Sequence record: LR756502.1
Strand: one strand, 5' to 3'
Length of the DNA stretch: 64,000 nucleotides
Part shown: piece after piece, positions 1 through 64,000 of the stretch
Layout: each line of letters starts with the position of its first letter
How positions within the stretch are numbered: the first letter of the stretch is position 1
Translations under genes and position numbers: made by a program
Notes under the pieces: model-generated
Databases searched by the model: none
Told to the model about the DNA's origin: nothing
The model's input: the letters and a program-made list of their open reading frames with translations, nothing else

Positions 1-63
1 AGGTTCTAGACTTCTGACCTAGCATTACAGACGTTCCCTCCATTTTATTTATATTTAAAGAAA

Positions 64-456
64 ATGACACAGAAAGAGAAAATAGAAAAAGACTACATTG
101 TTGCTTTCAAGGCAAAGAACACTGTAGCAAAAAACCTTTTATCAGTAGTAAAGGGAGAAATTCAAAATACAGAAAAGAATGTTGGACAAACATCACTTTC
201 AGATGAGGATGTAAATAAAATATTATCAAAGATATCTAAAAGTCTGAAAGAAACTAATGATGAAGAGTCTAAACAGCAATTAATAATTGTGGATGGATAT
301 CTTCCTACTCAAATGTCTAAAGAGGAAATTACAAAGAAAGTATCCGAAATTGTAAATTCTGGCATCACTAATATTGGTGGCATAATGAAGGAGTTTGCAT
401 CATTGCCAGCCGACAAGAAGATGGTGTCTGAGGCTATTAAAGAAATTGTAAAATAA
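64..456 (+). CDS. GatB/YqeY domain protein (stand-alone tRNA-binding)
   Basis: A.K.K...NLLSVVKGEIQN.EK, LSDEDV.KIL.K..K, YLPTQMS.EEI...V and MKEF pattern typical of YqeY. Confidence 0.8.
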   Translation: MTQKEKIEKDYIVAFKAKNTVAKNLLSVVKGEIQNTEKNVGQTSLSDEDVNKILSKISKSLKETNDEESKQQLIIVDGYLPTQMSKEEITKKVSEIVNSGITNIGGIMKEFASLPADKKMVSEAIKEIVK

Positions 457-470
457 AAAAGAAAAATAGA

Positions 471-689
471 ATGGAAAAAAAACCACTTAAGAATTTTGGA
501 ATGATTACCGAAAAGGATTTCCTTGGTAAGACACTAGAAGAAGCAACTGAAAAAGCAGTTAATGACGGATACTCAACAAGAGTAACGGAGAGAGATGGTG
601 ATTCATTTATATTAACAATGGATATTAGAGTGGATAGAATGAATTTCAGAATTAATAAAAATATAGTAATCGGTGTTTATGTTGGTTAA
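471..689 (+). CDS. Small protein resembling peptidase inhibitor I78 family
   Basis: C-terminal LTMDIRVDRMNFRI...GVYVG resembles the TMDYRPDRLN motif. Confidence 0.5.
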   Translation: MEKKPLKNFGMITEKDFLGKTLEEATEKAVNDGYSTRVTERDGDSFILTMDIRVDRMNFRINKNIVIGVYVG

Positions 690-913
690 TAATAAGATAC
701 CAAATTTCTGGAAAATATATCAATCATTAATAGATGAGTGGGTAGCTGATAATAGAGAAATCACTTGTAATGAGGACTATGAAGTAGCTATTTTATATAC
801 ATTGGAAAGAGTATATGAAATGACAAAAAAAGGAGAAATTTAAAATAAATTTGGTGGAATTAAAACTTTACCATATATTTGTACTAATAATAAAAAAAGG
901 GACTTAAAAAGTT

Positions 914-922
914 TAATATATA
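914..922 (+). promoter_or_regulatory. Putative phage promoter TAATATATA (representative copy)
   Basis: Same 9-mer a short distance before starts at 3096, 11492, 17625, 27987, 29141, 46450, 53018, and on the minus strand before 10995, 15899, 24258, 40486. Confidence 0.7.
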
Positions 923-929
923 AGAAATA

Positions 930-1087
930 ATGAGAACAATTAACAAACATAAACATTTTAGTAAATTGAATAAGTGGTTTAGTAACCATCGATTCGAAGC
1001 TAAAGCGTTTTGCTAAATTGTTAATAAACATAAAGGCATAAACTTACTTGAACTCTCGAATTGAAAAATTCGAGAGTTTTTTATTTT
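930..1087 (+). promoter_or_regulatory. Attenuator 1: leader MRTINKHKHFSKLNKWFSNHRFEAKAFC (930-1016) + terminator (1051-1087)
   Basis: His x3, Phe x4, Trp, Lys x5; CGATTCGA (990-997) can pair with terminator arm TCGAATTG (1056-1063); followed by His/Phe/Trp/Lys tRNAs and trpS. Confidence 0.8.
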
Positions 1088-1096
1088 AAATTATAT

Positions 1097-1170
1097 GGTG
1101 GTTATCGTCCAAAGGAAGGATGTGTCCCTGTGAAGGACAAGATGTGGTATCGAGATCCATTAACCACCCA
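1097..1170 (+). tRNA. tRNA-His(GUG), encoded G-1
   Basis: GGTGGTTA/TAACCACC acceptor, TGTCC-CTGTGAA-GGACA. Confidence 0.85.
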
Positions 1171-1173
1171 AAA

Positions 1174-1246
1174 GGATCCTAAGCTAACTTGGTAGAAGCG
1201 TATGCCTGAAGAGCATGAGGATTTGGTTCGAAACCAAAAGGATCCA
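1174..1246 (+). tRNA. tRNA-Phe(GAA)
   Basis: GGATCCT/AGGATCC, TATGC-CTGAAGA-GCATG. Confidence 0.85.
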
Positions 1247-1256
1247 CAAAAAATAT

Positions 1257-1333
1257 GGTGATTGTAGCTCAATTGGTAGAGCGCTTGACTGTGAGTCAAG
1301 AGGTAGTGGGATCGAATCCCACCTTTCACCCCA
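1257..1333 (+). tRNA. tRNA-His(GUG)
   Basis: CTTGA-CTGTGAG-TCAAG, encoded CCA. Confidence 0.85.
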
Positions 1334-1335
1334 AT

Positions 1336-1407
1336 GGAGGATTAGCTGAGATGGTTTAGCGTCTGGTTGAAGACCAGAAGACCTCGGTTCGATTCCGGGA
1401 TTCTCCA
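1336..1407 (+). tRNA. tRNA-Phe(GAA)
   Basis: TCTGG-TTGAAGA-CCAGA, GGAGGAT/ATTCTCC. Confidence 0.85.
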
Positions 1408-1416
1408 CAAAAATAT

Positions 1417-1497
1417 ACACTCGCTCATTGGCGTGACCAGTCGGTTCCCCGATAAAGCGTAAGCGTGGTTAAGAGTTCGAATCTCTTCGGGTGTTCA
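1417..1497 (+). ncRNA. tRNA-like RNA with no assignable anticodon
   Basis: ACACTCG/CGGGTGT acceptor and AAGAG-TTCGAAT-CTCTT T-arm, but middle arm GTCGG-TTCC-CCGAT has a 4-nt loop. Confidence 0.55.
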
Positions 1498-1500
1498 AAT

Positions 1501-1571
1501 ACGTGATACTGGCAAGGTGTCGGTCAGGTCTCCAAAACCTCGATGGGTGGGTTCAATTCCTACATCACGTG
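1501..1571 (+). tRNA. tRNA-Trp(CCA)
   Basis: ACGTGAT/ATCACGT, AGGT-CTCCAAA-ACCT. Confidence 0.85.
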
Positions 1572-1589
1572 CTAAAAGAAAGAAAAGAA

Positions 1590-1647
1590 ATGAAAACAAA
1601 ACGAAAATATAAAAGATAACTGCTCACTGGATTTTCCATGGGCAGTA
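1590..1647 (+). promoter_or_regulatory. Lys-rich mini-ORF MKTKRKYKR (1590-1619) + hairpin, directly before three tRNA-Lys
   Basis: AAA at codons 2,4,6,8; hairpin ACTGCTCA..TGGA-TTT-TCCA..TGGGCAGT, no U-tract. Confidence 0.45.
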
Positions 1648-1660
1648 TAATATAACACAA

Positions 1661-1746
1661 GTGTCCGTGAGTGAATGGTTGAAACTACCAGTCTTTTAAA
1701 CTGGCTACCGAAAGGTACAATGTGGGTTCGAATCCCACCGGGCACA
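1661..1746 (+). tRNA. tRNA with Lys(UUU) anticodon and long variable arm
   Basis: CCAGT-CTTTTAA-ACTGG; V-arm TACC-GAAA-GGTA; A73. Confidence 0.85.
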
Positions 1747-1758
1747 CAAACATACAAT

Positions 1759-1847
1759 GTTTCTGTCGCTCAGCGGTCGAGAGCATCGGTCTTTTAAACC
1801 GAAGGATTTATATCCCATCGTGAGTTCAAATCTCACCAGGAACACCA
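1759..1847 (+). tRNA. tRNA with Lys(UUU) anticodon and long variable arm
   Basis: TCGGT-CTTTTAA-ACCGA; V-arm GGAT-TTAT-ATCC; encoded CCA. Confidence 0.85.
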
Positions 1848-1848
1848 A

Positions 1849-1929
1849 GGATCTGTCGCTTAGCGGCTATAGCAACTGGCTCTTAACCAGTCGAGAAATC
1901 AACCGTGGGTTCGAGTCCCACCAGATCCA
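1849..1929 (+). tRNA. tRNA-Lys(CUU) with 13-nt variable region
   Basis: ACTGG-CTCTTAA-CCAGT; variable CGAGAAATCAACC. Confidence 0.85.
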
Positions 1930-1933
1930 CAAA

Positions 1934-2260
1934 ATGATACTATACAGACCAGTAAACGGAAAGGAATTGGATTTGATAATCGAAAGTGGATATACAAAAT
2001 TCCCACCAAGATTACCAGAGCAACCAATCTTTTATCCAGTATTAAATAAAGAATATGCAATACAAATAACTAAGGAGTGGAACATTCCAGCCTATGGAGT
2101 TGGATATGTAACTGAATTTGATGTAGATGATACTTATATCAGTCAGTTTACAACTAAAAATGTAGGTGGTGAAATTCATAATGAACTATGGATACCATCT
2201 GAAAGATTGGAGGAGTTTAATAATAAAATTATAGGAAAAATTAGAATTATACAGATATGA
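1934..2260 (+). CDS. Conserved protein of the LYRPV..FPPRLPEQPIFYPV family (often labelled ADP-ribosylation/crystallin J1)
   Basis: True start is ATG 1934, after the tRNAs; motif recognised from memory. Confidence 0.55.
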   Translation: MILYRPVNGKELDLIIESGYTKFPPRLPEQPIFYPVLNKEYAIQITKEWNIPAYGVGYVTEFDVDDTYISQFTTKNVGGEIHNELWIPSERLEEFNNKIIGKIRIIQI

Positions 2261-2976
2261 AATATCTCATAGGGATCCAGCCAACTGGAAGAATACATAT
2301 TGGTAACTATTTAGGTTGCTTAAAGAAAGGACTCGATTTACAGAATCAAGGACATGAAGTTACATTTTTAATTGCTAACTACCATTCACTAACAACTGAT
2401 AGTTATACTGATGAAACTGAAAAGGAATTAGTTAGACTTGGATGTAAGAACATTAAAAGACAGACTCCTGAATATACTGAGTTGTTTTTCAAACTATGTT
2501 GCAAGATAAATTTAGCAACATTACAGAAGATGCCTCAATTCAAGGATAAGAAAGGGACAGTTGATTTTGATATGGGTATTTTATTATATCCTGTTCTAAT
2601 GACAGCTGATATTATGATGAATGATCCAGATGTTGTTATAGTTGGTAAAGACCAAGTTCCACATTTAGATTTATGTAATGATATTTCTAAAAGAGTTGGT
2701 GGTAAAGAATATAAGTATGAATTTGGTGATGTTGATAAGATAATGTCACTTAGTGATCCTACTAAGAAAATGTCTAAATCATTAGGTGAGAAACATGTTC
2801 TTTATCTATTTGATGAGGATTATAAAAAGAAAATTAGAAGTGCCAATGCGAATGAAGAGGGTTTAGAAAATCTTAAGAAACTTGGAAGAAGTCTCGGAGT
2901 CGATATTGATAAGTGTGTATTGAATGTTGAGTTGAAAGATGCAATTGCTCAGAAGATGGAAGAAATTTTCATTTAG
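2257..2976 (+). CDS. trpS: Tryptophanyl-tRNA synthetase, shortened (239 aa)
   Basis: GIQPTG..HIGNY, YPVLMTADI, VGKDQ.PHL, KMSKS. Confidence 0.9.
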   Translation: MKYLIGIQPTGRIHIGNYLGCLKKGLDLQNQGHEVTFLIANYHSLTTDSYTDETEKELVRLGCKNIKRQTPEYTELFFKLCCKINLATLQKMPQFKDKKGTVDFDMGILLYPVLMTADIMMNDPDVVIVGKDQVPHLDLCNDISKRVGGKEYKYEFGDVDKIMSLSDPTKKMSKSLGEKHVLYLFDEDYKKKIRSANANEEGLENLKKLGRSLGVDIDKCVLNVELKDAIAQKMEEIFI

Positions 2977-3108
2977 AAACCTATTTATGATGGTAGAATA
3001 GAAGAGCATGAATTATCTGAGTGTTGGAAGAAAAAGAATGGTAGATGGAATTTTGAATGCAAGTACTAAAAATCAGAAAAAACAGATTTTAGACTTAATA
3101 TATAAGTT

Positions 3109-3369
3109 ATGAAAAACGTATTTAATTTTGCAGACTTTGTTAACGAGGAACTAAAAAAACTCCCAACTACTTATAACTTCAAGAGTGAATCTGAAGATAA
3201 AAAACATGATAAACTAGCTTCTAAAAAGAAGGAAGGTCATATCTGGAAAAAGACTGTTAGTAAACACGGTAAAGAATCTAAGACTGAGAATTTTTCTTGT
3301 GAGTGTGGATATAAGAAGAAGGTTGAAAATGATGAGAATAAGAATGTTACAATTACTTATTCAAAATAA
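3109..3369 (+). CDS. Hypothetical protein with N-terminal tag variant (MKNVFNFADFVNEE)
   Basis: ORF behind TAATATATA. Confidence 0.6.
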   Translation: MKNVFNFADFVNEELKKLPTTYNFKSESEDKKHDKLASKKKEGHIWKKTVSKHGKESKTENFSCECGYKKKVENDENKNVTITYSK

Positions 3370-3393
3370 TTAGGATAAAATAAAAACAATTAG

Positions 3394-3401
3394 TATATTT
3401 G
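3394..3401 (+). promoter_or_regulatory. Bacteroidota sigma-A -7 element TAnnTTTG (representative copy)
   Basis: Also at 5603, 16798, 20897, 36526, 49897, 54202, 58860, 61975 and others, often with TTTG about 20 nt upstream. Confidence 0.8.
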
Positions 3402-3419
3402 TAATATAAATAAGAAGAA

Positions 3420-3555
3420 ATGAAAACAACTATTAAAAATACAAGTTCACGTAGTCGCTCGAGTAAATCGGGTGAGGTTCGACTGTATTCATAATAGTTA
3501 GTATAAACATATTGTGTAAACCCTCGAACTTAACCGTTTGAGGGTTTTTTGTTTT
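3420..3555 (+). promoter_or_regulatory. Attenuator 2: leader MKTTIKNTSSRSRSSKSGEVRLYS (3420-3494) + terminator (3518-3555)
   Basis: Ser x7, Arg x3; GGTTCGA (3476-3482) pairs with TCGAACT (3524-3530); followed by Arg/Ser tRNAs. Confidence 0.8.
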
Positions 3556-3560
3556 AAAAT

Positions 3561-3632
3561 GGCTTCATCGTCCAATGGATAGGACACTCCGCTACGAACG
3601 GAGAAATTTGGGTTCGAGTCCCTATGAGACTA
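3561..3632 (+). tRNA. tRNA-Arg(ACG)
   Basis: CTCCG-CTACGAA-CGGAG. Confidence 0.85.
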
Positions 3633-3708
3633 CAAATGAATATCACAGGAGAGTGTATTAAGTTGCAACCCGCGTAAATTGTGAAGGACAATCTGTGATA
3701 TTCAAATT

Positions 3709-3792
3709 GGAAGAGTAATTAAGCTGGCGCTTGACCTAGTCTTGAAAACTAGCGGTACCTACGGGTATGGGGATCGATACCTCACTCTTCCA
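3709..3792 (+). tRNA. tRNA-Ser(UGA)
   Basis: CTAGT-CTTGAAA-ACTAG, V-arm. Confidence 0.85.
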
Positions 3793-3797
3793 CAAAT

Positions 3798-3884
3798 GGA
3801 AGGTTGGCAGAGTCCGGCTTATTGCACCAGTCTTGAAAACTGGAGGTCCTTCGGGATCCGTGAGTTCGAATCTCACATCTTCCT
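3798..3884 (+). tRNA. tRNA-Ser(UGA)
   Basis: CCAGT-CTTGAAA-ACTGG, V-arm. Confidence 0.9.
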
Positions 3885-3889
3885 CTAAT

Positions 3890-3975
3890 GGAGATCAATC
3901 TACTCTGGTGAGTAGCGGCGTTTGCTAAACGTTCGGCACGTTCAATCGTGTGGGGTTCAATTCCTCTGGTCTCCT
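3890..3975 (+). tRNA. tRNA-Ser(GCU)
   Basis: GGCGT-TTGCTAA-ACGTT, V-arm. Confidence 0.85.
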
Positions 3976-4030
3976 CAATCATTAGTGGGGAAAGGACATC
4001 TTTAAGGGGTGAGGTGGGTTCCCTTAAATT

Positions 4031-4115
4031 GGAAGATAAGCTAATCGGGTGATTAGCCACGCTTGGAAAGCGTTGGGTACGTTCAATCGTATGGGCTTCG
4101 ATGCTCTATCTTCCT
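4031..4115 (+). tRNA. tRNA-Ser(GGA)
   Basis: ACGC-TTGGAAA-GCGT, V-arm. Confidence 0.85.
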
Positions 4116-4120
4116 CATAA

Positions 4121-4192
4121 GGATCCATCGTATAATGGATATTACTACCGTCTTCGAAACGGTAAATCGCAGTCCGACTCTGCGTGGGTCCT
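4121..4192 (+). tRNA. tRNA-Arg(UCG)
   Basis: ACCGT-CTTCGAA-ACGGT. Confidence 0.85.
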
Positions 4193-4225
4193 CTTTTAAA
4201 TTATTTTTAGTATATTTGTATTTAA

Positions 4226-4528
4226 ATGGAAAATATTGTAATAGGCATATGTCCTATTTGTGAAAGAGAAATGTGGAAAGATAAGTTTGTCAATAGACAT
4301 CACTTTCTTCCAAAATCGAAAGGTGGGAGAGAAACAGAGTGGCTTCATAAAATTTGTCATAGGAAAATTCATTCTATTTTTACAAACACAGAGTTAGCAA
4401 AAGAGTATAATAACCCGGAGGTTGTAAGGGCTCATCCAGAGATTGATAGATTTATTAAATGGATATCTAAAAAGGATCCAGATTTCTATGATGGAAATAC
4501 AACACATAATAAAAAAGGAAGACTATGA
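4226..4528 (+). CDS. HNH endonuclease family protein
   Basis: CPIC..NRHHFLPKSKGG..LHKICHRKIH. Confidence 0.8.
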   Translation: MENIVIGICPICEREMWKDKFVNRHHFLPKSKGGRETEWLHKICHRKIHSIFTNTELAKEYNNPEVVRAHPEIDRFIKWISKKDPDFYDGNTTHNKKGRL

Positions 4529-4854
4529 TAGTTATACTAAAAATGAAAATTACATGGAATGGATGGTCACAGCCATATTTAGCATCAGAGTCATATGCTG
4601 TTGATGCTACTGAAGTTGTTTGGATATATGAGAATTTGGATGAGGCGAGTAAGGGAAATTTAGAGTTTATGAATAGATTATCAAAAGGACCAATGGAACA
4701 AAGAGGATATAAGAAAATGAGAAGGGGTAAAAACACTGAGCAATATGCTATTGACTTATCATTTAATGGTGTAAAGGACAACATCTATTTGATAATTGAG
4801 GAAAAAATTAGACCAATGGTTAGAGAAAATAGATTAAATAACATTTTAAAATAA
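4525..4854 (+). CDS. Hypothetical protein with C-terminal tag (VRENRLNNILK)
   Basis: ORF track; shared C-terminal motif. Confidence 0.6.
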   Translation: MIVILKMKITWNGWSQPYLASESYAVDATEVVWIYENLDEASKGNLEFMNRLSKGPMEQRGYKKMRRGKNTEQYAIDLSFNGVKDNIYLIIEEKIRPMVRENRLNNILK

Positions 4855-5259
4855 TAAAGACATGGAATCAATTTATGCAAGATATAGAACAGGTAACCAA
4901 TCATTTTCAATGACATTGGAGTTGATACAAGAATTAATATCAGCAAGAAGTTGTAGAAAAGTTTGGGTACAAGGGTGTAACTCAGGTAGATCTACACTAG
5001 TTTTCACTATATTTGGTGAGGGTCTATATACTTGGCCTTTACCAGACTATAGAATAGAGACTGTATCATTTGGTAGTTTTAGACAATATAGACCAATACC
5101 TGTAAGTGATAGACCAGAAGACACTGCTCTATATGAGACGGAGATTAGACTAATTGAAGAACTGATTGCGAGACTAGGCACAGGTCCACTAAGTGGAGTT
5201 ATTTCCTAATTTGGAAATTATCCTTATATTTGTTTTATACTAAAAAATAATTACTTACT

Positions 5260-5595
5260 ATGAGTATTAAAAAATTTGAAAATTTTGAAGATGAATTTGA
5301 TGGAGAAGGAGTTGATAAAAGTGAGATTACTATGAAGGTTGCTGATACATCTACTTCACAAGAAGAATGGCAACAATATATGGCTCAGGATGGAGTTACA
5401 CTTCTTGTCTCAGCTTGGTATACAAATGCACAATATATGGTTGATTCTGAATTGTCTTTTATTTATCCAGAGTTGGAAGAAATAGAAGGATTGTATGACC
5501 TACAAGAAGGGTGTATGGAATATTCAGGACCCTTAACTGCCCAACAAATGGTTGATGAATTAATTAGATTAGGATTTAATGCGGTAATTGAATAA
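5260..5595 (+). CDS. Acidic hypothetical protein with N-terminal tag (MSIKKFENFE)
   Basis: ORF track; shared N-terminal motif. Confidence 0.6.
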   Translation: MSIKKFENFEDEFDGEGVDKSEITMKVADTSTSQEEWQQYMAQDGVTLLVSAWYTNAQYMVDSELSFIYPELEEIEGLYDLQEGCMEYSGPLTAQQMVDELIRLGFNAVIE

Positions 5596-5657
5596 TTATC
5601 CGTATATTTGTAAAACAGAAATTAAACTATTTAATAATATAATATATAATAATCGAA

Positions 5658-5765
5658 ATGAAAACTTTGCACACATATAAAAACGTGATTGACTGGATGT
5701 AAATATCCCGGCTACATAATTATATGTATTCCCAGTCAATAAAAATTGACTGGGATTTTTATTTT
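5658..5765 (+). promoter_or_regulatory. Attenuator 3: leader MKTLHTYKNVIDWM (5658-5702) + terminator (5729-5765)
   Basis: ATTGACTGG (5688-5696) is the exact complement of terminator arm CCAGTCAAT (5732-5740); operon contains RNA ligases and HisRS core. Confidence 0.65.
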
Positions 5766-5789
5766 AAAAAAATATAAAAATGTAAAGTT

Positions 5790-5987
5790 ATGAAAACTAA
5801 AGATATAGCTTGGTATGACCAGAAGTTGGAGAGTATCAAGAAAAGAAAAAGAAAGGTCTACCTTATTGATGATTCTAAAACTAGAAAGAGAATTAAGGCA
5901 GATCTTAAAAGAGAACAGCGTGGTGCTAAGCGAAGCGTTCGTAACTCTCTAAAAGAGTGGATTAAAAAAGAAATTAATACAGATTAA
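5790..5987 (+). CDS. Small very basic hypothetical protein
   Basis: Lys/Arg-rich 65 aa ORF. Confidence 0.6.
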   Translation: MKTKDIAWYDQKLESIKKRKRKVYLIDDSKTRKRIKADLKREQRGAKRSVRNSLKEWIKKEINTD

Positions 5988-5988
5988 G

Positions 5989-6186
5989 ATGGCAACACAT
6001 ACAAATACACTAACCTCACATCATGGTGAGAGTAGAACATCTAGAGCAGATAAAATGTCTGGTTGGATATCAGAATATAAAAGAATATTTGGTAAATCGG
6101 GAACATCGATGAAAACTGCCAAGACAATAAGTAATAGGAAAAGAAGAATGTTCTTAAAGAACAAAAAAAATTGGACAAAATTATGA
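5989..6186 (+). CDS. Small basic hypothetical protein
   Basis: 65 aa ORF, overlaps next gene. Confidence 0.55.
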   Translation: MATHTNTLTSHHGESRTSRADKMSGWISEYKRIFGKSGTSMKTAKTISNRKRRMFLKNKKNWTKL

Positions 6187-6836
6187 AATCATACCCGAGT
6201 ATAGACTATTTTGATAAAGGACTGTTTGGTGATACTGTTTGGGTATTCGACAAATTGGATGGATCAAATCTTAGAATGGAGTGGAACCGTAAGAGAGGGT
6301 GGTATAAATTTGGAACAAAGTCTGTAATGATTGATGTTAGTAATCCAGATTTTGGAGAAGCTATTCCTATATTTATGGAGAAATATTCCGATGATTTAGA
6401 GAGAGTATTTAAGAAAGAATATTCCAATGTTGAAAGCATTGTTGTTTTCTGTGAGTTTGTTGGAGACAACTCATTCGCTGGTCAGCATCTTGCTTCAGAT
6501 AAGAAGGATGTAGTTCTTTTTGATGTTAATCTTTATAAGAAAGGATTTATACATCCAAAAGATTTCCTCGATAACTTCGGACATCTCCATATACCCAAGT
6601 TGGTATATAAAGGAGAATATAATGACGACCTTATCAAAGATGTTAGAGATAATATCTGGGGTCTAAAAGAAGGTGTAATATGTAAAGGAGTTAGAAAAAC
6701 AAAAGGTGACCACATAGTCTGGATGACTAAGATTAAAACCATCGAATGGTTAAATAAAGTAAAAGAAAAATATGGAGAGAAGGCTCTCCTTGAAGAATTA
6801 AACAATAATAAAAAACTATTAAATTATGGAAATTAA
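6171..6836 (+). CDS. RNA ligase-like nucleotidyltransferase (Rnl2-type core)
   Basis: Motif I KLDGSN, CEFVG, LFDV, EGVICK, KIK. Confidence 0.75.
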   Translation: MDKIMKSYPSIDYFDKGLFGDTVWVFDKLDGSNLRMEWNRKRGWYKFGTKSVMIDVSNPDFGEAIPIFMEKYSDDLERVFKKEYSNVESIVVFCEFVGDNSFAGQHLASDKKDVVLFDVNLYKKGFIHPKDFLDNFGHLHIPKLVYKGEYNDDLIKDVRDNIWGLKEGVICKGVRKTKGDHIVWMTKIKTIEWLNKVKEKYGEKALLEELNNNKKLLNYGN

Positions 6837-7458
6837 ATTAGAATCAACGTATAAAGGAACTCGAATATTATTCGCTGAATCAGCTAAAAGAAAAAGAGAT
6901 ATATTAAATAAGATGATTGAAGTTCTTGAGTCCTATGGGTATCAGGAAATTATGATTCCTATTATTCAAAAACAAGAAACATTCCAATCAAAGGTGGGTG
7001 CTGAAAATCAAAACATGATGTTTAACTTCAAAGATAGAGGTGATCGTGATTTATGTTTATCCCCAGAGTATACCGCAATCGTTCAACAACTTGCTAAAGA
7101 GAAATTCAAATTCACAAACAATGTGAAGATGTTTTATATCGGTGAGTGTTTTAGAGGAGAAAATACACAAGCTGGAAGATGGAGACAATTTACTCAGTTT
7201 GGTGTTGAGATTATAAACCCAACAAAGGACTATTCTGATGAGATGGTTGAAATTGCTGGAAAACTAATTGAGTTAGTTACAAAAAATTATGAGACAAACC
7301 TAGATGCAACTCGTGGACTTGACTACTATAAAGGTGGTAAAGGATTTGAAATAGCTTGTCCAGAATTAGGTTCATCAAAGCAAGTTTGTGGCGGTGGTAC
7401 TTATGAAGGTGGTTTGGGATTCGCAGTGGGTGTTGATAGACTACTATTATGCAAATAA
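6826..7458 (+). CDS. hisS: Histidyl-tRNA synthetase catalytic core only (210 aa)
   Basis: LSPEYTA, motif 2 FRGENTQAGRWRQFTQFGVE, GLDYY, motif 3 GFAVGVDRL; no anticodon-binding domain. Confidence 0.8.
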   Translation: MEIKLESTYKGTRILFAESAKRKRDILNKMIEVLESYGYQEIMIPIIQKQETFQSKVGAENQNMMFNFKDRGDRDLCLSPEYTAIVQQLAKEKFKFTNNVKMFYIGECFRGENTQAGRWRQFTQFGVEIINPTKDYSDEMVEIAGKLIELVTKNYETNLDATRGLDYYKGGKGFEIACPELGSSKQVCGGGTYEGGLGFAVGVDRLLLCK

Positions 7459-7721
7459 GAGAAATAAAAATATCACTCCAGCAAAAGGACGGATATCTCT
7501 ACTTCAGAACTGGATCAGATCCAGTTGAAGTTGAAGTGAAGATAGAATTTGGCACTGCTAAAAATCTGAGGGATTTTTTACATAGTGGTGAAAAACTATG
7601 CAGTGTAGATAAAAATCTTGTGAAGATAATAAAAATTAATAAAATGAGACATACCTCTGTTGAGGCAACAATACAAAAAATTACTCTAAGAGAGTATAAT
7701 TTAGAAAGGTTACTATTATGA
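7449..7721 (+). CDS. Hypothetical protein with C-terminal tag (LREYNLERLLL)
   Basis: ORF track. Confidence 0.55.
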   Translation: MQIREIKISLQQKDGYLYFRTGSDPVEVEVKIEFGTAKNLRDFLHSGEKLCSVDKNLVKIIKINKMRHTSVEATIQKITLREYNLERLLL

Positions 7722-8431
7722 ACACAAAGAAAAGATTAAAGAATTTAAGAAATATCGCACCTGACTATCCGAGGATACCTCATTTAGACAAGTCTATATC
7801 AAATATGACACATGATGATATTCAACTTGAGTTACCGATTCAATTCCCATTTACTTGTTGGGTACAGGAGAAGATAGATGGCGCAAACATTGGTGTCTCT
7901 TGGACAAGCGGTCCACTTATTAGAAATAGAAACAACATTCTTAAAAAGGGATATATTGAGAAGGAAACTCCAGCTAAACTTCAGTTTAGACCGGCTTGGA
8001 ATTGGATACATGAGCATGGAAAAGAGATTAGAGATATCTCCAAAGAGATTATGTCACCTATAACAATATATGGTGAGTGGATGATAGCTAAGCATTCAAT
8101 TGAATATAATAAGCTAAGTGATTGGTTTATTGCATATGATATTTATTCTGCTGAGGATGGAAGATTCTTCGCTCCTGATATTGTTGATAGTATCTTATCA
8201 AAAACAAGTATTAAATATATCAAACCAAGTAAAGTCACCTTTGATAATATTGACGAAATTGTTGAGTACTCTGAGAGAAAATCAGAATATAGAGATGGCG
8301 TTAGAGAGGGTATTGTTATTAAGGTATCAGATGGTAGATTCGTTGGTCAATCATTTAAGGTGGTAAATAGACACTTTGTTCGTAGAGAGGACTTCAATAC
8401 CATTGATATAATTAAGAATAAATTATCCTAG
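7718..8431 (+). CDS. Second RNA ligase-like protein
   Basis: YPRIPHL, QEKIDGANIG, IYGEW, FIAYDI, EGIVIK, FKVV. Confidence 0.75.
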   Translation: MNTKKRLKNLRNIAPDYPRIPHLDKSISNMTHDDIQLELPIQFPFTCWVQEKIDGANIGVSWTSGPLIRNRNNILKKGYIEKETPAKLQFRPAWNWIHEHGKEIRDISKEIMSPITIYGEWMIAKHSIEYNKLSDWFIAYDIYSAEDGRFFAPDIVDSILSKTSIKYIKPSKVTFDNIDEIVEYSERKSEYRDGVREGIVIKVSDGRFVGQSFKVVNRHFVRREDFNTIDIIKNKLS

Positions 8432-8463
8432 AAATTTGGTTTTAATACATTATTTTACTATAT

Positions 8464-8820
8464 TTGTGTATGATATTTGATAAAGACTTTAAGAAGAATT
8501 TTAAGATAGAAGGACGTTATCGTCCAGTTACATTCACTTCGGTTGTTGATGGTAGAAAATATGCGGTCTCTGGTAGTAGCTGGATTCACATACCAGATGA
8601 TATGACATATGAGGAGATATTGAATGGATATACTGAGATTACTATTAGTAAGAAAAACTCTGGTGATTTATATAAAGAAGTAATATCGTCAAAGGGTAAG
8701 ACCAAGTACAAAGTTGCTTTCAGATCCGGATCTTGGAGTTGTAGTTGTTCTGGTTTTTCTTTTAGAAGAAAGTGTACTCATATTGATGGAGTTAAAAACG
8801 ATTTAAAAAAATTATTCTAA
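8464..8820 (+). CDS. SWIM zinc-finger protein
   Basis: CSCSGFSFRRKCTH. Confidence 0.7.
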   Translation: MCMIFDKDFKKNFKIEGRYRPVTFTSVVDGRKYAVSGSSWIHIPDDMTYEEILNGYTEITISKKNSGDLYKEVISSKGKTKYKVAFRSGSWSCSCSGFSFRRKCTHIDGVKNDLKKLF

Positions 8821-9227
8821 TGGGACATTGTATAGATGTTTATCTGATTAATAAATCAGAGTTGAGAAATGGTAAAATTGACTCAGTTATATCAGTTAAT
8901 GATATCGCCGGAGATAATAATATTATTTGGACTGAGTTAAAAGAGGGAATTCTAGCTACCCCGTACATTAAAAATGTAAGAGAGTGGGGAAAGGGAAAGA
9001 CAATTGCTAAGATATCTACTGACTATTTTGGTGGTCCTGGTCACCAAACGGCTAAGCTATTCATTGATAATAATAAGGTGTATGATGCTAGTGATGAATT
9101 TGAATATAAAGAGGCTCCAATAAATGGTGTGTTGAAGATGATTGGTGTTATTGCTAAACCTGGTTCAGATGAATTTGATACAATTGGTCTCTCTAGATAT
9201 AGAAGTAATAATGATTTCAAAAAATGA
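8820..9227 (+). CDS. Hypothetical protein
   Basis: ORF track, coupled stop/start. Confidence 0.6.
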   Translation: MGHCIDVYLINKSELRNGKIDSVISVNDIAGDNNIIWTELKEGILATPYIKNVREWGKGKTIAKISTDYFGGPGHQTAKLFIDNNKVYDASDEFEYKEAPINGVLKMIGVIAKPGSDEFDTIGLSRYRSNNDFKK

Positions 9228-9763
9228 GAATTCCACCCGCAGCCGATATTGAGCCAATATTAACACTCGATGAAATTGATATAAAGCGTAATAAAGAAGT
9301 TACACTATCAAAAACCGATTGTTCTTTAGTTGCTAATAAAATAAGAGATCATCACGATAAGTATGATTTCTTTAACTCTGTTTTCCCTAAGTGTGCTGGT
9401 CAGCATTTCCTATATGAAAACTTTATTTATAGTCATGATGATGCAAATCACCTTAAAGTTAGCTATCCAAAACTTGGTATCTACCTAAATGCCTACCCTT
9501 GTGACCAAACTATTGAAGTTGAGTGGGTTGATCATCGAAGAACATGGGAATGGAATAGTAGATTCAGTGAGCACTGCTTTGTTGCTGAGCAAACATCTGA
9601 GTTAAAATATCTTCCACTTTGGAGTGACTCGATGATGATATATGGTGTTTGGGATAAAATGCCGGATTGGCGTCAATTAAAACAAGCATATGAGAGAACT
9701 TGGTGGTTTTGGAGAAGTCCGGAGGAGTTGAGAGATATGCAGATTAATAGACTATTAAGATGA
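9224..9763 (+). CDS. Hypothetical protein with C-terminal tag (LRDMQINRLLR)
   Basis: ORF track. Confidence 0.6.
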   Translation: MRIPPAADIEPILTLDEIDIKRNKEVTLSKTDCSLVANKIRDHHDKYDFFNSVFPKCAGQHFLYENFIYSHDDANHLKVSYPKLGIYLNAYPCDQTIEVEWVDHRRTWEWNSRFSEHCFVAEQTSELKYLPLWSDSMMIYGVWDKMPDWRQLKQAYERTWWFWRSPEELRDMQINRLLR

Positions 9764-10026
9764 TGGAAGAAGAAAAATATCACTTAATTATAAAAGAGTA
9801 TAAAAAATATGCTGTATCTATTCAGTCATATGAACTAGCCGCTCATCTAAGAGATATTGAGACAACATTTTTTAATGTATCATTACCAAATGTTCCGACA
9901 ACAATACATAACTATATCGGATTTAATAAGGATCTTTTAATTAATCACTTGAGTCTTTTACCACTAAAAGTAAAAGGATCAGAATTTATAATAAGAGATA
10001 TTAAACTAAGGGAGTTATTGGATTAG
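9760..10026 (+). CDS. Hypothetical protein with C-terminal tag (IRDIKLRELLD)
   Basis: ORF track. Confidence 0.6.
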   Translation: MMEEEKYHLIIKEYKKYAVSIQSYELAAHLRDIETTFFNVSLPNVPTTIHNYIGFNKDLLINHLSLLPLKVKGSEFIIRDIKLRELLD

Positions 10027-10394
10027 TCTTTAATCTGATTGGACCATGGTAGTTTTAAACCATCATCTTTATTTCTAGGAACAAGATGTATATGTAGGTG
10101 GAAGACAGATTGTGTTGCATTTTCTCCTTTACTTGTTATTAGATTAAATTCACCACCAATAGATTTGGCTAGCTCACTAGCTCTAAGCATCGCATTAGCA
10201 GTTATATCTGGGTTATCTGTAAAATCATCAACATGAGCTTTTGGAATGACAAGAATGTGTCCTGGTACAACAGGTCCTAGTGGTATTATTGCTATACAAT
10301 CATCCCATTCTTTTACTATTGTTGACTTTGCATTTCCATTAGCTATACTACAAAATATGCAGTTATTATTTTTACTTTCTGTAAATTTTCTCAT
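10023..10394 (-). CDS. HIT family nucleotide hydrolase
   Basis: CIFCSI, PGHILVIPK.H, QSVFHLHIHLVP. Confidence 0.92.
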   Translation of the reverse strand: MRKFTESKNNNCIFCSIANGNAKSTIVKEWDDCIAIIPLGPVVPGHILVIPKAHVDDFTDNPDITANAMLRASELAKSIGGEFNLITSKGENATQSVFHLHIHLVPRNKDDGLKLPWSNQIKD

Positions 10395-10767
10395 ATATTT
10401 TTAATATTTTAATATTTTGGTAACTTCATATCAGTAGTTATCTCAATTCTGAATCCAAATCCAGTCTCATCATCACTACCATATTTAATTTCTGTGTCAT
10501 ATTGACTACCATGAAATGTAATAGGTTTTGGACCATTCATTTGTTGTTGTCTCCTCAACTTCTCTTCTTTTTCTTTCGCCTCTTGTCTTAATACCATTTC
10601 TTCGAATGTCATCTCTGGTTGGATTGGTTGTTGTGGCTCTTGTCTTGTTGAGAATTGTTGATCAACCCCATACTTACGAAGAATTTCTTCAGCTTCGTAT
10701 CCAGTTACTTCTCTCTCTGATTCAACTTGTTGAGGTTGAACTATTCTAACTGTTGGTCTTTCCATAA

Positions 10768-10995
10768 TTATAGACTTTCTATTTTATCTTTTATCTTCTT
10801 AATTACTGAGAACATTTTACCAAAGTATTCAAATCTTTCCTCCTCAGTCATGTGTTCCCAATTGTCCCACTCATCACCAAAATATTCCTGTTCTGATATA
10901 TTCCATCTCATCTCAGGGAGACTAGATACTAAATCTTTTAACTCATCTATATCATTGCCTGATACGCCTTCATTGAATTTATTCAAATGTTTCAT
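10768..10995 (-). CDS. Hypothetical protein with N-terminal tag (MKHLNKFNE)
   Basis: Shared N-terminal motif; TAATATATA upstream. Confidence 0.65.
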   Translation of the reverse strand: MKHLNKFNEGVSGNDIDELKDLVSSLPEMRWNISEQEYFGDEWDNWEHMTEEERFEYFGKMFSVIKKIKDKIESL

Positions 10996-11005
10996 AATTT
11001 ATATA

Positions 11006-11488
11006 TTAATTTTTTACTATATTAATTCTATTACCACCATAGTAGTCTAGTCTATATCCCGGTATAGGATTTCTCTCCAAATATCTAACATACATACTTG
11101 TTCTCTGTGTTACATATTGCCTTTCTTTCTCCTTTGCTAAACCAACCATTGTTATTTTCTTAACAAATGGTTTTCTTTTAATAAAGTCATTTAGAATCTC
11201 TCCAAATATAGTTTTTAGAATCCTATATGGATTAACATTTACTACTTTAGAGACATCATAGTAATCTTTAGATTCATCATATACAAAGTAGCATACTTCA
11301 TACTCTGTAATTAATTCACCTTTTTTTGGTTTTAAATTCCTAATTCCTTTGAACTCAACGAGGTATTTATTACCTTCATTATCTAAAAATTCATATCTAA
11401 CTTTCTTATTATCATCATTGATCAATTCCCATTGATAGGAATCAACTGATTCAAATAATAAGTCGTATATCGAATTTAAATACTTCAT
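11006..11488 (-). CDS. Hypothetical protein with N-terminal tag variant (MKYLNSIYDLLFES)
   Basis: ORF track. Confidence 0.6.
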   Translation of the reverse strand: MKYLNSIYDLLFESVDSYQWELINDDNKKVRYEFLDNEGNKYLVEFKGIRNLKPKKGELITEYEVCYFVYDESKDYYDVSKVVNVNPYRILKTIFGEILNDFIKRKPFVKKITMVGLAKEKERQYVTQRTSMYVRYLERNPIPGYRLDYYGGNRINIVKN

Positions 11489-11505
11489 ATTTAATATATA
11501 TTAAA

Positions 11506-12339
11506 ATGATTAAACTTAAAACATACGAGGAGTTTAACTGGTCACCGGAAAGTAGCACCATAGCTGGATACGTATTTTCATTACTCGCTGCTAAAATAGG
11601 ATCAAAACTACTTCTAAAAAAGAAGGAAAGAGATAGTGTAAAGAAGATGATGAAAAATTCTATATACACAACATCCTCTAAATGGCTAATATCTGAAACC
11701 GGAGATTTGATAAACATATCTAATATAGATACAAAGAGGGTTTTTACTATTGATAAGAAAAATAGAACGATTGAATATAAGTCGGAAATTTATCCACTAA
11801 AAGCAAAATTAAATAAAAATGATATAACAGAAATAGTTGATAGTGTTTATTTTGCTAAAGATGTCTCTGAGTCAATAGATGATTGTTTCTATGATTTAGT
11901 CGATGAGGGATTTACTGTAACTCTTATATCCCTTAATTTTACTAAAAAAGCCTTTGCTATAAAAATAACACTGAAAGGTGATAGAGAAAGTTGGGGTAGA
12001 GATAGGACTATACCTATTCATCAAATAGGAGTTCAATTAAATGAGACTTTGCAAAAAATAATTGGACAGTATGATGTTGTTGTGGATGATTTACCTGGAG
12101 TAAATGATCTTACTCAGAGATATGGTGTAAGGTCTGTTCCTGATGATGGGTATATAGTTACTGAATATAAAGATGGGGTTATTAAAATTATCCCATTTAA
12201 TAGTGACCGAGATGTTGTTCCTGTATCATCATTAATATCTACTGACATTGATCTAATGGATATGCCTAATATATGGTCAAGTTTTGGTAAAGGTATACCA
12301 CAATTAAAGGCTCTTACAATACCATTTATAAAGAAATGA
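11506..12339 (+). CDS. Hypothetical protein with N-terminal tag (MIKLKTYEEF)
   Basis: ORF track. Confidence 0.65.
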   Translation: MIKLKTYEEFNWSPESSTIAGYVFSLLAAKIGSKLLLKKKERDSVKKMMKNSIYTTSSKWLISETGDLINISNIDTKRVFTIDKKNRTIEYKSEIYPLKAKLNKNDITEIVDSVYFAKDVSESIDDCFYDLVDEGFTVTLISLNFTKKAFAIKITLKGDRESWGRDRTIPIHQIGVQLNETLQKIIGQYDVVVDDLPGVNDLTQRYGVRSVPDDGYIVTEYKDGVIKIIPFNSDRDVVPVSSLISTDIDLMDMPNIWSSFGKGIPQLKALTIPFIKK

Positions 12340-12761
12340 AATATATAAAGACATTTGAAAATAATAAGCCCACGAAACAGTTGATTATAGATCAGTTGAA
12401 TTCTATAGTTGATGATGCTTTTGCTACTATAGAAGATGATGGATTTGAGATGGAACAAGGGCATAAGGGAACTAGAAATTGGGATATTGTTAGGGTATAT
12501 ACTAGACTTAATATAAAAGGTATTAATAGACTTCATTTTGTTGGCGAAGTTACTGGTGAGCATTGGAAAATGGCCACCTTTATTCCTTGTAAAATTAAAT
12601 ATGAAACATGTTTTAACTTAAACCCGGAGATGTATGATGATATTATAAAAGATGTTGAAAATGCTATGATTATGATATCTGGATTATCTGGGTTGAGTTT
12701 CAGCTTTAGCTTTACTAATTTCTATGGACAAGACAAAATTATATTTCAATTAAGAGTATGA
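12336..12761 (+). CDS. Hypothetical protein with N-terminal tag (MKYIKTFEN)
   Basis: ORF track. Confidence 0.65.
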   Translation: MKYIKTFENNKPTKQLIIDQLNSIVDDAFATIEDDGFEMEQGHKGTRNWDIVRVYTRLNIKGINRLHFVGEVTGEHWKMATFIPCKIKYETCFNLNPEMYDDIIKDVENAMIMISGLSGLSFSFSFTNFYGQDKIIFQLRV

Positions 12762-13222
12762 TGTATATAAAAACATATGAGAATTTCGATAATATTTTAT
12801 ATAGTATTGTTGGTGGATCAAAAGAGAACTTTGAGTTCTTGTCAAATTTTGATGCAATTCCTAGTATTGAATCATACCTAAGTAGCCCAAGAATTAAAAT
12901 TGTTGAAGCTAGATTAAATGATGAATTAATAGCATGTTCTATGTTTGTATTGAAGGAGAACTCAGTTCATCTTAATTATACCTTTGTTATTGATTCATAT
13001 AGAAACAAAGGAGTTAACCAAGGTCTAAAGAAAACTCTTGTGGATTGGTGTTCAAAAAACGGATATGCGAAAATTACTTGTAATGTAAGAGAGAGTAATA
13101 TACCATCTCTATCATCCTTGATTAAGTCTGGATTTAATATTAATACCAACTATAATGATTTGAAATACCCAGATGGAGAAAAGAAAATACCACTTTACTA
13201 TGAAGTATCTAAGAACATATGA
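12758..13222 (+). CDS. GNAT acetyltransferase with N-terminal tag (MMYIKTYENF)
   Basis: TFVIDSYRNKGVNQGL, NVRESNIPSLSSLIKSGF. Confidence 0.8.
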   Translation: MMYIKTYENFDNILYSIVGGSKENFEFLSNFDAIPSIESYLSSPRIKIVEARLNDELIACSMFVLKENSVHLNYTFVIDSYRNKGVNQGLKKTLVDWCSKNGYAKITCNVRESNIPSLSSLIKSGFNINTNYNDLKYPDGEKKIPLYYEVSKNI

Positions 13223-13769
13223 GGGATTTGATCACCTATCAGAGAGAGGTATTGATCCGAAGAGAACTTATTTTGTGCATGATGAAGAGTCTAATAATAC
13301 TTATTTCTTTCTATATAATCTAAGTGGTATTTGTGTTGGTTATCAGAAATATAATCCTGATAATGAGAAGGCTGGTGGTCTTGGTTGGATGGGTAGATAT
13401 TTTACAAAGGCTAATAAAGAAGCAACTGGTCATACTAAAATAGCTGTATATGGTCTGGAGACATATCAATTAGATAAAGACTATTTCTTTGTCGCAGAGG
13501 GTATATTTGATATAATTAAAGTTCATAATACTGGAGAGCCAGGAATTGCAAACCTTGGTTGCTCTCTATCTAATCAAGCTAAGAATTGGTATATGAGTCT
13601 GTCTCAAAAGAAAATTGTTATACAAGATAGAGATGATGCTGGTACCGAACTTGGATCAATTGGTGATTATATTTATACCGTTCCTGAACCATATAAGGAT
13701 CTTGGTGAAATGCCACAGTCTGAAGTAAATGAATTTATTAGAAATATTAAGAGTGAACTAGGAATTTAA
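13200..13769 (+). CDS. Toprim/primase-like protein with N-terminal tag (MKYLRTYEGF)
   Basis: FVAEGIFD, IQDRDDAG, YKDLGE; likely start ATG 13200. Confidence 0.65.
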   Translation: MKYLRTYEGFDHLSERGIDPKRTYFVHDEESNNTYFFLYNLSGICVGYQKYNPDNEKAGGLGWMGRYFTKANKEATGHTKIAVYGLETYQLDKDYFFVAEGIFDIIKVHNTGEPGIANLGCSLSNQAKNWYMSLSQKKIVIQDRDDAGTELGSIGDYIYTVPEPYKDLGEMPQSEVNEFIRNIKSELGI

Positions 13770-15899
13770 TTTCTTAAACTCTTCAAATCCTTTTAGATGT
13801 TCCAGCTTACTTATATCAATTTTGAACTTTTTTAATAATTTAGGTGGAAGTATAAGCTTAGCAGCAGCTACCGCTATATCAAAGTCATTATACTCTGTTG
13901 CTATGTACTCACAAAGTCCTTTGTTTAATGCACCTTTATTCAGAAGACCTATTAGTCTACTTTTATATTCCTGTTCTAAATTATTCTTCTGTATATAAGC
14001 GATTGAATCTTCTGCTAGAGCATTGGTGCTATGAATAAAGTCAAAGTCATTTTCTATTATCCATTTAACTATTCTATCATCTAGTAGTCCATGTTGCCAT
14101 GAAATTAATTTATAGTGTTTTGAAATATCTAATATTCCTTTAGATACTAGTAATTCTATAAATTCCTCTGCTGTCCCGCCTTTGCATTTAATGAAATCAT
14201 ATTTATTATCCAAGAAAAATTTAGATATTGATACGATAAAGTCATCCTCCGAGTCCGAATTGTTTGGTGAGATGTTTTTATCATCTAGTATATCAAATAG
14301 ATCAATACCGATCCAATCTTTATCAAATGAGCAAATATCTAACAATCTAAATCCGATAACATTTTCAATGTCTATTTTTAGTTTAATATTTTTTTCTTTG
14401 AGTATATTTTTAAAATATTTAAAGAATTCCTCATCCTTGAAACTTTCATAGGAAAAGGAGTAGTCCTCCTCATCATCGAAATTTTCCTGACATTCTATAA
14501 AATCTCCAAGTAACTTCGATAGAGAAGCTACTGGGTTTTTAAGAGATAGACATCTATTTACTTTCTCGGAATATAGCTCCTTAATTTTGAACTCTATACC
14601 CCAAAGGTCATTTTTATCATAATCATATAATGTGTAGAAAGCGTCTAGTATGTTTTTGAACTCTATTTTTAGAGATTCGGTTCCTACTTTTGTACTTTTC
14701 CTTCTATTACTAGGTCCAGTATAATGTGTTATTCCATTAATTATATCCTTCGCTGTATCTTGGCAGTCGTCATCATCTTCCCAGTGAGCGGCATGAATTT
14801 TTTTATCAACACCCATTGTAATACCCATTACTGACTGTTCATCTACTAATGGAGTTTTCCCTTTGACAAACAATACTAATTGTATTCTCTTCTCCTCTGT
14901 TACATAATCATTGAACGTATCTTCATCATCCACTATACACCAATAAGAACTTCCGAATTTTTTAATTCCCTCATAGTTAACTGCGATGATTAAATATCTC
15001 TCATCATCGTAGATGAATTTTATATATGGTGTTTCTATTACAGTTGGTCCTGATAGATAATGTCTATTATTTCCTGAATCTCGGTTTATTATAATTTTTG
15101 GGCTTGATAAAGATATCTTTTTAATATCTTCAATAGATGCCATATTTAGTAACTTGCTAATATCCTCAGTTAATCTATCACATGCGTCATCATCATAGTC
15201 GCTATATCTACCCGATTTCTTGGATAGAAAATCAATGATAATATCTTTCTTATCTTTATGTAAGGCTAAAAATGATGTGAATTTTGACCAAGGAGAATCA
15301 CCATCACCTCTACCAGTACCATCACACTTTCCACATTTTACTTGACCATCATCACAAGATGTACATTTATGTAATCCATTTCCATTACACTTTGTACACT
15401 CAATATCCTTTTTTTTGGCTTTATCCCATGTGTCGCCATTTCCATCACAAGCTTTACACTCAATTTCACCATCCCCAGTACATGTGATACACTCATCATT
15501 ACCTGATCCATAACATTGACTACATTCTTCTGATCCAGATTCTTTTAACTCTTCTCTAGTTCTTGATGGAATAGCACCAATCATTTGATTAACCGCCGCC
15601 TCGGAATCTCCTCTAATAATCGAGTCGATTATTTCCTCGGGAGATTTGTATTCATCTATTTGTTTTGGTAAGCTAGTTCCTTTAATTCTTTTAAATAGAT
15701 TTTCCAATTGTGTATATGGGACCTTATCTTTGAACATCCACTCAGTAAACTTACCAAGATATCCTGAATTTCTATTTAATAAAGCTCTTAATTTAACAAA
15801 ATCTTTATTGGTCTCAGGAATACTAAGTACCTTAAGAACACTTCTAGCCTTTTGTAGGTTCTCGTTTATTAGAGTGAAATTGGAATATTTTGGTATCAT
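13758..15899 (-). CDS. Large protein with DnaJ-like CxxCxGxG zinc-finger repeats
   Basis: CSQCYGSG, CITCTGDG, CKACDGNG, CTKCNGNG, CGKCDGTG; no J-domain HPD motif seen. Confidence 0.65.
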   Translation of the reverse strand: MIPKYSNFTLINENLQKARSVLKVLSIPETNKDFVKLRALLNRNSGYLGKFTEWMFKDKVPYTQLENLFKRIKGTSLPKQIDEYKSPEEIIDSIIRGDSEAAVNQMIGAIPSRTREELKESGSEECSQCYGSGNDECITCTGDGEIECKACDGNGDTWDKAKKKDIECTKCNGNGLHKCTSCDDGQVKCGKCDGTGRGDGDSPWSKFTSFLALHKDKKDIIIDFLSKKSGRYSDYDDDACDRLTEDISKLLNMASIEDIKKISLSSPKIIINRDSGNNRHYLSGPTVIETPYIKFIYDDERYLIIAVNYEGIKKFGSSYWCIVDDEDTFNDYVTEEKRIQLVLFVKGKTPLVDEQSVMGITMGVDKKIHAAHWEDDDDCQDTAKDIINGITHYTGPSNRRKSTKVGTESLKIEFKNILDAFYTLYDYDKNDLWGIEFKIKELYSEKVNRCLSLKNPVASLSKLLGDFIECQENFDDEEDYSFSYESFKDEEFFKYFKNILKEKNIKLKIDIENVIGFRLLDICSFDKDWIGIDLFDILDDKNISPNNSDSEDDFIVSISKFFLDNKYDFIKCKGGTAEEFIELLVSKGILDISKHYKLISWQHGLLDDRIVKWIIENDFDFIHSTNALAEDSIAYIQKNNLEQEYKSRLIGLLNKGALNKGLCEYIATEYNDFDIAVAAAKLILPPKLLKKFKIDISKLEHLKGFEEFKKLNS

Positions 15900-15932
15900 G
15901 ATAACTATATATTAAAGTTTAAGGATAAAAAA

Positions 15933-16487
15933 CTATATATGTTTCCATCTTCTTCTATTTACTATATTCGCTACTGTTTGCTTTGCTATTCCATATTTCT
16001 TTACCAGCTTTCCATATGAGTAACCGCTTTCTCTTAATGATCTTAGCTCTCTTACTTGATCTTCTGTAAGCTTTGATTTTCCGTTTTTTTCTCCCGGACA
16101 TTTTTGTATACCATTTCCTTCTTTTATTCTCTTGTACATTATCTCTCTTAGCTTAGCCTTGGTTTCCTCGCTGTGTTTTTTACCACTCCAACAATCTCCC
16201 CCTTCTCCACCATTTGTTCCATTATAAAGTTTAAATCCCCAAGATTTTATTTGTGATATCCAGAATTTTTCCCAATAGTCCTCTTCTCCTTTATTGACTA
16301 TATCTATAATGGAGATAGTGATATCTTCTCCATTGGATAGTATTTTATTTATTTTTTTTTCTTTATGTGTCCTTTTTAGTATGCACTCCTTTTTATGTTT
16401 ATTTAGTCTTGTAGATAGGCTTATTGTCTTACCTACATAGAATAGGGTGTTATTGTGCTCAAGTGTGTATATGTAATATTTTTCCAT
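15933..16487 (-). CDS. GIY-YIG homing endonuclease with NUMOD3 and C-terminal HTH
   Basis: YYIYTL..FYVGKT, GKKHSEETKAKL, GEKNGKSKLTEDQV. Confidence 0.85.
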   Translation of the reverse strand: MEKYYIYTLEHNNTLFYVGKTISLSTRLNKHKKECILKRTHKEKKINKILSNGEDITISIIDIVNKGEEDYWEKFWISQIKSWGFKLYNGTNGGEGGDCWSGKKHSEETKAKLREIMYKRIKEGNGIQKCPGEKNGKSKLTEDQVRELRSLRESGYSYGKLVKKYGIAKQTVANIVNRRRWKHI

Positions 16488-16570
16488 AGTTTATATATTA
16501 TTCTCACGAGCTTACCTTTTTTTCATGAAAAAGTAAAACAAAGAAGAATTTTATAATATATACTTTATAT

Positions 16571-16675
16571 TGCGGGGTAGGGAAGTGGTCATCCCGAGAC
16601 GCTCGTTTTTGATTCTTAAATGATGAAGAAGTGAGATAACGTTTAGATCGTTGGTTCGAATCCAACCCATCGCTA
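16571..16675 (+). tRNA. Initiator-Met-like tRNA interrupted by a 31-nt insert in the anticodon loop
   Basis: AGACG-CTC[31 nt]ATAA-CGTTT; intact D- and T-arms; U1:U72 mismatch. Confidence 0.65.
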
Positions 16676-16834
16676 CAAGAAGGAAGTATTGAAACCCATT
16701 AAAAAGAGAATATACAGACGGGGATCTTTTGAAATTCAGTACTTCTGAAGAATTATAAAAAGTTTACAAAAAATTTGGTGAGGTTAAAAAGTCACCTTAT
16801 CTTTGTAAAAGAAAATTAGAAATAAAAGATATAT

Positions 16835-16909
16835 TGCGGAGGGGTGAAACGGAATTCATGTAAGTCTCATAAACTTTTTCGATAATTGGTTCGACTCCAA
16901 TCTCCGCTA
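16835..16909 (+). tRNA. tRNA-Met(CAU), initiator-like (1:72 mismatch)
   Basis: AAGT-CTCATAA-ACTT, TGCGGAG/CTCCGCT. Confidence 0.8.
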
Positions 16910-16947
16910 CAAAAGAATAAAAACAAAATATTAATAAATTAGAAATA

Positions 16948-17100
16948 ATGAATAGATTTACTAACATAGAAACAATAGGGTACACAGGGTATGAGGGCGC
17001 GTATAGCGAACTTTTAGTCAGACCTTTGTCTATGTTATAATGTAAAATATTATACAATTTGATAAAATCCAGTCTGATTAATTTCAGACTGGATTTTTTG
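16948..17100 (+). promoter_or_regulatory. Attenuator 4: leader MNRFTNIETIGYTGYEGAYSELLVRPLSML (16948-17040) + terminator (17064-17100)
   Basis: Tyr x3, Glu x3; TAGTCAGAC (17015-17023) pairs with GTCTGATTA (17072-17080); followed by Glu/Tyr tRNAs. Confidence 0.8.
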
Positions 17101-17160
17101 TGTTTAAAGTTCTTTGAAGATTGAAATTTGGGAGTATAACGTTCCCACCAAAACCAATAT

Positions 17161-17245
17161 GCTACGGTATGCAAATTGGACTAAGCGCCCAGACTTTCAA
17201 TCTGGTCACGAAAGTGGATTGCGGGTTCGAATCCCGTCCGTAGTA
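17161..17245 (+). tRNA. tRNA with Glu(UUC) anticodon, Leu-like body and variable arm
   Basis: CCAGA-CTTTCAA-TCTGG; V-arm CAC-GAAA-GTG. Confidence 0.8.
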
Positions 17246-17259
17246 CAAATATAAAGCAC

Positions 17260-17343
17260 GGGAGTGCGCCAACGTTGGAGAGTTGGGCTAGTCTGTAAAA
17301 CTAGTGGCTTATGCCTGAGTGAGTTCGATTCTCACCACTCCCA
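17260..17343 (+). tRNA. tRNA-Tyr(GUA)
   Basis: CTAGT-CTGTAAA-ACTAG, V-arm. Confidence 0.85.
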
Positions 17344-17354
17344 CAAAGACAGAA

Positions 17355-17426
17355 GGTCCTGTCGACTAAAGGTTAGGTCAACACCCTTTCAAGGTGTAGA
17401 TACGGGTTCGATCCCCGTCAGGATCA
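17355..17426 (+). tRNA. tRNA-Glu(UUC)
   Basis: ACACC-CTTTCAA-GGTGT. Confidence 0.9.
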
Positions 17427-17431
17427 CAAAT

Positions 17432-17513
17432 GGGTCGTTAGCAAAGCGGCAAAGTCGAGGGACTGTAAATCCCTTCCCTTCGGGGTTCGTAGGTTCGAGT
17501 CCTACACGGCCCA
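17432..17513 (+). tRNA. tRNA-Tyr(GUA)
   Basis: AGGGA-CTGTAAA-TCCCT, V-arm. Confidence 0.9.
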
Positions 17514-17522
17514 CTAAAATAT

Positions 17523-17596
17523 GTTCCTATCGACTACGTTGGTTAGGTCACCTGCTTCTCAGGCAGGAGAACTCGGATCGTCACCGAGTGGGAATA
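17523..17596 (+). tRNA. tRNA-Glu(CUC)
   Basis: CCTGC-TTCTCAG-GCAGG. Confidence 0.85.
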
Positions 17597-17655
17597 CAAA
17601 AAATAAAAAGAGAGATTAAACTTTTAATATATACAATTATATAAAACAAGAAACT

Positions 17656-17797
17656 ATGAAAAATTTACATAACATATCAGTTGGAGTTATAGCGATAGGC
17701 GCGGGGAGCGTTTGTCTGTGGCTGAACTATGTTTCGTAAATAGTAAAATATTTATCATAAACTAACCCAGTCACAAAATGACTGGGTTTTTTATTTA
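17656..17797 (+). promoter_or_regulatory. Attenuator 5: leader MKNLHNISVGVIAIGAGSVCLWLNYVS (17656-17739) + terminator (17764-17797)
   Basis: Ile ATA x3, Gly x3, Ala x2; TGTGGCTG (17717-17724) pairs with CAGTCACA (17768-17775); followed by Ile(UAU)/Gly/Ala tRNAs. Confidence 0.8.
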
Positions 17798-17798
17798 T

Positions 17799-17871
17799 GG
17801 TCTATTAGCTCAATGGTCAGAGCAGGACGCTTATATCGTCAAGGTTACAGGTTCGAGTCCTGTATAGACTA
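17799..17871 (+). tRNA. tRNA-Ile(UAU)
   Basis: GACG-CTTATAT-CGTC. Confidence 0.85.
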
Positions 17872-17925
17872 CAAATGTCGGGTAAGGGAACTCACGGTGG
17901 GAGCACCGCCCCCTCGGCTCCAATA

Positions 17926-17947
17926 ATGAAGGAAAACATTAAACCCG
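17926..17947 (+). repeat. 22-bp direct repeat ATGAAGGAAAACATTAAACCCG (second copy 18801-18822)
   Basis: Exact copies bracket two tRNA-Gly and the GIY-YIG gene. Confidence 0.85.
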
Positions 17948-17966
17948 TCCAGCCAGACGTAAAATC

Positions 17967-18037
17967 GCAAAATGTAGCTTAGTGATAAAGCACCTCACTT
18001 CCAATGAGGGGATGGAGTTTGATTCTCACATTTTGCT
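17967..18037 (+). tRNA. tRNA-Gly(UCC)
   Basis: CCTCA-CTTCCAA-TGAGG. Confidence 0.8.
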
Positions 18038-18042
18038 CAATA

Positions 18043-18115
18043 GCAGTAGTGGTGTTAATGGTTAGCACAGGAGATTTCCACTCTTCTGGTGTCGGTTCGA
18101 ATCCGGTCTACTGCA
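18043..18115 (+). tRNA. tRNA-Gly(UCC)
   Basis: GGAGA-TTTCCAC-TCTTC. Confidence 0.85.
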
Positions 18116-18177
18116 CAAAAGAAAAAATTGTGGGTGATGGGACTTCAACTATTTTAATATATAAAAATAAAATAGTT

Positions 18178-18804
18178 ATGTATCATACAATTTATAAAAT
18201 AACAAATATACTAAATGATAAAATTTATATAGGCAAACACTCAACAGAAAATTTAGACGATAGTTATATGGGGTCTGGTTCTTATATTAGAAGATCCATA
18301 AAAAAATATGGAGTTGAGAATTTTAAGAAAGAGATTTTGTTTATATTTGATAGCTCAGAAGAGGCATATAAAAAAGAAATAGAAATTGTTAATGAAGACT
18401 TTGTATTAAGAACAGACACTTATAATATTATAACTGGAGGTGATTCATTTGAGGCAATTAACTCTAATGAAGAACTTAGAAAGGAAAAAAATAAAAGGGC
18501 AGCAGTATCAATGAATAGAATTAATTGGACAAATCCTGAGTTTATAAAAAGAAACCATGATAGAATGTCTGAACAAAATAAGAGATTATTTAATGAGGGA
18601 ATACTTAAAGCACCTGATTGGACAGGTAGAAAACACAAGGATGAAACCAAAATTAAACAAAGTATTTCAGCTAAAAAAAGAATTAGAGAGAAAAATAAAC
18701 ATTGTTGGGTATATCATTACGTAGATGGTAATAAAAAAATAAAAATATCCGAAATAGATACATATCTAATCAATGGATGGATAAAGGGAAGAATAATGAA
18801 ATGA
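18178..18804 (+). CDS. GIY-YIG (Seg-like) homing endonuclease inside the tRNA array
   Basis: IYKITN..KIYIGKHST..YMGSG; NUMOD3-like GRKHKDETK; true start ATG 18178. Confidence 0.9.
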   Translation: MYHTIYKITNILNDKIYIGKHSTENLDDSYMGSGSYIRRSIKKYGVENFKKEILFIFDSSEEAYKKEIEIVNEDFVLRTDTYNIITGGDSFEAINSNEELRKEKNKRAAVSMNRINWTNPEFIKRNHDRMSEQNKRLFNEGILKAPDWTGRKHKDETKIKQSISAKKRIREKNKHCWVYHYVDGNKKIKISEIDTYLINGWIKGRIMK

Positions 18805-18821
18805 AGGAAAACATTAAACCC

Positions 18822-18893
18822 GCGAAAGTAGCACAGCGGTAGTGCGATACCTTGCCAAGGTATAGGTCGTGGGTTCAATCCCCATCTTTCGCT
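18822..18893 (+). tRNA. tRNA-Gly(GCC)
   Basis: ATACC-TTGCCAA-GGTAT. Confidence 0.9.
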
Positions 18894-18898
18894 CAAAA

Positions 18899-18970
18899 GC
18901 AGTATTGGTGTTTAATGGTAGCATATCTGGTTCCATCCAGTAGGCGTCGGTTCGAATCCGGCACACTGCT
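18899..18970 (+). tRNA. tRNA-Gly-like with 6-nt anticodon loop
   Basis: CTGG-TTCCAT-CCAG; Gly-type GCAGTAT acceptor, U73. Confidence 0.6.
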
Positions 18971-18978
18971 CAAATTAT

Positions 18979-19058
18979 TGGCGAGTACCAGTGCATCCTT
19001 ATAAGATGCATACCTGTAGCGGTCGTTGAAAACGTGGGTTCAAATCCCACCTCGCCAA
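18979..19058 (+). tRNA. D-armless tRNA-like RNA, Ile(UAU) anticodon
   Basis: TGGCGAG/CTCGCCA; TGCATC-CTTATAA-GATGCA only 6 nt after the acceptor; long variable region; normal T-arm. Confidence 0.7.
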
Positions 19059-19068
19059 CAAAATTAAT

Positions 19069-19143
19069 GGGGGCGCATGTTCCAAGGCTTAGGCGAATGA
19101 CACTTGCAATGTCGTTGGGGGATTTCGATTATCCTCGCTTCCA
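19069..19143 (+). tRNA. tRNA-Ala(UGC)
   Basis: G3:U70, GACA-CTTGCAA-TGTC. Confidence 0.85.
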
Positions 19144-19152
19144 CTAAAATAT

Positions 19153-19226
19153 GGGGCTATGGTGACAACTGGCTAACACGCGGCATTTGCAATGCTGAGA
19201 TCTCGGATCATTCCCGGGTAGCTCCA
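19153..19226 (+). tRNA. tRNA-Ala(UGC)
   Basis: G3:U70, CGGCA-TTTGCAA-TGCTG. Confidence 0.85.
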
Positions 19227-19544
19227 CAAAAAATAATAAACACTATGAAAGTAGATAAAAAGAGGAGAAAGTTACAAGAAAGACTTGAGTTTTTGGAGAA
19301 TGAAATGATTGTAAATTTAACAAAGAAAACTTCTAATACGAAGGAAATCGATGTTCCTACTTACAACAGAAAGATCCAAGAACTTAGAGTAGAACTTTCA
19401 AAACTAAAATAAGAAAGAAAGAGGAAAACAGGCTATGGACGCAGGTCAGTAAAACAAAAAATTGAAAGAATCGAAAGTAGAAAAATCGAAATTGGTTCTA
19501 AACACAGAAGAAAATTAAAAAGATATTCGGATAATTTTAATCGA

Positions 19545-20015
19545 ATGTTCCTATTCTTCTTTAGCTCCAATAGAAGAGGAGTTATAACCTTTTGTGGGAC
19601 ACATACAGATGTTATATTTGATCCGAATGGACCAGATTGTAAAGAGTGTTTTAGATTATTTGAGGATGGGTTTTATAAAAATAAGCCAATAACATCGAGG
19701 CATCCGAATATTGTAAAATCTGTGTTGATTGGTAAGAAGGGTTGGGGTCTTTGGGTACAGGAATGGACAGATGGGATAGTTGATTGGACGTTCACTAAAG
19801 AGGAGATACTTGGTAATTTTGAAAATAATAAAATTGAAATACCTGACTCATTCTTAAAGGAATTTGAGAATGTGTTGGATAAGAAGAAAAGAAAAAGAAA
19901 TTTAAGAGATTGGGGATTTGAAAACTTTACTCCTATTAATTACGTAGAAGTAAAGGAGGTCATAATTGACCCAAAAGAAATAGAAATGTTACATTCAGGA
20001 GGAATGTGGGTATGA
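19545..20015 (+). CDS. Hypothetical protein
   Basis: ORF track. Confidence 0.55.
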   Translation: MFLFFFSSNRRGVITFCGTHTDVIFDPNGPDCKECFRLFEDGFYKNKPITSRHPNIVKSVLIGKKGWGLWVQEWTDGIVDWTFTKEEILGNFENNKIEIPDSFLKEFENVLDKKKRKRNLRDWGFENFTPINYVEVKEVIIDPKEIEMLHSGGMWV

Positions 20016-20221
20016 TAGGTATGACGATATTTAAGAACATAAAAGATGGTAAGCTATATACACTTTACAACGCAAGTAAGGATGTAAACTTGTATATCGC
20101 AATGCCTTATAGACATAAAGGTGTGCCAATAATGTGTTGTGTTGTATCTGAATTTATTCCAATATCAATGTCTGATATAAAAACCTCTGGGTTTATGTAA
20201 ATTAACTAATAGAAGTCAAAA

Positions 20222-20593
20222 TCATTCCCACCTCTCTAATTTTTTTATTATTCTAATTTTAATCGAATATACTCGATCGAAATTAGAATAGTTTGATTCT
20301 GGGTAGAAATTTATCTTCATTCCTATAAATCTTTCCAGACTATCCTTTATTCCTTTTAAGTAATCATGTATATCCCTTTGTTCTGACCAAGTAAGGTTTT
20401 CGATATTTATACCACAATATTTTTGAAGAATTGCGTATTCCGCCCAGTATTTATATTGTGGTTTCTCATTCGTTAATCCTTTATATCTTACTATATCATA
20501 CTTATCAAAAATGTCTTGGATATAGTCAATCATATTATCAAGTGAATTTGAATCTAATATCTCAAATAATTTAAATTCTTTAAGATATTTCAT
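20222..20593 (-). CDS. Hypothetical protein with N-terminal tag (MKYLKEFKLFE)
   Basis: Shared N-terminal motif. Confidence 0.6.
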   Translation of the reverse strand: MKYLKEFKLFEILDSNSLDNMIDYIQDIFDKYDIVRYKGLTNEKPQYKYWAEYAILQKYCGINIENLTWSEQRDIHDYLKGIKDSLERFIGMKINFYPESNYSNFDRVYSIKIRIIKKLERWE

Positions 20594-20886
20594 TATTCTG
20601 AAAAGAAATTTGTTATGACTTTAGCTCCTACTCCTAAAACGTTTAATGAAAAAATAATCCAAATTGTATAATTATCTGGTATAGGTGCTCCCATCATAAT
20701 AGCTGATAATCCACTTGTTCCAACGAGTACGGAGTCCCCTATCTTCCTCCATTTTATTGGAGTGGGTGCTGTGTATTTCTCAGTTAGAGTTTTTACTTTC
20801 AAAGGCTTATTACCTCCGGGGAGTAGTGGATTTGGTGACATAAAGGTTATAATTTGTTTCTGTATATATTTTTTCCATAAAGTCAA
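20593..20886 (-). CDS. Small membrane protein (holin-like topology, unassigned)
   Basis: Two hydrophobic segments near the C-terminus. Confidence 0.4.
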   Translation of the reverse strand: MTLWKKYIQKQIITFMSPNPLLPGGNKPLKVKTLTEKYTAPTPIKWRKIGDSVLVGTSGLSAIMMGAPIPDNYTIWIIFSLNVLGVGAKVITNFFSE

Positions 20887-20908
20887 TTTATTTTTCTATA
20901 TTTGTAAA

Positions 20909-21316
20909 ATGTTAACAAAAAGCGTTGAGTATGCAATAAAGTCTCTAATACTTATTAAGTGTCAGGATTCCCATATTAGTGTTGATCAAATCAGTAAAAA
21001 ACTGAGTACTCCGAAAAACTTCACATCTAAAATTTTACAACTTTTAGTAAAAAGAGAATATATTATATCCCAAAAAGGACCAGGTGGTGGATTTATTCCT
21101 AATGACTATACTCGCACTATAAAAGATCTTATAACTGACGTTGATGGTGAGTTTAAATATGATAGATGTGTTTTGGGTTTATCTGCTTGTTCTGACTCAA
21201 ACCCTTGTCCACTACACGATTACTTTAAGCCAATAAAATCAAAAATACTTGATGAATTTATGGAAGTATCAATCGAAGAAATTTGCAAAAATCCAAATAA
21301 AGTACTTAAACTTTAA
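20909..21316 (+). CDS. Rrf2 family transcriptional regulator
   Basis: YAIKSL..KILQLLVK..SQKGPGGGF, CVLGL..CSDSNPCPLH; start ATG 20909 after TAnnTTTG. Confidence 0.88.
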   Translation: MLTKSVEYAIKSLILIKCQDSHISVDQISKKLSTPKNFTSKILQLLVKREYIISQKGPGGGFIPNDYTRTIKDLITDVDGEFKYDRCVLGLSACSDSNPCPLHDYFKPIKSKILDEFMEVSIEEICKNPNKVLKL

Positions 21317-21385
21317 TATTTTTTATTATATATAAAAAGGGATATAGACATCGTTTTATATCTTAAAAAAATATAATAAAAATTT

Positions 21386-23899
21386 ATGATAGATGAGAAA
21401 ATTTCTAATTTTAAAATTGACACAAAGTTTGTAGATGAGTTCAGTAAAGAGATATATGAGCAAACATACAGATACGGACTAGAAGACATAAATCAAACAC
21501 AATTAAGAGTAGCTAAAGACTTAGCTTCTATCGAAAAAGACCCAGATTATTGGACCCAGGAATTTCTTTGGGCCTTGGAAGATTTCAAATTCTCACCTGG
21601 AGGTCGAATAACATCAAATGCTGGTACTGGATTAAAAGGAACAACCTACATAAACTGCTTTGTTGATGGTTTTATGGGGGAAGATCAAGACTCAATGGAG
21701 GGAATCCTTGATGCTCTTAGAAGACAGGCTCTTATTTTAAAATCAGAAGGTGGTTATGGATTTTGTGCTGATGTGATGAGGCCTAGAGGATCATTTATTA
21801 ATGGCATTGGGAATGAGTCACCAGGATCTGTTAGAATGTTGGATATGTGGGACACTCAATCTGGTGTAATAACAGAGGGAAGTGGTAATAAGACTAAGAA
21901 GGAAAAGGGAAAGATAAAGATACGCAAAGGTGCTCAAATGGTAACAATGTCTTGTTGGCATCCTGATATCGAAGAGTATATAACCGCAAAACAAACACCT
22001 GGCCGCTTAACAAAATTTAATATGTCTGTTCTTATAACTGATGAGTTAATGGATGCTGTTAAAAATAATAAACCATGGGTATTGGAGTTTCCTGACTATG
22101 ACTTACATCCATCAGAGTATAAATCTAACTGGGATGGTAATATTAAAAAATGGAAAGCTCTCGGATATGCAACATCAATATTTAAGACATATGATAATGC
22201 AAATCAGTTATGGGATATAATAATGACATCAACATACAATAGAAATGAACCAGGAGTTCTTTTTGTTGATACGATGAATAGGCTAAACAACCTTTACTAT
22301 ACCGAATATATTACTGCGACAAACCCATGTGGTGAACAAATACTTCCAATTGGTGGGGTTTGCTTACTTGGGTCTATTAACCTTACACAATTTGTTGATT
22401 TTGAAAATAGAAATTGGGATTATGATAAACTAAAGAAGCTTATACCGATAGCTATAAGATTTATGGACAATGTAAATGATAAGACAAATGTGCCTTTGCC
22501 ATCACAGAAGGAATCTCTAGTTAATAAAAGGAGAATTGGTCTTGGTTTACTTGGATATGGGTCTGCTCTAATGATGATGAAGATGAGATATGGATCTAAA
22601 GAGGCTCTTGATCTTACAGAAACACTTATGGAGTTTTTGGCAAACCAGTCCTACCAGTCGTCTGCACTTCTAGCTTCTGAGAAGGGGTCATTTAAACTAT
22701 TTGATAAGGATAAATACCTGGATAGTAAATTTATAGAACAAGCTTTGACCGAAGAAACTAAAAGTATGATTAGAAAGTATGGTCTAAGAAACTCACACTT
22801 ATTATCTATACAACCAACTGGTAATTCATCCGTATTTGCTAATAATGTTAGTGGTGGATTAGAACCTCTATTTATGCCAAAATATATTAGAACTACAATT
22901 ATGCCATATGCTCCTGATGGATTGGATAAACCAAGAAATATTGATTGGGATAATAAAACATTTGAATCCGACTCAATCTGGACCTGGATAAAAGAAGGTG
23001 ATGAGAATTTGATGAGAACTGAGTTTGGTGGATATGTTTGGAAGTTTGATAAATCTAGGGGTTTATTAAGAGAGAATGTTGTTATGGACTATGCTGTTAG
23101 ATTTTTGGAATCAAAGGATCAATGGGATCCAAAGGCTGACTGGGCAGCTACAACAACCGAATTGAGTATTGATGAGCATATTAATACTATGGCAATTATG
23201 TCAAAGTATATTGATTCTGCTATGTCAAAGACTGTTAATTTACCAAACGATTACCCATACGAAGACTTCAAAAAACTATACATCGATATGTATAACACTG
23301 GAACTATAAAGGGTGGCACAACATATAGATCTGGAACAATGACTGTTGTTCTTTCGGAGAAGTCAAGTGATGCTGATGATGTGAAGATAGTTAAGACAAA
23401 TGCTCCAAAGAGACCAAAGTCTTTGAGTTGTGATATTAATCACTTGACCGTACAAGGTGATAGATGGATAGTTATTGTTGGATTACTTGGTAAGGACCCT
23501 TATGAGATATTTGCATTTAGAAAGAAAAACATTAATCTATCTGATAAGATAAAGGATGGTAAGCTAACAAAGGTAAAGAGTGGAAAGTATAACCTTGAGC
23601 TTGATGGGTTTACATTGGAGGATTTGAAGGAACATTTTGAATCTGATGAGCAAGAAGCATTGACAAGAATGATATCAACTTCTCTTAGACACGGTGCTGA
23701 TATTAATTTCATATATGATCAATTGCAAAAGTCAGAAGGAACAATAGTTTCGTTCTCAAAGGCTATATCTAGAACTCTTAAGATATATCTGAAAGAGGGA
23801 TCTGTTGGTTCTTGTGACAACTGTGGTTCACCTGACGGGTTGGTGATGCAAGAAGGATGTTTTAAGTGTAAGGATTGCGGGTACTCAAAATGTTCTTAG
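21386..23899 (+). CDS. nrdJ: Class II (B12-dependent) ribonucleotide reductase
   Basis: PGGRI, INCFV, TNPCGEQ, CLLGSINL, QPTGNSS, SKTVN; C-terminal CxxC..CxxC; no beta subunit nearby. Confidence 0.88.
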   Translation: MIDEKISNFKIDTKFVDEFSKEIYEQTYRYGLEDINQTQLRVAKDLASIEKDPDYWTQEFLWALEDFKFSPGGRITSNAGTGLKGTTYINCFVDGFMGEDQDSMEGILDALRRQALILKSEGGYGFCADVMRPRGSFINGIGNESPGSVRMLDMWDTQSGVITEGSGNKTKKEKGKIKIRKGAQMVTMSCWHPDIEEYITAKQTPGRLTKFNMSVLITDELMDAVKNNKPWVLEFPDYDLHPSEYKSNWDGNIKKWKALGYATSIFKTYDNANQLWDIIMTSTYNRNEPGVLFVDTMNRLNNLYYTEYITATNPCGEQILPIGGVCLLGSINLTQFVDFENRNWDYDKLKKLIPIAIRFMDNVNDKTNVPLPSQKESLVNKRRIGLGLLGYGSALMMMKMRYGSKEALDLTETLMEFLANQSYQSSALLASEKGSFKLFDKDKYLDSKFIEQALTEETKSMIRKYGLRNSHLLSIQPTGNSSVFANNVSGGLEPLFMPKYIRTTIMPYAPDGLDKPRNIDWDNKTFESDSIWTWIKEGDENLMRTEFGGYVWKFDKSRGLLRENVVMDYAVRFLESKDQWDPKADWAATTTELSIDEHINTMAIMSKYIDSAMSKTVNLPNDYPYEDFKKLYIDMYNTGTIKGGTTYRSGTMTVVLSEKSSDADDVKIVKTNAPKRPKSLSCDINHLTVQGDRWIVIVGLLGKDPYEIFAFRKKNINLSDKIKDGKLTKVKSGKYNLELDGFTLEDLKEHFESDEQEALTRMISTSLRHGADINFIYDQLQKSEGTIVSFSKAISRTLKIYLKEGSVGSCDNCGSPDGLVMQEGCFKCKDCGYSKCS

Positions 23900-24258
23900 A
23901 AAACAATATTGTACTTTATATCAAATGATCTATCTCTTAGATGTACATTTAGCTTTAGATTTTTAATAAAATCGGGCTTTACAATAAATGTATTCTTCTT
24001 AGTTAGCTTTAGGTAGTTGTTAATAAACATATCTGGATTATCAACCTTTTTTGATAAGTCCATTTTTAACACATCAATACCTTTTGGATCTTTATTATAG
24101 TTAGCAATGGTATCAACTATTGCTAACTTTTTTTGATCATCTTTTATTTCCTGTGCCTGAACCTTACTTATACCCAGACCTAGTAAGGCTGAAAGAAGTA
24201 GTGTTTTAATATATCCCACTTCTTCATTTACGAAGTCATTATATTTTTTTATTATCAT
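23896..24258 (-). CDS. Hypothetical protein with N-terminal tag (MIIKKYNDFVNEE) and hydrophobic segment
   Basis: ORF track. Confidence 0.55.
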   Translation of the reverse strand: MIIKKYNDFVNEEVGYIKTLLLSALLGLGISKVQAQEIKDDQKKLAIVDTIANYNKDPKGIDVLKMDLSKKVDNPDMFINNYLKLTKKNTFIVKPDFIKNLKLNVHLRDRSFDIKYNIVF

Positions 24259-24288
24259 AATGTATATATTAATTTTTTTTGTATATTT

Positions 24289-24885
24289 GTGAATATGATG
24301 ATTAGAGTTTTAGATAAGATTCCTAAAGGTGATTTTGGATTGGCTTGTTCAGGTGGTGTGGACTCAATGGCTATTCTTGACTTCCTGCTAAAGGGTGGAT
24401 ATAACCCACAAGTTATTTATTTTAACCACAATACAAAGCATGGTGATGAAGCTGAAAAGTTTATCACCGATTATTGTTTGCATAATAGATTAAAACTAAC
24501 TATTGGTCGTACTGACCTTAAACCTACTTCAAATAAAGAAAAGATTTGGAGTGATGCTCGATATGAGTTTTTTTCTAAATTTGAATTTCCTATTATCACT
24601 TGTCATCACTTAGATGATTGTGTTGAAACATATATATTTACTATGTTGCGTGGGTTTCAATCAGTTATTCCATACACAAAGGGGAATGTAATTAGACCAT
24701 TCTTATTGAATGAGAAACATGTATTTTCTAGTTGGTGTAATGATAAGGGAGTTCCATTCATTGAGGATGAGTCCAATTCAAGTGTAGATTATTCAAGAAA
24801 TAGAATCAGACATAATATTGTCCCGGAAGCTTTGAAGGTTAATCCAGGATTAAAGACGGTTGTTAAAAAAATGCTTATGAAATGA
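24289..24885 (+). CDS. tilS: tRNA(Ile)-lysidine synthetase, catalytic domain only
   Basis: ACSGGVDSM, HHLDDCVET, IRPFL, YSRNRIRH. Confidence 0.88.
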   Translation: MNMMIRVLDKIPKGDFGLACSGGVDSMAILDFLLKGGYNPQVIYFNHNTKHGDEAEKFITDYCLHNRLKLTIGRTDLKPTSNKEKIWSDARYEFFSKFEFPIITCHHLDDCVETYIFTMLRGFQSVIPYTKGNVIRPFLLNEKHVFSSWCNDKGVPFIEDESNSSVDYSRNRIRHNIVPEALKVNPGLKTVVKKMLMK

Positions 24886-25268
24886 GAATCTATAGAATTA
24901 CTTGTCCCGTGCTCCGACACGGGTCACCACATTCATTTGATTCTGATGATGATATTGAGTACGAATACTTGACTGATAAACTAGATTTGAATCTTATAAA
25001 TATAAAATTGAGGCTTAAATATCACGGAACTTTGCAATGTCGCTCTTCCGATATAAAAAGGATTAATATGGTTGGTGGTTCGGTTATTTATCATGCACCG
25101 TCAATATACTTTGATAAATTTGTCTATATTATTGACTCTGATTATGATAGTAATAGTAAAAGTTCAAATGATTATGTTGATAGAGTTGGTAATAGGAATG
25201 ATATTGAGTTATATGAAAGTCTTAGAATAAGACTAAGAGATGTAAAAATTAATGAAGTATTAAAATGA
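24882..25268 (+). CDS. Hypothetical protein with C-terminal tag (LRDVKINEVLK)
   Basis: ORF track. Confidence 0.6.
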   Translation: MRIYRITCPVLRHGSPHSFDSDDDIEYEYLTDKLDLNLINIKLRLKYHGTLQCRSSDIKRINMVGGSVIYHAPSIYFDKFVYIIDSDYDSNSKSSNDYVDRVGNRNDIELYESLRIRLRDVKINEVLK

Positions 25269-25861
25269 GTAGTTATTACGAAAAGTTTTTGAAACCCTGT
25301 CCTGTTTGTGATGGCTCTATTACGGATGATTCCTATGATAGGGGAATTAGATTTGGTTGTAAGTCTTGTGGATATACTAAGTCATATCCTGGATTGATTC
25401 AAAGTAAAGTAAGTTCAGTTCCTATGCCGATGGTTGATGGTGATGGAATGCCGATAGATCCAAAAGATGTTAAGCATCAGGAATACTATCACCAAAATGC
25501 TAATGATTTTGCTGTTGCTGAATTTAACAAGTGGGTTGATGATAGAAATTCTTGTATAGCTAGAAATTCTAAGATAGAGGATGTATTGAAAAAATCATAT
25601 GTTCTAAACGTTATTATTAATGGATTGACTATTTCAGTTGTTGGTATTTTCGATAATATGGAAGACCTTAATAAGGCTATCGATAAATGGGAATCTGTTA
25701 AAGAGATTAACTTTGAATTCTATTTCAATGAGTTGGAGTTTAACAAGGATGACTTATCTATGAATCCGGAAAGACACTTCACAAGATCGGAAATGGAAGA
25801 CATTCCCAAGGATATTATAAGAGATACTAAATTGAACAATATACTAAGTGAGAAAATTTAA
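25265..25861 (+). CDS. Zn-ribbon protein with internal and C-terminal tags (ARNSKIEDVLK; IRDTKLNNIL)
   Basis: CPVC..CKSC; probable fusion of two tagged modules. Confidence 0.6.
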   Translation: MSSYYEKFLKPCPVCDGSITDDSYDRGIRFGCKSCGYTKSYPGLIQSKVSSVPMPMVDGDGMPIDPKDVKHQEYYHQNANDFAVAEFNKWVDDRNSCIARNSKIEDVLKKSYVLNVIINGLTISVVGIFDNMEDLNKAIDKWESVKEINFEFYFNELEFNKDDLSMNPERHFTRSEMEDIPKDIIRDTKLNNILSEKI

Positions 25862-26246
25862 AACAATTTGTCATAATAATCAATATAAGGATTGTGGTGT
25901 AACTCCTGAACAAAGGGATAGGGAAAGCGGAGGATTTTTAATAGCTGATTCTCGACCAACAAACTCCGGTACATTGATGCAGTTTAAAATGGGTAGAACA
26001 GCTACAACAATCGGAATATCATCAGAAAAAATACCACTTGAAGTTGGAAAAGAATATGACGTTGCTTATGATGGTAGTGGGTACTCAATAGTTGACACTG
26101 AAGGATCTCTTATCTATTTAATGACGGAAGATGAAAAAATGATTTCACTTTATAGTGAGGAAAGTATTATGGGTATTAGATTTAGTGACTTTTTTTATAC
26201 AGAGGAACAACTAAGGGATAATAAAATTAATAAAATATTGGATTAA
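25848..26246 (+). CDS. Hypothetical protein with C-terminal tag (LRDNKINKILD)
   Basis: ORF track. Confidence 0.6.
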   Translation: MRKFKTICHNNQYKDCGVTPEQRDRESGGFLIADSRPTNSGTLMQFKMGRTATTIGISSEKIPLEVGKEYDVAYDGSGYSIVDTEGSLIYLMTEDEKMISLYSEESIMGIRFSDFFYTEEQLRDNKINKILD

Positions 26247-26474
26247 TCAAATCGAAATGAATTATAAAGAAGTACCACATGAAAGAATAATCACTGAGAG
26301 GTCTAGTGATGAATTACGTAAGATGATAGAATACGGACACTTAAGAGAGAAGAAGATTGCAGAAGATATTATTCCGGAATTAGATCAAGTTACTGATATA
26401 CTCTCGGTTATGTCTGATGGTGATCTATCACATGTACTAAACCATATATCTAGGGAGGTTAGACGCAAAAGAAA

Positions 26475-26699
26475 ATGATAGTTGTGTGTATTAACAATCA
26501 TAATGATGGTAACTATCTAACCGTTGGTCGTAAATATGATGCTTCTTTAACTGCACATCCAAGCGCGAAACTTAATTCTGATAAATTATATTATCTTTTG
26601 GTAAATGATCATGGAAGGAAATCATTTTATGATATAAATGATTTTAAGTCAATTGATTTGATTAGAGATGAGTATATTAATAGTATTTTAGTAGATTGA
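26475..26699 (+). CDS. Hypothetical protein with C-terminal tag (IRDEYINSIL)
   Basis: ORF track. Confidence 0.55.
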   Translation: MIVVCINNHNDGNYLTVGRKYDASLTAHPSAKLNSDKLYYLLVNDHGRKSFYDINDFKSIDLIRDEYINSILVD

Positions 26700-27133
26700 A
26701 AGAAATACCTTAGTTTTAAATCTAATTAGTCTTAGTAATAATACGATTGATATTCTTCCTCTTCTTTCTTTTCTCCACTTTCTATATTTTCTAAACTTTC
26801 TCTCCTTAAAGGCCTGGACAACCTCATATTCTTCGTGTTTAATTAGATTACTCATAAATACATTTAGAAGTCTAGTTCTTCCAGCATAATTGAAATTACC
26901 GTCATGAACTCTCTTATCATATAATAGGAATAGAGCCTCTATCTTCTTATTTATTGCCTCGTCTTTGTGAAACCTCTTACTTTTATATTTTGTTATACTA
27001 AACATAGGCTATTTTATTTTATTTATACGTTATATAATCCAAACAAGTTATCACCTATTATTATGCGGTAGATTTTAGATATAAGCGGTATAAACCTCGT
27101 ATTATATATTAAAAATATAATATATAAATCATT

Positions 27134-27784
27134 ATGAGAAGAGTTAAATCATTTAGAAGTTTCAAGCATAGAAAGTCCCCTAAGGGTAAAGACCTTTCAA
27201 TATTTGTTAGATTTGGTGGACTTGATCTCAAAACACAAAGAGGATATGGTAGTGATACTTTCCATGCTCCTCCAGCTCCACGTGGGTTCTATGCATTTCC
27301 AAAAGTTGCTCAAGAGATGTTTTTAGTTGGATCACTTGATAAATTTCAACCCGGTATTATATCAAAATCTCCTGAGTATCCAAAACACAAAGAAGTTATA
27401 AATGATAAAGGTAAAAAAACACTTTCTCCGGAAGATATGGAGAAGTGGGAGAAGGAGAGAGATGCATTTGATTGGGATAAGTATAGTGAAGATAGAAAGA
27501 AAAGATATACAGAGATAAGAAAAGAGTTTAGGAAAACCACTGGGAATATATGGCATCACCTCGGTGAGTTTTGTAAAACTACCGATGTAATTGATAGACA
27601 TGGTAGTTGGGTAAAAACATCAATTGCTGATTGGCAGAAAGCATTTTCAAAATCATCTTTAACTAATAGATATGGTGAGGATTGGGGTGGTGGTAGAGGT
27701 GAAAAATCAATAAACTCAACTAGGGGAATAAGTGGATGTTACTCAAAGGACCACTATGAGGTATTTTTTGATGAGAAGGTTTAG
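27134..27784 (+). CDS. Hypothetical protein
   Basis: ORF behind TAATATATA. Confidence 0.6.
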   Translation: MRRVKSFRSFKHRKSPKGKDLSIFVRFGGLDLKTQRGYGSDTFHAPPAPRGFYAFPKVAQEMFLVGSLDKFQPGIISKSPEYPKHKEVINDKGKKTLSPEDMEKWEKERDAFDWDKYSEDRKKRYTEIRKEFRKTTGNIWHHLGEFCKTTDVIDRHGSWVKTSIADWQKAFSKSSLTNRYGEDWGGGRGEKSINSTRGISGCYSKDHYEVFFDEKV

Positions 27785-27818
27785 TGATAATATATACAAA
27801 TAAATAAATGTATATACA

Positions 27819-27989
27819 ATGGCAAAAGACAAAATGTTCTCACTTAGAGTACCTGAAAAGCTTTTAGAAGATTATAGAAAGTTCTGTGAGGAGCATTCAA
27901 TTAATATATCCAAAAGACTAAGAAGATTTATGGAGAAGGATATAGAGAAATGGAATGAAGCTAAACAAAAAAACCCTAACAGGAATTAA
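27819..27989 (+). CDS. Ribbon-helix-helix DNA-binding protein (56 aa, not in ORF track)
   Basis: MAKDKMFSLRVPEKLLEDYRKFCEEHSINISKRLRRFMEKDI, CopG/Arc-like pattern. Confidence 0.65.
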   Translation: MAKDKMFSLRVPEKLLEDYRKFCEEHSINISKRLRRFMEKDIEKWNEAKQKNPNRN

Positions 27990-27999
27990 TATATAAACT

Positions 28000-28521
28000 A
28001 TGAAACATATAAAGAAATTTGATAGCTATTCAATAAATGAGGAGTTTGATAGATATGATCTTGGTAAGTTAGTGATGACCTCTAAAAGTATATTTTCTGT
28101 TGCTATTGATTTGTTTTTACTTAAGTGGAGTAAAATACCAGGTACACTTAGAAAGGTTGGTAAATTTAATAAACTTATGAATGTGCTTAGACACATAATA
28201 AATTTGTCTAACTTGGGTGCAAATAGTTTATCTAAAAAAGAATTGATAGATTTGCTTAAATCAAAGGTTGGTCATGGTGTTGTTAATTACTCTCATATAA
28301 CAAGTGGTCCGGATGTTAATGATTTAAGCATGGCATATACTATACTATCTTATGATGGTGATTTGGGTAAAGACATTAAAGATTCAATTGAATTTATAGA
28401 AAGTTTAGACCCTGATAAAAAGATTAAGTTAAAAGACGTTGGTGAGATTTTGAATATCTTTAACAAGATGATAGATAATAGAAGGTATTATCAGTCTGTT
28501 ATGTTGATTGAAGACTTATAA
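28000..28521 (+). CDS. Hypothetical protein with N-terminal tag (MKHIKKFDSYSINEE)
   Basis: ORF track. Confidence 0.6.
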   Translation: MKHIKKFDSYSINEEFDRYDLGKLVMTSKSIFSVAIDLFLLKWSKIPGTLRKVGKFNKLMNVLRHIINLSNLGANSLSKKELIDLLKSKVGHGVVNYSHITSGPDVNDLSMAYTILSYDGDLGKDIKDSIEFIESLDPDKKIKLKDVGEILNIFNKMIDNRRYYQSVMLIEDL

Positions 28522-28583
28522 GATATGGAAAAAAACCACTATAAAAAGTTAATATATAACTTATAAAAAAATATTACATTTAA

Positions 28584-29066
28584 ATGAAAAAACTTAGATT
28601 TATAAAAGAATATCAACAATTCAGAGAAAACTTTGGAGAAGAAGGTATGAATGATGTATTCAATGATGATCAAGTATCTGACGTAGAACAAGGTGAATCA
28701 CCTGAGTCTCAAGAAGAAGTGACTGAATCGGGTTGCCAAGATGCATTATCTGATGCTATTGATAATTTAGACGCTGCATTACAAGGTTGTATGGGTGTTG
28801 AATCAGAAGAATCAGAAGAAGAATATTCCGAGATGGAAAACGAATCTCTTGAAGAAGAAACTGAAACTGAAGAGAATGAATCTCCAGAAGGTCATGATGA
28901 ACGCGAAATGGAAATTTATGGTCGCATGAAGGAACTTTCTGACGAATTAAAAGGATTGATGGCTGAACTAAGAGGTGAAGAATCTCATGAAGAGCATGAA
29001 GAAGGTCAAGGTGAAGTTCAAGAAGAAGGTCAAGATGATGACGAGTTTGAAGATAAAGATGAATAA
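28584..29066 (+). CDS. Extremely Glu-rich protein with N-terminal tag variant
   Basis: Long E-rich low-complexity tracts. Confidence 0.65.
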   Translation: MKKLRFIKEYQQFRENFGEEGMNDVFNDDQVSDVEQGESPESQEEVTESGCQDALSDAIDNLDAALQGCMGVESEESEEEYSEMENESLEEETETEENESPEGHDEREMEIYGRMKELSDELKGLMAELRGEESHEEHEEGQGEVQEEGQDDDEFEDKDE

Positions 29067-29157
29067 TTTTACAAAAATTTGGTAGATATAAAACTTTATC
29101 ATATATTTGTATACAAGATTAAAGAAGAATAACAAAATTTTAATATATAATACTATA

Positions 29158-29327
29158 ATGAAAACAATGAATTTAAATATGAATCTAAACACACTGACAG
29201 TGGTGAATAATACGTTATGTATTAGACCTTGTGAGGGTTTTGATCTATTTAATGATTTGTAGTATGGCATAAACATTAATAAAGGATAATCAAAACCCTC
29301 AGTCAAAAACTGAGGGTTTTTTGTTTT
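29158..29327 (+). promoter_or_regulatory. Attenuator 6: leader MKTMNLNMNLNTLTVVNNTLCIRPCEGFDLFNDL (29158-29262) + terminator (29292-29327)
   Basis: Asn x7, Leu x6, Thr x4, Val x2; TGAGGGTTTTGAT (29232-29244) is the exact complement of ATCAAAACCCTCA (29289-29301). Confidence 0.85.
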
Positions 29328-29344
29328 AAATAAAATTTAATAAA

Positions 29345-29548
29345 ATGGAACCGGAATTAGAAGAATTAATTATAAGAGAAGAAATGATTGAAGAAATGAA
29401 AAAACTTTTTACAAAGGGACAAACAAACCCAAGTGCAATAACCTCTTTGATGTATATGAAAGGATTCAAGGGTAGATTTATGGAGATTAGAAAAATTGCA
29501 GAATACCAGTATAAGGTTTATACTATGGAAATAAAAAGAAAACAGTAA
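29345..29548 (+). CDS. Hypothetical protein, first gene after attenuator 6
   Basis: ORF track. Confidence 0.55.
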   Translation: MEPELEELIIREEMIEEMKKLFTKGQTNPSAITSLMYMKGFKGRFMEIRKIAEYQYKVYTMEIKRKQ

Positions 29549-29554
29549 AAATAC

Positions 29555-29633
29555 GGATAAGTAGCTATTAACTGGATAGAGCTACTCGTTGTTAGCGAGA
29601 GGGTTGTGGGTTCGAATCCTACCTTATCCGCCA
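29555..29633 (+). tRNA. tRNA-Asn(GUU)
   Basis: CTCG-TTGTTAG-CGAG, G73, encoded CCA. Confidence 0.85.
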
Positions 29634-29643
29634 GAAAGAATAA

Positions 29644-29715
29644 GGGGTAATAGCTCAGCGGGAGAGCAAGTGACTGTTAATCACTAGGTCGTAGGTTCAA
29701 TCCCTACTTACCCCT
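29644..29715 (+). tRNA. tRNA-Asn(GUU)
   Basis: AGTGA-CTGTTAA-TCACT. Confidence 0.9.
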
Positions 29716-29724
29716 CAAATAAAA

Positions 29725-29803
29725 CGGTACATACCGAGCCACACTGATAATGTGGATATTCGTAGCGGTGTTGTAAACGTGGGTTCAAATCCCTCTGTAC
29801 CGA
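29725..29803 (+). tRNA. D-armless tRNA-like RNA, Ile(GAU) anticodon
   Basis: CGGTACA/TGTACCG; CCACA-CTGATAA-TGTGG; variable region CGTAGCGGTGTTGTAAAC. Confidence 0.7.
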
Positions 29804-29808
29804 CAAAT

Positions 29809-29887
29809 GCCCTTGTAGTCGAGTCAGTTTTCTAAACTGTTAATCGTAATGGAAAGGAAGATGCAGGTTCGAATCCTGTCTAGGGTA
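29809..29887 (+). tRNA. D-armless tRNA-like RNA, Arg(UCU) anticodon
   Basis: CAGT-TTTCTAA-ACTG; variable region with CGTAATGG; normal T-arm. Confidence 0.6.
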
Positions 29888-29894
29888 CATAAAT

Positions 29895-29977
29895 GCTCCC
29901 GTGGTGGAACGGCAGACACGCCAGATTTAGGATCTGGTATCCGAAAGGATGTGAGAGTTCGAGTCTCTCCGGGAGTA
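29895..29977 (+). tRNA. tRNA-Leu(UAG)
   Basis: CCAGA-TTTAGGA-TCTGG, V-arm. Confidence 0.9.
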
Positions 29978-29985
29978 CAAAATAT

Positions 29986-30025
29986 TACTGAGTTGCCGTA
30001 GTGGCCTAACGGTCCATCAGTAGCA
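29986..30025 (+). pseudogene. tRNA fragment: acceptor stem + D-arm only
   Basis: TACTGA/TCAGTA encloses GCCG-TAGTGGCCTAA-CGGT; no anticodon or T-arm. Confidence 0.5.
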
Positions 30026-30030
30026 AAAAT

Positions 30031-30103
30031 GCCCCTGTAGCTTAATCGGGAAAGCGCTGTTTTTACATGACAGATAGAGTCGGATCGTAACCGGCCAGGG
30101 GTA
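30031..30103 (+). tRNA. tRNA-Val(UAC)
   Basis: CTGTT-TTTACAT-GACAG. Confidence 0.85.
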
Positions 30104-30110
30104 CAAAAAT

Positions 30111-30184
30111 TGTCACTTAGCTCAAATGGTCAGAGCGCGAACCTGATAAGTTCGAGGTACTGGGATCGTTACCCAGAGTGACAA
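30111..30184 (+). tRNA. tRNA-Ile(GAU)
   Basis: CGAAC-CTGATAA-GTTCG. Confidence 0.9.
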
Positions 30185-30191
30185 CATAAAT

Positions 30192-30274
30192 GGTACCGTG
30201 GCCGAGCGGAGTCGTAAGACGAGAGGCAGTGATCTGCAAAATCACTCACACTGGTTCAATCCCAGTCGGTACCT
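30192..30274 (+). tRNA. tRNA-Cys(GCA) with extra hairpin in the D-loop
   Basis: GTGAT-CTGCAAA-ATCAC, U73; GTC-GTAA-GAC inside the D-loop. Confidence 0.8.
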
Positions 30275-30292
30275 CAAGTGTTTAAATAAAAC

Positions 30293-30364
30293 GCTTCTTA
30301 AGCATTAATGGTGATGCACTAGTCTTGTAAACTAGAGAAATCGGATCGTTACCGGTAAGAAGCT
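30293..30364 (+). tRNA. tRNA-Thr(UGU)
   Basis: CTAGT-CTTGTAA-ACTAG. Confidence 0.9.
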
Positions 30365-30370
30365 CAAAAT

Positions 30371-30442
30371 TGGAGATTAGCTTAATGGGAAAGCGTTACC
30401 TTGACATGGTAGAGAGAGTGGGATCGTTACCCACATTTCCAA
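30371..30442 (+). tRNA. tRNA-Val(GAC)
   Basis: TTACC-TTGACAT-GGTAG. Confidence 0.85.
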
Positions 30443-30462
30443 CAAATAATGGATGGTGACTG

Positions 30463-30536
30463 AGAGAGTTACTTCGTGATTGGTACACAATTTGACTCAA
30501 AATCAAACTTACGGGGTTCAAATCCCCACACTCTTT
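30463..30536 (+). pseudogene. Degenerate Leu(CAA) tRNA-like gene, no V-arm
   Basis: TTTGA-CTCAAAA-TCAAA and T-arm present; acceptor and D-arm imperfect. Confidence 0.5.
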
Positions 30537-30557
30537 CGAAACTTTCCTCCATTACTT

Positions 30558-30637
30558 GCCAATGTGGCTCAGCGGCGACAGCACCGCTTTTGTAAAGCGG
30601 AACACAAACAGCGGGGGTTCGAGTCCCTCCATTGGCT
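30558..30637 (+). tRNA. tRNA-Thr(UGU) with 12-nt unpaired variable loop
   Basis: CCGCT-TTTGTAA-AGCGG. Confidence 0.85.
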
Positions 30638-30642
30638 CAAAT

Positions 30643-30715
30643 GCCTTTATGACGTAATTGGTAGTCGTATGCGCCTTAGAAGCGTAGTGTCTCGGTTCGA
30701 GTCCGAGTAGAGGTA
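30643..30715 (+). tRNA. tRNA-Leu(UAG) lacking the variable arm
   Basis: TGCGC-CTTAGAA-GCGTA then only GTGT before the T-arm. Confidence 0.8.
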
Positions 30716-30725
30716 CAAAATTAAT

Positions 30726-30800
30726 GCCCCGGTGACGTAATAGAGTTAGTCGTATCCGGCTTAAAATCGGAGTGCATGGGTTCGAGTCCCATCTGGGGTA
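30726..30800 (+). tRNA. tRNA-Leu(UAA) lacking the variable arm
   Basis: TCCGG-CTTAAAA-TCGGA then only GTGC before the T-arm. Confidence 0.8.
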
Positions 30801-30815
30801 CAAATGGTGTTAATT

Positions 30816-30899
30816 GCATCAGTGGCGGAATGGTATACGCGAGGGTCTTAAAAACCCTTGGTCATTATGATCGTGTGGGTTCGAGTCCCATCTGGTGTA
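30816..30899 (+). tRNA. tRNA-Leu(UAA)
   Basis: AGGGT-CTTAAAA-ACCCT, V-arm. Confidence 0.9.
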
Positions 30900-30959
30900 C
30901 AAAATGATAGACGTTTTGGAAATTACTCTTTTTTGTTTTCCATAATTTATATATAGATT

Positions 30960-31394
30960 ATGGTAAAATATGACAAAGAGGAATTTATAAGTGTTTGTGA
31001 GGACAGTCCTACAATGGCTAGAGCGGCTTCTAAATTAGGTATTCATTTTAATACCTTTAGAAGGATAGCTGTTAAGTTGAATTGTTATAGAACAAATCAG
31101 TCCGGAAAGGGTTTAACTAAAAAGAGCGATAGAGGAACACCTTTGTCAGAAATTCTTGAGGGAAAACATCCACAATTTCAATCATTTAAATTGAAAAATA
31201 AATTGATAAAGGAAGGAATAAAAGAGAATAGATGTGAGGTTTGTAATATAAGTGAATGGAATGGGAAAGTGATAAATTGTGAACTAGACCATATAGATGG
31301 TAATAGCAGAAATCACAGATTGGAAAATCTAAGAATACTGTGTCCAAATTGTCACTCACAAACTGATACATTTAGAGCAAAGAATATAAAATAA
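30960..31394 (+). CDS. HNH endonuclease inside the tRNA array
   Basis: CEVC..ELDHIDGNSRNHRLENLRILCPNCH. Confidence 0.9.
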   Translation: MVKYDKEEFISVCEDSPTMARAASKLGIHFNTFRRIAVKLNCYRTNQSGKGLTKKSDRGTPLSEILEGKHPQFQSFKLKNKLIKEGIKENRCEVCNISEWNGKVINCELDHIDGNSRNHRLENLRILCPNCHSQTDTFRAKNIK

Positions 31395-31610
31395 ATGGAG
31401 TATCTATGTGATAATGCAAGACATCTAGTTTGTAAACCTTATTCAATTGAGAATCTACATAAGATGGCCGAGGAACTAAACATTAAGAGATGTTGGTTTC
31501 ATAAGAATCATTATGATATTCCAAAAAGAAGAATAGATGAAATTACAATTAAGTGTAAACTAATTTCATCTAAAGAGATAGTAGATATTATAAATATTGA
31601 TATAGCTTAA
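31395..31610 (+). CDS. Small conserved protein (DUF4031-like)
   Basis: HLV..SIENLHKMAEEL.IKR.WF..HYDIP. Confidence 0.55.
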   Translation: MEYLCDNARHLVCKPYSIENLHKMAEELNIKRCWFHKNHYDIPKRRIDEITIKCKLISSKEIVDIINIDIA

Positions 31611-31667
31611 TGATAGAGCGGCGGCCTTATATGCCGTTAGTCCAGTGTTTGATTCCTGGTATCGATA
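31596..31667 (+). tRNA. tRNA-Ile(UAU)
   Basis: GCGGC-CTTATAT-GCCGT; overlaps the end of the upstream ORF. Confidence 0.75.
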
Positions 31668-31672
31668 CAAAA

Positions 31673-31745
31673 GCAGTAGTCGTATAAGCGGTTATTACAC
31701 GCCCTTGGTAAGGGTGAGACTCCAGTTCGATTCTGGACTTCTGCT
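31673..31745 (+). tRNA. tRNA-Thr(GGU)
   Basis: CGCCC-TTGGTAA-GGGTG. Confidence 0.9.
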
Positions 31746-31750
31746 CAAAT

Positions 31751-31832
31751 GCACAGATGGCGTAACAGGTAGCCGCGCTGGTCTAAGAAGCCAGTATTGA
31801 GAAATGTAGGGGTTCGATTCCCCTTCTGTGTA
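31751..31832 (+). tRNA. tRNA-Leu(AAG)
   Basis: CTGGT-CTAAGAA-GCCAG, V-arm; A34. Confidence 0.8.
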
Positions 31833-31843
31833 CTAAAATAAAT

Positions 31844-31913
31844 GCCGTGGCTTAGTGGAAAAGATCCAGCTCTCATAAGGCCGGTTAAGTGAGTTCGAAC
31901 CTCATACACGGTA
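31844..31913 (+). tRNA. CAU-anticodon tRNA (Met or lysidine-Ile), partly degenerate
   Basis: CTCATAA loop, T-arm intact, acceptor/D junction short. Confidence 0.55.
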
Positions 31914-31933
31914 CTAAGGCAGGGAAGATACTG

Positions 31934-32016
31934 GCTGGAATGGTGGAATGGTATACACACTGAGCTCAAACCTCAGTATCTAATAGATGATGAGGGTTCG
32001 AGTCCCTCTTTCAGTA
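31934..32016 (+). tRNA. tRNA-Leu(CAA)
   Basis: CTGAG-CTCAAAC-CTCAG, V-arm. Confidence 0.9.
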
Positions 32017-32081
32017 CTAAATATTTGTATATGTTAGAATTAAAAACTAATCCTTATATTTGTAAAATAAAATTTAATAAA

Positions 32082-32426
32082 ATGGAAAAGAACGAAGTAA
32101 AGAAGTATTTATATAGAAACAAAGAGTTGATGGCTAAGTTTAGTCACTATGTCTCAGGTAATTTATACTACACCGTGCAATTAGAAGATGGTGTTTATCA
32201 ATTCCCTATTTCGACAGTCGATAAAGTAAATACTCCACTTTTTAGATTAGATGGAAAGACACAAGCAAGTCCAAGTATCTCTATGTCTTATACAAGAGTA
32301 ATTGAGGAATATTCAACTCTTTCATCTGACTTGGGTACAACCGATTTTAGTGCTGAAATTAAAGCCAGCTTCTTAAATAGGTGGATCGATAAGGCAATTG
32401 ATAAGGGAGAGTTTATCAAGTTATAA
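32082..32426 (+). CDS. Hypothetical protein
   Basis: Start ATG 32082 after TAnnTTTG promoter. Confidence 0.55.
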   Translation: MEKNEVKKYLYRNKELMAKFSHYVSGNLYYTVQLEDGVYQFPISTVDKVNTPLFRLDGKTQASPSISMSYTRVIEEYSTLSSDLGTTDFSAEIKASFLNRWIDKAIDKGEFIKL

Positions 32427-32431
32427 AAAAT

Positions 32432-32504
32432 GACACCGTAGTTAAACTGAACATAACAAATTCCTCCTAAGAATTAGTTCCGGGTTTGAGTCCCAGCGGA
32501 GTCA
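32432..32504 (+). tRNA. tRNA-Arg(CCU)
   Basis: AATTC-CTCCTAA-GAATT. Confidence 0.8.
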
Positions 32505-33070
32505 CAAAATAAATTAGGCAGATTGAAAAATTATGCAAAATGAATCAGTTTTTAATGAACACTTTAATCTTATTTAATATGAGTTATCTTACAAAGCAAG
32601 AGAAACAGATGGTCGAACAAATGAAACAGACCACTAAGAGTGAGTATTATTATGATAATCCTTCTGCTGCTATTGATGATATTGAATATCTTTTAAGTAT
32701 CGTTAGACGACTTGATGATAAACTAACTGACTTAACTGAGGAATTATAATGACAGATTCACAAAAGAAACTAATTGAAGACTATATTGATAAGTATGGTG
32801 GGGTAAATCTTATAGAACTTGAAAAGACCAATATGGTTCAACTTCAACTTGACTTTAATATGGTTAGAATGGAAGGAATATCCTTCTACTGGTTAGAAAA
32901 GTTCTCAAAGGAATTTTTTGAAATCAGTGTTGGTGTAGCTGATAAGACTAATGAAAAGTATGGAGCTTTTATTACAATGTTTACAATTGATATTTATGAT
33001 AGTAATTAAAATTATATTAACCTTTATAGTAATATTCTCCTTATATTTATAGGATTAAAGATAACCCTAT

Positions 33071-33433
33071 ATGATATACGAATTCTTTACAGATAAGACG
33101 AGTGCTCCACTTACTAACTACTTCAGTAAGTTTATGCCTACAGTGAAATTACTTGACTACACCATCTTAGACTATCACACACTTGATCATAAAGAGTGTA
33201 ATGTGAAGAGATTCATTTTTGGGTTTGAGGGAAACTCATTCAAACTTTACCTGTCACCAAGTGACACTATGTGTATATCATCTGATAATAAGATGCCATT
33301 AAGTGGTGAATTCCATTTATTTTGTAATGTTGAGCATTCTGCAGGAACATCAAGTAATAACAAGAAAATGATGGATATGAAATCATATCTAGTATCATTT
33401 ATAAGAGAACAAAAAATAAATCAAATTTTATGA
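33071..33433 (+). CDS. Hypothetical protein with C-terminal tag (IREQKINQIL)
   Basis: ORF track. Confidence 0.6.
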   Translation: MIYEFFTDKTSAPLTNYFSKFMPTVKLLDYTILDYHTLDHKECNVKRFIFGFEGNSFKLYLSPSDTMCISSDNKMPLSGEFHLFCNVEHSAGTSSNNKKMMDMKSYLVSFIREQKINQIL

Positions 33434-33639
33434 CACCAACCGAAATATTAGGATATGCTTCAATGGCATTGGTACTTATATCAATGCTTATGAAGAATAT
33501 GAAAACTCTAAGAATATTAAATAGTATTTCCTGTGCTATGTTTGTTGTGTATGGGTTTGCTCTTAATGCCTATCCTATTATAATAATGAATATTTTAGTT
33601 ATATTTATTAATGTTTATCGACTAAGAAAAGGAGAATAG
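33430..33639 (+). CDS. Small inner-membrane protein (YgjV-like, common in Bacteroidota)
   Basis: Three hydrophobic helices, LRILNSI.CAMFVVYG..NAYPII.MN. Confidence 0.6.
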   Translation: MTPTEILGYASMALVLISMLMKNMKTLRILNSISCAMFVVYGFALNAYPIIIMNILVIFINVYRLRKGE

Positions 33640-33640
33640 A

Positions 33641-34111
33641 TTAGTTTGGGTTATAATCATCACTCTTATCAAGGAACTTGAAGTCACTAACACTTAGTTT
33701 CATACCATTAAATTTGTTTAGAAAGTTTACAAATTCGGATAGTGACTTATTATCTAAAGCGAATACTGTATTACTTGGATCAAATTTTGAGTGATATGAT
33801 GTATATTGACCAACCGTTACTTTATTTGGGGATTCTATACTAAACTCAGATGCTACCAAATCACCATATGTTATATCAATATCTAGTTTAATTGATCCGT
33901 TGTTTGAGAAATATATATCGAACTCTAATGTGTTTGGATATCCAACTTCTTTATTAGAGTAAGTTATTTGGACCATATCCGCGTTTATCATAATATTGCC
34001 CTTCTTAAAAATATGTTCCCCATCTTTTATTAATGTTATCTCTTCAGGTAGAAAGCTTTCCCAGCTTTTATCATAAATACTACTTTCATTGAATTTTCTT
34101 AGATACTTCAT
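33641..34111 (-). CDS. Hypothetical protein with N-terminal tag (MKYLRKFNES)
   Basis: Shared N-terminal motif. Confidence 0.65.
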   Translation of the reverse strand: MKYLRKFNESSIYDKSWESFLPEEITLIKDGEHIFKKGNIMINADMVQITYSNKEVGYPNTLEFDIYFSNNGSIKLDIDITYGDLVASEFSIESPNKVTVGQYTSYHSKFDPSNTVFALDNKSLSEFVNFLNKFNGMKLSVSDFKFLDKSDDYNPN

Positions 34112-34163
34112 ACTCTATATATTATATTTTTTATTTTCAATATTTTTTTATATATTTGTAAGA

Positions 34164-34499
34164 ATGTATGAAAAGGACACTAATGAATTGGAGAATATTA
34201 GAACAGATGAGTTGATTGGTTCTAATCCAAGTATAGATGGTATATACGACTTTGAATTTAATCTTGTGTGTTCTGATGTGGAAAGATCCGATTATGTCAA
34301 AAGATTTGCCAATTGGATGTTTGCATGTGATGAGTGTAAGAAGAATTTCAGAAAAGAACATCAATTATCCTATCATAACGAATTCATTTCTGGTACATCT
34401 TGGGACACCACCAAATCCCGTATCAGTTGGTTAGATTACTACAAAGAAGCTTTATTAAGAGATATAAGAGATATTAGATTAAAAAAATTAATAAAATAA
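34164..34499 (+). CDS. Hypothetical protein with C-terminal tag (IRDIRLKKLIK)
   Basis: Start ATG 34164 after TAnnTTTG. Confidence 0.55.
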   Translation: MYEKDTNELENIRTDELIGSNPSIDGIYDFEFNLVCSDVERSDYVKRFANWMFACDECKKNFRKEHQLSYHNEFISGTSWDTTKSRISWLDYYKEALLRDIRDIRLKKLIK

Positions 34500-35215
34500 T
34501 GTATTTATTTGGATCAAGTCTTATTAAGAAATTGTTTTCTGATTTCAGAGAACCAAAAGATATTGATTGGATTACAAATGATCCAAATCAAATGAAGAAG
34601 TCTATTATTGGTAAGGAAGAATTCTACTGTATTCCATTTACACCAAGTAGAGAAATGACACCAGATGAGATCTATACTGTTAAGGTATCACATGCAATCT
34701 ATGATATTCATTGGAGGAAAACGATGAGTGATATTAGATTTTTACAAATTAAAGGATGTAAAGTGATACCATCATTCTTATCTGAGTTAAGGGAACACTG
34801 GATTAAGATACATGGTCAGCAAAAGAGAACTAACTTTGAGGTTGATCCAGGAGAATTTTTTGATGATAGAGTTGAAAGAAGATTTCATCATGATGATTTA
34901 CATAAGATGATTAATCCTAATCCAACATATTTAAATATGGTTGATGGTGTTACTCCTAATCCTGATAAATTTAGTAGTTTATCAGATGATGATAGAAAGG
35001 AAGTTTTATTTGAGGAGGCCTTTGTTATTTCTATTGAGAGGTTTCAATCTACTCCTAATAGACTATCTTATCAAATGGCTCAGCAGTTATTGGTCACTAA
35101 ACTACATCCTGTTTGGATATCAGATATAATAATTAAAAACTGGAATAAATATTACTGGAACTGTTCAAATTCAAAATTTTATAATAACTATAATAACTAT
35201 AATAACCTAAAATAA
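34499..35215 (+). CDS. Nucleotidyltransferase-like phage protein
   Basis: N-terminal FGS...DIDW (Pol beta-type GS..DxD); HHDDLH. Confidence 0.55.
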   Translation: MYLFGSSLIKKLFSDFREPKDIDWITNDPNQMKKSIIGKEEFYCIPFTPSREMTPDEIYTVKVSHAIYDIHWRKTMSDIRFLQIKGCKVIPSFLSELREHWIKIHGQQKRTNFEVDPGEFFDDRVERRFHHDDLHKMINPNPTYLNMVDGVTPNPDKFSSLSDDDRKEVLFEEAFVISIERFQSTPNRLSYQMAQQLLVTKLHPVWISDIIIKNWNKYYWNCSNSKFYNNYNNYNNLK

Positions 35216-35571
35216 TGGAATTTACAAGAGACGAATTGTTAGAGAGAGTTAGATTAAATGACTGTAAATATTTCTATGATATTTATAATGATAATTGGAG
35301 CTCCAGCAGAAAAAATGCCAATGATGTTAAATCTATTTATAGCCAAAATCTTGGTGATGGTAATGAATATACTATTTGTCTAAGCTTCATGAAGCTAGAC
35401 TTACTTGTTCTTCTAGAGGGAACTTACTCATCTTGGGACTCACCGGAGTGGGATAGTGTTTCATTTGCCGAACCATTTGAGTTTAAGGAGATAAGATATA
35501 AACCAGTTACTTTAGAGTACTTGCGTGATAAAAAGATAGAAACTGTTCTTAAACCAGATACCAAATTATAA
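35215..35571 (+). CDS. Hypothetical protein with C-terminal tag (LRDKKIETVL)
   Basis: ORF track. Confidence 0.6.
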   Translation: MEFTRDELLERVRLNDCKYFYDIYNDNWSSSRKNANDVKSIYSQNLGDGNEYTICLSFMKLDLLVLLEGTYSSWDSPEWDSVSFAEPFEFKEIRYKPVTLEYLRDKKIETVLKPDTKL

Positions 35572-35575
35572 AGAA

Positions 35576-36013
35576 ATGTATATAGTTGAGAGACCTATTG
35601 AATTAATATTAATTTTGGTAATGATTAGTCTTTGTGTATTTATGTTTTTGCGCACTAAGGTAATAAAGTCCAATCTTAAGAAGATGCTTAGCTTTTATGA
35701 AATAAAGCCTGGTAATAAGGCAATACTGCCAAATTACTCACTTACATATACGGATAATGCTGGTAAAAAAATCAATTTTTGTGTAACTTACGAATTGGAA
35801 GTAGTAGAAATATCTGATGATAGAGTTAAGGTTAAAGTTCTTGATATATCATCACAATCTGCACATGGTAATGATCCATCACAAAGGGCATCCATAATAG
35901 ATATTGTACATAATAACTGGATAAAAAAAGTCAATATTGAACTTATAACTACTATGAGCCTAAATGAGATTAGAGATAAGAAACTTGATGCGATTTTGGA
36001 TGAAAGATTCTAG
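35576..36013 (+). CDS. Membrane-anchored protein with C-terminal tag (IRDKKLDAIL)
   Basis: N-terminal TM helix. Confidence 0.6.
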   Translation: MYIVERPIELILILVMISLCVFMFLRTKVIKSNLKKMLSFYEIKPGNKAILPNYSLTYTDNAGKKINFCVTYELEVVEISDDRVKVKVLDISSQSAHGNDPSQRASIIDIVHNNWIKKVNIELITTMSLNEIRDKKLDAILDERF

Positions 36014-36141
36014 AAAAATAACAGTGGATTTTTTACTTGGATACTATATGTGATACAGATCCACCTCATCCTTGTAGGGGTCAGGTCCTTCAACTCTATC
36101 CAGGTTTTCTAAAGTAAAAGAAAAAATAGAAGATATAATAA

Positions 36142-36501
36142 ATGAACCCCCAACTAAATAATATTGTAAATACTCCTCCTACTGGATTGGCTACTGGATC
36201 ATTAAGCTTTTCATCAACCCCGGTTGGTAAGATAGGTTGGAAGGAAATGGGTTGGAAGATAGGTGATGAGATTACCTGTCTACACAACATTCAAAGAGAT
36301 AGACCAAGTGAGGATTTCTGGGTAGATAGATTAACAATTGGTAAGAAGTATAAGATAGATGATCTTGAATGGAGATTTTTTGATAGAGTTTGTGTAGTTT
36401 CTGACTATAATAATCGAGCAGAGTTTGTCCCGGTAGAATTTTTCTTCGATACTATTGCTGAGAAGAGAGAAAAGACGATAGAAGATATACTTAAAAAATA
36501 G
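36142..36501 (+). CDS. Hypothetical protein with C-terminal tag (KREKTIEDIL)
   Basis: ORF track. Confidence 0.55.
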   Translation: MNPQLNNIVNTPPTGLATGSLSFSSTPVGKIGWKEMGWKIGDEITCLHNIQRDRPSEDFWVDRLTIGKKYKIDDLEWRFFDRVCVVSDYNNRAEFVPVEFFFDTIAEKREKTIEDILKK

Positions 36502-36565
36502 TTTGTAAAACTGATATATTCTCCGTATATTTGTATTTCTAATAACCACTAAAAATCAAAAAAAT

Positions 36566-38038
36566 ATGAATATCGTAACAAGAATAGCGCCTTCACCGAC
36601 AGGATCCTTCGCCCATATTGGGAACGTAAGAACTCTATTGTATAATTACTTTCTAGCTAAGCGTCACGGAGGTAAATTCCTTGTGCGTCTAGAAGATACT
36701 GACCGTGATCGATATACACCTTCGTTCCTTAACTATTTTAAGGACATGTGTGATTGGTTAGGAATAGTTCCTGATGCTTCTTACTGGAGCCCAGATACAT
36801 CTATTGGAACCTTTGTTCAATCAACAACTGACTATTCTACTAAGATTAATTTCTTACTTGATAATGGGTTTGCTTATTATGCTTTCGATTCTAAAGACGA
36901 TTTGGATAAGGCACATAAGTCAATTGCTAATTTCAAATATGATTCCACTACTCGTTTGAGTATGAAGAACTCTCTAACTATGTCTAAGGACGATGTTGCT
37001 AACGCAATTGTAACAACTCCTTATGTTATTCGTTTTATGGTGTCTCCAAATATCGATATAACTGTTAATGATGCAATCCTTGGTGATATCAAAATCAGTT
37101 CAAATACTATCGATGATAAAGTTTTAATGAAGTCCAACGGGGTTCCATCATATACATTGGCTAATGTTTGTGACGATCACGATATGGGGATTACTCACGT
37201 GCTTCGTGGTAACGAGTGGGTACCTTCCACACCTTGTCATATTCTACTTTACAAGGCGTTTGGTTGGGATGTTCCTACATTTGCTCACTTACCATTGATT
37301 ATGAATCCAGATGGTAAAGGCAAACTATCTAAGAGAACTGCTGCTAAGTATGGTATTCCAATTGCCCCATTAGGTTATACTGATGGTGATGGTATCTATG
37401 TAAATGGTTGGAAAGACCTTGGGTACGATCCAAAAGCTTTCATAAACGCTTTATCCTTAATTGGTTGGAATCCTGGACATGATGTTGAAATTATGTCAAT
37501 GGGTGATATGATTAAAAACTTCTCACTTGACCGTGTTCATAAGGCCGGTGCTCGTTTTGATATGGATAAGGCTAAATGGATTAACTCTCAATATATTAAG
37601 AATACACCAAACTCTTGTTTGCTTCCTTATATTGATGTTAAAGATGATAGGTACTCTGATGATAAGTTAGATATGATTATATCTTTAGCTAAAGATAGAT
37701 CTGACTTCAAATACGATTTGAATAAAATTGTAGATTTATTCTTCAATGATCCAATCATTAAAGACTATTCAAAGATTGATGATAACTATACAAGAGTTAT
37801 GTCAACATTCAACTATAAGATTGACTCAGTTGACTTTAGTGATGTTAATTTAATTAAAGATAGTATATCAAAAATCTGTGACGATTTAGGTGTTAAGATG
37901 GGTAAAGTAATGCCTGGATTAAGAATGGCTTTGGTTGGTGGAATTGCTGGTCCTGACTTAATGACAACAATGTTAATTCTTGGTAAAGACCAAGTTAAAG
38001 ATAGAATTATCAAATCTGGTAAAAGAGTAACTGTGTAA
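36566..38038 (+). CDS. gltX: Glutamyl-tRNA synthetase
   Basis: RIAPSPTG..HIGN, RLEDTD, DDHDM.ITHVLRG.EW, KLSKR, anticodon-binding helical domain. Confidence 0.95.
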   Translation: MNIVTRIAPSPTGSFAHIGNVRTLLYNYFLAKRHGGKFLVRLEDTDRDRYTPSFLNYFKDMCDWLGIVPDASYWSPDTSIGTFVQSTTDYSTKINFLLDNGFAYYAFDSKDDLDKAHKSIANFKYDSTTRLSMKNSLTMSKDDVANAIVTTPYVIRFMVSPNIDITVNDAILGDIKISSNTIDDKVLMKSNGVPSYTLANVCDDHDMGITHVLRGNEWVPSTPCHILLYKAFGWDVPTFAHLPLIMNPDGKGKLSKRTAAKYGIPIAPLGYTDGDGIYVNGWKDLGYDPKAFINALSLIGWNPGHDVEIMSMGDMIKNFSLDRVHKAGARFDMDKAKWINSQYIKNTPNSCLLPYIDVKDDRYSDDKLDMIISLAKDRSDFKYDLNKIVDLFFNDPIIKDYSKIDDNYTRVMSTFNYKIDSVDFSDVNLIKDSISKICDDLGVKMGKVMPGLRMALVGGIAGPDLMTTMLILGKDQVKDRIIKSGKRVTV

Positions 38039-38046
38039 ATGTTTAA

Positions 38047-38082
38047 CTAAAAGAAGACCTCTTAATTGAGGTCTTCTTTTTT
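38047..38082. terminator. Bidirectional intrinsic terminator
   Basis: AAAAGAAGACCTC-TTAATT-GAGGTCTTCTTTT between convergent genes. Confidence 0.85.
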
Positions 38083-38215
38083 CTTATGATATGGGCAATG
38101 TTTGCAGTCACAAATACAGCAGAATCCCCTTTCTAATAGGTATTTTTCAGTCCAAACCCTGAACTTTCTTCCATCTTTTTCCGTCCAATAGAAATCTTCT
38201 CCTTCTTTTAATTCT

Positions 38216-40486
38216 TTATTCATTTCCTAGTGGGATATTCGGTAAATAAATTCTTGTAGTAGCATTGTCAGCAAATACCATATATTTGGAATCATCTCTA
38301 ATTATATACTGATTTAGTATCTTATTATGATTGTCCTTAGGTATGATGTCAATAAATAGTCTAACATTTGTTAGTTTCATATCTGATCCTAATATCTCAC
38401 CATAGATATTTTCTAATTCAAATTCAATTGGTTCCATATCTTGTTCATTCTCATAAACAGACCTTAGTATAGTTGATGTTAAACTTGCAGCATCATCTTC
38501 AAAGTCAACATCTCTTTTGTAGATATATTGGTTTATTTTTCTTTGTCTTTGGTCTATATTAACTACATAACAATACCATGTCTCTTCTTCCAATCCAATT
38601 GTATTTGATATTGTAGCTCCTGTTAAATTGAAGTTATATGTTGTTGAGTTTAGATCAATTGATATATTATCATTTGATAGATTTATTTTCCATCCTAGAT
38701 TATTAACTGTGTCATAGTAATTAAAGAAGTTATAAGACTCATCAACTACATAATTGTTCATATTAAACCAAATAGTGAATCCAATATTATCTGATACCTT
38801 AATAACTGAGTCAAGATTTTTATACTTTACCGCTGATGTTTGATAATCAACTGATGATAAGTCATAGTATGACTTAGATATAACAGTAGAACTATTTTCA
38901 AGTAGAAACTTTTCTATTGAAGACTTGTACTCCAGTCTTATTGGATCTTTTGTTAATGGTTTGAATTGGTCTTTATTAGCAACTGCCGCTTTATCTTGAG
39001 CATTTTCAATTCCAAATAACTCATCAATTGTTGAGTTGCTTGTAAGTTGCTTGATTTTGTCTTGTATCTGTTGACTTCCAGCTTGAACATTTGCTTTCTG
39101 AGTGTATTTTTTCAATATCAATTTATAATAAATTGCTGTATTGTTAAATCCTCTGAACTGTTGAGTATGATCAACTTGATACATTCTATTAACATCACAG
39201 AACCAAAGAAAGTCTTCCTTACCAGGTCTTCTGTGTGGTCCAAATACTTGTTTGAAATTATCTTTTGTTATGTGTACTTCCATTGTTTCAAATAGATTTA
39301 GATCAAACTGATTCATCGTTATCTGACTATCTGGAAAGTTATTTCCTTCAACAGATACCTTTATTTCTTCCGAACAAACCACATTGAATAGTTGAAACTC
39401 ATGTAATGTTGAGTCTTGTCCTTTCCTATCAGGATCTGTTAGGAAGTATTCAACTTTAAATCCAAATACCTGTTGAGCATCACTACTTAGTTTATTTAAA
39501 AGATTAATTGCTGCAGTTTGTTGGTATGGGTTAAATAACTTAGACTTCTCATCCGCGGTCATTGGTCCAGTCCTATTAGTTGTATCACAACCAATTCCAC
39601 CAACACTGCCATTTGTATTTACTGCTGGTACCGGATTTCCGTTTTTATCTAAAATTGGATTCCCATTAGAATCAATAGCATTTCCTCCACTTCCAACCAA
39701 ATTTGATTTACAGCACTCTCTAATACCAAATAAGTTAGTTTTATAGTAATCTAATGTTACATTTTGAAAATCTCCAATTAAATTAACATCATATATTTTA
39801 ACTGATGATGATGCATTATTTGTTATTGAATACTCTATTTGAAAGAACCTAATTGGATTTATTCTTACAGTCGTAATGTTTTCCTTAGTAAATGGCTCCC
39901 AGTTAGACCAGCTTCTACCAGTATCCTGTGAAAATCTGTACTTTATATCAACATCACTTATGTCTACTTTAGATATAACCTCAATATCAGATATACTGAA
40001 GACTTTATATATGTATGGTGCCTTAAGTATTATACTCTGTCCAGGGTTTAGATTTATTGTAGACTCACCATCGGTCTCATTTCTTTCGATAGATCCATCC
40101 AAACTATATTCAAGTATTCGAATTGATCCAATTGGTGATGATCCAGCCCTTACCCACTTAACATCTATGAAAAGAGGGTCTTTTGTATTTATTAATGGGA
40201 AGTCTGTTATGTTTGTATTTAAGTCTAACCAAGAGGTCCATGCGTGTGTGTCTCTTGATATTCTGTAATATGTCTTTAGATATCTATTATCTGTTGTGCC
40301 AAGTGTATCATACGTAAATTTATTAAATGAGCTAATATCATTTAGATTGGTGAAACTCAATATAAACTCTTCATCTATTGTATATAAATAGGGTGTTTGG
40401 TCTGATGATGCTGTTGCTGCGTTTATATCATACTTATCTGATATCTGGACAGTTCCATTAGATTTGTTATAAATAGTATCATACAT
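38216..40486 (-). CDS. Large probable virion protein (neck/head-completion-like central part)
   Basis: Behind TAATATATA; central QVFGFKVEYF..F..VFG..RPGKEDFLWF..MYQV recalls T4 gp14-like proteins; beta-rich C-terminus. Confidence 0.4.
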   Translation of the reverse strand: MYDTIYNKSNGTVQISDKYDINAATASSDQTPYLYTIDEEFILSFTNLNDISSFNKFTYDTLGTTDNRYLKTYYRISRDTHAWTSWLDLNTNITDFPLINTKDPLFIDVKWVRAGSSPIGSIRILEYSLDGSIERNETDGESTINLNPGQSIILKAPYIYKVFSISDIEVISKVDISDVDIKYRFSQDTGRSWSNWEPFTKENITTVRINPIRFFQIEYSITNNASSSVKIYDVNLIGDFQNVTLDYYKTNLFGIRECCKSNLVGSGGNAIDSNGNPILDKNGNPVPAVNTNGSVGGIGCDTTNRTGPMTADEKSKLFNPYQQTAAINLLNKLSSDAQQVFGFKVEYFLTDPDRKGQDSTLHEFQLFNVVCSEEIKVSVEGNNFPDSQITMNQFDLNLFETMEVHITKDNFKQVFGPHRRPGKEDFLWFCDVNRMYQVDHTQQFRGFNNTAIYYKLILKKYTQKANVQAGSQQIQDKIKQLTSNSTIDELFGIENAQDKAAVANKDQFKPLTKDPIRLEYKSSIEKFLLENSSTVISKSYYDLSSVDYQTSAVKYKNLDSVIKVSDNIGFTIWFNMNNYVVDESYNFFNYYDTVNNLGWKINLSNDNISIDLNSTTYNFNLTGATISNTIGLEEETWYCYVVNIDQRQRKINQYIYKRDVDFEDDAASLTSTILRSVYENEQDMEPIEFELENIYGEILGSDMKLTNVRLFIDIIPKDNHNKILNQYIIRDDSKYMVFADNATTRIYLPNIPLGNE

Positions 40487-40579
40487 AATAGTTATATATT
40501 AATTTATTCATTGCTTAATTTATCTTAAATAATTTGTTTTTCGTCAAAAAAGGCGTATATTTGTTTAAATACCCTCAAA

Positions 40580-41782
40580 ATGAACATAAAAGACAGATTT
40601 ATTCAACTTACAAGTAGGACTTATCCACATGGGGTTGAGAAAGAACTATTTCACCTATTACCTAGTGAACTCCAAGCTGATGAATTTGGTAACTTATTCA
40701 TTCAGATAGGGGAGAGTGACGTTATGTTTACTTCTCACTTGGATACAGCAACATCTGTATTAACTCACATTAATCATGAGTTTGATGGAGATATTATTAA
40801 AACAGATGGTACCACAATTTTGGGTGCTGATGATAAGGCTGGTGTGGCTGTAATGATTCATATGATTGAACATAACATACCAGGATTATACTATTTCTTC
40901 TTGGGTGAAGAAGTTGGTTGTGTTGGGTCTAAGAAATTAAGAGATAAACATACAACTGAGAAAATTGAAGGAATAAATAAGGTTATCTCATTTGATCGTA
41001 GAGGTACTAACTCTGTTATTACATTTCAAGCAAGTTCTCGTTGTTGCTCTGATAAGTTCGGAGATGCCTTATCTGCTGAATTAAACAAACACGAAGCAAC
41101 ATTTACATATAAAAATGACCCTACTGGTATTTATACTGACTCTGCTCAATTTACTAAGATATATGCAGAGTGTACTAATATCTCTGTAGGATATCAAAAT
41201 GAACATACATTTACTGAACTTCAAGATATTGAGCACTTAGATAAGTTGGCACAAGCTTGTTTGAAGGTTGATTGGAATAGCCTTCCTGTCGAAAGAGATA
41301 TGACTAAGACTGAGTATAGTAGTTATGGTGGTTGTGGATATGGAAGTTGGGACTGGGATGATGAGTGGGCTTATAGTGGATATGGTGTTGGTGGTGGTTA
41401 TAAGAGAACATACAGTACTCCTATTATAACAACTGATAAAGAGTGGTTTCATGATAATAAATATAACTATGTTTCTCACTTTGAAGTAGAAAGATCAACA
41501 AAGAAGATTCTTTCGGTTGATATATGTGAAAGTAGAATTTTATTTGAACAACAAATTATCTCTGACTTATTAAGCACATTAGAAATAAACTTTGAATCAA
41601 TTAAATGGGATGGATTTAAATTACTGGTTACATATGATAGTAATGTACATGGTAATGGACATATCACAAACTGTGACCGTAATGATCTTATAGAATATCT
41701 TCCAGAGTTAGATTATCAAGGACTTGAAGATATTGGTGGTATTAAAGAAGAAGAATTTTTAGATAAAGATATCTATGACTAA
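40580..41782 (+). CDS. M28/M20-family metallopeptidase
   Basis: SHLDT, LGADDKAG, GEEVG, SFDR, EH. Confidence 0.8.
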   Translation: MNIKDRFIQLTSRTYPHGVEKELFHLLPSELQADEFGNLFIQIGESDVMFTSHLDTATSVLTHINHEFDGDIIKTDGTTILGADDKAGVAVMIHMIEHNIPGLYYFFLGEEVGCVGSKKLRDKHTTEKIEGINKVISFDRRGTNSVITFQASSRCCSDKFGDALSAELNKHEATFTYKNDPTGIYTDSAQFTKIYAECTNISVGYQNEHTFTELQDIEHLDKLAQACLKVDWNSLPVERDMTKTEYSSYGGCGYGSWDWDDEWAYSGYGVGGGYKRTYSTPIITTDKEWFHDNKYNYVSHFEVERSTKKILSVDICESRILFEQQIISDLLSTLEINFESIKWDGFKLLVTYDSNVHGNGHITNCDRNDLIEYLPELDYQGLEDIGGIKEEEFLDKDIYD

Positions 41783-42299
41783 AATAAATAAAGTATTGGT
41801 ACCTAAGAGTGGTACTTATAAGTGTGTTGTATTAAGTGATGGTGTGAACTATGTATTCCGTGCTGATAATGGTGGCTTTCATTTTGAGGTCACTAAGGCA
41901 GTTAAAACCAAAGAACCATTACTTGAGAACTATCATGTTTGTGGTGGTGGTAGAGTTAGTATAAACTCTACTAGTATAAGAGTATATGGTTACTCTGTAG
42001 ACTTTGGTAATATGGATAAGGGAGTTGTTGAAACTCTTCTATCAGAATATGCGAAGGATAATAATGTATCATTTATAAATGATACTGGTAAAGGATATTA
42101 GATAATATGGGAGCTAAATTCACAGAACAAGACTTGATTGATGCTTGTAAATACGGGTACGATTACCATAAAACTTCTCAGTTTCCTGAAAAAGAATTTG
42201 AAGAGGAAGCTATAAACAACTTCAAACAGGTTTTGGCAGGTAAAGAGGCTGACAAGATGTTAAAAGCTCTTAAATCGAAGAAAAACAAAATATAAAGAT

Positions 42300-42779
42300 A
42301 TGAAAACAATCGTGTTATATCCAGGATCTTTTAGTCCATTTCATATTGGTCATCTTAACATTGTTAGGAAGGCTGAGAAAATATTTGGCAAAGGTAGTGT
42401 AATTGTTGCTATTGGTATAAACCCTGATAAAATAGATTATGATAAAAGGGACCAATATGTTGATAAAATGGAAATAGAGGCTATTAGATTATCAAGATCA
42501 ATTGGTATTGATGTTATTGTGTATCCTACTTTCTTGCATCAATTGGTTGAGAAGTATGAATCAACTGATAACAATGTTGTTGTTATAAGAGGTCTTAGAA
42601 ATGGTACTGATCTTGATTATGAAGTCAATCAGTTGAGGTTTGTTACTGATTTTAAGAAAGATGTAAATGTTGTTTATATAACTTGTGACCAAGAATTTGA
42701 ACACATATCATCTTCAGCTATTCGTAAGATTCAAGATTTTGGTGGGTATGATAGTGTTAAAAATTATATAGTTGAATAA
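42300..42779 (+). CDS. coaD: Phosphopantetheine adenylyltransferase-like
   Basis: YPGSF.PFHIGH, IRGLRN.TDLDYE, ISSSAIR. Confidence 0.8.
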   Translation: MKTIVLYPGSFSPFHIGHLNIVRKAEKIFGKGSVIVAIGINPDKIDYDKRDQYVDKMEIEAIRLSRSIGIDVIVYPTFLHQLVEKYESTDNNVVVIRGLRNGTDLDYEVNQLRFVTDFKKDVNVVYITCDQEFEHISSSAIRKIQDFGGYDSVKNYIVE

Positions 42780-43254
42780 CGAGGAAGTACATATTATAAA
42801 AATTGGGGAAATAAATGTTGAACCATTCCACTATATAATGGTCGATGAAGATACAGATATTAGAAAGTATTATGTGGATATTTTAAGAGATCACTTACAT
42901 AATAATCTTAGAGATGATCAACTGAAAATTTGGCTACAACATAAGTTTAATGGGGATCGACATACGATTAGATTAGATAGAGATGTTAAAATAATGAAAA
43001 CATCGGGTATAATTAGACAACCTACTTTATCAAGGTATAATACATTTATTGGAATTAGTCAAGAACCTCTTATAGGAATACCTGATGATGTTCCTATTGT
43101 TGGTAGTAAATTTACAATTAACAATTTTTCTTGGGGAACATCAATAGTAAACTATAATATCGATAACATTATTATAATAACAAAAAACTCCGTTTATGCA
43201 ATACATAATAAATCACATTTCAGAGATACACAATTGAAATTGATAGGGATATAA
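42772..43254 (+). CDS. Hypothetical protein with C-terminal tag (FRDTQLKLIGI)
   Basis: ORF track. Confidence 0.55.
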   Translation: MNNEEVHIIKIGEINVEPFHYIMVDEDTDIRKYYVDILRDHLHNNLRDDQLKIWLQHKFNGDRHTIRLDRDVKIMKTSGIIRQPTLSRYNTFIGISQEPLIGIPDDVPIVGSKFTINNFSWGTSIVNYNIDNIIIITKNSVYAIHNKSHFRDTQLKLIGI

Positions 43255-43346
43255 AGAAATTAAATAAATAATACAACTTTATGAAAGTCATGAAGTATAA
43301 CAATTGGCGATAATGCCGAAATAAAAATAAATAAATAAAGAATACA

Positions 43347-43571
43347 ATGAAAACAGGAACAGTAAAATTTTACAACGAAGCAAAAGGATTTGGTTTTATC
43401 ACTGATGAAACAGGAACAGACATTTTTGTACATGTAACAGGATTAATCGATGAAATTCGTGAGCACGATTCAGTTACATTTGAAGTAACAGAAGGAAAAA
43501 AAGGACCTAACGCAACTAACGTAAAAGTTAGCTCTTTAATGTTTTTGTTGGCGAAGACCAAACTTGGGTAA
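43347..43571 (+). CDS. Cold-shock domain protein
   Basis: GTVKFYNEAKGFGFI, DIFVH, GKKGPNATNV. Confidence 0.92.
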   Translation: MKTGTVKFYNEAKGFGFITDETGTDIFVHVTGLIDEIREHDSVTFEVTEGKKGPNATNVKVSSLMFLLAKTKLG

Positions 43572-43687
43572 ATATAAAGTTAAGACTATTAAATAAATCC
43601 CTTGGTTTAATGCCAAGGGATTTTTTTTAGCCGAAATTATAAATTTTAAAATGATATATAAAATAAGTAAAAATAAAATTAAATAAA

Positions 43688-46384
43688 ATGTTAAAAAGAA
43701 TATTTCTAAGTTGTGCAATCCTCCTCTTGTCTTTGTATACAAAGGCTCAAATGGTAGGAACCGACGCATATATACAAGGTACTAGCGTTGAAATTGGTAT
43801 TAATGGATTAGGTGGATATGAGGGAGTTAACCAAACTACATCACCACCTCCAGCGGGATATCATGCTCGTGGTACATTTCTACCATTTGGATTTATTGCA
43901 AATCCCCAGGTAAATTCTTGGGCTACTTATGATGGTGACTTTTTTACTCCTGGTAGTCCAGAGAATGGTTGGGGATTCCAAATTGGGTCAACAACCGGAT
44001 CCGCTAACTCTAGAGGTAATAATTGTGCTGGTTTGCAACAAATTAATGGTAGTTTTACAAACTGGTCTCATAACTTCAACTGTTATAATGCTACATGGGA
44101 AGGAGATTACACTTCGGCAACAGACATTCACTTTACTATAAGTTATGATCTTGTTCAGACTGATTTATTTTACACAACAACTGTTTCTATAACAAATAAT
44201 ACTACTGCTACTATTCCAGATTTATATTACTATAGAAATGTTGACCCTGATAATAATGAGGAGATAAGTGGTACCTTTACAACAACACAAACAATAGTAA
44301 GTCAACCAGCTTCTGGTTGTAACCTAGCACACGTTCAGGCCACATCACCAACACCTTGGAACTCGTATCTTGGGTTTGCTGCTATTGGTGCTAATTGGAG
44401 AGCAGACTATGGTGGATTTAGTAATAGAGCCGCTGCTGATTTATGGACTGGTCTTGGATTTACACAAACTGTTGGTGCCACAAATACCGCAGATGAGGGA
44501 ATATCACTAGCATATAGAATACAAAATCTTGCTCCAGGTGCTACAGAAACATTTAAATTTGTGGTTATTTTAGACCCATCATCAGCTACGGCAGCAATTA
44601 ACAACCTACTTTACTTATCATATCCAGGTTCATTAACAGCTCCGCCATCTGTTTGTACACCTTATGCCGATACAATTAGAACATGTGGTGGACCAGTTCC
44701 TATTAACATTGCCGGACCTATTGTTGGTGATTTTAGCTGGACGTGGACACCAACTACTGGTTTAACACCAATTACTGGACCATCTGTTAGTGCTAACCCT
44801 AGTGTAACAACAACATATACCGCAGTTGGTACACCTTTAAGCGCTTGTGTAACACCGGTTTCACTAACATTTGTTGTTTTAATAACTCCGGGTGGTGGAA
44901 CCGCACCTTATATAACACCAGTTGCTCCAGTATGTATCACGACACCACCTTTTAATTTTGTGGCTGATACTCTTGGTGGAGTATGGAGTGGAACAGGAAT
45001 TAGTCCTACAGGAACCTTTAATCCCGCAACTGCTGGAGCTGGTACGTATTTAATAACATATACGACAACCAATACTTGTAATCCTATAGATACAACATAT
45101 ATTACAGTAAGTGGTTCAGACCCTACAATAACTACACATATTCCTGTTTGTGCAGGTTCCTCACCTTATACTTTAACTGCCGCATCTACTGGTGGTGTAT
45201 GGAGTGGTGGTGGAATTAGTCCTACAGGAGTTTTTACACCTAGTACTGCCGGTACTTTTGTTATAACATACACACTTTCAGGGTTGTGTGCAGCAACAGA
45301 TACCGTAACATTAGTTGTAAACCCAACCGTACCACCGATAACAGGTATTTCATACATCACACCTGTATGTATAAGTGGTACTAACCCAACACCAATACCT
45401 GTATCAGGATTCACTGTCGGTGGTGTATATAGTTCAACACCAGGATTATCTTTGAATACTGGAACTGGAGTTGTAAATTTAGCGGGTAGTACACCTGGTA
45501 CATATACAATAACATATTCTTATGCAGCAACTGTTTGTGGACCGGCAGGTTCAAGTAGTACAACTTTAGTTATAACTCCACTAATAGTGCCAGTTTTAGG
45601 ATTCTCATATAATAGTGTTTGTGTTGATGGTGTTGATCCATCCCCTATCACAGTTGCTGGATTTACAACCGGTGGTGTTTACTCATGTCCTGGTTTATCA
45701 ATAAACCCAGCAACTGGAGTAATAGACTTATCATCTAGTTCACCTGGTACATATACTGTTACATATACTGTTACAGGATCATCTGTTCTATGTACCTCTG
45801 GTGGTACTAGTACATCTACTATAACTATTAAACCACTTCCGGTTATAATTATATCTTCTGATCAAACAATATTTCTTGGTCAAAGTACGCTTATATTTGC
45901 TAGTGGTGGAACAATATATAATTGGAGTCCCTCACAAGGGTTGAATACAACTACTAATGATAGTGCTATTGCTTCACCAGTTGTAACAACAACATATTGT
46001 GTTGGTGTTTCTAGTTTAGGTTGTATTGATACAATGTGTGTTAAAGTTAATGTTGAAATTCCTTGTCCAAGTAATAGAAATATGGGAGTACCAAATGCAT
46101 TTACTCCAAATGGTGATGGTAATAATGATCAACTATGTTTAGATGGTTGGGATGATTGTATCTCAAACTTTGAAATAAGAATATTTGACCGTTGGGGTGA
46201 GAAAGTATTTGAATCTAAAAATCCTGGCTTTTGTTGGGATGGTGTGTATAAGGGTAAGCCTTTAGATCCAGCTGTCTTTGTTTACTACATTACTGCATCA
46301 TATAATGTTGATGGTGTTTTACCAACATCACAGACAAGTACTACTAAGGTTAATAAAACAGGAAATATCTCATTGATTAGATAA
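43688..46384 (+). CDS. Secreted Thr/Gly/Pro-rich surface protein with T9SS type B (gliding-motility-associated) C-terminal domain
   Basis: Signal peptide; repeated Ig/PKD-like units (GGVWSG.GI...G.F.P); VPNAFTPNGDG.ND..IFDRWGEKVFES..WDG.YKG. Confidence 0.88.
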   Translation: MLKRIFLSCAILLLSLYTKAQMVGTDAYIQGTSVEIGINGLGGYEGVNQTTSPPPAGYHARGTFLPFGFIANPQVNSWATYDGDFFTPGSPENGWGFQIGSTTGSANSRGNNCAGLQQINGSFTNWSHNFNCYNATWEGDYTSATDIHFTISYDLVQTDLFYTTTVSITNNTTATIPDLYYYRNVDPDNNEEISGTFTTTQTIVSQPASGCNLAHVQATSPTPWNSYLGFAAIGANWRADYGGFSNRAAADLWTGLGFTQTVGATNTADEGISLAYRIQNLAPGATETFKFVVILDPSSATAAINNLLYLSYPGSLTAPPSVCTPYADTIRTCGGPVPINIAGPIVGDFSWTWTPTTGLTPITGPSVSANPSVTTTYTAVGTPLSACVTPVSLTFVVLITPGGGTAPYITPVAPVCITTPPFNFVADTLGGVWSGTGISPTGTFNPATAGAGTYLITYTTTNTCNPIDTTYITVSGSDPTITTHIPVCAGSSPYTLTAASTGGVWSGGGISPTGVFTPSTAGTFVITYTLSGLCAATDTVTLVVNPTVPPITGISYITPVCISGTNPTPIPVSGFTVGGVYSSTPGLSLNTGTGVVNLAGSTPGTYTITYSYAATVCGPAGSSSTTLVITPLIVPVLGFSYNSVCVDGVDPSPITVAGFTTGGVYSCPGLSINPATGVIDLSSSSPGTYTVTYTVTGSSVLCTSGGTSTSTITIKPLPVIIISSDQTIFLGQSTLIFASGGTIYNWSPSQGLNTTTNDSAIASPVVTTTYCVGVSSLGCIDTMCVKVNVEIPCPSNRNMGVPNAFTPNGDGNNDQLCLDGWDDCISNFEIRIFDRWGEKVFESKNPGFCWDGVYKGKPLDPAVFVYYITASYNVDGVLPTSQTSTTKVNKTGNISLIR

Positions 46385-46410
46385 ATCTACTAATTTTACT
46401 TATATTTAAA

Positions 46411-46564
46411 CCCTCGGATAAAAATTCGAGGGTTTTTGTTTAAAAGAATTAATATATAACCTATGAGACACATGAAAAAATTTAATGCCCTCGGATAAAA
46501 ATTCGAGGGTTTTTGTTTAAAAGAATTAATATATAACCTATGAGACACATGAAAAAATTTAATG
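46411..46564 (+). repeat. Perfect 77-bp tandem duplication (terminator + TAATATATA + MRHMKKFN start)
   Basis: 46411-46487 identical to 46488-46564. Confidence 0.9.
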
Positions 46565-47028
46565 AAAATGAAGTGAACTTTAGTGGGTATGAGCCGACTG
46601 TAGTTTATTATGGTTTTTTTAATGGTGGTGATGGGTCAGTTTTTCTTAGATGGTATTTAGATCCTGATATGGCTTCTGATGAAGAGGAATCACAATCTGA
46701 AGGTTGGGGAGAGGATTGTACTGGATCAGTGGAGACATTTGTTGGATCTGATATACATAAAGATGCCGTTAAGAATGACTTAAAGATTAAGAATGATCCT
46801 AGTAGAGCTATCATTGAAGAGATGTCAAACATTACTGATGTTCAAGAGATTGAAGATTGGGTAGATAAATATGTAGAATCTTCCTATGATAAGAATAAGG
46901 ATGGTGTTAATCAAATAAGAAATAAAAGGATAGAGTCTAAATATAATTTATCTAGATTAATAGATAAAATTAAATCTCCTAGTGTAAAGGGTAACTGGAG
47001 AACAGTAATTAGAAATACAAGTAACTAA
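46540..47028 (+). CDS. N-terminal-tag protein (MRHMKKFNE)
   Basis: First gene of tagged array. Confidence 0.65.
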   Translation: MRHMKKFNENEVNFSGYEPTVVYYGFFNGGDGSVFLRWYLDPDMASDEEESQSEGWGEDCTGSVETFVGSDIHKDAVKNDLKIKNDPSRAIIEEMSNITDVQEIEDWVDKYVESSYDKNKDGVNQIRNKRIESKYNLSRLIDKIKSPSVKGNWRTVIRNTSN

Positions 47029-47460
47029 ATGAAACACTTAAAGAAATATAACGAATCAACAAGCCATCCAGCACCATATACTTGGGATGAGCTTATTTAT
47101 AGAATAGACTCAGGTGAATGTAAATTACCACCAAGTAAATATAGTCCAATGGATGAAGTTAAATCTGATGTAATTGAATCTATTAAGGAATATCTAAAGA
47201 TGAATTCAAAAAGATTTCCGGATATGAATACTGAGCCAATTGAGGATCCAAAAAGAATTATAGATGGTATAGCTGAAGTTGGTGGAAATTTTGTTGCAGT
47301 ATTTGATGATGATTTAGCACCGATTGCACTAATAACTGAATATGATATGATGAACCCTTTCGTGTTTGGTACTGTTGTTATTGTACCAGGTCGTGATTCA
47401 ATTACTTGTTATGATAAATCAACAGGTGAATTTAAAAGAGAACGTAGAAAAAGAGTATAG
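47029..47460 (+). CDS. N-terminal-tag protein (MKHLKKYNES)
   Basis: Shared motif. Confidence 0.65.
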   Translation: MKHLKKYNESTSHPAPYTWDELIYRIDSGECKLPPSKYSPMDEVKSDVIESIKEYLKMNSKRFPDMNTEPIEDPKRIIDGIAEVGGNFVAVFDDDLAPIALITEYDMMNPFVFGTVVIVPGRDSITCYDKSTGEFKRERRKRV

Positions 47461-47467
47461 ATAAATT

Positions 47468-47953
47468 ATGAAACACTTAAAAAAATATAACGAGTCTGTA
47501 TCTGGTTCTAGAGAAGAATTAGTTAGGGATATAAATGCTATGTTTAAGTTTCATAGCAACTATATCTGTGGAATAGAATTCGATCTAAATAATATCGATG
47601 AGATAAATGATGAAATAGATGAGAATTTAATACCATCTAAATTTAGAGATGCTGCTGGATTCACAGCAGAAGAGAACTGTGAGAGAAGAAAGCAAGAAAT
47701 TAAAAGTCTATTCCTTAAATATAAAGGATGGATATTTGATAATAAAGAATCCTTGGGTGATAGTAAACACGATGGTGATTGGCATGAGTTCACGATTGAG
47801 ATAACTGACCCAGAAGGTAATATCTATATTGGTAGAGGTGATACTTGTCCAGCTGAGTCTCCACAAATCAATGAGATATCTGATAATGATGAAGAGAGAG
47901 ATAAAGCATATAAGAAGTATCTTAAGCTAAAAAAGAAATGGAATTTCAACTAA
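47468..47953 (+). CDS. N-terminal-tag protein (MKHLKKYNES)
   Basis: Shared motif. Confidence 0.65.
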   Translation: MKHLKKYNESVSGSREELVRDINAMFKFHSNYICGIEFDLNNIDEINDEIDENLIPSKFRDAAGFTAEENCERRKQEIKSLFLKYKGWIFDNKESLGDSKHDGDWHEFTIEITDPEGNIYIGRGDTCPAESPQINEISDNDEERDKAYKKYLKLKKKWNFN

Positions 47954-47954
47954 T

Positions 47955-48308
47955 ATGAAACACTTAAAGAAATTTAACGAAAATAAAATGGATGGACTGC
48001 AATTTACAATTGATGACTTTGAAGATGTGATGCAACTTCAATGGGAGAAATACAAAGGACTTGAAAAGTTATACAAAATAGTTGATATTGAAGTAGAAGA
48101 TACTGATATAGGTAAAGGCATAATAAATGCTAATGCTATTATAGAAAGACTATCTGATGGTAGATTTTTCAAATTTGAATACTCTCATGATGAGGGAAGA
48201 AATCCATTGAGTATAGGAGGATTGGCAAATCCAAGAACTATGATAGGAGTAGAAGTATATCCACATACAGTTACAAAGGTTGTATATAAAACAAAACCAA
48301 AAAGGTAA
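47955..48308 (+). CDS. N-terminal-tag protein (MKHLKKFNE)
   Basis: Shared motif. Confidence 0.65.
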   Translation: MKHLKKFNENKMDGLQFTIDDFEDVMQLQWEKYKGLEKLYKIVDIEVEDTDIGKGIINANAIIERLSDGRFFKFEYSHDEGRNPLSIGGLANPRTMIGVEVYPHTVTKVVYKTKPKR

Positions 48309-48310
48309 AT

Positions 48311-48487
48311 ATGAAATACTTAAAGAAAATTAACGAAGGTAATGATACTTACTTTGAGTATGATGTAAATGATACATCTACTTATAAAGGTCGAGATGTT
48401 GGTAAAATGATAAAAGACGTCTTAGATGCACTGAACATTGACTATACTAAGGATGATAATGAAGTCTTATTTTGGGTATCTTGGTAA
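48311..48487 (+). CDS. N-terminal-tag protein (MKYLKKINEG, 58 aa, not in ORF track)
   Basis: Read manually; shared motif. Confidence 0.6.
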   Translation: MKYLKKINEGNDTYFEYDVNDTSTYKGRDVGKMIKDVLDALNIDYTKDDNEVLFWVSW

Positions 48488-48526
48488 AATTGCTTAAATA
48501 TGTAAATCGATAAAAAATAAAATATT

Positions 48527-48874
48527 ATGAAACACTTAAAGAAAATTAACGAATCTAGTAATTATAAAAAACAAAATGACCTATTTATAAATACTAGAGT
48601 TATTGATGTTAGTAATATTAGAGATACTAATATCAGAGATATTATTTATAAATATGCTGAGAATAGAGTTCGTTCAAATAATTCATACTTTAAATACTAT
48701 GTTTGTGATACCGCTAAACACATATCCGAGGTTAAGGATATTAACAATATAATAAGATTTCCTAACCATAATCCTGATTATGTTTATGAAAGAGGAGATG
48801 ATCCTATAAGTGATTTCCTACTGGATAATGGTGCTAAACTATCAGAATCACTTATATTCTTAATAAATTGGTAA
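48527..48874 (+). CDS. N-terminal-tag protein (MKHLKKINES)
   Basis: Shared motif. Confidence 0.65.
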   Translation: MKHLKKINESSNYKKQNDLFINTRVIDVSNIRDTNIRDIIYKYAENRVRSNNSYFKYYVCDTAKHISEVKDINNIIRFPNHNPDYVYERGDDPISDFLLDNGAKLSESLIFLINW

Positions 48875-48876
48875 CT

Positions 48877-49437
48877 ATGAAACATCTAAAATCATATAAC
48901 GAGTCCGTTCAAGATGAAGAAGATGAGAAAGGTGACCGTATAGAAGTGCATCTTACCGTTCCTGTTTTCTCTGGTACTCCACTTAATCGTAAATGGACGA
49001 CATTTTTTTCATGCAGAAGGTCTAAGACTAATGATAGAGGACAATATGAAACAGTTGGTGGTTATGATGAACTCGAATTAAGATATTTTGATATTGTTTG
49101 GGAGAAATATGAAGGCAAAGAGATGCCTAATCGAGATATGAAGGGTGGTAGATTTAGTGGACTACTTGGTTATAAGGGTCCATGTAGACCAGAGTTTGAA
49201 GTATATCCTAAAGAGTTAATAGATGCTTTGTCTTATTTTGAAAATAGTTCATTTGTTACTGAATTTGAAAAAGGATTAAAGAAGAGATACTTTTCAAAAA
49301 GTAGTGGTGAGATAGACCCATTTCCTGATAAAGAAGAAATATCTAAAATGTCTCTGGAGTTTCAAAGTGAAGAAGATGCTTTTGATTGGTTAAATGATTT
49401 AGAATATCTTATTATTACCAACAAAATAGACTCATAA
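48877..49437 (+). CDS. N-terminal-tag protein (MKHLKSYNES)
   Basis: Start moved to the tagged Met. Confidence 0.65.
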   Translation: MKHLKSYNESVQDEEDEKGDRIEVHLTVPVFSGTPLNRKWTTFFSCRRSKTNDRGQYETVGGYDELELRYFDIVWEKYEGKEMPNRDMKGGRFSGLLGYKGPCRPEFEVYPKELIDALSYFENSSFVTEFEKGLKKRYFSKSSGEIDPFPDKEEISKMSLEFQSEEDAFDWLNDLEYLIITNKIDS

Positions 49438-49440
49438 AAT

Positions 49441-49860
49441 ATGAAACACTTAAGAAGATTTAATGAAAGTCTAGAAGGTAATCTAGAAGAGATAAATGAT
49501 ATATTTACAGTTGAAGTTGCTGATCATTTTAATTTAGTTAGAATATCATATGACGAATATAATGGTCAGGCTGAGGGTGGTGGACCACTTGAAAGAAATA
49601 AATCAACAGATCCATCAATTTATTACATTGAAGACTACTTTAGTCGGCCTGAACTAGATCCGGTAGGATTTGTAAGAATAGAAATGGCTATAAGTAATGA
49701 CAATGCTGAATTATTTAAATTAAAATATTTATCACTATTTGAGGAAAGATTATCAAAAATAGGATTTAAAATGAGTGTAAAGTATTATTACGGTAAGGTA
49801 AGTGGTAGAATATTCAGACGAAATTTTACCGAGGTAACTATGATAATAGAAGCACTATAA
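49441..49860 (+). CDS. N-terminal-tag protein (MKHLRRFNES)
   Basis: Shared motif. Confidence 0.65.
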   Translation: MKHLRRFNESLEGNLEEINDIFTVEVADHFNLVRISYDEYNGQAEGGGPLERNKSTDPSIYYIEDYFSRPELDPVGFVRIEMAISNDNAELFKLKYLSLFEERLSKIGFKMSVKYYYGKVSGRIFRRNFTEVTMIIEAL

Positions 49861-49957
49861 AATTAAAATTAATTTGGTAAATTGAAAACTTCTTCCTATA
49901 TTTGTAATAGAATTAAAAATAACAAAAACACGCTTTAAAAAGCTGATATATACTAAA

Positions 49958-50119
49958 ATGAAAAACTTAATCTTAAATATCGCAATTCAAGTACAACGTC
50001 AAGTTGTTGTCGATCAGGATCAACCGGATACGACTGAGGCTAATTGCGATTTTATAAGAGAGTAAAATAATACTTGAATTATACAAACCCAGTTAGTCTA
50101 TGATTAACTGGGTTTTTTT
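49958..50119 (+). promoter_or_regulatory. Attenuator 7: leader MKNLILNIAIQVQRQVVVDQDQPDTTEANCDL (49958-50056) + terminator (50085-50119)
   Basis: Asp x4, Gln x5, Pro; GGCTAATTG (50038-50046) pairs with CAGTTAGTC (50090-50098); followed by Pro/Asp tRNAs. Confidence 0.75.
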
Positions 50120-50130
50120 ATTGCTTAAAA

Positions 50131-50203
50131 CGCGAAGTGACTGAGGTTTAAGCGAGAGTGGTCTGGAGCCATTTTTTAGTCAGTTCGATTCTGACCTTCG
50201 CGA
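50131..50203 (+). tRNA. Atypical tRNA-Pro(UGG), C33/A37
   Basis: C1:G72, A73; AGTGG-TCTGGAG-CCATT. Confidence 0.65.
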
Positions 50204-50211
50204 CAAAATTA

Positions 50212-50286
50212 CGGAAATTGGGCTAATTGGTAAGCCGCTTCATTTGGGATGAAGACATCGTGTGGGTTCAAGTCCCGCATTTCCGA
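50212..50286 (+). tRNA. tRNA-Pro(UGG)
   Basis: CTTCA-TTTGGGA-TGAAG. Confidence 0.9.
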
Positions 50287-50291
50287 CAAAT

Positions 50292-50366
50292 GGCTCGTGG
50301 TACTGCACGGTGTGGTAACCTGTTTGTCAAACAGGATACAGATGGGATCATTACCCATACGAGTCA
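50292..50366 (+). tRNA. tRNA-Asp(GUC)
   Basis: CCTGT-TTGTCAA-ACAGG; unusual D-arm, A73. Confidence 0.8.
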
Positions 50367-50371
50367 CAAAA

Positions 50372-50443
50372 GGTCTATTAGTGAAATGGCTATCATCCCA
50401 CACTGTCACTGTGGAGTAGACGGATCGAAACCGTCATAGACCG
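50372..50443 (+). tRNA. tRNA-Asp(GUC)
   Basis: CCACA-CTGTCAC-TGTGG, G73. Confidence 0.9.
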
Positions 50444-50508
50444 CAAGAGATTAATTTGGAATCTTAAACCTTGCAAAAGCGAGGACTGGTAATATTTTAA
50501 TCTCATAT

Positions 50509-50583
50509 GGTTCGTGGAACTGCACGGTGTGGTTACTTGATTGTCAATCAGGACACAGACGGGATCGTTACCCGTACGAATCA
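50509..50583 (+). tRNA. tRNA-Asp(GUC), paralogue of 50292
   Basis: CTTGA-TTGTCAA-TCAGG. Confidence 0.8.
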
Positions 50584-50588
50584 CAAAA

Positions 50589-50662
50589 CGAGAAGTGACT
50601 AAGGCTTTAAGCACGGGTGATCAGGAGTCATCTGTTAGTGGGTTCAATTCCAACCTTCTCGA
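50589..50662 (+). tRNA. Atypical tRNA-Pro(AGG), C33/A37
   Basis: C1:G72, A73; GGTGA-TCAGGAG-TCATC. Confidence 0.65.
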
Positions 50663-50670
50663 CAAATATA

Positions 50671-50744
50671 AAGATGTTGATCGTCTAATGAAAGGTTCCC
50701 CTACGGAGGGGAGGGTTTGGGTTTGATTCCCAAGAGACGTTTTT
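50671..50744 (+). pseudogene. Degenerate tRNA-Arg(ACG)
   Basis: TCCC-CTACGGA-GGGA and T-arm; weak acceptor. Confidence 0.5.
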
Positions 50745-50752
50745 ATGTTAAC

Positions 50753-50822
50753 GGTGCTGTCGTCTAATGATAGGATGCTCCCATTGGAGGGAGTGATGTA
50801 GGTTTGATTCCTAACTGTACCG
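50753..50822 (+). pseudogene. tRNA-like gene with 6-nt anticodon loop (ATTGGA)
   Basis: CTCCC-ATTGGA-GGGAG; D- and T-arms present. Confidence 0.5.
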
Positions 50823-50833
50823 CAAAAATAATA

Positions 50834-50902
50834 CGAGATGTAGCCTATTGGCATGAGGCACTAGTTTTGTGAACTAGACGAAGCAGGTTCCTGTCATCTC
50901 GA
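50834..50902 (+). pseudogene. Pro-type body with UGU anticodon and deleted T-loop
   Basis: CGAGATG/CATCTCG; CTAGT-TTTGTGA-ACTAG; GCAGG-TT-CCTGT. Confidence 0.55.
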
Positions 50903-50936
50903 CAAGAGAGAAACAAAATATTAATAAATAGAAATT

Positions 50937-51052
50937 ATGACAACTTCATTTCAGCAACAACAGCAACAACAAATTAATCGAACAGATTGATGTGGAATGA
51001 TATTGTTTAAATATTACACCCGTTAGTCTGAGGAGATTAACGGGTTTTTTAT
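50937..51052 (+). promoter_or_regulatory. Attenuator 8: poly-Gln leader MTTSFQQQQQQQINRTD (50937-50990) + terminator (51018-51052)
   Basis: 7 consecutive CAG/CAA codons; CAGATTGATG (50983-50992) pairs with CGTTAGTCTG (51021-51030); followed by 4 tRNA-Gln and glnS. Confidence 0.9.
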
Positions 51053-51123
51053 TGTCCGATAGTGTAGAGGTAACACAAGGGTCTTTGGTCCCCTTATCAC
51101 TGGTTCGATCCCAGTTCGGATAA
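51053..51123 (+). tRNA. tRNA-Gln(UUG)
   Basis: U1:A72; CTTTGGT loop. Confidence 0.85.
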
Positions 51124-51130
51124 CAAATAT

Positions 51131-51214
51131 TGCGGAATCCCATAATGGCATTGGTCCTGACTTTGAATCAGGTGGAATGAAAATTCTGTGTAGGTTCGAA
51201 TCCTACTTCCGCAT
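51131..51214 (+). tRNA. tRNA-Gln(UUG) with long variable arm
   Basis: CCTGA-CTTTGAA-TCAGG; V-arm GGAAT-GAAA-ATTCT. Confidence 0.85.
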
Positions 51215-51219
51215 CAAAT

Positions 51220-51292
51220 TCCTCTTTGGTCTAATGGCTAATGACGTGTCCCTTTGACGGATAAGGTGGTGGTTCGATTCCATCAAGAGGAA
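51220..51292 (+). tRNA. tRNA-Gln(UUG)
   Basis: TGTCC-CTTTGAC-GGATA. Confidence 0.85.
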
Positions 51293-51297
51293 CAAAA

Positions 51298-51369
51298 TGT
51301 CTTATAATATAATGGTTAGTATAACCGCCTCTGAAGCGGTTTGTCTTGGTTCGAGTCCAGGTGAGACAA
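51298..51369 (+). tRNA. tRNA-Gln(CUG)
   Basis: ACCGC-CTCTGAA-GCGGT. Confidence 0.9.
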
Positions 51370-51397
51370 CTAAAAATTAATTTAAACTAAAACAATT

Positions 51398-52999
51398 ATG
51401 AATTTCATTGAAGATAAAATAATAGAGAAAAATAACTTAGATAAACTAAAGTTAAGATTTCCACCAGAAAACTCAGGTTATATCCACCTGGGTCATGCCA
51501 AATCTATCTGTCTTAATTTTGGACTAGCATTAAAATATAACAGACCTTGTAATTTAAGGTTTGATGATACTAACCCATCCAATGAATCTGACGATTTCAC
51601 AAGATCAATAATTGAAGATATCAAATGGTTAGGATTCACACCATCTGAGACTCTATATACCTCTGATTATTTCTCTGAACTATACAACTATGCAATCATC
51701 CTAATTAGAAAAGGATTAGCTTACGTTGATGATTCAACATCAGAAGAAATTGCCTTATTAAAAGGAACACCAACATCTGTTGGTAAAGATTCTCCATATA
51801 AATCAAGAACTATCGAAGAGAACTTAGACTTATTCAATAGAATGAAATTAGGTGAATTCACAGAGGGTTCTAAAACACTTAGAGCAAACATTGATATGAC
51901 TTCATCTAATATGATATTGAGAGATCCTATCATATATAGAATGATTAATAAGACACACCACAATGTTGGTGATGCTTGGAAGATATATCCAATGTATGAT
52001 TTTGCACATCCATTGTCTGACTATATTGAAGGTATAACTGACTCTTTGTGTACTATGGAATTTGAGGTACATTTGCCTTTATATATGTGGGTATTGAAAA
52101 ATTGTGATTTAAAAAATTCTTTACCGGAAGAAACTGAGTTTGCTCGATTGAACATTGATTTTACAATAATGAGTAAGAGAAAACTAAAGAGATTAGTTGA
52201 AGAAGGATTTGTTTCTGGATGGGATGATCCAAGAATGCCTACTATCTCTGGATTAAGAAGAAGAGGATTTACACCAAAAAGTATTAGAGATTTTTGTGAA
52301 GAAATTTCTGTAACAAGAAGTAACTCTATAATTAGTCATAAAGTATTAGAAGAGTGTTTAAGAACAGATTTGAATAAGTCAGCTAATAGAATGATGGGTG
52401 TTATTGACCCTGTTAAATTGACTATTACTAATTGGGTTGGTGGTACTGAATGGGTTGAAATAGAGAATAACCCAGAAGATCCAAACGCTGGAACTAGATT
52501 GGTTCCTTTTACTGGAGTGTTGTGGATTGAGATAGAAGACTTTAGATTAGAAGCTGATAAGAAATTTCACAGATTAAAGTTGAATGAAGAAGTTAGATTA
52601 AAAGGTGGATACGTTGTTAAAGCAACCGATGTTGTTATGAATGGTGATGTTATATCTGAGATAAAATGTACATTCGATCCTAACTCTAAATCTGGAATGG
52701 TTTTAGATAGAAAGGTAAAAGGAGTAATTCACTGGGTATCTGTTGAACACGCTGTTAACTTAGATGTTAATGAGTATGATACTTTATTTACTGAATCTAA
52801 TCCTGATGATTTAGAAGATTTTACAACTTGTATTAATCCTAATTCTTTAATTGTGAATACAAAGGCTATGTTTGAACCACATATAATGGCACTTGAAGTT
52901 GGTGTTCCGGTTCAAATGATGAGAAAAGGATATTATTGTCTTGACAAGGATGGTGTTTTTAACAAGACCGTTTCATTGAAAGAAGGTTGGAAAGGATAA
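51398..52999 (+). CDS. glnS: Glutaminyl-tRNA synthetase
   Basis: RFPPENSGYIHLGHAK, LRFDDTNP, YPMYDFAH, SKRKL, GWDDPRMPTI.GLRRRG, VKGVIHWVS. Confidence 0.95.
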   Translation: MNFIEDKIIEKNNLDKLKLRFPPENSGYIHLGHAKSICLNFGLALKYNRPCNLRFDDTNPSNESDDFTRSIIEDIKWLGFTPSETLYTSDYFSELYNYAIILIRKGLAYVDDSTSEEIALLKGTPTSVGKDSPYKSRTIEENLDLFNRMKLGEFTEGSKTLRANIDMTSSNMILRDPIIYRMINKTHHNVGDAWKIYPMYDFAHPLSDYIEGITDSLCTMEFEVHLPLYMWVLKNCDLKNSLPEETEFARLNIDFTIMSKRKLKRLVEEGFVSGWDDPRMPTISGLRRRGFTPKSIRDFCEEISVTRSNSIISHKVLEECLRTDLNKSANRMMGVIDPVKLTITNWVGGTEWVEIENNPEDPNAGTRLVPFTGVLWIEIEDFRLEADKKFHRLKLNEEVRLKGGYVVKATDVVMNGDVISEIKCTFDPNSKSGMVLDRKVKGVIHWVSVEHAVNLDVNEYDTLFTESNPDDLEDFTTCINPNSLIVNTKAMFEPHIMALEVGVPVQMMRKGYYCLDKDGVFNKTVSLKEGWKG

Positions 53000-53030
53000 T
53001 TTTCCAACCTTTCTTTTTAATATATAACCT

Positions 53031-53552
53031 ATGAAACATTTAAAAATATTTGAAGATTTTGAATATAAATCAATAACACCTGATGAGTTAAAAGGCTTGG
53101 TTGTTAAAAGAATATATCATAGTAGTAACGGATCATCTATTGTTGAGACAGATAAAGGTATATTTGATGTTGGTTGCATGGGTGGTGCTATGATATCATT
53201 TGAAGGCAGTTTAAGTATTGAAGAGGTTGTAAATAGAACAATAATTGACGTTTTGATGGAAGAAGGATCGATAACTCTAGTATTTAGTGATGGTGAAATT
53301 TCTTTTGTAGATGATACTGGTGGTGAAGGAGTTTCAGCTGATTGGGTAAATGAATCTAATGATTCAAAAATTGAGGACATTGAATTAAAAATTAAAGATG
53401 CTGCTTATAGTTTGAAGACATTTGGGACTATGAATAAACAAGGAGCTTTTATAAATGGTGCTAAATGGGCTATTCACAATTTAACAGATGAAGAGATAAA
53501 ATATATGAGAGAGAGCTCAGATTCGGAAGATCATAGTTTCTTTGGACTTTAG
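53031..53552 (+). CDS. N-terminal-tag protein (MKHLKIFEDF)
   Basis: Behind TAATATATA. Confidence 0.65.
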   Translation: MKHLKIFEDFEYKSITPDELKGLVVKRIYHSSNGSSIVETDKGIFDVGCMGGAMISFEGSLSIEEVVNRTIIDVLMEEGSITLVFSDGEISFVDDTGGEGVSADWVNESNDSKIEDIELKIKDAAYSLKTFGTMNKQGAFINGAKWAIHNLTDEEIKYMRESSDSEDHSFFGL

Positions 53553-53567
53553 AAAATAAATTAGTAT

Positions 53568-53885
53568 ATGAAACATTTAAAAAAATTTAATGAGTCTGAA
53601 ACTTGGTCAAGTGGTATTTCACTTGATGATGTAATTGAGTTTATTCATCCTTCAAATCCTATGGATTCACAAGAGTACTATTATTATATATGGGCTGATG
53701 ATGAGGTTTACTATGAATTTGCAAAATTGAAGGTACGTGATTATATGGATGTGATTAATCGTACAGTTTTCAAAGAAGAATCAAATACAGCTAAAAAGTT
53801 TGGTTATGATTTTATTATGACTAATCAAGAAGAGATATTAGATAAGTGTGAGGAATATTTAATATCTGATGGAGTTAGAAAATAA
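53568..53885 (+). CDS. N-terminal-tag protein (MKHLKKFNES)
   Basis: Shared motif. Confidence 0.65.
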   Translation: MKHLKKFNESETWSSGISLDDVIEFIHPSNPMDSQEYYYYIWADDEVYYEFAKLKVRDYMDVINRTVFKEESNTAKKFGYDFIMTNQEEILDKCEEYLISDGVRK

Positions 53886-53894
53886 AATTAGTAT

Positions 53895-54161
53895 ATGAAA
53901 AATATTAAAACATTTGAATTATTTAGTGATTGGTTTAAGTCTAAGGAACAAAATGCTCGTGAGGAGATGTTTGGTACAAAAAACTTAGAAAAAAAATCAG
54001 AAGATGTTCAGAAACTAATAGATGAGATAATACTAAACCAAGGTACTAGTTTAGATCACAGAAATGATAGATTTAAAGTGTATAGTGACGTAGAGTTATC
54101 AAATATGTCCGATGATGAAATTACTAGTATTTGGCAGCAAATAACTGGGAATAGGTATTAG
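53895..54161 (+). CDS. N-terminal-tag protein (MKNIKTFELF)
   Basis: Shared motif. Confidence 0.6.
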   Translation: MKNIKTFELFSDWFKSKEQNAREEMFGTKNLEKKSEDVQKLIDEIILNQGTSLDHRNDRFKVYSDVELSNMSDDEITSIWQQITGNRY

Positions 54162-54213
54162 AAAAAAAATAAATAAATTAGAACAAATCAAAAAATTTAT
54201 ATATATTTGTAGA

Positions 54214-54338
54214 ATGAGAAAGATAATTAAATTAAAAGATGATCGTTATTTATGGACTGACTGCCTCGCAGATTAGTGATAGATAACTATTACCTATAAT
54301 CTTCAAACCCAGTCAGAAATGACTGGGTTTTTTATTTT
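54214..54338 (+). promoter_or_regulatory. Attenuator 9: leader MRKIIKLKDDRYLWTDCLAD (54214-54276) + terminator (54305-54338)
   Basis: Asp x4; CTGACTG (54257-54263) pairs with CAGTCAG (54310-54316); directly before aspS. Confidence 0.8.
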
Positions 54339-54362
54339 AAACAAAAATTAAAAAAATATATT

Positions 54363-55640
54363 ATGAAAAGAATAAACGTAAATCAATTAGAAAACTTTAT
54401 CGGTCAAACTGTACTGGTAAAAGGATGGGTATCTCAATTTAGAGAACTTAAAAAAATGTCTTTCCTTATTTTAAGAGAAAGAACTGGATATTGTCAAATC
54501 ATTATCCCAAAAGAAATTAGTGAATCACTTTCACCTGAGTCTGTTGTCGAGGTTATCGGAACAGTTAAAGTAGAAAGTCAATCTCGTTATGGTGGTTATG
54601 AAATTGTAGCTGAGTCAGTTAAAGTAACATCAGTTGCCCAACTACTTCCTTTTCCTATAAACAGAGAAGAAGGTATTCCCGCTTTCAACACATTAAACAT
54701 ATTTAGACCTTTAACATTAAGAAAGGAAAAAGAAAGATGTATATTCAAAATTCAATCTGAGATTATCTGGGCTTATAGAGAATATTTAAGAAGTCAAGGG
54801 TTTACTGAAATACAATCTACTAAAATGTCTGCAGCTGGATTAGAAGGTGGATCAGAAATGTTTGAGATAGAATACTTTGGTCAAAAAATGTATTTAACTC
54901 AATCACCACAGTTTTATAAACAAATGATGGTTGGTGTTTATGAAAGAGTATTTGAAGTTGGTAAAGTTTACCGTGCTGAAGGTTCTAACTCCAACAAACA
55001 CTTAACCGAGTTTGTTGGTTTTGAATTCGAAATGGGATTCATTGAATCTGTTGAAGAAGTTATGCAAATGGAAGAAAATGTATTTGAGTATATCTTTACT
55101 CACTTAACATCTGTTTGTGAGAAAGAATTGGGATATTTAGAAGTAGAACTTAAATTTAATCCTATTCCAAGAGTAACTTACGCTGAGGTGATTGAGATTA
55201 TAAAAAATGAATATGGAATTACTTATGAGAAAGTAGGATTAAATACTGAAGCTGAAAGATTAATTTCTGAGTATATCTTTAGTAAGACTGGTTCTGAATT
55301 TGTTTTCATTACAAAATATCCACTTTCAGAAAGACCGTTCTATGCAATGCCTTCTGTTGAAGAAGGATGTTCAGAGACATTTGAATTGTTATATAAGGGA
55401 ATGGAGATTACTTCTGGTGGTCAACGTATTCATAACTATGAAGAATTAGTAAAATCAATTGAGTCTAAGGGATTAAACCCAGAAGCTTTTGAAAGTTACT
55501 TAATGGCTTTTAAGTTTGGAATGCCAACACATGGTGGTATGGGTATTGGATTAGAAAGAGTTGTTAAACAGATGTTAAATTTATCATCAGCTGAAGAAGC
55601 TTCTTTAATTCCAAGAACAAAAGAGAAGTGGATACACTAA
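54363..55640 (+). CDS. aspS: Aspartyl-tRNA synthetase, short archaeal/non-discriminating type
   Basis: OB-fold N-terminus, LTQSPQFYKQ, YRAE..HLTEF, EITSGGQRIH, PTHGGMGIGLER; no GAD insertion. AsnRS not fully excluded. Confidence 0.85.
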   Translation: MKRINVNQLENFIGQTVLVKGWVSQFRELKKMSFLILRERTGYCQIIIPKEISESLSPESVVEVIGTVKVESQSRYGGYEIVAESVKVTSVAQLLPFPINREEGIPAFNTLNIFRPLTLRKEKERCIFKIQSEIIWAYREYLRSQGFTEIQSTKMSAAGLEGGSEMFEIEYFGQKMYLTQSPQFYKQMMVGVYERVFEVGKVYRAEGSNSNKHLTEFVGFEFEMGFIESVEEVMQMEENVFEYIFTHLTSVCEKELGYLEVELKFNPIPRVTYAEVIEIIKNEYGITYEKVGLNTEAERLISEYIFSKTGSEFVFITKYPLSERPFYAMPSVEEGCSETFELLYKGMEITSGGQRIHNYEELVKSIESKGLNPEAFESYLMAFKFGMPTHGGMGIGLERVVKQMLNLSSAEEASLIPRTKEKWIH

Positions 55641-55878
55641 TAATATATAAAAGTAAAATACTTATGAATAAAATTATGAAGGTCGCTAGTATTTCGTTTG
55701 CTTGGAGTATACTAATCGGTATATTACTCTTGTGTTTTAATAGTTACATATTTGAAAGAACAGATATTGCAATTATTGTTGGAGTTGGTAGTGTTTTTAT
55801 TGGTATGTTATCTTATGTGCTTGGATTTCTATCATTGTATTTGTATAGGATATCAAAGATAAGGTCAAGGAAAATTGA

Positions 55879-56259
55879 TTAGTGTTGATGATCCAGTACT
55901 TCTATTAGTGTTGATTCACGCCTTTCGTCTAGAGTTTTAATGTTCTCAATGAAGATGTAATTAAACTCAATTATATCATTAAACTCAGTTCTTATTGTGC
56001 TAAAGTATTCAAATGATTCCGCCATCTTGACGTTATCAAAATGAAGACCACTTAATATCATAAAGTTTATTGATTTATAGTTTCCGGTGCCATTGACTTT
56101 ATCATCTGATTGACTAACAAATAATTCTGATGAGTATGTAATTTTAATAGTATTTCCTTGTGTAATATGTACATGTAAAATTTTGCTAAATTTTGGACAT
56201 CTTAATGTTGTTAATCCATAGTAGTTAATGGGTATTGATGATGTATTTATGTAGCTCAT
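55879..56259 (-). CDS. Hypothetical protein with C-terminal tag variant (RRESTLIEVLD)
   Basis: ORF track. Confidence 0.5.
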   Translation of the reverse strand: MSYINTSSIPINYYGLTTLRCPKFSKILHVHITQGNTIKITYSSELFVSQSDDKVNGTGNYKSINFMILSGLHFDNVKMAESFEYFSTIRTEFNDIIEFNYIFIENIKTLDERRESTLIEVLDHQH

Positions 56260-56904
56260 TCAGAAAATATGTATTTATATTTATTATATATATCTTTATA
56301 TAGATAAGTTTAGGTATAATATATCTTGTGAAAATATTTTTTATAAAAATATCCCTTTGTTTATATGATACTTGAGTGGTGGTGAGGATGTCAAATTGGA
56401 TATTTTTTGTTATATTTGTAAAAATAGTTATATTTGTATGTTAAATTGTTTATATAGAATAAAATTTGGTAAACTATCCTCTGAGTTAAACGAAGAGTAT
56501 GATAGACTCTCTGATTATGAAAAGGAAAAAATATCAGATATTGATGCTGAAAGTTTCTTCGATTGTGATGATGAGAGTTCTGGTAGTTACTTTTGTTATA
56601 TAATTACTGATCCTATGGAGATGAAATCTTACTTATCTATATTAGATTCCAATTTAATAAGAGTTAAGTGTGATAACTTATCAAATGACATAATTAGCAA
56701 TAGAATAAATTTAGAAAAAGAATTAAAATCTCAGGTTAGTGCATTAAATTCAGTGAAGTATAGTTTCTTCATTGATGATGTAAAGGACTGGATATATAGA
56801 AACCTATCAATTGATACTGTTCTTGATAGGATATCAGAATCCGGTATGGATTCACTAACAGATGTAGAACTATTATTTTTAACCAATCTTAATAATTAAA
56901 ACCA

Positions 56905-57330
56905 ATGAATATTTACTTAGACGACTTGAGAGTTCCAAGTATGTCTCATAATAAGGACAAGGGACTTGGATATGCTTACTCATTTGAGTCTAAGTGGGTA
57001 ATTGTACGCGACTACTTTGAATTTGTTGAATTGATTAATAGTGATTTTGATAAAATAAATTTGATATCATTTGATCATGATTTAGCTTGCTTCAAAAAGT
57101 CACACGGTATTCGTGAGGAGTTTACTGGTAAAAGTGCGGTAGATTATTTAATAAACTTTTGTTTAGATAATAATAAAAAGTTTCCAGACTGGTATGTTCA
57201 TACTGATAATACCTCTGGAAGAGGAAATATTATTGGAGCAATACTTAACTATATGAAAGTTATAGAAGGGTATGATACTACCAATTTTAGATATTATAAT
57301 AGTGGTATATTTAATAATAAAATAATATAA
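56905..57330 (+). CDS. Cyclic-phosphate-processing receiver-like protein
   Basis: IYLDDLR.P, WVIVR, ISFDHDL, TG..A..L, VHTDN. Confidence 0.7.
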   Translation: MNIYLDDLRVPSMSHNKDKGLGYAYSFESKWVIVRDYFEFVELINSDFDKINLISFDHDLACFKKSHGIREEFTGKSAVDYLINFCLDNNKKFPDWYVHTDNTSGRGNIIGAILNYMKVIEGYDTTNFRYYNSGIFNNKII

Positions 57331-57652
57331 TGGCTAATTTTATAACATTACATATGGTTGGTAAAATATTTGATACCGTTAGGGTTAAGCAAAGAGCTCT
57401 AGGTCATGATGGATTCCTATATTTTAATGAGGTAATTGGTGCTGGTAAAATAAGAATTAATCGAATAAACTCTTATTTTCCTTATGAAAAAGAACAGATA
57501 GTGCCAACAAGTCTTAACTCTCTTAGAGGAGATGCCTTGATGGAGATATATGATAAGTTAAACTCTAATGAGTTTTATGTATATAAGAAGATAGATGGTA
57601 GGGATTGTAAAATGAGATTGAAATTTATACCAAGAATACCAAAATAATAATT

Positions 57653-58402
57653 ATGTTTGAGTTGGGTGATGTTGATTTTAAATATTCTGGTGTTGAGTAT
57701 GACTACCGGACCGAAAACTCTTGCGTTGAAAGTGGGTGTGATTCTATTTGTAGGTGTGGTGTTATAGTTGATGAGTGTGTTATTGGTGTAGATGTTTCTA
57801 TTCTATCTAATGAGATATATAATATGTATTTTGATAATTCAAAGTTAACTAAGAGAAATAATACAATAAATTCAATTCTTTATGGGACTGGTGAGGAGTT
57901 AGACAGATACTGTATTGATCGTATACTTAGAAGTCACAAGGTTTGGTTATCACATAATTGGGATATAGTGGTTGAAGGTGGTTATTATGGTCAGGAAATT
58001 GGTCATGTGAGACTTGAATCCAGAGTATCTAGTAAAATACAGGATGATATCAACGAAGTAATATCAATAAATACAAATGCTGGTAAAGTTGAGTTTGTTC
58101 TTAACCTTGAGTATGGATACATACTTCCTGAACTAGATGGATGTAATTATGAAATAGTTGATATTGATGTTAATAGTATTATCTTTGGTAGTATTGGTCA
58201 ATATAAAAAGGTACAAAGTGAGAAACTTGAACATTATATTGATATAAAATATAGTGGGCCAAGAGGTGTTGTGAAGAAAGACGGTGATAAATATAAGATA
58301 ATAGATGGGTATCACAGAATATATGCTGCTGGATTGACTAATAAAAATAAAGTTGGTGTAAATTTGATTAGAGTAATACTTGTTAAAGATGAAATTTTAT
58401 AG
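57653..58402 (+). CDS. Protein with C-terminal ParB/Srx-like motif
   Basis: YKIIDGYHRIYAA. Confidence 0.55.
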   Translation: MFELGDVDFKYSGVEYDYRTENSCVESGCDSICRCGVIVDECVIGVDVSILSNEIYNMYFDNSKLTKRNNTINSILYGTGEELDRYCIDRILRSHKVWLSHNWDIVVEGGYYGQEIGHVRLESRVSSKIQDDINEVISINTNAGKVEFVLNLEYGYILPELDGCNYEIVDIDVNSIIFGSIGQYKKVQSEKLEHYIDIKYSGPRGVVKKDGDKYKIIDGYHRIYAAGLTNKNKVGVNLIRVILVKDEIL

Positions 58403-58853
58403 CCACGGAAGTACAATTGGAGTTACCCTTTCTGGTTGGTTAGGTGTTCTAATATTGGTATATATAACTCTTGAGTGTTTGAGTATATTTATCTCTCACA
58501 CAACATTATTTCGTAGGACTTATCTATATTTTAAGCTAAGGAAGAAAGTTTCTAAAATTTTACCAGTTTGGTGGGAATTAGAATATGTTAGTTTTATTGC
58601 AATATCTAGAGCGAGCAGTCACACTGATAGGTATGTAGTTTATTTAAAAATTGTATCTAAAATATCACCATGTTGGATGGATAAAAAATCTTGGACAAAT
58701 GCCTTTATTTTTGTTGATAAAAATGGAAATATTGTAAACAAGTATGAGTTATTAAGAAGAACTGAGTTAGGTGACAGGGTAAATCAGGTAACTGATGAAA
58801 TGATAAATCAGTATGTTAGAGATAAATCACTAACTGATTTAGGAATCAAATAA
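58389..58853 (+). CDS. Membrane protein with C-terminal tag (VRDKSLTDLGIK)
   Basis: N-terminal TM helix. Confidence 0.55.
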   Translation: MKFYSHGSTIGVTLSGWLGVLILVYITLECLSIFISHTTLFRRTYLYFKLRKKVSKILPVWWELEYVSFIAISRASSHTDRYVVYLKIVSKISPCWMDKKSWTNAFIFVDKNGNIVNKYELLRRTELGDRVNQVTDEMINQYVRDKSLTDLGIK

Positions 58854-58894
58854 ATTCCGTATCTTTGTAAAGATTGTAATTTAATAAATACAAT

Positions 58895-59491
58895 ATGAAA
58901 ATAAAAAAATTTAATCAATTTAATTCATCTGAATGGATAGGACCTCTTGAGATTCTTGATATAAAAGATGATATGGTTTATACCAACTTTGGTACATTTA
59001 CCAATAAATCAGGTTCTAGATTAACTAAGGGGTATTCATACTTATTAAGGATTATCGATGATGAAGTTGTTGAAACTGGAATGAGTTGTGTTGACTTAGT
59101 TATCCTTGTTAGAAATGGTAGTGGATATAAAATACTATCTATCAAGAGAGGTCATCCACCATTCGTGGGTATGTGGGCCAACCCAGGTGGTAACATTGAT
59201 GAGGGTGAAAAGCCGGTTGATGCTGCTGTGAGAGAACTAGTAGAAGAAACTGGACTGAAACTTGATAAAAGTGAGTTACATTATGTTGGTATGTTTGATA
59301 AACCATTCAGAGATCCACGAAATAAAAATTGCGTATCCTATGCTTTTAGAGTTATATTGGATGATTATCCAGATGTAACGGCTGGTGATGATGCTACAGA
59401 ATGTACTTGGAATGATGTTGATTCAGATGGAAGTATTAAAGTAGAAATGGCATTTGATCACGCTGAAATAATAAAAAAATCAATTCAATGA
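58895..59491 (+). CDS. Nudix hydrolase with N-terminal tag (MKIKKFNQF)
   Basis: GGNIDEGEKPVDAAVRELVEETGL; RDPR; AGDDA; MAFDH. Confidence 0.9.
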   Translation: MKIKKFNQFNSSEWIGPLEILDIKDDMVYTNFGTFTNKSGSRLTKGYSYLLRIIDDEVVETGMSCVDLVILVRNGSGYKILSIKRGHPPFVGMWANPGGNIDEGEKPVDAAVRELVEETGLKLDKSELHYVGMFDKPFRDPRNKNCVSYAFRVILDDYPDVTAGDDATECTWNDVDSDGSIKVEMAFDHAEIIKKSIQ

Positions 59492-59719
59492 AGAAAGGGT
59501 TAGATGAGTTTTTTATGAAACTATCTAGGAAAAAACTACTTCAGTTAGACAAAGAGTTTACTCAGAATAAGTTAGATGGTGCTATTAAAATTATAAGTCA
59601 GGTTATATCTAGTAGATATGGGGTTGATCAAGAATATGCTTTGTATCTAATACAAACTAATCTTCAAAGAATATTAAGCATTAAGCTTAAACCAAAATTA
59701 AAATTAAAAAAGAATAAAA

Positions 59720-60211
59720 ATGAACTTAAAGAATCTTAAAGAGCCATTTGTTATTGTGTTAATTGGTCCACCTCTTAGTGGTAAAACAACATGGATAAGA
59801 AAGAACTTTGCTGAAGGAGATGTTGAACTTATTAGTAGGGATCAAATAGTACTTGATGTCTATGGTAGTGATAACTATGATGAGGCATTCAGTCGAGTTA
59901 ATCAAAAGCAAGTTGATAGAGAACTACAAAGTGCTCTTGTTGATGCTTCAAAGAATAAAAAGAATACAATAATTGATATGACACACATGACTTCTAAAAG
60001 AAGATCACATAATCTATCCTATTTTGGTGAAGAATATTATAAACTAGCTGTTATATTTCCTATTTTATCTGATGATGAATATTCAAAAAGAAATAATAAG
60101 AGAGCTGCTGAGGAGAATAAAAATTTACCAATGCATATTATAAAGAGGATGATATCACAATATCAGACTATAAGACCAGAAGAAGGATTTAATAAAGTAA
60201 TATCACTATAA
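59720..60211 (+). CDS. P-loop kinase (AAA_33 / polynucleotide kinase-like)
   Basis: GPPLSGKTTW, ISRDQI, IIDMT. Confidence 0.75.
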   Translation: MNLKNLKEPFVIVLIGPPLSGKTTWIRKNFAEGDVELISRDQIVLDVYGSDNYDEAFSRVNQKQVDRELQSALVDASKNKKNTIIDMTHMTSKRRSHNLSYFGEEYYKLAVIFPILSDDEYSKRNNKRAAEENKNLPMHIIKRMISQYQTIRPEEGFNKVISL

Positions 60212-61039
60212 CTAAACATGAACGATAAAATAATGGCAACAATATCAAAATTTAACAATCAAAAAATGCCCAGTGCGGCTCGTATAGATATGAATAAAGA
60301 AGAAAGAACAGTTTTAATAAACAGTATTAGAGATGCTATCACTGCGTCCGGTAAGAAATTTGAAGAGATTGGTAAGGATTCATTTTACCAATTTTTTGAA
60401 AAACAAAAAGTACAACCGAAAATGTGGGACTCAATCTATAGTGAGCTCTCCTCGTTATACAAAAGTAACAGTAAACTAATGAGTGGGTCAGTTAGTATGG
60501 ATGACACTATGAGTAAAATAATGGATCAGCCTCCAGTTGACTATTACTCATCATCACAAAATGATGTAAAACAAAGAACTCCTAGAAAAAACATATTTGG
60601 ATCAATATCAAAAATTGGTTAATATGAGCATCTACTTATATTTGGTTTTTTGATAAAAAAGGCTTATATTTGTGTATATGAAAGACTATACATCAACATA
60701 TCTTATTGGAAGTGACTCTTTAATCGTAATTGATAAAAGCGACTTTTTTAAGTCAACTTGGTGGAATGAATGCGTTCGTGAGAAAGGTGGATCATTTGCT
60801 GAGTTTGATCAGTGTATGACATTTTTATCCAATGGATTTGAGATAGTTGTTGAATTTGAATTTGTAGTTAGTGCTGATTATATCTATGATAGTGGTGATT
60901 ACTTTACACCACCATCATCAAGTTTAGATATAATTGATGTTGATATTGAAATCAATTGTATTACAATTGATGGTTATGATGTTGAGTTGGGCGCTGATGT
61001 TGTTAGTATGTTTACGAAATTGGTAGATATTAATCTATA

Positions 61040-61828
61040 ATGGATATAAAGGATAAAGTTTTTGTAATAACTGGATCTACACAGGGTATTGGTCGTGAGT
61101 TAGGTAGACAGGTATTACTGAGAGGTGGTAAGGTTGTATTCAATAGTAGAAGTGAGAATAAGAAACTATTGATATCCGAACTAGGAAATATTGATAACAC
61201 TTTATTTGTCGCATCTGATGTCACTAAGAGTAATGAGGCTAGTGAGTTAATATCAAAGTCAATTGATAAATTTGGTCGCATTGATGTTCTTGTTACTAAT
61301 GCTGGTATGTCAAGTTTTGGTGAACTTTCGGAGAGCTCACCATCTGTAATACAAGATATAATTAATAGTAATATAATTGGTACTTTGTTACCAACTCATT
61401 TCTCTATACCACATTTAATTAAGTCTAATGGTAAAGTTTTATTTATTTCATCACTTGCCGCATTTCATGGACTACCAAACTATTCTTTGTATTCTTGTTC
61501 GAAGATGGCATTGACTGGAGTTCAACAAAGTCTATCTAAAGAATTAAAATCAAAGGTATTTGTTGGTATAGCTTATGTTGGTTTTACAAAGAATGATGAT
61601 TCTAAAAAGACATATGCTCCTGATGGCACTCTTGAATCAGTACCAAGTAGAGATAAGTTTAATGTAGTAACTCAAGAGGAAACTGCGTTACTTCTACTTA
61701 AACAAATAGTGGATTGTAAAAAGTCAGTTGTTCATTCTCCAATAGGTAAACTTACATCTTTTATGAGTAGGTTATTCCCATCACTGGTTCATAGACTAAT
61801 ATCAAACAACTATAAAAAAAATAGTTAG
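61040..61828 (+). CDS. Short-chain dehydrogenase/reductase
   Basis: TGSTQGIG, NAG, YSCSK. Confidence 0.92.
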   Translation: MDIKDKVFVITGSTQGIGRELGRQVLLRGGKVVFNSRSENKKLLISELGNIDNTLFVASDVTKSNEASELISKSIDKFGRIDVLVTNAGMSSFGELSESSPSVIQDIINSNIIGTLLPTHFSIPHLIKSNGKVLFISSLAAFHGLPNYSLYSCSKMALTGVQQSLSKELKSKVFVGIAYVGFTKNDDSKKTYAPDGTLESVPSRDKFNVVTQEETALLLLKQIVDCKKSVVHSPIGKLTSFMSRLFPSLVHRLISNNYKKNS

Positions 61829-62038
61829 AATCAACTGTTTGGACAATTTAATATTATTTTTAAATAATTTTTGGCATTTCAATAAACTTTACTATCTTTG
61901 TGTATATAAATAATCTGTTAACGAAGTCAGATAAAAAACTTCAACAAAAATTTGGTAGATTGAAATATCTTTCTTATCTTTGTAAAAGAAATCAGAAATG
62001 ATTTTACATTTTACATTATTTTTATTAAAATAATACAT

Positions 62039-62154
62039 GGCCTTTTCGTCTAGTGGTTCTTCCTTGTGAAGATACATTGATAGTCTTTGACTTCCAGTGT
62101 AAGGACGGGTGTCTTTTCAGACACAGAACAGCGGTTCGACCCCGTTAAAGGCTA
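62039..62154 (+). tRNA. tRNA-Glu-type gene with 43-nt D-loop insert and 8-nt anticodon loop
   Basis: Same body as 63101; insert 62059-62101; GTGT-CTTTTCAG-ACAC. Confidence 0.7.
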
Positions 62155-62159
62155 CAATT

Positions 62160-63098
62160 AAAAAGTCTACCCCTTCGTCCTCGATGGGTAATATCCAAAT
62201 AAAGACGCAAATAGGATGTTTCAGACTTTGTACCAAGCTTCGACTTCGGTTGTTGTGTAGGTAGGGCGGCTTATAGTCCTTAAATAAACCTCGAAAGGGG
62301 GATAAAGTGAGTATCATTGCTAAATGATATTTGCGGTTTGAACTGAAAGGTTTGAGCTCGAGTAAGCAAGCGAAATACCACAAAATCTGTAGTAATGAGG
62401 GTAACTCCGTAGTGAAACGATTTTGTGATTGGGTGAACGTAGGTCACTTGATTGACTTCGGAAGAAGAACAGGAATAATTCGTAGGAATTTTGTGAGAAA
62501 TATCGGCTTAACCGGCTAGTATGATTGCGAGTTCTAATTCAAGAGATGTCTTAAAGTTGAAAGACAATTCTTCTACCAGGTGGTGCTGTTGAAGAACATT
62601 AATCTGACTACCAAGTTGGTAGGTATCATCGCAAGGTGGTATCGTGATGAAGAAATCTTAAAGAATTGTGATGGAGGCATCACACAGAGTAGTTCAGTAT
62701 TTTGTCTGTCAAAAACGGATGAAGCTGAGAGGAGACCACTACTTTGACTTAATCTACAAGCACAAAAAATTTACTTATGATGTAAAAACTATAACTAAAT
62801 CAAAAGTGTTTCCTAGTTATCAATGAAAATTGACTACTTAGCCGTGAGTTGTTCACGGTCACATTAAGCCCGAAAGGCGGATGTGATTTCAGAGAAAAGC
62901 TTATAGAGGGTCGAACCTCTAATCAGTTCGCAAGACTGAATAAGTGGAGTAAATGGAGAATAGTTGATAACTTAAGGAGTGGTTGGTCTAACTAACCGTC
63001 ATTGACAAGTTACTACTCAAAAGGTAGTGGATAGATTTGGGAATAAATAATCCAAACAGAGGCTTGTTGTTTTAGGATGTAATCTCAGTCCTTTTTTT
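62160..63098 (+). ncRNA. Large (~0.9 kb) structured ncRNA, GOLLD/ROOL-class candidate
   Basis: No credible ORF, higher GC, many hairpins (CCTC-GAAA-GGGG, GAG-GGTAA-CTC, TATCATC-GCAA-GGTGGTA, GTGATG/CATCAC, CCGTGA/TCACGG, AGAGG/CCTCT), flanked by tRNAs, ends in U-tract. Family not verified. Confidence 0.7.
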
Positions 63099-63100
63099 AT

Positions 63101-63173
63101 GGCCTTTTCGTCTAGTGGTTAGGACGAATATCTTTTCAGATATTAAACAGCGGTTCGAATCCGTTAAAGGCTA
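63101..63173 (+). tRNA. tRNA-Glu-type gene with 8-nt anticodon loop
   Basis: GGCCTTT/AAAGGCT; AATAT-CTTTTCAG-ATATT. Confidence 0.75.
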
Positions 63174-63177
63174 CAAC

Positions 63178-63208
63178 AACCCACCGATCTGGTGGGTTTT
63201 TTTATTTT
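63178..63208 (+). terminator. Intrinsic terminator
   Basis: AACCCACC-GATCT-GGTGGGTT followed by T-tract. Confidence 0.85.
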
Positions 63209-63265
63209 TAAATAAATCCAATAAAGTCTAAACTTTTATTTATATTTGTATATTAATTTCATAAA

Positions 63266-63733
63266 ATGACAGATATAATTACATCATCAAAGGAGATGGA
63301 AATTCTTCTATTCTCTCTTCCAAAAGTTATAATAGCTACTATCTGTGGTGCTATAATTGGTTATGATCGTGAGATGAAAAATAAGGTAGCTGGTATAAGA
63401 ACAAATATTTTAATTTGTGTTGGTGCTACTATATTTACTATTGTATCTGTTGTGTTAGCACAACTTAACCATTCAGACCCAACACGAATACTATCAACTA
63501 TTGTTACTGGAATAGGATTTCTTGGAGGTGGTGCTATAATGAAAACAGATGATAAGATTGTAGGTATGACTACCGCCGCGTTTATTTGGGTAGTTAGTGC
63601 AATTGGTATACTTTGTGGTATTGGATCTACAATAACCCCTATTCTATTGACCATTGGATTAATAGTGGTTTCGAAGATATTTGAAAGAGTTGAAAAGCAA
63701 ATGAAAGAAAATAACAATCTAAAAAAAGACTAA
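63266..63733 (+). CDS. MgtC/SapB family membrane protein
   Basis: GAIIGYDRE..KVAGIRT, DPTRI...IVTGIGFLGGG, GMTTAA.IW. Confidence 0.92.
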   Translation: MTDIITSSKEMEILLFSLPKVIIATICGAIIGYDREMKNKVAGIRTNILICVGATIFTIVSVVLAQLNHSDPTRILSTIVTGIGFLGGGAIMKTDDKIVGMTTAAFIWVVSAIGILCGIGSTITPILLTIGLIVVSKIFERVEKQMKENNNLKKD

Positions 63734-63736
63734 AAT

Positions 63737-64000
63737 ATGCATCTTGAAATTGAGAGAAAGTTCCTTTTGAAGGCAATGCCTGATAATCATCCTGATGAAA
63801 TAGTTCAAATTGAGCAGTGGTATTGGAAAAACAAAGATGGTATCTGGGAAAGAGCTAGAACTTGGTTCTCTGATGTTAATGGTGATAAATGGATACATAC
63901 AATTAAAAAAAGTGTATCAAAGGGTGTGAATATTGAGGATGAACGTGACTTGACTAAAGAGGAATTTGATAAATTTGTTAAGATATGTCAGTCTCCGAAA
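63737..64000 (+). CDS. CYTH-domain protein (partial, runs off window)
   Basis: MHLEIERKFLLK (ExExK motif), IEQWY. Confidence 0.75.
   Translation, partial: MHLEIERKFLLKAMPDNHPDEIVQIEQWYWKNKDGIWERARTWFSDVNGDKWIHTIKKSVSKGVNIEDERDLTKEEFDKFVKICQSPK

What the first reader, a model, noticed from the sequence alone, without database searches (positions are those of the whole stretch)
16948..17596. Tyr/Glu leader before Glu-Tyr-Glu-Tyr-Glu tRNAs
GYTGYEGAYSE carries TAC/TAT and GAA/GAG; the cluster has Tyr(GUA) x2, Glu(UUC) x2 and Glu(CUC). Antiterminator pairing is 9 bp.
Basis: partly seen in the sequence, partly recalled or inferred. Interest (0 to 1): 0.78.

Follow-up and report, generated by a model that had tools for sequence, protein, structure and literature searches.

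The report
Codon-matched leader peptides gating phage tRNA genes
In a 642-kb phage of Bacteroidota, each block of tRNA genes follows a tiny reading frame rich in the codons those tRNAs read, plus a transcription stop signal; this looks like the classic trp-type attenuator reused so that the phage makes a tRNA only when decoding of its codons runs short.

Summary
A 30-codon ORF (16948-17040) carries Tyr and Glu codons. A strong intrinsic terminator follows (17064-17097 plus U-tract), then tRNA Glu-Tyr-Glu-Tyr-Glu (17161-17597). A 10-bp alternative pairing (17014-17023 with 17072-17081) can sequester the terminator's 5' arm.

Alone, this unit is statistically weak: Tyr/Glu enrichment p is about 0.1 and the antiterminator p is 0.08. 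But it is one of seven such units in the window:
- His/Phe/Trp/Lys
- Arg/Ser
- Glu/Tyr
- Ile/Gly/Ala
- Asn/Leu/Val/Thr/Ile
- Pro/Asp
- Gln

An eighth unit precedes an AspRS gene. The true leader-to-tRNA-set pairing is the single best of 5040 permutations. So is the true leader-to-terminator complementarity, in two genomes independently. All seven types recur in a phage with about 75% DNA identity, and some recur in a 735-kb phage and in IMG/VR contigs. There, peptides and terminators have diverged, but codon bias and complementarity are kept, with compensatory changes.

Best reading: ribosome-mediated attenuation that gates tRNA transcription by decoding capacity. I found no report of this in the literature. 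Nothing has been tested experimentally.

The parts
16774..16805 (+). Bacteroidota sigma-A-type promoter (TTTG-N20-TATCTTTG) driving the unit
   Evidence: The pattern TTTG-N17-21-TAnnTTTG is found 16 times against 2.85 expected, all on the + strand. Matches lie upstream of leaders A, C, E and F. The TAnnTTTG -7 box is the flavobacterial sigma-A consensus (PMC9723704).
16838..16910 (+). tRNA-Met(CAU) lying between the promoter and the leader ORF, so outside the attenuator's control
   Evidence: Found by relaxed ARAGORN and by Rfam tRNA at 35.7 bits, 16835-16909.
16948..17040 (+). Leader ORF C, 30 codons: MNRFTNIETIGYTGYEGAYSELLVRPLSML
   Evidence: Homologous ORFs of 28 codons are in L001, L003 and L019.
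16981..17010 (+). Regulatory stretch: TAC, TAT, GAG, TAT and GAA at codons 12, 15, 16, 19 and 21
   Evidence: Read from the sequence. Homologues have YESYYEE (6 of 7, corrected p=0.002) and YEAYEY (5 of 6, corrected p=0.016) at the same place.
17014..17023 (+). Segment 2, the 5' strand of the antiterminator (ttagtcagac), inside the ORF 4 nt after the last Glu codon
   Evidence: Duplex with 17072-17081, dG -12.6. The core GTCAGAC is invariant in all four homologues and forms the RNAalifold consensus helix. It uses Val codon GTC, which is only 4.1% of Val codons in this genome.
17037..17053 (+). Small conserved hairpin (ataatgt/atattat) spanning the stop codon, in the loop of the antiterminator
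   Evidence: RNAalifold columns 99-105 pair with 114-120, kept in 4 of 4 sequences with one-sided changes. Its role is inferred.
17064..17105 (+). Intrinsic terminator: 14-bp stem, loop ttaatt, U-tract. Segment 3, the partner of segment 2, is 17072-17081
17130..17147 (+). Relic of a deleted tRNA (gggagtataacgttccca); relatives have a full tRNA here
   Evidence: Comparison with L001 19475-19545 and L003.
17161..17597 (+). Regulated genes: tRNA Glu(UUC), Tyr(GUA), Glu(UUC), Tyr(GUA), Glu(CUC)
   Evidence: ARAGORN and Rfam.
930..1087 (+). Unit A: leader MRTINKHKHFSKLNKWFSNHRFEAKAFC plus terminator, followed by tRNA His, Phe, His, Phe, Trp and Lys x3
3420..3555 (+). Unit B: leader MKTTIKNTSSRSRSSKSGEVRLYS plus terminator, followed by tRNA Arg(ACG), four Ser tRNAs (Ser(UGA) x2, Ser(GCU), Ser(GGA)) and Arg(UCG). 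All Arg codons in the leader are CGN
   Evidence: Compensatory changes relative to L004 are seen.
17656..17796 (+). Unit D: leader MKNLHNISVGVIAIGAGSVCLWLNYVS plus terminator, followed by tRNA Ile(UAU), Gly x3 and Ala. All Ile codons in the leader are ATA
29158..29328 (+). Unit E: leader MKTMNLNMNLNTLTVVNNTLCIRPCEGFDLFNDL plus terminator, followed by Asn, Arg(UCU), Leu, Val, Ile(GAU) and Thr tRNAs. The antiterminator is a perfect 12 bp
49958..50123 (+). Unit F: leader MKNLILNIAIQVQRQVVVDQDQPDTTEANCDFIRE plus terminator, followed by tRNA Pro x2 and Asp x3
50937..51053 (+). Unit G: leader MTTSFQQQQQQQINRTD plus terminator, followed by tRNA-Gln x4 and then GlnRS (51398-52999). The antiterminator overlaps the stop codon
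   Evidence: Gln is 7 of 16 codons against a 2.2% background, p=2e-8.
54214..54338 (+). Related unit before a synthetase gene: leader MRKIIKLKDDRYLWTDCLAD plus terminator, followed by non-discriminating AspRS (54363-55640)
   Evidence: It is conserved in L004, with a compensatory change between leader and terminator.

Best explanation
This is a ribosome-mediated (leader-peptide) transcription attenuator whose regulated products are tRNA genes.

Proposed mechanism:
1. Host RNA polymerase starts at the Bacteroidota-type promoter (16774-16805) and transcribes tRNA-Met and then the 30-codon leader.
2. A ribosome translates the leader while the polymerase moves into the terminator.
3. If charged tRNA-Tyr and tRNA-Glu, host plus phage, are plentiful, the ribosome runs through codons 12-21 and over segment 2 (17014-17023) to the stop codon. 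The terminator hairpin (17064-17097) then forms and transcription ends before the tRNA genes.
4. If decoding of Tyr or Glu codons is slow, the ribosome stalls at codons 12-16. Segment 2 stays free and pairs with the 5' arm of the terminator (17072-17081). The terminator cannot form, and the polymerase reads into tRNA Glu-Tyr-Glu-Tyr-Glu.
5. The new tRNAs relieve the stall. This closes a negative feedback loop specific to those amino acids.

The same device, with other codons, gates every tRNA block of this phage and at least one synthetase gene. Some units lie in series in one operon (C then D; F then G then GlnRS).

Shown by sequence analysis: the ORFs, the codon-to-tRNA match, the terminators, the specific and conserved complementarity, and the lack of room for separate promoters in five of the seven units.

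Inferred, not shown: translation of the leaders, stalling, the direction of the response, and the physiological trigger.
For: 1. Seven of seven + strand terminators lying less than 400 nt upstream of tRNAs are preceded by a 17-35-codon ORF that ends 19-33 nt before the stem.

2. Leader amino-acid content matches the downstream tRNA set. The true assignment is the unique best of 5040 permutations, and each cluster's own leader scores highest.

3. The match holds at codon level.
- Leader B uses only CGN for Arg, 5 of 5 in two genomes. The genome uses CGN for 13% of Arg codons, and the tRNAs downstream are Arg(ACG) and Arg(UCG).
- Leader E uses AGA with Arg(UCU) downstream, and ATT with Ile(GAU).
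- Leader D uses ATA with Ile(UAU).

4. Each leader is complementary to its own terminator's 5' arm. The true pairing is the unique best of 5040 in the window, and again in LR745206.1. Shuffle tests give p=0.01-0.08 per unit, Fisher combined 5e-6.

5. Conservation with turnover. All seven types are present in LR745206.1 with diverged peptides.
- Gln and Pro/Asp leaders occur in eight further IMG/VR contigs.
- His/Phe/Trp/Lys and Leu leaders occur in the 735-kb phage.
- Compensatory changes are seen in B (aggttcga/tcgaactt against agattcga/tcgaatct), in A (three different terminators, each matched by its own leader) and in the AspRS unit.
- In L011 the Gln leader matches an unrelated terminator: -15.6 with its own against -3.6 to -9.4 for the other Gln leaders with that terminator.

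6. A natural experiment. In L019/L020 the Glu/Tyr and Ile/Gly/Ala blocks are fused with no second leader. The single leader there reads IEAIGYEGGAYSI, which mixes both codon sets.

7. The first tRNA starts 8-19 nt after the terminator stem in five of seven units, so those tRNAs can only be made by read-through.

8. Folding with a masked ribosome footprint gives the mean probability that the 5' arm is sequestered: 0.68 with the ribosome stalled at regulatory codons, 0.39 with it at the stop codon. For unit C in the window the values are 0.58 and 0.42.

9. Synthetase genes carry the same device. An Asp-rich leader precedes AspRS, and an Asn/Arg-rich leader precedes AsnRS plus an ArgRS-like gene in LR745206.1. 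This parallels the known pheST attenuator.

10. The predicted host phylum has leader-peptide attenuation (PMC9723704). The host is predicted to be Bacteroidetes (PMC7162821).

11. The same detector finds no such units in two unrelated tRNA-rich phages.
Against: - There are no expression, Term-seq or ribosome-profiling data, so translation of the leaders is not shown.
- Unit C by itself is weak. Glu+Tyr enrichment is p=0.105, and the antiterminator is p=0.08 and only 10 AU-rich base pairs. Its leader pairs about as well with terminator B (-12.9) as with its own (-12.6).
- The antiterminator core of family C is invariant, so that family shows conservation but no covariation.
- In units A and C-F, segment 2 ends 12-18 nt before the stop codon. 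A terminating ribosome would barely cover it, so the off state must rely on a transiently translating ribosome or on a protector helix. Such a helix is clear only in B and plausible in C.
- In unit E the antiterminator is predicted to form in all modelled states.
- The 33 units used are related sequences, so its Wilcoxon p-value is inflated.
- More tRNA does not help if the shortage is of the amino acid rather than the tRNA.
Confidence: 0.78

Rival explanations
1. The device is an attenuator that reports general translation status (ribosome availability, or coupling of translation to transcription) rather than decoding of particular codons. On this view the codon bias of the leaders is secondary.
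For: A unit with the same architecture at 5658-5755 (MKTLHTYKNVIDWM, conserved in L004) has no evident codon bias. The bias of unit C in the window is not significant alone. In several units segment 2 sits where any ribosome passing through would mask it.
Against: The leader composition matches the downstream tRNA set uniquely among 5040 assignments. The match holds at synonymous-codon level. It tracks changes in cluster content between genomes, as in the fused cluster of L019. Seven Gln codons in sixteen cannot be incidental.
Confidence: 0.1
2. The short ORFs are ordinary small-protein genes with their own terminators. The tRNAs are made from separate promoters or by constitutive leak, so nothing is regulated.
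For: The terminators are strong and would also serve as gene ends. In unit E a 67-codon ORF and 235 nt separate the terminator from the first tRNA, and in unit C 63 nt do.
Against: In five units the tRNA begins 8-19 nt after the stem, which leaves no room for a promoter. The peptides diverge freely except for codon composition and the RNA-pairing segment. The specific complementarity between leader and terminator has no role for a plain gene end.
Confidence: 0.06
3. The leader RNA senses tRNA directly by codon-anticodon pairing without translation, in the manner of a T-box.
For: Both regulate translation-apparatus genes through a terminator/antiterminator switch keyed to a codon.
Against: No T-box or any other Rfam cis-regulatory family matches the leaders even at E<=1. 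The codons lie in a conserved reading frame with ATG and stop kept across homologues, and length differences are multiples of three. Up to seven tandem codons are present rather than one specifier.
Confidence: 0.03
4. It is a chance co-occurrence of a short ORF, a terminator and tRNAs in AT-rich DNA.
For: For unit C alone the statistics are weak.
Against: (1 of 5040 each, the second reproduced in another genome), conservation, and the negative controls.
Confidence: 0.01

Closest known systems
Leader-peptide attenuators of amino-acid biosynthesis operons (trpL, hisL, leuL, thrL, pheL, ilv leaders of Proteobacteria; similar elements reported in Flavobacterium, PMC9723704)
   Same: Both have a short ORF with clustered regulatory codons, an intrinsic terminator, and an antiterminator that uses the terminator's 5' arm. 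Read-out is through the position of the ribosome.
   Different: The regulated genes here are tRNA genes, not enzymes, so the product itself resolves the stall. Many leaders carry mixed codon sets of two to five amino acids that mirror a mixed tRNA block. Units are chained within one operon. The element belongs to a phage. No Rfam leader family matches. A clear protector (1:2) helix is seen only in some units.
E. coli pheST attenuator (pheM leader), which controls a synthetase by Phe codons (from my own knowledge of the field)
   Same: Both place a translation-apparatus gene under a codon-matched leader peptide and terminator. The AspRS unit (54214-54338) and the AsnRS unit of LR745206.1 are direct analogues, and GlnRS lies downstream of the Gln leader.
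   Different: In pheST the target is a protein. Here most targets are the tRNAs themselves, and the system covers most amino acids in one genome.
T-box riboswitches
   Same: Both sense the state of a specific tRNA and switch a terminator to regulate genes of aminoacylation.
   Different: A T-box binds uncharged tRNA directly through a specifier codon and the conserved T-box sequence, without translation. None of these features is present here. T-boxes are also not typical of Bacteroidota (my own knowledge).

Membership tests
Ribosome-mediated (leader-peptide) transcription attenuators | Short ORF in the 5' leader with clustered codons cognate to the regulated function | tested here: met
   There are seven leaders, and the codon/tRNA assignment is the unique best of 5040. 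Unit C alone is weak but is strong in its homologues.
Ribosome-mediated (leader-peptide) transcription attenuators | Intrinsic terminator between the leader ORF and the regulated genes | tested here: met
   Stems of 10-14 bp followed by a U-tract lie 19-33 nt after each stop codon.
Ribosome-mediated (leader-peptide) transcription attenuators | Antiterminator pairing that excludes the terminator and involves a leader segment downstream of the regulatory codons | tested here: met
   Cognate complementarity is the unique best of 5040 in two genomes. Compensatory changes are seen in families A, B, G and the AspRS unit. In family C the helix is conserved but shows no covariation.
Ribosome-mediated (leader-peptide) transcription attenuators | Geometry in which a stalled ribosome frees the antiterminator while an unstalled one, or a protector helix, prevents it | tested here: inconclusive
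   Footprint-masked folding favours the model on average (0.68 against 0.39). It does not for unit E, and the effect for unit C is modest. A protector helix is clear only in B.
Ribosome-mediated (leader-peptide) transcription attenuators | Read-through depends on leader translation and on the charged-tRNA level | not testable with these tools
   This needs reporter assays, in vitro coupled systems or transcript end mapping.
Ribosome-mediated (leader-peptide) transcription attenuators | Regulated genes are amino-acid biosynthesis, transport or synthetase genes (the classical target set) | tested here: not met
   The targets of seven units are tRNA genes. Only the AspRS unit, and GlnRS downstream of unit G, fit the classical set.
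Curated Rfam leader families (Trp, His, Thr, Leu and others) | Match to the family covariance model | tested here: not met
   cmscan of the whole window at E<=1 gives no hit in any leader region.
T-box riboswitch | Stem I with specifier loop and the conserved T-box antiterminator sequence | tested here: not met
   There is no RF00230 hit at E<=1, and the codons lie in a conserved reading frame.

The most novel reading that the evidence does not exclude
The largest known phages run a modular tRNA homeostat. Every amino-acid-specific block of tRNA genes, and several synthetase genes, is gated by its own codon-matched leader peptide, and some gates lie in series in one operon. The phage would thereby measure the infected cell's decoding capacity codon family by codon family and top up only the tRNAs that are short. 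Such a shortage could arise when host tRNAs are degraded by defence anticodon nucleases or by the phage's own host shut-off. This would be the first case of tRNA gene transcription controlled by translation of the cognate codons.
Probability: 0.6. Interest if true: 0.9.

Novelty: new variant of a known kind. Interest (0 to 1): 0.85.

Why it matters
How cells and viruses match tRNA supply to codon demand is an old open question. tRNA genes are usually thought to be controlled globally (growth rate, stringent response), not one amino acid at a time.

A leader-peptide attenuator in front of tRNA genes would be a direct feedback loop for each codon family, built only from RNA and the ribosome. It would explain how huge phages can carry 50 or more tRNA genes without flooding the cell. 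It also suggests a built-in response to tRNA-targeting host defences.

The system gives compact, portable sensors of the availability of individual charged tRNAs. It is directly testable with short reporter constructs. It also shows that unannotated 17-35-codon ORFs in phage 'tRNA islands' carry regulatory information.

Tried and rejected
- **Known RNA families.** Rfam at gathering threshold and at E<=1 found only tRNAs and GOLLD. There was no T-box and no known leader family in the leader regions.

- **Literature.** Eight full-text searches were made. Six looked for leader-peptide attenuation of tRNA genes or phage tRNA regulation, one covered GOLLD and one covered Bacteroidetes attenuation; none reported this. 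The genome paper (PMC7162821) does not mention leaders or attenuation. Naville & Gautheret 2010 has no tRNA-gene attenuators.

- **More Glu/Tyr-leader homologues.**
  - A mis-specified terminator pattern found nothing.
  - The corrected pattern and a leader pattern found only the L003/L006 lineage.
  - The Toprim-like neighbour protein gave two IMG/VR and four metagenome loci, adding one new variant, L019/L020.
  - The genome-contig scan gave one chance hit in a Psychrobacter MAG with no tRNAs.
  - Family C therefore has only four distinct members and no covariation in its core helix.

- **Flanks.** The 50 kb on each side of the window in LR756502.1 contain no tRNAs and no further units.

- **Ser codons in the 735-kb phage's A-type leader.** These looked like a match to a Ser(CGA) tRNA in that cluster, but none is TCG, so I do not count it.

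- **Specificity control.** The detector finds no comparable units in Yersinia phage fHe-Yen9-03 or Klebsiella phage KaAlpha.

- **Formal covariation test.** I did not attempt an R-scape-type test. The families are too small, and their terminators align poorly.
Full report
**What the window is.**
The window is identical to positions 372001-436000 of LR756502.1, a 642,428-bp 'uncultured phage'. It is one of the four largest complete phage genomes of Al-Shayeb et al. 2020 (PMC7162821). That paper places these genomes in the Mahaphage clade and predicts Bacteroidetes hosts; it says nothing about leaders or attenuation.

- The DNA is 32.7% G+C.
- ARAGORN finds 44 tRNA genes, and Rfam and relaxed ARAGORN add about ten more, all on the + strand.
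- The 50 kb on either side hold no tRNA genes, so the window contains the whole tRNA island.
- It also holds GluRS, GlnRS, a non-discriminating AspRS, a truncated HisRS-like gene, a protein with a type IX secretion CHU_C domain, and a GOLLD RNA.
- The Bacteroidota sigma-A promoter pattern TTTG-N17-21-TAnnTTTG occurs 16 times against 2.85 expected, always on the + strand. The TAnnTTTG box is the flavobacterial consensus (PMC9723704).

**The observation.**
- The ORF at 16948-17040 encodes MNRFTNIETIGYTGYEGAYSELLVRPLSML, with TAC, TAT, GAG, TAT and GAA at codons 12, 15, 16, 19 and 21.
- After 23 nt comes a 14-bp hairpin with a U-tract (17064-17105).
- Then come tRNA Glu(UUC), Tyr(GUA), Glu(UUC), Tyr(GUA) and Glu(CUC) at 17161-17597.
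- Codons 23-26 (ttagtcagac, 17014-17023) can pair with gtctgattaa (17072-17081), which is the 3' half of the terminator's 5' arm plus part of the loop. This is 10 bp with one G.U, dG -12.6 kcal/mol.

Taken alone this unit is not statistically convincing. Glu+Tyr is 6 of 29 codons against an 11.4% background (p=0.105). The best local window does not survive correction. The antiterminator beats dinucleotide shuffles only at p=0.08.

**It is one of a series.**
I listed every + strand terminator in the window. All seven that lie within 400 nt upstream of tRNA genes are preceded by an ATG-initiated ORF of 17-35 codons that ends 19-33 nt before the stem.

| Unit | Leader peptide | Downstream tRNAs |
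|---|---|---|
| A | MRTINKHKHFSKLNKWFSNHRFEAKAFC | His, Phe, His, Phe, Trp, Lys x3 |
| B | MKTTIKNTSSRSRSSKSGEVRLYS | Arg(ACG), four Ser tRNAs, Arg(UCG) |
| C | the finding | Glu, Tyr, Glu, Tyr, Glu |
| D | MKNLHNISVGVIAIGAGSVCLWLNYVS | Ile(UAU), Gly x3, Ala |
| E | MKTMNLNMNLNTLTVVNNTLCIRPCEGFDLFNDL | Asn x2, Arg(UCU), Leu, Val, Ile(GAU), Thr ... |
| F | MKNLILNIAIQVQRQVVVDQDQPDTTEANCDFIRE | Pro x2, Asp x3 |
| G | MTTSFQQQQQQQINRTD | Gln x4, then GlnRS |

I scored each leader against each cluster by the fraction of its codons whose amino acid has a tRNA in that cluster. The true assignment is the single best of all 5040 permutations, and every cluster's own leader scores highest.

The match extends to synonymous codons:
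- Leader B uses only CGN for Arg, where the genome uses CGN for 13% of Arg codons. The tRNAs downstream are Arg(ACG) and Arg(UCG).
- Leader E uses AGA and ATT ahead of Arg(UCU) and Ile(GAU).
- Leader D uses ATA ahead of Ile(UAU).

In five of the seven units the first tRNA begins 8-19 nt after the terminator stem. These tRNAs therefore cannot have their own promoter and must be made by read-through.

**The alternative pairing.**
For every unit, the best duplex between the leader (start codon to terminator) and the terminator's 5' arm plus loop lies in the 3' part of the ORF. It is always downstream of the biased codons, and in unit G it overlaps the stop codon. Energies are -9 to -16 kcal/mol.
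- Against dinucleotide shuffles the seven window units give p=0.01-0.08, Fisher combined 5e-6.
- More telling, when leaders are paired with one another's terminators, the true pairing is the unique best of 5040. This holds in the window and again, independently, in the related phage.

**Relatives.**
LR745206.1 (634,780 bp, about 75% DNA identity in these regions) has all seven leader types before the corresponding tRNA blocks. The peptides have drifted but keep their bias. Examples:
- C: MNTITNIASYESYYEEGNLVRRNNYVVM
- G: MTTTQQIQQQQINQTD
- B: MKTINNTSKSSSRSSSMSEIRLYS

Further relatives:
- Anchoring on the phage GlnRS gave nine IMG/VR loci. Eight of them carry a Gln-run leader; six of these also carry a Pro/Asp leader, and one (L011) carries instead a Leu/Glu/Arg/Ile leader before a matching mixed block.
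- The 735-kb phage LR756501.1 has an A-type leader before Trp, His, His, Phe, Lys, and a Leu-rich leader (8 of 22 codons) before five tRNA-Leu genes.

Compensatory evolution is visible:
- B: aggttcga/tcgaactt in the window against agattcga/tcgaatct in the relative, plus a second helix over the regulatory codons that also covaries.
- A: three genomes with three different terminators, each matched by its own leader segment.
- The AspRS unit: ACTGACTG/CAGTCAG against ACTAACTG/CAGTTAGT.
- L011: its Gln terminator is unrelated to the others, yet it pairs at -15.6 with its own leader against -3.6 to -9.4 with the other Gln leaders.

For family C there are four distinct members (window, L001, L003/L006/L017/L022, L019/L020).
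- The Tyr/Glu runs are stronger than in the window: YESYYEE has corrected p=0.002 and YEAYEY has corrected p=0.016.
- RNAalifold returns the antiterminator as its consensus helix. Its core GTCAGAC/GTCTGAY is invariant, so it is conserved without covariation.
- That core uses Val codon GTC, which is 4.1% of Val codons here. This points to constraint on the RNA rather than on the peptide.

A natural experiment supports codon tracking. In L019/L020 the Glu/Tyr and Ile/Gly/Ala blocks are contiguous and there is no D leader. The single leader reads MNTIFNIEAIGYEGGAYSISNVRPLSML, which mixes both codon sets.

**Mechanism.**
The anatomy is that of classical ribosome-mediated attenuation. I modelled it by folding each transcript up to the terminator loop with a 28-nt ribosome footprint made unpairable. 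The mean probability that the terminator's 5' arm is already paired upstream was:

| State modelled | All units | Unit C in the window |
|---|---|---|
| Ribosome stalled at a regulatory codon | 0.68 | 0.58 |
| No ribosome | 0.57 | 0.38 |
| Ribosome at the stop codon | 0.39 | 0.42 |

. The units are related, so the p-value printed in that call is inflated. Unit E shows no difference between states.

In units A and C-F, segment 2 ends 12-18 nt before the stop codon. The 'off' state therefore probably relies on the ribosome passing over segment 2 while the polymerase completes the terminator, or on a protector helix. Such a helix is clear only in B and plausible in C.

Because the regulated products are the tRNAs that read the regulatory codons, the circuit is a negative feedback on decoding capacity. 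Units C then D, and F then G then GlnRS, lie in series behind single host-type promoters. Each block would then be gated separately within one operon.

Synthetase genes use the same device:
- An Asp-rich leader and terminator precede the non-discriminating AspRS (54214-54338). This is conserved in the relative.
- In LR745206.1 the leader MKTMTINNRNRLTDII precedes AsnRS and an ArgRS-like gene.

**Rivals.**
- A T-box-like or other known riboswitch is excluded by Rfam and by the conserved reading frames.
- Ordinary small genes with separate tRNA promoters are excluded in five of the seven units by the 8-19-nt spacing. They also do not explain the specific leader-terminator complementarity.
- Chance is excluded by the permutation tests. 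The same detector also finds nothing comparable in two unrelated tRNA-rich phages.
- A sensor of general translation status remains possible for some units. The unit at 5658-5755 has the architecture but no codon bias. This does not account for the codon matching elsewhere.

**Comparison with what is known.**
It works like the trp/his/leu/thr/phe attenuators and like the pheST attenuator of E. coli. Leader-peptide attenuation has been inferred in Flavobacterium (PMC9723704). It is not a member of any curated Rfam leader family.

It departs from the classical set in four ways:
- the targets are tRNA genes;
- the leaders carry mixed codon sets that mirror mixed tRNA blocks;
- the units are chained in series;
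- the element is viral.

Eight full-text searches and the genome paper gave no report of leader-peptide control of tRNA genes. The library does not cover most subscription journals, so the absence is not proof.

**Verdict.**
It is greatly strengthened by the discovery that this is one of at least eight codon-matched units conserved across the largest known phages. I class it as a new variant of a known mechanism. Confidence in the attenuation mechanism is about 0.78 for the system and somewhat lower for unit C alone. All functional steps remain to be tested.

Noticed in passing
window 62685-63198: A full-length GOLLD RNA (275 bits) is directly followed by an odd tRNA-like gene (63101-63174, irregular anticodon loop) and a terminator (63178-63198).
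   Followed up: no
window 1661-1747, 1759-1847, 17161-17246, 51131-51215: tRNA-Lys(UUU), tRNA-Glu(UUC) and tRNA-Gln(UUG) copies of 85-89 nt have a long, type-II-like variable arm capped by GAAA. They sit beside normal-length isoacceptors. Long arms are normally confined to Leu, Ser and Tyr tRNAs (and Sec).
   Followed up: partly
window 16572-16674: A tRNA-Met(CAU) has a 31-nt insert in the anticodon loop, which may be an intron.
   Followed up: no
window 18899-18971, 50753-50823, 17523-17597: Several tRNA-like genes have 6- or 8-nt anticodon loops or a non-canonical T-loop (GATCGTCAC in Glu(CUC)). The odd T-loop is conserved in relatives.
   Followed up: no
window 1590-1660; L004 23137-23200: A Lys-rich mini-ORF (MKTKRKYKR; relative MKTKLKYKR) lies immediately before the Lys tRNAs. 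It is followed at once by a hairpin whose sequence differs between the two phages and which has no U-tract. It may be a different kind of Lys-specific switch.
   Followed up: partly
window 54214-54338; L004 16525-16647; L005 4376-4487: Leader peptide plus terminator units also precede synthetase genes. An Asp-rich leader precedes the non-discriminating AspRS, and in LR745206.1 an Asn/Arg-rich leader precedes AsnRS and an ArgRS-like gene.
   Followed up: partly
window 5658-5763; L004 25086-25188: A conserved unit has attenuator architecture (MKTLHTYKNVIDWM, with a 9-bp antiterminator at the ORF end) but no obvious codon bias. It lies ahead of two small basic ORFs, a KxDG ligase-like gene (6171-6836) and a truncated HisRS-like gene (6826-7458).
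   Followed up: partly
window 912, 11490, 15906(-), 17623, 18153, 29139, 53016 and others: The motif TTTAATATATA occurs 10 times against 0.98 expected, typically 8-25 nt before start codons. It may be a phage-specific promoter or an initiation signal.
   Followed up: partly
window 15933-16487(-), 18180-18804(+), 30960-31394(+): GIY-YIG and HNH homing-endonuclease ORFs are inserted within the tRNA arrays. The GIY-YIG genes match seg-like genes of T4-like and Vibrio phages.
   Followed up: no
window 17130-17147: A relic of a deleted tRNA (gggagtataacgttccca) lies between terminator C and the first tRNA-Glu. Relatives have a full tRNA at this position.
   Followed up: partly
window 29345-29548: A 67-codon ORF sits between terminator E and the first tRNA-Asn. 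It is absent at the same place in LR745206.1.
   Followed up: no
window 43688-46510: An 898-aa protein has a type IX secretion CHU_C sorting domain, a Bacteroidota hallmark, in a phage. It is followed by two near-identical tandem terminators (46408-46435 and 46487-46510).
   Followed up: no

Follow-up and report, generated by a model that had tools for sequence, protein, structure and literature searches.

The 642-kb genome of LR756502, a huge Bacteroidota phage, raises the question of what a short ORF is doing directly in front of a set of tRNA genes. The original prediction, made for a 64,000-nt stretch of this genome (record LR756502.1; the window), was that the ORF at 17656 is a regulatory leader written in the codons of the tRNAs behind it, with Ile encoded only by ATA, Gly by GGA, GGC and GGG, and Ala by GCG. 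All of these codons were confirmed: Ile7, Ile12 and Ile14 are ATA (3/3), Gly10, Gly15 and Gly17 are GGA, GGC and GGG, and Ala13 and Ala16 are both GCG. These are the candidate sensor codons. We consider it likely, as an inference from sequence alone, that the ORF, designated L5, serves in ribosome-mediated (leader-peptide) attenuation and so controls transcription into the Ile(UAU)/Gly/Ala tRNA sub-cluster, and that it is one of a phage-wide set. The features of the locus are as follows.

17620-17655 (+), AT-rich region 5' of the ORF, with the motif CTTTTAATATATA at 17621-17633
17656-17739 (+), L5 leader ORF MKNLHNISVGVIAIGAGSVCLWLNYVS; ATG start, 27 codons, stop at 17737
17663-17741 (+), predicted 1:2 hairpin, in which the 5' half of the ORF (sensor codons) pairs with its 3' half
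17716-17725 (+), region 2, predicted antiterminator strand CUGUGGCUGA; codons 21-24, 12 nt before the stop
17764-17795 (+), intrinsic terminator (regions 3 and 4), AACCCAGUCA-CAAAA-UGACUGGGUU, then a U-run
17799-17872 (+), tRNA-Ile(UAU), the first tRNA after L5
17967-18038 and 18043-18116 (+), two tRNA-Gly(UCC) (ARAGORN and Rfam)
18169-18804 (+), GIY-YIG (Seg-like) homing-endonuclease ORF, inserted in the cluster
18822-18894 (+), tRNA-Gly(GCC) (ARAGORN and Rfam)
18899-18971 (+), Gly(UCC)-like tRNA with a 6-nt anticodon loop
18980-19058 (+), odd tRNA-like gene (TAT anticodon) that lacks a normal D arm and has an extra region of 23 nt
19069-19144 (+), divergent tRNA-Ala(UGC) with an enlarged D region
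19153-19227 (+), tRNA-Ala(UGC) (ARAGORN and Rfam)

The first downstream tRNA is indeed an Ile tRNA with the UAU anticodon (ARAGORN; Rfam 66.8 bits), as predicted, and the rest of the predicted cluster, four Gly and two Ala(UGC) tRNAs, held in part. Three Gly tRNAs are solid; the fourth, at 18899-18971, is reported by ARAGORN only at a lowered threshold and only with a "(cc)" anticodon, and its Rfam score of 21.7 bits is below the gathering score. The Ala tRNA at 19153 is solid, and that at 19069-19144 was found by ARAGORN at a lowered threshold only and not by Rfam, with a clearly similar copy kept in relatives. ARAGORN predictions with long introns at lowered thresholds were left out as spurious. 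Two elements had been missed, the terminator hairpin at 17764-17788 with its U-run and the odd TAT gene at 18980-19058. The UAU anticodon is not unique to this cluster, since three tRNAs in the window have a TAT anticodon, and another tRNA-Ile(UAU) falls in the regulon of the sibling leader L6. The endonuclease ORF, bordered by the direct repeat ATGAAGGAAAACATTAAACCCG at 17926 and 18801, has weak Pfam matches to PF19835 and PF01541, and Blast matches it to Seg-like endonucleases of T4-like and Vibrio phages. By eye, both tRNA-Ala(UGC) genes carry G3:U70.

L5 has what an attenuator requires: an upstream ORF on the same strand, cognate codons (weak on their own), an intervening terminator and a predicted, mutually exclusive antiterminator. 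The terminator hairpin is strong, with a 10-bp, GC-containing stem; it ends 10 nt before tRNA-Ile(UAU), and its U-run ends about 4 nt before it. There is thus no space for a promoter between them, and the tRNAs could be made only by read-through of the terminator.

Taken by itself, the codon match of L5 is near chance, and it rises above chance only alongside the sibling units and homologues. Ile, Gly and Ala make up 8 of its 26 residues, against 4.9 expected (P=0.096). ATA accounts for 44% of the Ile codons in the LR756502 genome, which gives P=0.086 for three out of three, and four Val codons in L5 have no matching tRNA downstream. The case therefore rests on the rest of the set. The window contains nine units, L5 included, each consisting of a short ATG-initiated ORF followed by a strong terminator: seven of them precede tRNA sub-clusters, and the other two precede AspRS and an RNA-ligase/HisRS-like operon. 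The eight siblings are listed here.

930-1079 (+), L1 MRTINKHKHFSKLNKWFSNHRFEAKAFC and terminator; before His, Phe, His, Phe, Trp and three Lys tRNAs, then a TrpRS-like fragment
3420-3547 (+), L2 MKTTIKNTSSRSRSSKSGEVRLYS and terminator; before Arg(ACG), four Ser tRNAs and Arg(UCG)
5658-5757 (+), L3 MKTLHTYKNVIDWM and terminator; before an operon with two RNA ligases and a HisRS-like fragment
16948-17098 (+), L4 MNRFTNIETIGYTGYEGAYSELLVRPLSML and terminator; before Glu, Tyr, Glu, Tyr and Glu tRNAs, directly 5' of L5
29158-29321 (+), L6 MKTMNLNMNLNTLTVVNNTLCIRPCEGFDLFNDL and terminator; before Asn, Leu, Val, Ile(GAU), Cys, Thr, Met and Arg(UCU/CCU) tRNAs
49958-50115 (+), L7 MKNLILNIAIQVQRQVVVDQDQPDTTEANCDFIRE and terminator; before Pro and Asp tRNAs
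50937-51045 (+), L8 MTTSFQQQQQQQINRTD and terminator; the leader has QQQQQQQ and precedes four tRNA-Gln and GlnRS (51398-52999)
54214-54331 (+), L9 MRKIIKLKDDRYLWTDCLAD and terminator; before a non-discriminating AspRS (54363-55640)

The gap to the tRNA sub-cluster is 8-20 nt in five of the seven tRNA-linked units, and the stop codons of the units lie 24-30 nt before the terminator. The sibling leaders are not hydrophobic, as the Gln run of L8 and the Ser/Arg-rich L2 illustrate.

Several leaders match the tRNAs behind them far better than L5 does. Gln makes up 7 of the 16 residues of L8 (P=2e-8), Ser and Arg 10 of 23 in L2 (P=1e-4), Phe, His and Lys 12 of 27 in L1 (P=2e-4), and cognate residues 21 of 33 in L6 (P=0.0025); in the window, the match of L7 to Pro and Asp is weak (P=0.3). 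When the seven tRNA-linked units were scored together, the real leader-cluster pairing had the top score among all 5,040 permutations, and six of the seven leaders ranked their own cluster first. An automatic unit finder run on the window and 11 related loci returned 30 units, with a summed z of 120.9 versus 20.6±12.1 in shuffles, none of which (0/20,000) scored as high. No tRNAs and no convincing units were found in 100 kb of the same genome on the flanks of the window.

Nine phage sequences, namely the window, LR745206 and seven contigs from IMG/VR, have a Gln run in frame with an ATG before their Gln tRNAs, and the arrangement of a Gln-rich leader (4-7 Gln), terminator and tRNA-Gln 5' of GlnRS is present in eight more huge-phage contigs. 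In LR745206, a leader with IIII and a terminator precede an IleRS-like ORF. At 65 chromosomal glnS loci of Flavobacteriia/Bacteroidota, we found neither a Gln-run leader nor a terminator; simple copying of the element from a host glnS was rejected on this ground.

The L5 comparison set comprised the window, LR745206, IMG/VR contig 3300032288_004964 and L257, with 27 codons each, and L258, with 21; the ORF length is thus kept in four of the five. Ile, Gly and Ala contribute 8/26, 12/26, 10/26, 11/26 and 11/20 residues, and the enrichment that is marginal in the window reaches P values of 0.0003 to 0.015 in its homologues. The residue changes among them mostly exchange I, G and A for one another. 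A tRNA-Ile(UAU) comes first behind the leader except in L258, where a gene similar to the odd UAU tRNA at 18980-19058 takes this place; Gly and Ala tRNAs follow in the other four (L258 was viewed only to its first tRNA). Four homologues share the pattern MKNL.NIS...GAG...WL.Y. In L258, a different reading frame runs through the conserved GTGGCTGAG block and meets a stop codon there, which ends the ORF at 21 codons, so the block is conserved at the level of RNA and not of peptide. A counter-case is L454, a 281-kb relative, where Ile(UAU)-Gly-Ala lies directly behind another tRNA, in a comparison that included no sequence further upstream. Two loose IUPAC scans (GGCGCGGG-N13-TGGCTG and a gapped version), dominated by GC-rich chance matches, yielded no new L5 homologue. 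Around weak blast matches in LR756504 and LR756501, the 50 kb inspected in each had no tRNA cluster and no L5 homologue detectable at the DNA level.

Whether the match extends to individual codons is less secure, and the strict codon-level claim of the original prediction has only moderate support. In its favor are contrasts between isoacceptors. ATA accounts for 15 of the 20 Ile codons in L5-type leaders versus none of eight in L6-type leaders, where tRNA-Ile(GAU) is the first Ile tRNA behind the leader (P=0.002 by Fisher's test on the first six). The Arg codons of L2-type leaders, which precede tRNA-Arg(ACG/UCG), are all CGN (5/5; background 13%; CGT, CGC and CGA in L2 itself), and those of L6-type leaders, which precede tRNA-Arg(UCU/CCU), are all AGA (4/4). 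GCG makes up 11 of the 14 Ala codons (background 5%). Against it stand the commonness of ATA and a possible structural bias. In L5, a conserved GC hairpin has the Gly/Ala codons GGC GCG GGG as its stem, so that their bias to rare G/C-ending codons may be structural. The GGCGCG..AGCG hairpin is common to L4 and L5 in the window and is absent from the L4 homologue of LR745206, which lowers but does not remove the suspicion that these Gly/Ala codons are purely structural. Loss of ATA conservation had been named as one outcome that would refute the prediction. The conservation was partly kept, with ATC and ATT also present in the homologues. The homologues are related, and counts over them are not independent.

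The alternative pairings that an attenuator would need can be found in the sequence, as can the ORFs, terminators, spacing, codon and amino-acid matches, and conservation; the folds themselves are predictions. The L5 leader has a minimum free energy of -42.4 kcal/mol (z=-5.1 against 200 shuffles), and an inner GC hairpin at 17694-17716 lies within the 1:2 hairpin. Region 2 has two predicted alternative partners, region 1 and, within the 5' arm of the terminator, CAGUCACA. The second duplex, GUGGCUG with CAGUCAC (prediction only), has an energy of -12.5 kcal/mol versus -8.4±2.1 in shuffles (P=0.048), and the 2:3 helix is the predicted fold in the sequences designated W, R and V when the 3' arm is absent or a ribosome is set on codons 12-17. 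The terminator stem is identical in all five L5 homologues, R and Y each having one additional loop base. GTGGCTGA is kept in four of the five, with TTGGCTGA in L004. RNAalifold retains the 1:2 hairpin in the consensus of the five, with only two compensatory pairs overall; the 2:3 helix is just 7-8 bp, nearly invariant and without covariation. Five sequences are too few for covariation to prove structure.

The same architecture recurs across the set. In all nine window units, the 3' end of the ORF is able to pair with the 5' arm of the terminator, at P<0.05 in eight (1,000 dinucleotide shuffles; Fisher's combined P=5e-10). In all nine, the antiterminator strand either overlaps the stop codon or ends 0-17 nt short of it, which places the strand inside the footprint of a terminating ribosome.

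How these parts would work together is inferred, as are translation of the ORF, stalling, regulated read-through (including its response to charged-tRNA supply) and biological purpose. Transcription would enter from a host-type promoter upstream or by read-through from the Glu/Tyr unit, and a ribosome would then begin on the 27-codon ORF. If Ile(AUA), Gly and Ala codons were decoded fast, the ribosome would reach the stop, and region 2 would be covered or re-paired with region 1. With region 2 unavailable, the hairpin at 17764-17788 would form and RNA polymerase would terminate just before tRNA-Ile. If a charged cognate tRNA were scarce, the ribosome would stall on codons 7-17 and occupy region 1; region 2 would then pair with CAGUCACA, the terminator would be blocked and the tRNA genes would be transcribed. 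The extra demand might come from the phage's own mRNAs, which are rich in ATA and would load the pool, or from a depletion of host tRNAs. The net effect would be negative feedback on decoding capacity, with tRNA sets supplied when codon demand exceeds supply, and GlnRS or AspRS would be supplied likewise through sibling units.

The motif CTTTTAATATATA may be a degenerate Bacteroidota -7-type promoter or plain 5' UTR, and L004, L257 and L258 have a consensus-like TAnnTTTG (TATATATTTGTA) at the equivalent position. When examined as a phage promoter, CTTTTAATATATA was not over-represented in the window (20 matches versus 14.4 expected), so we make no promoter claim. A consensus host promoter just 5' of L5 is absent in the window and LR745206 copies. 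In the window, read-through from the upstream L4 unit is a possible alternative source of transcription.

Four other explanations were weighed. The one that survives best, though we regard it as unlikely, is a real translation-coupled switch that is not codon-specific and responds to general translational capacity or infection stage, or that has inverted logic, efficient translation giving read-through. In its favor, the window's L5 and L7 show only a weak match to their clusters, and the GC-rich codons may have a structural role. How transcription and translation are coupled in Bacteroidota has been little studied, which also leaves it room. Against it, leader compositions match their own clusters, to the isoacceptor level for Ile and Arg. 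Moreover, the terminating ribosome would cover the antiterminator strand and not the hairpin, which it cannot itself block because the stops lie 24-30 nt upstream.

We consider it very unlikely that the units are punctuation only, that is, ordinary terminators, insulators or elements for tRNA-precursor processing or stability, with the ORFs as chance frames in AT-rich spacers. By a rough estimate, a 27-codon open frame has about a 12% chance per frame at this base composition; similar AAACCC...GGGTTT terminators close ordinary genes (e.g. at 46408 and 43595), and L5's own match is near chance. This account is opposed by the rank of the real pairing among the 5,040, by the failure of all 20,000 shuffles to reach the value seen across relatives, and by the Gln runs before Gln tRNAs in nine phage sequences. 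It is also opposed by the conserved length and frame of the ORFs, by the complementarity of their 3' ends to their own terminators and by the lack of convincing units in 100 kb of flanking DNA.

Less probable still is an RNA-only sensor, a T-box-like element or protein-binding hairpin for which translation is not needed. L5 conservation is largely at the nucleotide level and CCCAGTCA-like arms are common to the terminators of several units, as this explanation would have it. Against it, every unit starts with ATG and has its cognate codons in frame; the Gln run shares its frame with the ATG in the window, in LR745206 and in a further seven contigs. No T-box or other Rfam cis-regulatory family reached its gathering score in the window, and none reached E<=1 in 17600-19300 apart from Plastid-ycf2, a weak minus-strand match on the tRNA-Ile gene (23.3 bits against a cut-off of 65.7). 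The same Rfam searches gave no match to leader families (His_leader, Trp_leader, Leu_leader, Thr_leader and others).

Finally, that L5 encodes a functional small hydrophobic peptide, such as a membrane micropeptide, with incidental tRNA adjacency, is suggested by the resemblance of ISVGVIAIGAGSVCLWL to a short transmembrane segment with a GxG motif and by the pattern kept in four homologues, but is very unlikely given the out-of-frame GTGGCTGAG and truncated ORF of L258 (so that peptide sequence is not conserved independently of RNA structure), the hydrophilic sibling leaders, the conservation also of synonymous sites that pair in the 1:2 hairpin, and the exchange of I, G and A at the variable positions of L5.

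The attenuator reading has well-known counterparts. Like trpL, hisL, pheL, ilvL/ivbL, thrL and leuL of Enterobacteria, the phage units combine a short ORF rich in regulatory codons, alternative 1:2, 2:3 and 3:4 hairpins, and an intrinsic terminator directly before the regulated genes; the run of seven identical Gln codons in L8 recalls hisL, and the mixed Ile/Gly/Ala of L5 the multivalent ilv leaders. Unlike the Enterobacteria attenuators, with which they share neither sequence nor Rfam membership, they would regulate tRNA genes rather than biosynthetic enzymes, are phage-borne in a Bacteroidota host lineage, and form a series of at least nine modules along tRNA arrays. In pheM-pheST of E. coli, a leader peptide controls an aminoacyl-tRNA synthetase. 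There, as proposed here, the target of a cognate-codon leader is a gene for decoding rather than for amino-acid synthesis; direct analogues are L8 (Gln, GlnRS), L9 (Asp, AspRS) and, in LR745206, the leader with IIII that precedes IleRS. The phage units differ from pheM-pheST in that the first genes behind the attenuator are usually tRNAs themselves and the closest host-type glnS genes have no such leader. In T-box riboswitches, too, the state of a specific tRNA controls tRNA-related genes through a terminator/antiterminator choice, as we propose here, but these bind uncharged tRNA directly without a need for translation, whereas the phage units have an in-frame ORF and no T-box signature. The setting resembles the arrays of T4, T5, KVP40-like, Lak and other huge phages, with clustered tRNAs, interspersed homing endonucleases and codon use unlike that of the host. 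In the literature searched, we found no report of leader ORFs or attenuators before phage tRNA arrays, and the paper publishing the LR756502 genome mentions none.

A bolder reading, which we favor by a narrow margin, is that huge Bacteroidota phages carry a modular, codon-by-codon "decoding-capacity homeostat." Each tRNA sub-cluster, GlnRS, AspRS, IleRS and the RNA-ligase (tRNA-repair) operon would have its own leader, spelled in precisely the codons served by those tRNAs or enzymes, which would let the phage sense limiting or destroyed host tRNAs (e.g. through anticodon nucleases) and switch on only the matching replacement or repair genes.

Phage tRNA genes are usually taken either to offset codon bias as a fixed supplement or to act as decoys against defences that target tRNAs. 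To our knowledge, the control of their expression is essentially unexplained. If the proposal is true, tRNA genes would here be seen under leader-peptide attenuation for the first time, and one of the oldest bacterial regulatory mechanisms would, if the units work as predicted, gain a new class of target. It would explain the grouping of tRNAs by amino acid in these genomes. The leaders would provide a testable read-out of the codons that the phage "worries about," as well as compact, orthogonal sensors with which synthetic biology could follow codon-specific translation capacity. Why phages carry tRNAs would then become open to experiment, with each leader sequence stating the condition under which its set of tRNAs is wanted.

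The window (bases 372001-436000 of LR756502.1; G+C 32.7%, no N) comes from the 642,428-bp genome of an uncultured "huge phage", one of the four largest genomes in Al-Shayeb et al. 2020 (PMC7162821), where it belongs to the Mahaphage clade with predicted Bacteroidetes hosts. Its tRNAs, about 55 and all on the + strand, are every tRNA found in 164 kb of the genome; none was found in the 50 kb on either side. A terminator scan placed a strong hairpin and U-run ahead of every window tRNA sub-cluster. For five of the seven sub-clusters, only 8-20 nt separate the end of the hairpin from the first tRNA, too little to fit a promoter. A short ATG ORF lies upstream of each such terminator, and the leader-terminator units are listed here.

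Leader-terminator units of the window
L1: leader MRTINKHKHFSKLNKWFSNHRFEAKAFC; then His, Phe, His, Phe, Trp and three Lys tRNAs, TrpRS-like fragment
L2: leader MKTTIKNTSSRSRSSKSGEVRLYS; then Arg(ACG), four Ser tRNAs, Arg(UCG)
L3 (5658-8431 with operon): leader MKTLHTYKNVIDWM; then two PF09414 RNA ligases, truncated HisRS-like gene
L4: leader MNRFTNIETIGYTGYEGAYSELLVRPLSML; then Glu and Tyr tRNAs
L5: leader MKNLHNISVGVIAIGAGSVCLWLNYVS; then Ile(UAU), Gly, Ala tRNAs
L6: leader MKTMNLNMNLNTLTVVNNTLCIRPCEGFDLFNDL; then Asn, Leu, Val, Ile(GAU), Cys, Thr, Met, Arg(UCU/CCU) tRNAs
L7: leader ...VVVDQDQPDTT...; then Pro and Asp tRNAs
L8: leader MTTSFQQQQQQQINRTD; then four tRNA-Gln genes and GlnRS
L9 (54214-55640 with AspRS): leader MRKIIKLKDDRYLWTDCLAD; then non-discriminating AspRS (NF003483, 469 bits)

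Several of these units have further features. The L9 leader has four Asp codons, its LR745206 homologue three Asp and three Asn. The L3 leader is conserved in LR745206 as MRALHTYKITIDLG. The tRNAs reading codons for His, Tyr, Asn, Asp and Lys are known targets of anticodon nucleases, and L3 with its terminator could, speculatively, switch on tRNA repair in response to damage. LR745206 (46899-47150 of its locus L002) also has a leader, MNFNTIIIIRYSIPWSIPIG (Ile codons ATA ATA ATA ATT), and terminator directly 5' of an IleRS-like ORF, a unit for which the window showed no counterpart. A 67-codon ORF (MEPELEELIIREEM...; about 29345-29548) separates the L6 terminator from the first tRNA-Asn, a tRNA that in relatives follows within about 20 nt. 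Truncated aaRS-like genes, all scoring under NCBIfam cut-offs, lie within or just 3' of a tRNA unit for the same amino acid: TrpRS-like (2257-2976, 239 aa), HisRS-like (6826-7458, 210 aa) and, in related locus L001, GlyRS-like (5457-6197, 246 aa).

Features of the L5 unit
17656-17739 (+): leader ORF, peptide MKNLHNISVGVIAIGAGSVCLWLNYVS
17764-17788 plus U-run: intrinsic terminator, between ORF and tRNA-Ile
17799: tRNA-Ile(UAU), solid call
17967 and 18043: two tRNA-Gly(UCC), solid calls
18822: tRNA-Gly(GCC), solid call
18899-18971: fourth Gly tRNA, 6-nt anticodon loop
18980-19058: odd tRNA-like gene, TAT anticodon, inside the cluster
19069: second tRNA-Ala(UGC), clearly similar copy kept in relatives
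19153: tRNA-Ala(UGC), solid call

The original prediction held: the ORF at 17656-17739 is present, uses only ATA for Ile (three codons), GGA/GGC/GGG for Gly and GCG for Ala (two codons), and is followed first by tRNA-Ile(UAU) and next by Gly and Ala tRNAs. Its count of four Gly and two Ala(UGC) tRNAs is solid for three Gly and one Ala; the fourth Gly scores below the Rfam threshold and the second Ala is divergent. The terminator and the odd tRNA-like gene at 18980 had been overlooked.

The arrays are unusual in other respects. The anticodon loop has only 6 nt in three tRNA genes (18899-18971, TTCCAT; 50753-50823, ATTGGA; 63101-63174, TTTTCA), for which ARAGORN gives two-base "anticodons"; the neighbours of each are normal tRNAs from the family that it matches (Gly; Gln or Pro; Glu or Lys). 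Other tRNA-like genes lack a normal D arm and have about 23 nt extra after the anticodon arm (18980-19058, 29725-29804, 29809-29887; in relatives, L003 about 2985-3140 and L258 about 3290-3370). Their anticodons are TAT, GAT and TCT, and they are kept across phages with compensatory anticodon-stem changes. A number of tRNAs for Lys, Glu, Tyr and Gln, classes normally having short variable arms, are unusually long at 82-89 nt (1661-1930, 17161-17514, 51131-51215). Homing-endonuclease-like ORFs (GIY-YIG, HNH) occur in and around the arrays (18169-18804, 15933-16487(-), 30960-31394, 4226-4528); 22 nt of inter-tRNA spacer, present as a direct repeat (17926-17947, 18801-18822), flank the GIY-YIG ORF at 18169-18804, in the L5 regulon. 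The stretch 62685-63174 holds a full-length GOLLD RNA (RF02032, 275 bits) and, directly after it, a tRNA with a 6-nt anticodon loop; a terminator (63175-63201) comes next.

Taken alone, L5 is not above chance. Against 40 long window ORFs (11,168 codons), in which 44% of Ile codons are ATA, three ATA of three has P=0.086; I, G and A make up 8 of 26 residues, with 4.9 expected (P=0.096). None of the downstream tRNAs matches its four Val codons. Across the seven tRNA units, the true leader-cluster assignment has the top summed z-score among all 5,040 permutations. Six of the seven leaders rank their own cluster first; L7, whose Gln codons fit the next cluster downstream, ranks its own third. An automatic finder (terminator stem ≥9 bp, tRNA ≤120 nt, longest ATG ORF of 10-60 codons with its end just upstream of the terminator) returned 30 units from the window and 11 related loci, with a summed z of 120.9 against 20.6±12.1, reached by none of 20,000 shuffles. 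This set includes homologues and is replication, not independence.

The predicted L5 fold (z-score -5.1) consists of a long hairpin joining the two ORF halves (regions 1:2), then the terminator (3:4). When the terminator 3' arm is left out or a ribosome occupies codons 12-17, the prediction changes to 2:3, the antiterminator, joining UGUGGCUG (codons 21-23) with CAGUCACA of the terminator 5' arm. In all nine units the final ORF codons mimic the 3' arm of their own terminator, the pairing reaching P<0.05 in eight (1,000 dinucleotide shuffles; Fisher combined P 5e-10), and the antiterminator strand either overlaps the stop codon or ends 0-17 nt short of it. Because the stop codon lies 24-30 nt ahead of the terminator, the ribosome cannot itself block the terminator. 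A terminating ribosome would mask the antiterminator strand, and one stalled further upstream would free it. Such geometry is of the classical trp type.

Five distinct L5 homologues, the window copy included, were compared.

L5 homologues: leader peptide and probability of I+G+A content
W (window): MKNLHNISVGVIAIGAGSVCLWLNYVS, P=0.096
R (LR745206): MKNLNNISIAVIGNGAGAIREWLSYGI, P=0.0013
V (IMG/VR 385-kb contig): MKNLHNISIAIIAGGAGSDCHWLSYVL, P=0.015
X (L257): MNSIINISTAIIAGGAGSERQWLSYVM, P=0.0046
Y (L258): MKQIHNISAKIGGGAGASVSG, P=0.0003

Substitutions mostly exchange I, G and A for one another, and the terminator stem is identical in 5/5 (R and Y with one extra loop base). In W, R, V and X, tRNA-Ile(UAU) comes first and Gly and Ala tRNAs come next; L258, covered to its first tRNA only, has the odd UAU tRNA in first place. 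The LR745206 cluster also holds a GlyRS-like fragment. A frame-shifting indel in L258 places the stop codon within the conserved GTGGCTGAG block, which is therefore conserved as RNA (region 2), not as Trp-Leu-Ser. RNAalifold recovered the 1:2 hairpin, an inner GC hairpin and the terminator with only two compensatory pairs, and thus there is no covariation proof of the structure.

At codon level, L5-type leaders use ATA for 15/20 Ile codons, with codon 7 invariant, and L6-type leaders, where the first Ile tRNA is GAU, use it for 0/8; the LR745206 IleRS leader mixes ATA and ATT. Arg is CGN in 5/5 codons of L2-type leaders, ahead of tRNA-Arg(ACG/UCG) (background 13%), and AGA in 4/4 of L6-type leaders, ahead of tRNA-Arg(UCU/CCU) (Fisher P=0.008). 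L5-type leaders use GCG for 11/14 Ala (background 5%) and GGT for 0/17 Gly (background 52%). Structure accounts for this G/C-ending bias just as well, because the same codons build the inner hairpin. The original matching of ATA codons to tRNA-Ile(UAU) is plausible: an ATA sensor is possible, with only moderate support from sequence, and is open to experimental test.

With GlnRS as anchor, ten IMG/VR loci were retrieved. Eight huge-phage contigs have a Gln-rich leader (with 4-7 Gln, as in MVNITINIQQQQQQQTLNKGSGIALS and MTTFTQQYQQQQIDREIDW), terminator and tRNA-Gln ahead of the GlnRS gene, and in seven contigs a Pro/Asp(/Gln) leader also precedes Asp/Pro(/Gln) tRNAs. The nearest cellular GlnRS genes are flavobacterial (51-54% identity). 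Among 65 such cellular loci not one shows a Gln run in a leader, or a terminator. Copying together with a host GlnRS gene is therefore rejected, and the element is taken as a phage-lineage feature.

We conclude that L5 is likely one member of a modular family of ribosome-mediated attenuators gating phage tRNA sub-clusters and aaRS genes, with translation, stalling and regulated read-through all inferred from sequence alone. The full-text literature searched holds no description of leader-peptide attenuation of tRNA genes or phage tRNA arrays, and the genome paper (PMC7162821) has no words starting "leader", "attenuat" or "terminator"; coverage was incomplete. The proposed mechanism is of the same kind as in trp, his and pheST, from which the family differs in target (tRNA genes), carrier (phage) and modular multiplicity; these three appear to be new, although a prior account is not excluded. 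Gating would follow the decoding speed of the cognate codons in each leader, and the outcome would be feedback control of decoding capacity.

Follow-up and report, generated by a model that had tools for sequence, protein, structure and literature searches.

Putative leader-peptide attenuators in front of the tRNA arrays of a 642-kb phage

The largest tRNA array in the window analyzed here (64,000 nucleotides of LR756502.1, part of a 642-kb phage genome) raises the question of whether, and how, expression of such an array is controlled. The original prediction was that a leader rich in Asn, Leu, Thr and Val codons, with a perfect 13-nt antiterminator, precedes this array. We first evaluated whether these elements are present, then whether they are specific to this locus, and finally whether ribosome-mediated attenuation accounts for them better than other readings do. 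Our analysis suggests that the phage probably makes a set of tRNAs only when ribosomes run short of them. Whereas leader-peptide attenuation is a known mechanism, our literature searches found no earlier description of tRNA genes controlled this way.

Anatomy of the leader and its tRNA array

The region upstream of the array contains the following features:
29078..29109 (+): promoter-like site of the Bacteroidetes type, with a -33 TTTG (29078-29081), a 20-nt spacer, and a -7 TATATTTG (29102-29109)
29140..29149 (+): TTAATATATA motif, 8 nt upstream of the leader ATG
29158..29262 (+): leader ORF of 34 codons plus a TAG stop (29260-29262), reading MKTMNLNMNLNTLTVVNNTLCIRPCEGFDLFNDL
29164..29226 (+): sensor segment, codons 3-23 (TMNLNMNLNTLTVVNNTLCIR)
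29232..29244 (+): region 2, the upstream strand of the antiterminator (TGAGGGTTTTGAT), inside codons 25-29
29289..29301 (+): region 3, the downstream strand of the antiterminator (ATCAAAACCCTCA)
29292..29327 (+): intrinsic terminator, AAAACCCTCAGT-caaaa-ACTGAGGGTTTT (29292-29320; 12-bp stem, 29292-29303 with 29309-29320), then TTTTTTGTTTT

The pattern TTTG-N17-22-TAnnTTTG occurs 17 times in the window against 3.6 expected, always on the + strand, and four of these sites lie directly upstream of tRNA-array leaders. The site is conserved in the relative (locus L001, 5719-5750; L numbers denote loci fetched for comparison), and the host phylum is predicted to be Bacteroidetes (PMC7162821), although promoter function is inferred. 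The TTAATATATA motif is a general gene-start motif of this phage, with 17 copies in the window against 1.6 expected, many of them 4-25 nt upstream of the start codons of ordinary genes such as those at 28000, 28584 and 53031; the leader ORF therefore carries the same expression signal as real genes. The phage uses the standard code, with long ORFs ending in TAA 40, TGA 13 and TAG 11 times.

The composition of the leader is as originally predicted: Asn 7; Leu 6 (TTA, CTA, CTG, TTA, CTA, TTG); Thr 4; Val 2; Met 3; and Cys 2. Codons 3-23 are all decodable by tRNAs of the downstream array, giving 21 consecutive cognate codons where 41% of codons in long ORFs of the window are cognate to this array; the binomial P for 22 of 27 codons (codons 2-28) is 2e-5.

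Region 2 is the exact Watson-Crick complement of region 3, and region 3 overlaps the 5′ arm of the terminator, so that the two helices exclude each other. In 20,000 shuffles of the upstream 132 nt the longest complement was 12 nt, reached twice, and in about 20,000 real 132-nt windows from the same sequence it was at most 10 nt. The duplex energy is -21.2 kcal/mol (z = -5.5 against shuffles), and that of the terminator hairpin is -16.4 to -17.0 kcal/mol.

Downstream of the terminator, the array is organized as follows:
29345..29548 (+): orphan ORF of 67 aa, specific to this phage
29555..30900 (+): tRNA block 1, in order Asn GUU, Asn GUU, Ile GAU-like without a D-arm, Arg UCU-like without a D-arm, Leu UAG, Val UAC, Ile GAU, Cys GCA, Thr UGU, Val GAC, Leu CAA-like, Thr UGU, Leu UAG, Leu UAA, Leu UAA
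30960..31610 (+): an HNH-motif endonuclease-like ORF (30960-31394, 144 aa) and a 71-aa ORF (31395-31610)
31596..32017 (+): tRNA block 2, Ile UAU, Thr GGU, Leu AAG, a CAU tRNA (Met or Ile2; 31841-31916), Leu CAA
32082..32505 (+): ORF of 114 aa (32082-32426), conserved inside relatives' arrays, followed by tRNA-Arg CCU (32432-32505)

These assignments combine ARAGORN predictions with Rfam tRNA alignments; Cys GCA (30192-30274) is seen only in the Rfam alignment, and the Leu CAA-like gene of block 1 is a weak second CAA. The originally predicted isotypes (Asn, Leu, Thr, Val, Ile, Cys, CAU and Arg) and coordinates are correct. The 67-aa ORF has no family match and no homologue in any locus fetched, and the same 22-nt sequence that precedes its ATG also precedes the ORF at 32082. 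The HNH ORF has a BLAST match to an annotated phage HNH endonuclease and a homologue inside the L008 array, and the 71-aa ORF is 76% identical to one inside the relative's array; neither has an NCBIfam match.

Conservation and related leaders

We recovered 35 distinct variants of this leader from IMG/VR and metagenomes. The reading frame is kept in all 35, and indels in the sensor part are multiples of 3. All 733 of 733 sensor residues fall within N, L, V, I, T, R, M and C, against 36% in the tail, and these eight isotypes make up 287 of the 290 downstream tRNAs. In the antiterminator, 80.6% of cells are paired, against at most 55% when the partner is slid, and three pairs show compensatory changes; covariation is limited to these three pairs because the core is invariant, and 15 of the 35 relatives have an internal C.A mismatch. 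All terminator pairs are kept, with one compensatory pair (UA in 18 and AU in 17). The first tRNA follows the terminator by 13-32 nt in 32 of 34 loci, which leaves no room for a separate promoter. In this phage alone, a 234-nt stretch containing the orphan ORF separates the two, and a second promoter there cannot be excluded. The upstream genes differ between phages, so the element travels with the array.

The leader is one of at least nine in the window. The other eight are:
930..1079 (+): leader MRTINKHKHFSKLNKWFSNHRFEAKAFC (930-1016) and terminator 1050-1079; downstream tRNAs His, Phe, His, Phe, Trp, Lys x3; the homologue in the relative is at L002 7381-7533
3420..3547 (+): leader MKTTIKNTSSRSRSSKSGEVRLYS and terminator 3518-3547; downstream tRNAs Arg ACG, Ser UGA x2, Ser GCU, Ser GGA, Arg UCG
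5658..5757 (+): leader MKTLHTYKNVIDWM and terminator 5728-5757; downstream operon of two ORFs with the KxDG ligase motif (6171-6836 and 7718-8431) and a HisRS-like fragment (6826-7458)
16948..17097 (+): leader MNRFTNIETIGYTGYEGAYSELLVRPLSML and terminator 17064-17097; downstream tRNAs Glu, Tyr, Glu, Tyr, Glu
17656..17788 (+): leader MKNLHNISVGVIAIGAGSVCLWLNYVS and terminator 17764-17788; downstream tRNAs Ile UAU, Gly x3, Ala x2
49958..50115 (+): leader MKNLILNIAIQVQRQVVVDQDQPDTTEANCDFIRE and terminator 50085-50115; downstream tRNAs Pro x2, Asp x3 and others
50937..51047 (+): leader MTTSFQQQQQQQINRTD and terminator 51016-51047; downstream tRNA-Gln x4, then the GlnRS gene (51398-52999; TIGR00440, 618 bits); nine homologous leaders were found
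54214..54330 (+): leader MRKIIKLKDDRYLWTDCLAD and terminator 54305-54330; downstream aspartate-tRNA(Asn) ligase gene (54363-55640; NF003483, 469 bits)

All seven tRNA arrays in the window have the same layout of promoter, short ORF and terminator. Each ORF is enriched in the amino acids of its own array, and the true leader-to-array pairing is the single best of 5,040 permutations, both in this phage and independently in a 634-kb relative (LR745206.1). The Pro/Asp leader is the weakest match in the window, with 5 of 25 codons (P = 0.25), but is clearer in relatives. Similar leaders precede synthetase genes: QQQQQQQ before tRNA-Gln and GlnRS, DD before AspRS, and, in relatives, IIII before IleRS, LLL before a LeuRS-like gene and VVVV before a ValRS-like gene; NNRNR is found with AsnRS plus an ArgRS-like gene. 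The GluRS gene, by contrast, has a promoter but no leader.

Across 37 leaders, complementarity between the leader and the terminator 5′ arm has a median of -12.7 kcal/mol (z = -2.6), compared with about -7 kcal/mol (z = +0.1 to +0.2) for 36 control terminators (Mann-Whitney P about 1e-10), and the upstream strand of this pairing ends a median of 8 nt before the end of the stop codon. Compensatory changes between orthologous leaders keep the antiterminator: one is seen against the relative in the leader at 3420..3547, and another, CUGACUG:CAGUCAG against CUAACUG:CAGUUAG, in the leader at 54214..54330. For the leader at 5658..5757, the antiterminator duplex is 9-11 bp, with z = -4.2 here and -5.8 in the relative.

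A proposed attenuation mechanism

The sequence-level features that define a leader-peptide attenuator are present: a short ORF with the start context of real genes of this phage, a block of codons decoded by the downstream tRNAs, a strong terminator, and a mutually exclusive antiterminator whose upstream strand lies in the 3′ part of the ORF. Based on these observations, we propose that transcription starts around 29078-29109 and that the leader is translated as it is made. If any of the cognate aminoacyl-tRNAs (Asn, Leu, Thr, Val, Met, Cys, Ile, Arg) is scarce, the ribosome would stall in the sensor segment, leaving region 2 free to pair with region 3 as it emerges; the terminator cannot form, and RNA polymerase reads through into the tRNA genes. 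If the tRNAs are plentiful, the ribosome would run on over region 2 to the stop codon, region 3 would pair with region 4, and transcription would end at 29320-29327. Since the product of the operon relieves the stall, this would constitute a negative-feedback loop on codon-specific decoding capacity.

Folding with the ribosome footprint masked agrees with this scheme: the terminator forms with no ribosome, the 2:3 antiterminator forms with a ribosome stalled up to codon 23, and the terminator forms with a ribosome at the stop codon. The geometry is, however, less clean than in the trp attenuator. Region 2 ends 16 nt before the stop codon here, and 23-26 nt before it in relatives, such that a ribosome waiting at the stop would cover only the last few bases of region 2, and the off state depends on timing rather than on simple occlusion. 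Moreover, the 1:2 hairpin predicted for the window sequence is absent from the RNAalifold consensus of the 35 relatives. In the absence of expression or biochemical data, translation of the leader and the response of termination to charged-tRNA levels are inferred, and transcription-translation coupling in the unknown host is assumed; nonetheless, we consider attenuation the best explanation and a likely one.

Alternative readings

The alternative that survives best, although we regard it as unlikely, is that translation of the leader does control the terminator but reports general translation capacity (ribosome availability, host shut-off, translation inhibitors), so that any slowing of ribosomes would open all arrays together. 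In its favor, all leaders share one design and an N-terminal pattern, MK(T/N)..N, and equilibrium folding only separates a ribosome far upstream from a ribosome over region 2. It does not explain why each leader is written in the codons of its own array or synthetase, the runs before the matching synthetases, or why every substitution in the 35 variants stays within the isotypes of the array.

Direct sensing of tRNA by the leader RNA without translation, in the manner of a T-box, would also involve cognate codons and an antiterminator/terminator switch, and T-box elements do control aminoacyl-tRNA synthetase genes in other bacteria. We consider this very unlikely. No T-box or other riboswitch match appears even at E <= 10, the only leader-like hits being sub-threshold Phe_leader and His_leader. 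The cognate codons are in frame with a conserved ATG and stop, substitutions are synonymous or move to other cognate amino acids, and one leader carries codons for eight isotypes. The antiterminator loop is not conserved, so there is no tRNA-acceptor-binding bulge.

It is similarly improbable that the short ORFs encode small proteins acting in their own right, for example on the translation apparatus, with the terminator simply ending their transcripts and the tRNAs transcribed by leak-through or from unrecognized promoters. The peptide of this leader is indeed highly conserved, with 8 distinct sensor peptides among 35 variants. However, different leaders share no sequence apart from the first few residues, their composition tracks the downstream genes, and the peptide tail overlapping region 2 is poorly conserved as protein but conserved as a pairing partner. 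In addition, the 5-32 nt between terminator and first tRNA in most loci leaves no room for a promoter.

Finally, although AT-rich sequence yields many short ORFs rich in Asn, Leu and Ile and the terminator lies 230 nt downstream of a real gene (28584-29066), a coincidence of that gene's terminator with a chance frame is contradicted by the 13-nt complement, by the promoter motif between the upstream gene and the ORF, by the retention of leader and array in the relative where the upstream gene differs, by the lack of an upstream complement at ordinary gene-end terminators, and by the eight sister elements and the 35 conserved variants, which are distinct sequences from many samples rather than assembly duplicates.

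The Asn/Leu/Thr/Val leader and its alternative structures

The window is identical to positions 372001-436000 of LR756502.1, an uncultured phage genome of 642,428 bp that is one of the four largest complete genomes of Al-Shayeb et al. 2020, assigned there to the Mahaphage clade with a predicted Bacteroidetes host (PMC7162821). The G+C content of the window is 32.7%, and it contains no N. The elements of the leader and of the region that follows it are:

29158-29262, leader ORF, reading MKTMNLNMNLNTLTVVNNTLCIRPCEGFDLFNDL
29232-29244, region 2, the upstream strand of the antiterminator, TGAGGGTTTTGAT
29289-29301, region 3, the exact complement of region 2, ATCAAAACCCTCA, overlapping the 5' arm of the terminator
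29292-29327, intrinsic terminator, AAAACCCTCAGT-caaaa-ACTGAGGGTTTT-TTGTTTT
29345-29548, orphan ORF between the terminator and the first tRNA
29725-29803 and 29809-29887, two tRNA-like genes without a D-arm
30192-30274, tRNA-Cys (GCA)
30960-31394, HNH-motif ORF inside the Asn/Leu array

The original prediction of a leader with seven Asn, six Leu, four Thr, two Val, three Met and two Cys codons, and of a perfect 13-bp antiterminator ahead of the largest tRNA array, is confirmed in full, and its interpretation as an attenuator is supported. None of 20,000 shuffles of the upstream 132 nt, and none of about 20,000 real windows, reached a complement of 13 nt, the maxima being 12 and 10 nt, respectively. 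The array holds Asn, Leu, Thr, Val, Ile, Cys, CAU and Arg tRNAs, as predicted. The tRNA-Cys, which has a 14-nt insertion in the D-loop and is mis-assigned by ARAGORN, and the two tRNA-like genes were visible only in Rfam alignments. Since lax ARAGORN settings gave unreliable tRNA calls, anticodons were read from Rfam alignments and by loop inspection. The two tRNA-like genes have only 4-5 nt where the D-arm should be and a 19-20 nt insertion in the variable region; their anticodon loops read GAU (Ile) and UCU (Arg), their Rfam tRNA scores are 37.7 and 31.9 bits, and relatives have Arg(UCU) and Ile(GAU) genes at the same place.

First, we analyzed the codons of the leader. With wobble rules, codons 3-23 are all decodable by tRNAs of the downstream array, that is 21 in a row, where 41% of codons in long ORFs are decodable by this array. 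In the tail, which encodes region 2, 4 of 11 codons are decodable. The sensor codons end 6 nt before region 2, and region 2 lies within codons 25-29, so that a translating ribosome passes over it. An extension of the leader by TAG recoding, as in Lak phages, was rejected because TAG ends 11 of 64 long ORFs.

Second, we folded the leader with the ribosome footprint masked. Without a ribosome, a 1:2 hairpin and the terminator form; with a ribosome held up to codon 23, the 2:3 antiterminator forms, even at equilibrium; and with a ribosome at the stop codon, the terminator forms. Region 2 nevertheless ends 16 nt before the stop codon, and the 1:2 hairpin predicted in the window is not supported by the consensus of 35 sequences, which leaves the geometry of the switch uncertain.

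Third, we evaluated conservation in 35 distinct variants of this leader, obtained from one scan of IMG/VR and one metagenome scan; a degenerate pattern scan of IMG/VR added no new homologues. The terminator is kept in all variants, with one compensatory pair. In the antiterminator, 80.6% of cells are paired, against at most 55% when the partner is slid; three pairs show compensatory changes, 6 of 500 shuffles reach the covariation score, and fifteen sequences have one internal C.A mismatch. Indels in the sensor segment are multiples of 3. All 733 sensor residues lie in the set N, L, V, I, T, R, M and C, as compared with only 36% of tail residues, and every substitution (M, I and L interchanging; N to V, I or L; T to R) stays inside that set. 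The downstream arrays in 34 loci contain only those eight isotypes (287 of 290 tRNAs) and start 13-32 nt after the terminator in 32 of the loci, which leaves no room for a promoter. This phage alone has a 234-nt insert with the orphan ORF between the terminator and the first tRNA, and the absence of a promoter is therefore not certain for this copy. An exact 22-nt repeat, AAATAAAATTTAATAAAATGGA, at 29328-29349 and 32065-32086 includes the start codons of two unrelated small ORFs inside the array region (0 expected by chance). The gene upstream of the leader differs between phages.

Finally, the leader carries the normal expression signals of the phage. A Bacteroidetes-type -33/-7 promoter pattern, found at 17 sites against 3.6 expected and always on the + strand, precedes four of the array leaders, including this one, where it lies about 50 nt upstream of the ORF; a sigma-70 promoter scan gave no enrichment (27 sites found, 24.8 expected). 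The gene-start motif TTAATATATA, found at 17 sites against 1.6 expected, lies just upstream of leader ATGs and of many ordinary genes, and here is positioned 8 nt upstream of the ORF. The start contexts of leaders and long ORFs are alike: AT-rich, without a Shine-Dalgarno sequence, and with Lys as the commonest second codon.

Leaders at the other tRNA arrays and at synthetase genes

A terminator scan showed that every tRNA array in the window sits directly behind a strong intrinsic terminator, at 1050, 3518, 17064, 17764, 29292, 50085 and 51016, and each terminator is preceded, 19-33 nt upstream, by the stop codon of a short ATG-ORF. The ORFs mirror their arrays.

Leader segments of the other six arrays and the tRNAs encoded downstream
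...KHKHFSKLNKWF...: His, Phe, His, Phe, Trp, Lys x3
...SSRSRSSKS...: Arg, Ser x4, Arg
...ETIGYTGYEGAYSE...: Glu, Tyr, Glu, Tyr, Glu
...VGVIAIGAG...: Ile, Gly x3, Ala x2
...DQDQPD...: Pro, Asp
...QQQQQQQ...: Gln x4

We scored each leader against the isotype set of each array. The true assignment is the single best of all 5,040 permutations, about 5 SD above the mean, with every diagonal cell being the maximum of its row and column, and the same holds independently for the 634-kb relative LR745206.1. The Pro/Asp leader of the window is, however, only weakly enriched at the codon level.

Similar leaders precede several aminoacyl-tRNA synthetase genes. The Gln array is followed directly by GlnRS (618 bits), and the leader MRKIIKLKDDRYLWTDCLAD with a terminator precedes aspartate-tRNA(Asn) ligase (469 bits). 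In relatives, MNFNTIIIIRYSIPWSIPIG precedes IleRS; MKTMTINNRNRLTDII precedes AsnRS plus an ArgRS-like gene; MINNNVNILLLPLT precedes a LeuRS-like gene; and MKHINSNNVVVVNRNPVC precedes a ValRS-like gene. GluRS (36566-38038) has a promoter but no leader, and the device is thus common but not universal. GlnRS homologues in more distant phages (the fetched loci L011 and L013, and the others in the phage collection) have no leader, so the system is specific to this clade. A piecewise scan of the remaining 578 kb of the genome found only two tRNAs and no convincing leader, the candidate MNQIHHHLTY lying antisense within coding-like sequence; the window is therefore the translation island of the phage.

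To evaluate whether these leaders can form an antiterminator, we computed the best duplex between each leader ORF and the 5' arm plus loop of its terminator. An exact-complement search had found only two antiterminators in the other leaders, but allowing G-U pairs with RNAduplex found one for every leader. For 37 leaders from the window and relatives, the median is -12.7 kcal/mol (z = -2.6 against shuffles), whereas for 36 control terminators (gene ends and others) it is about -7 kcal/mol (z = +0.1 to +0.2; Mann-Whitney P about 1e-10). The upstream strand ends a median of 8 nt before the end of the stop codon, and therefore lies in the last codons of the ORF, where a translating ribosome covers it. 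Many pairings need G-U pairs, and so exist only in RNA of the + strand. The terminators of the Gln leaders are too diverged to align in register for column-wise covariation, and per-sequence duplexes were used instead. Orthologous leaders show compensatory changes: AGGUUCGA:UCGAACUU against AGAUUCGA:UCGAAUCU for Arg/Ser, GAUUCGA:UCGAAUU against GUUCGG:CCGAAC for His/Phe/Lys, and CUGACUG:CAGUCAG against CUAACUG:CAGUUAG for AspRS.

Proposed mechanism and relation to known attenuators

The best explanation of these results is ribosome-mediated transcription attenuation with tRNA genes as the output. Translation of the leader, its coupling to transcription and the response to tRNA levels are inferred. 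In this model, a stall on cognate codons leaves region 2 free to pair with region 3, giving readthrough and more of the missing tRNAs, which relieves the stall, while smooth translation carries the ribosome over region 2 so that the terminator forms. The result would be negative feedback on codon-specific decoding capacity.

In mechanism, the element is closest to the leader-peptide attenuators of enterobacterial amino-acid operons, in particular the multivalent ilvGMEDA (Ile/Leu/Val) and thr (Thr/Ile) leaders, and also trp, his, leu and pheA. As in these, a short ORF enriched in regulatory codons is followed by a rho-independent terminator, an upstream segment can pair with the terminator 5' arm, and the position of the ribosome would decide which helix forms; as in ilv and thr, one leader would monitor several amino acids. 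Here, however, the regulated genes are tRNA genes and not biosynthetic enzymes, so that the loop would act on tRNA supply rather than amino-acid supply, the leader covers eight isotypes, and the element is encoded by a phage with a predicted Bacteroidetes host. Furthermore, region 2 lies inside the ORF, upstream of the stop and not downstream of it, there is no conserved 1:2 hairpin, and no sequence homology reaches any Rfam leader threshold: Phe_leader (RF01859) scores 27.2 bits against a gathering score of 55, and His_leader (RF00514) 15.8 against 49. The element resembles these families in shape but is not a member.

The leaders before GlnRS, AspRS, IleRS, AsnRS, the LeuRS-like gene and the ValRS-like gene appear to be of the kind found at pheST of E. 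coli, where the Phe-rich pheM leader peptide controls phenylalanyl-tRNA synthetase by sensing the cognate charged tRNA. In the phage, the same device would also gate the tRNA genes themselves, with tRNA-Gln x4 and GlnRS sitting behind one Q7 leader, and it forms a genome-wide set in a virus. The T-box riboswitches of Firmicutes (RF00230) have the same regulatory logic as proposed here, a terminator/antiterminator switch upstream of aminoacyl-tRNA synthetase genes that reports the state of a specific tRNA, but bind uncharged tRNA directly and need no translation. The phage element has an in-frame ORF, no specifier loop and no T-box sequence; no T-box match was found at the gathering score in the whole window, nor at E <= 10 in 29050-29560, and the antiterminator loop is not conserved among the 35 variants.

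tRNA gene arrays are known from large phages such as T4, and the many tRNAs and synthetases of the present genome were reported with its sequence, in a paper that does not contain the word 'terminator' and describes no regulation of the arrays (PMC7162821). Phage tRNA genes are usually discussed as a fixed supplement that matches codon usage or replaces degraded host tRNAs, and we found no report on how their expression is controlled, nor any description of leader peptides or attenuators in front of tRNA genes, in phages or elsewhere, although the literature searched leaves out most subscription journals and an older report cannot be excluded. The window indicates that a clade of huge phages, comprising two complete genomes of 634-642 kb, at least nine IMG/VR contigs and dozens of metagenome contigs, puts every tRNA array and several aminoacyl-tRNA synthetase genes behind a leader peptide written in the array's own codons. 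If confirmed, the mechanism would be the first case that we could find of tRNA genes regulated by ribosome-mediated attenuation, and would show that a virus measures codon-specific translation capacity inside the infected cell and corrects it by feedback. It would also provide an experimental handle on why phages carry tRNAs (codon supply, host shut-off or counter-defence) and a set of compact, orthogonal sensors of individual aminoacyl-tRNA pools. Classical attenuation, known mainly from Proteobacteria, appears to be used on a large scale in viruses of predicted Bacteroidetes hosts.

A more speculative reading, which we consider possible but unlikely, is that the leaders together form a codon-resolved surveillance network for the decoding capacity of the host, with counter-defence as its main purpose. 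When particular tRNAs are removed by a host anticodon nuclease or another tRNA-depleting immune system, or by the phage's own host shut-off, ribosomes would stall on the matching leader, and only the replacement tRNA array, synthetase or RNA-repair operon that is needed would be switched on. In this respect, the leader MKTLHTYKNVIDWM, with a terminator and a strong antiterminator, precedes an operon (5658-8431 including the leader) with two ORFs carrying the KxDG nucleotidyl-transferase motif (candidate RNA ligases, no family match) and a 210-aa HisRS-like N-terminal fragment, an arrangement that is conserved in LR745206.1 (fetched locus L002, 10086-10180). The leader, which in the relative reads MRALHTYKITIDLG, carries His, Tyr, Lys, Asn and Asp codons; the corresponding tRNAs are probably those typically cut by known anticodon nucleases, which would fit a tRNA-repair operon induced by tRNA cleavage.

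Additional features of the tRNA islands

The attenuators are arranged in series within longer transcription units. At 16774-17097, one promoter motif (16774-16805) is followed by a tRNA with a CAU anticodon (16838-16910) and only then by the Glu/Tyr leader; the Ile/Gly/Ala leader starts 59 nt after the last Glu tRNA, and the Gln leader 35 nt after the last tRNA-like gene of the Pro/Asp array. Homing-endonuclease-like genes lie inside two arrays: a relative of GIY-YIG-type group I intron endonucleases (18004-18804; 38 bits, below cut-off) in the Ile/Gly/Ala array, and the HNH-motif ORF in the Asn/Leu array.

Some copies of tRNA-Lys, tRNA-Glu and tRNA-Gln are 81-89 nt long (1661-1747, 1759-1847, 1849-1930, 17161-17246 and 51131-51215). 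The copies at 1661-1747, 17161-17246 and 51131-51215 have a long variable arm, a 4-5 bp stem capped by GAAA, of a type normally found only in Leu, Ser and Tyr tRNAs of bacteria, and standard-length copies of the same isoacceptors sit beside them in the same arrays. A tRNA-Pro-like gene (50753-50822) has a 6-nt anticodon loop (ATTGGA). A full-length GOLLD RNA (RF02032, 275 bits; 62685-63091) is followed immediately by a tRNA-like gene (63101-63174), for which ARAGORN reports a two-base anticodon ('tt'), and then by a terminator at 63175-63201; a second such tRNA-like gene lies at 62082-62155, and two Bacteroidetes-type promoter motifs lie at 61870 and 61951.

A large paralogous family of small proteins of unknown function (about 60-190 aa), all starting with MKH(L/I)K(K/R)(F/Y/I)(N/D)E, is encoded at 28000, 46540-49860 and 53031-54161, and also in the fetched loci L007 (8815) and L003 (11104), with more than ten copies in tandem between the tRNA arrays. 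A tandem duplication of about 77 nt (46409-46434 / 46487-46510 and 46449-46485 / 46526-46562) copies a terminator, the TTAATATATA motif and the first eight codons (MRHMKKFN) of the gene at 46540, and creates a truncated mini-ORF, MRHMKKFNALG at 46463, which runs into the second terminator and is not a leader. An adenosylcobalamin-dependent ribonucleotide reductase gene (21386-23899; TIGR02504, 436 bits) lies between the tRNA islands.
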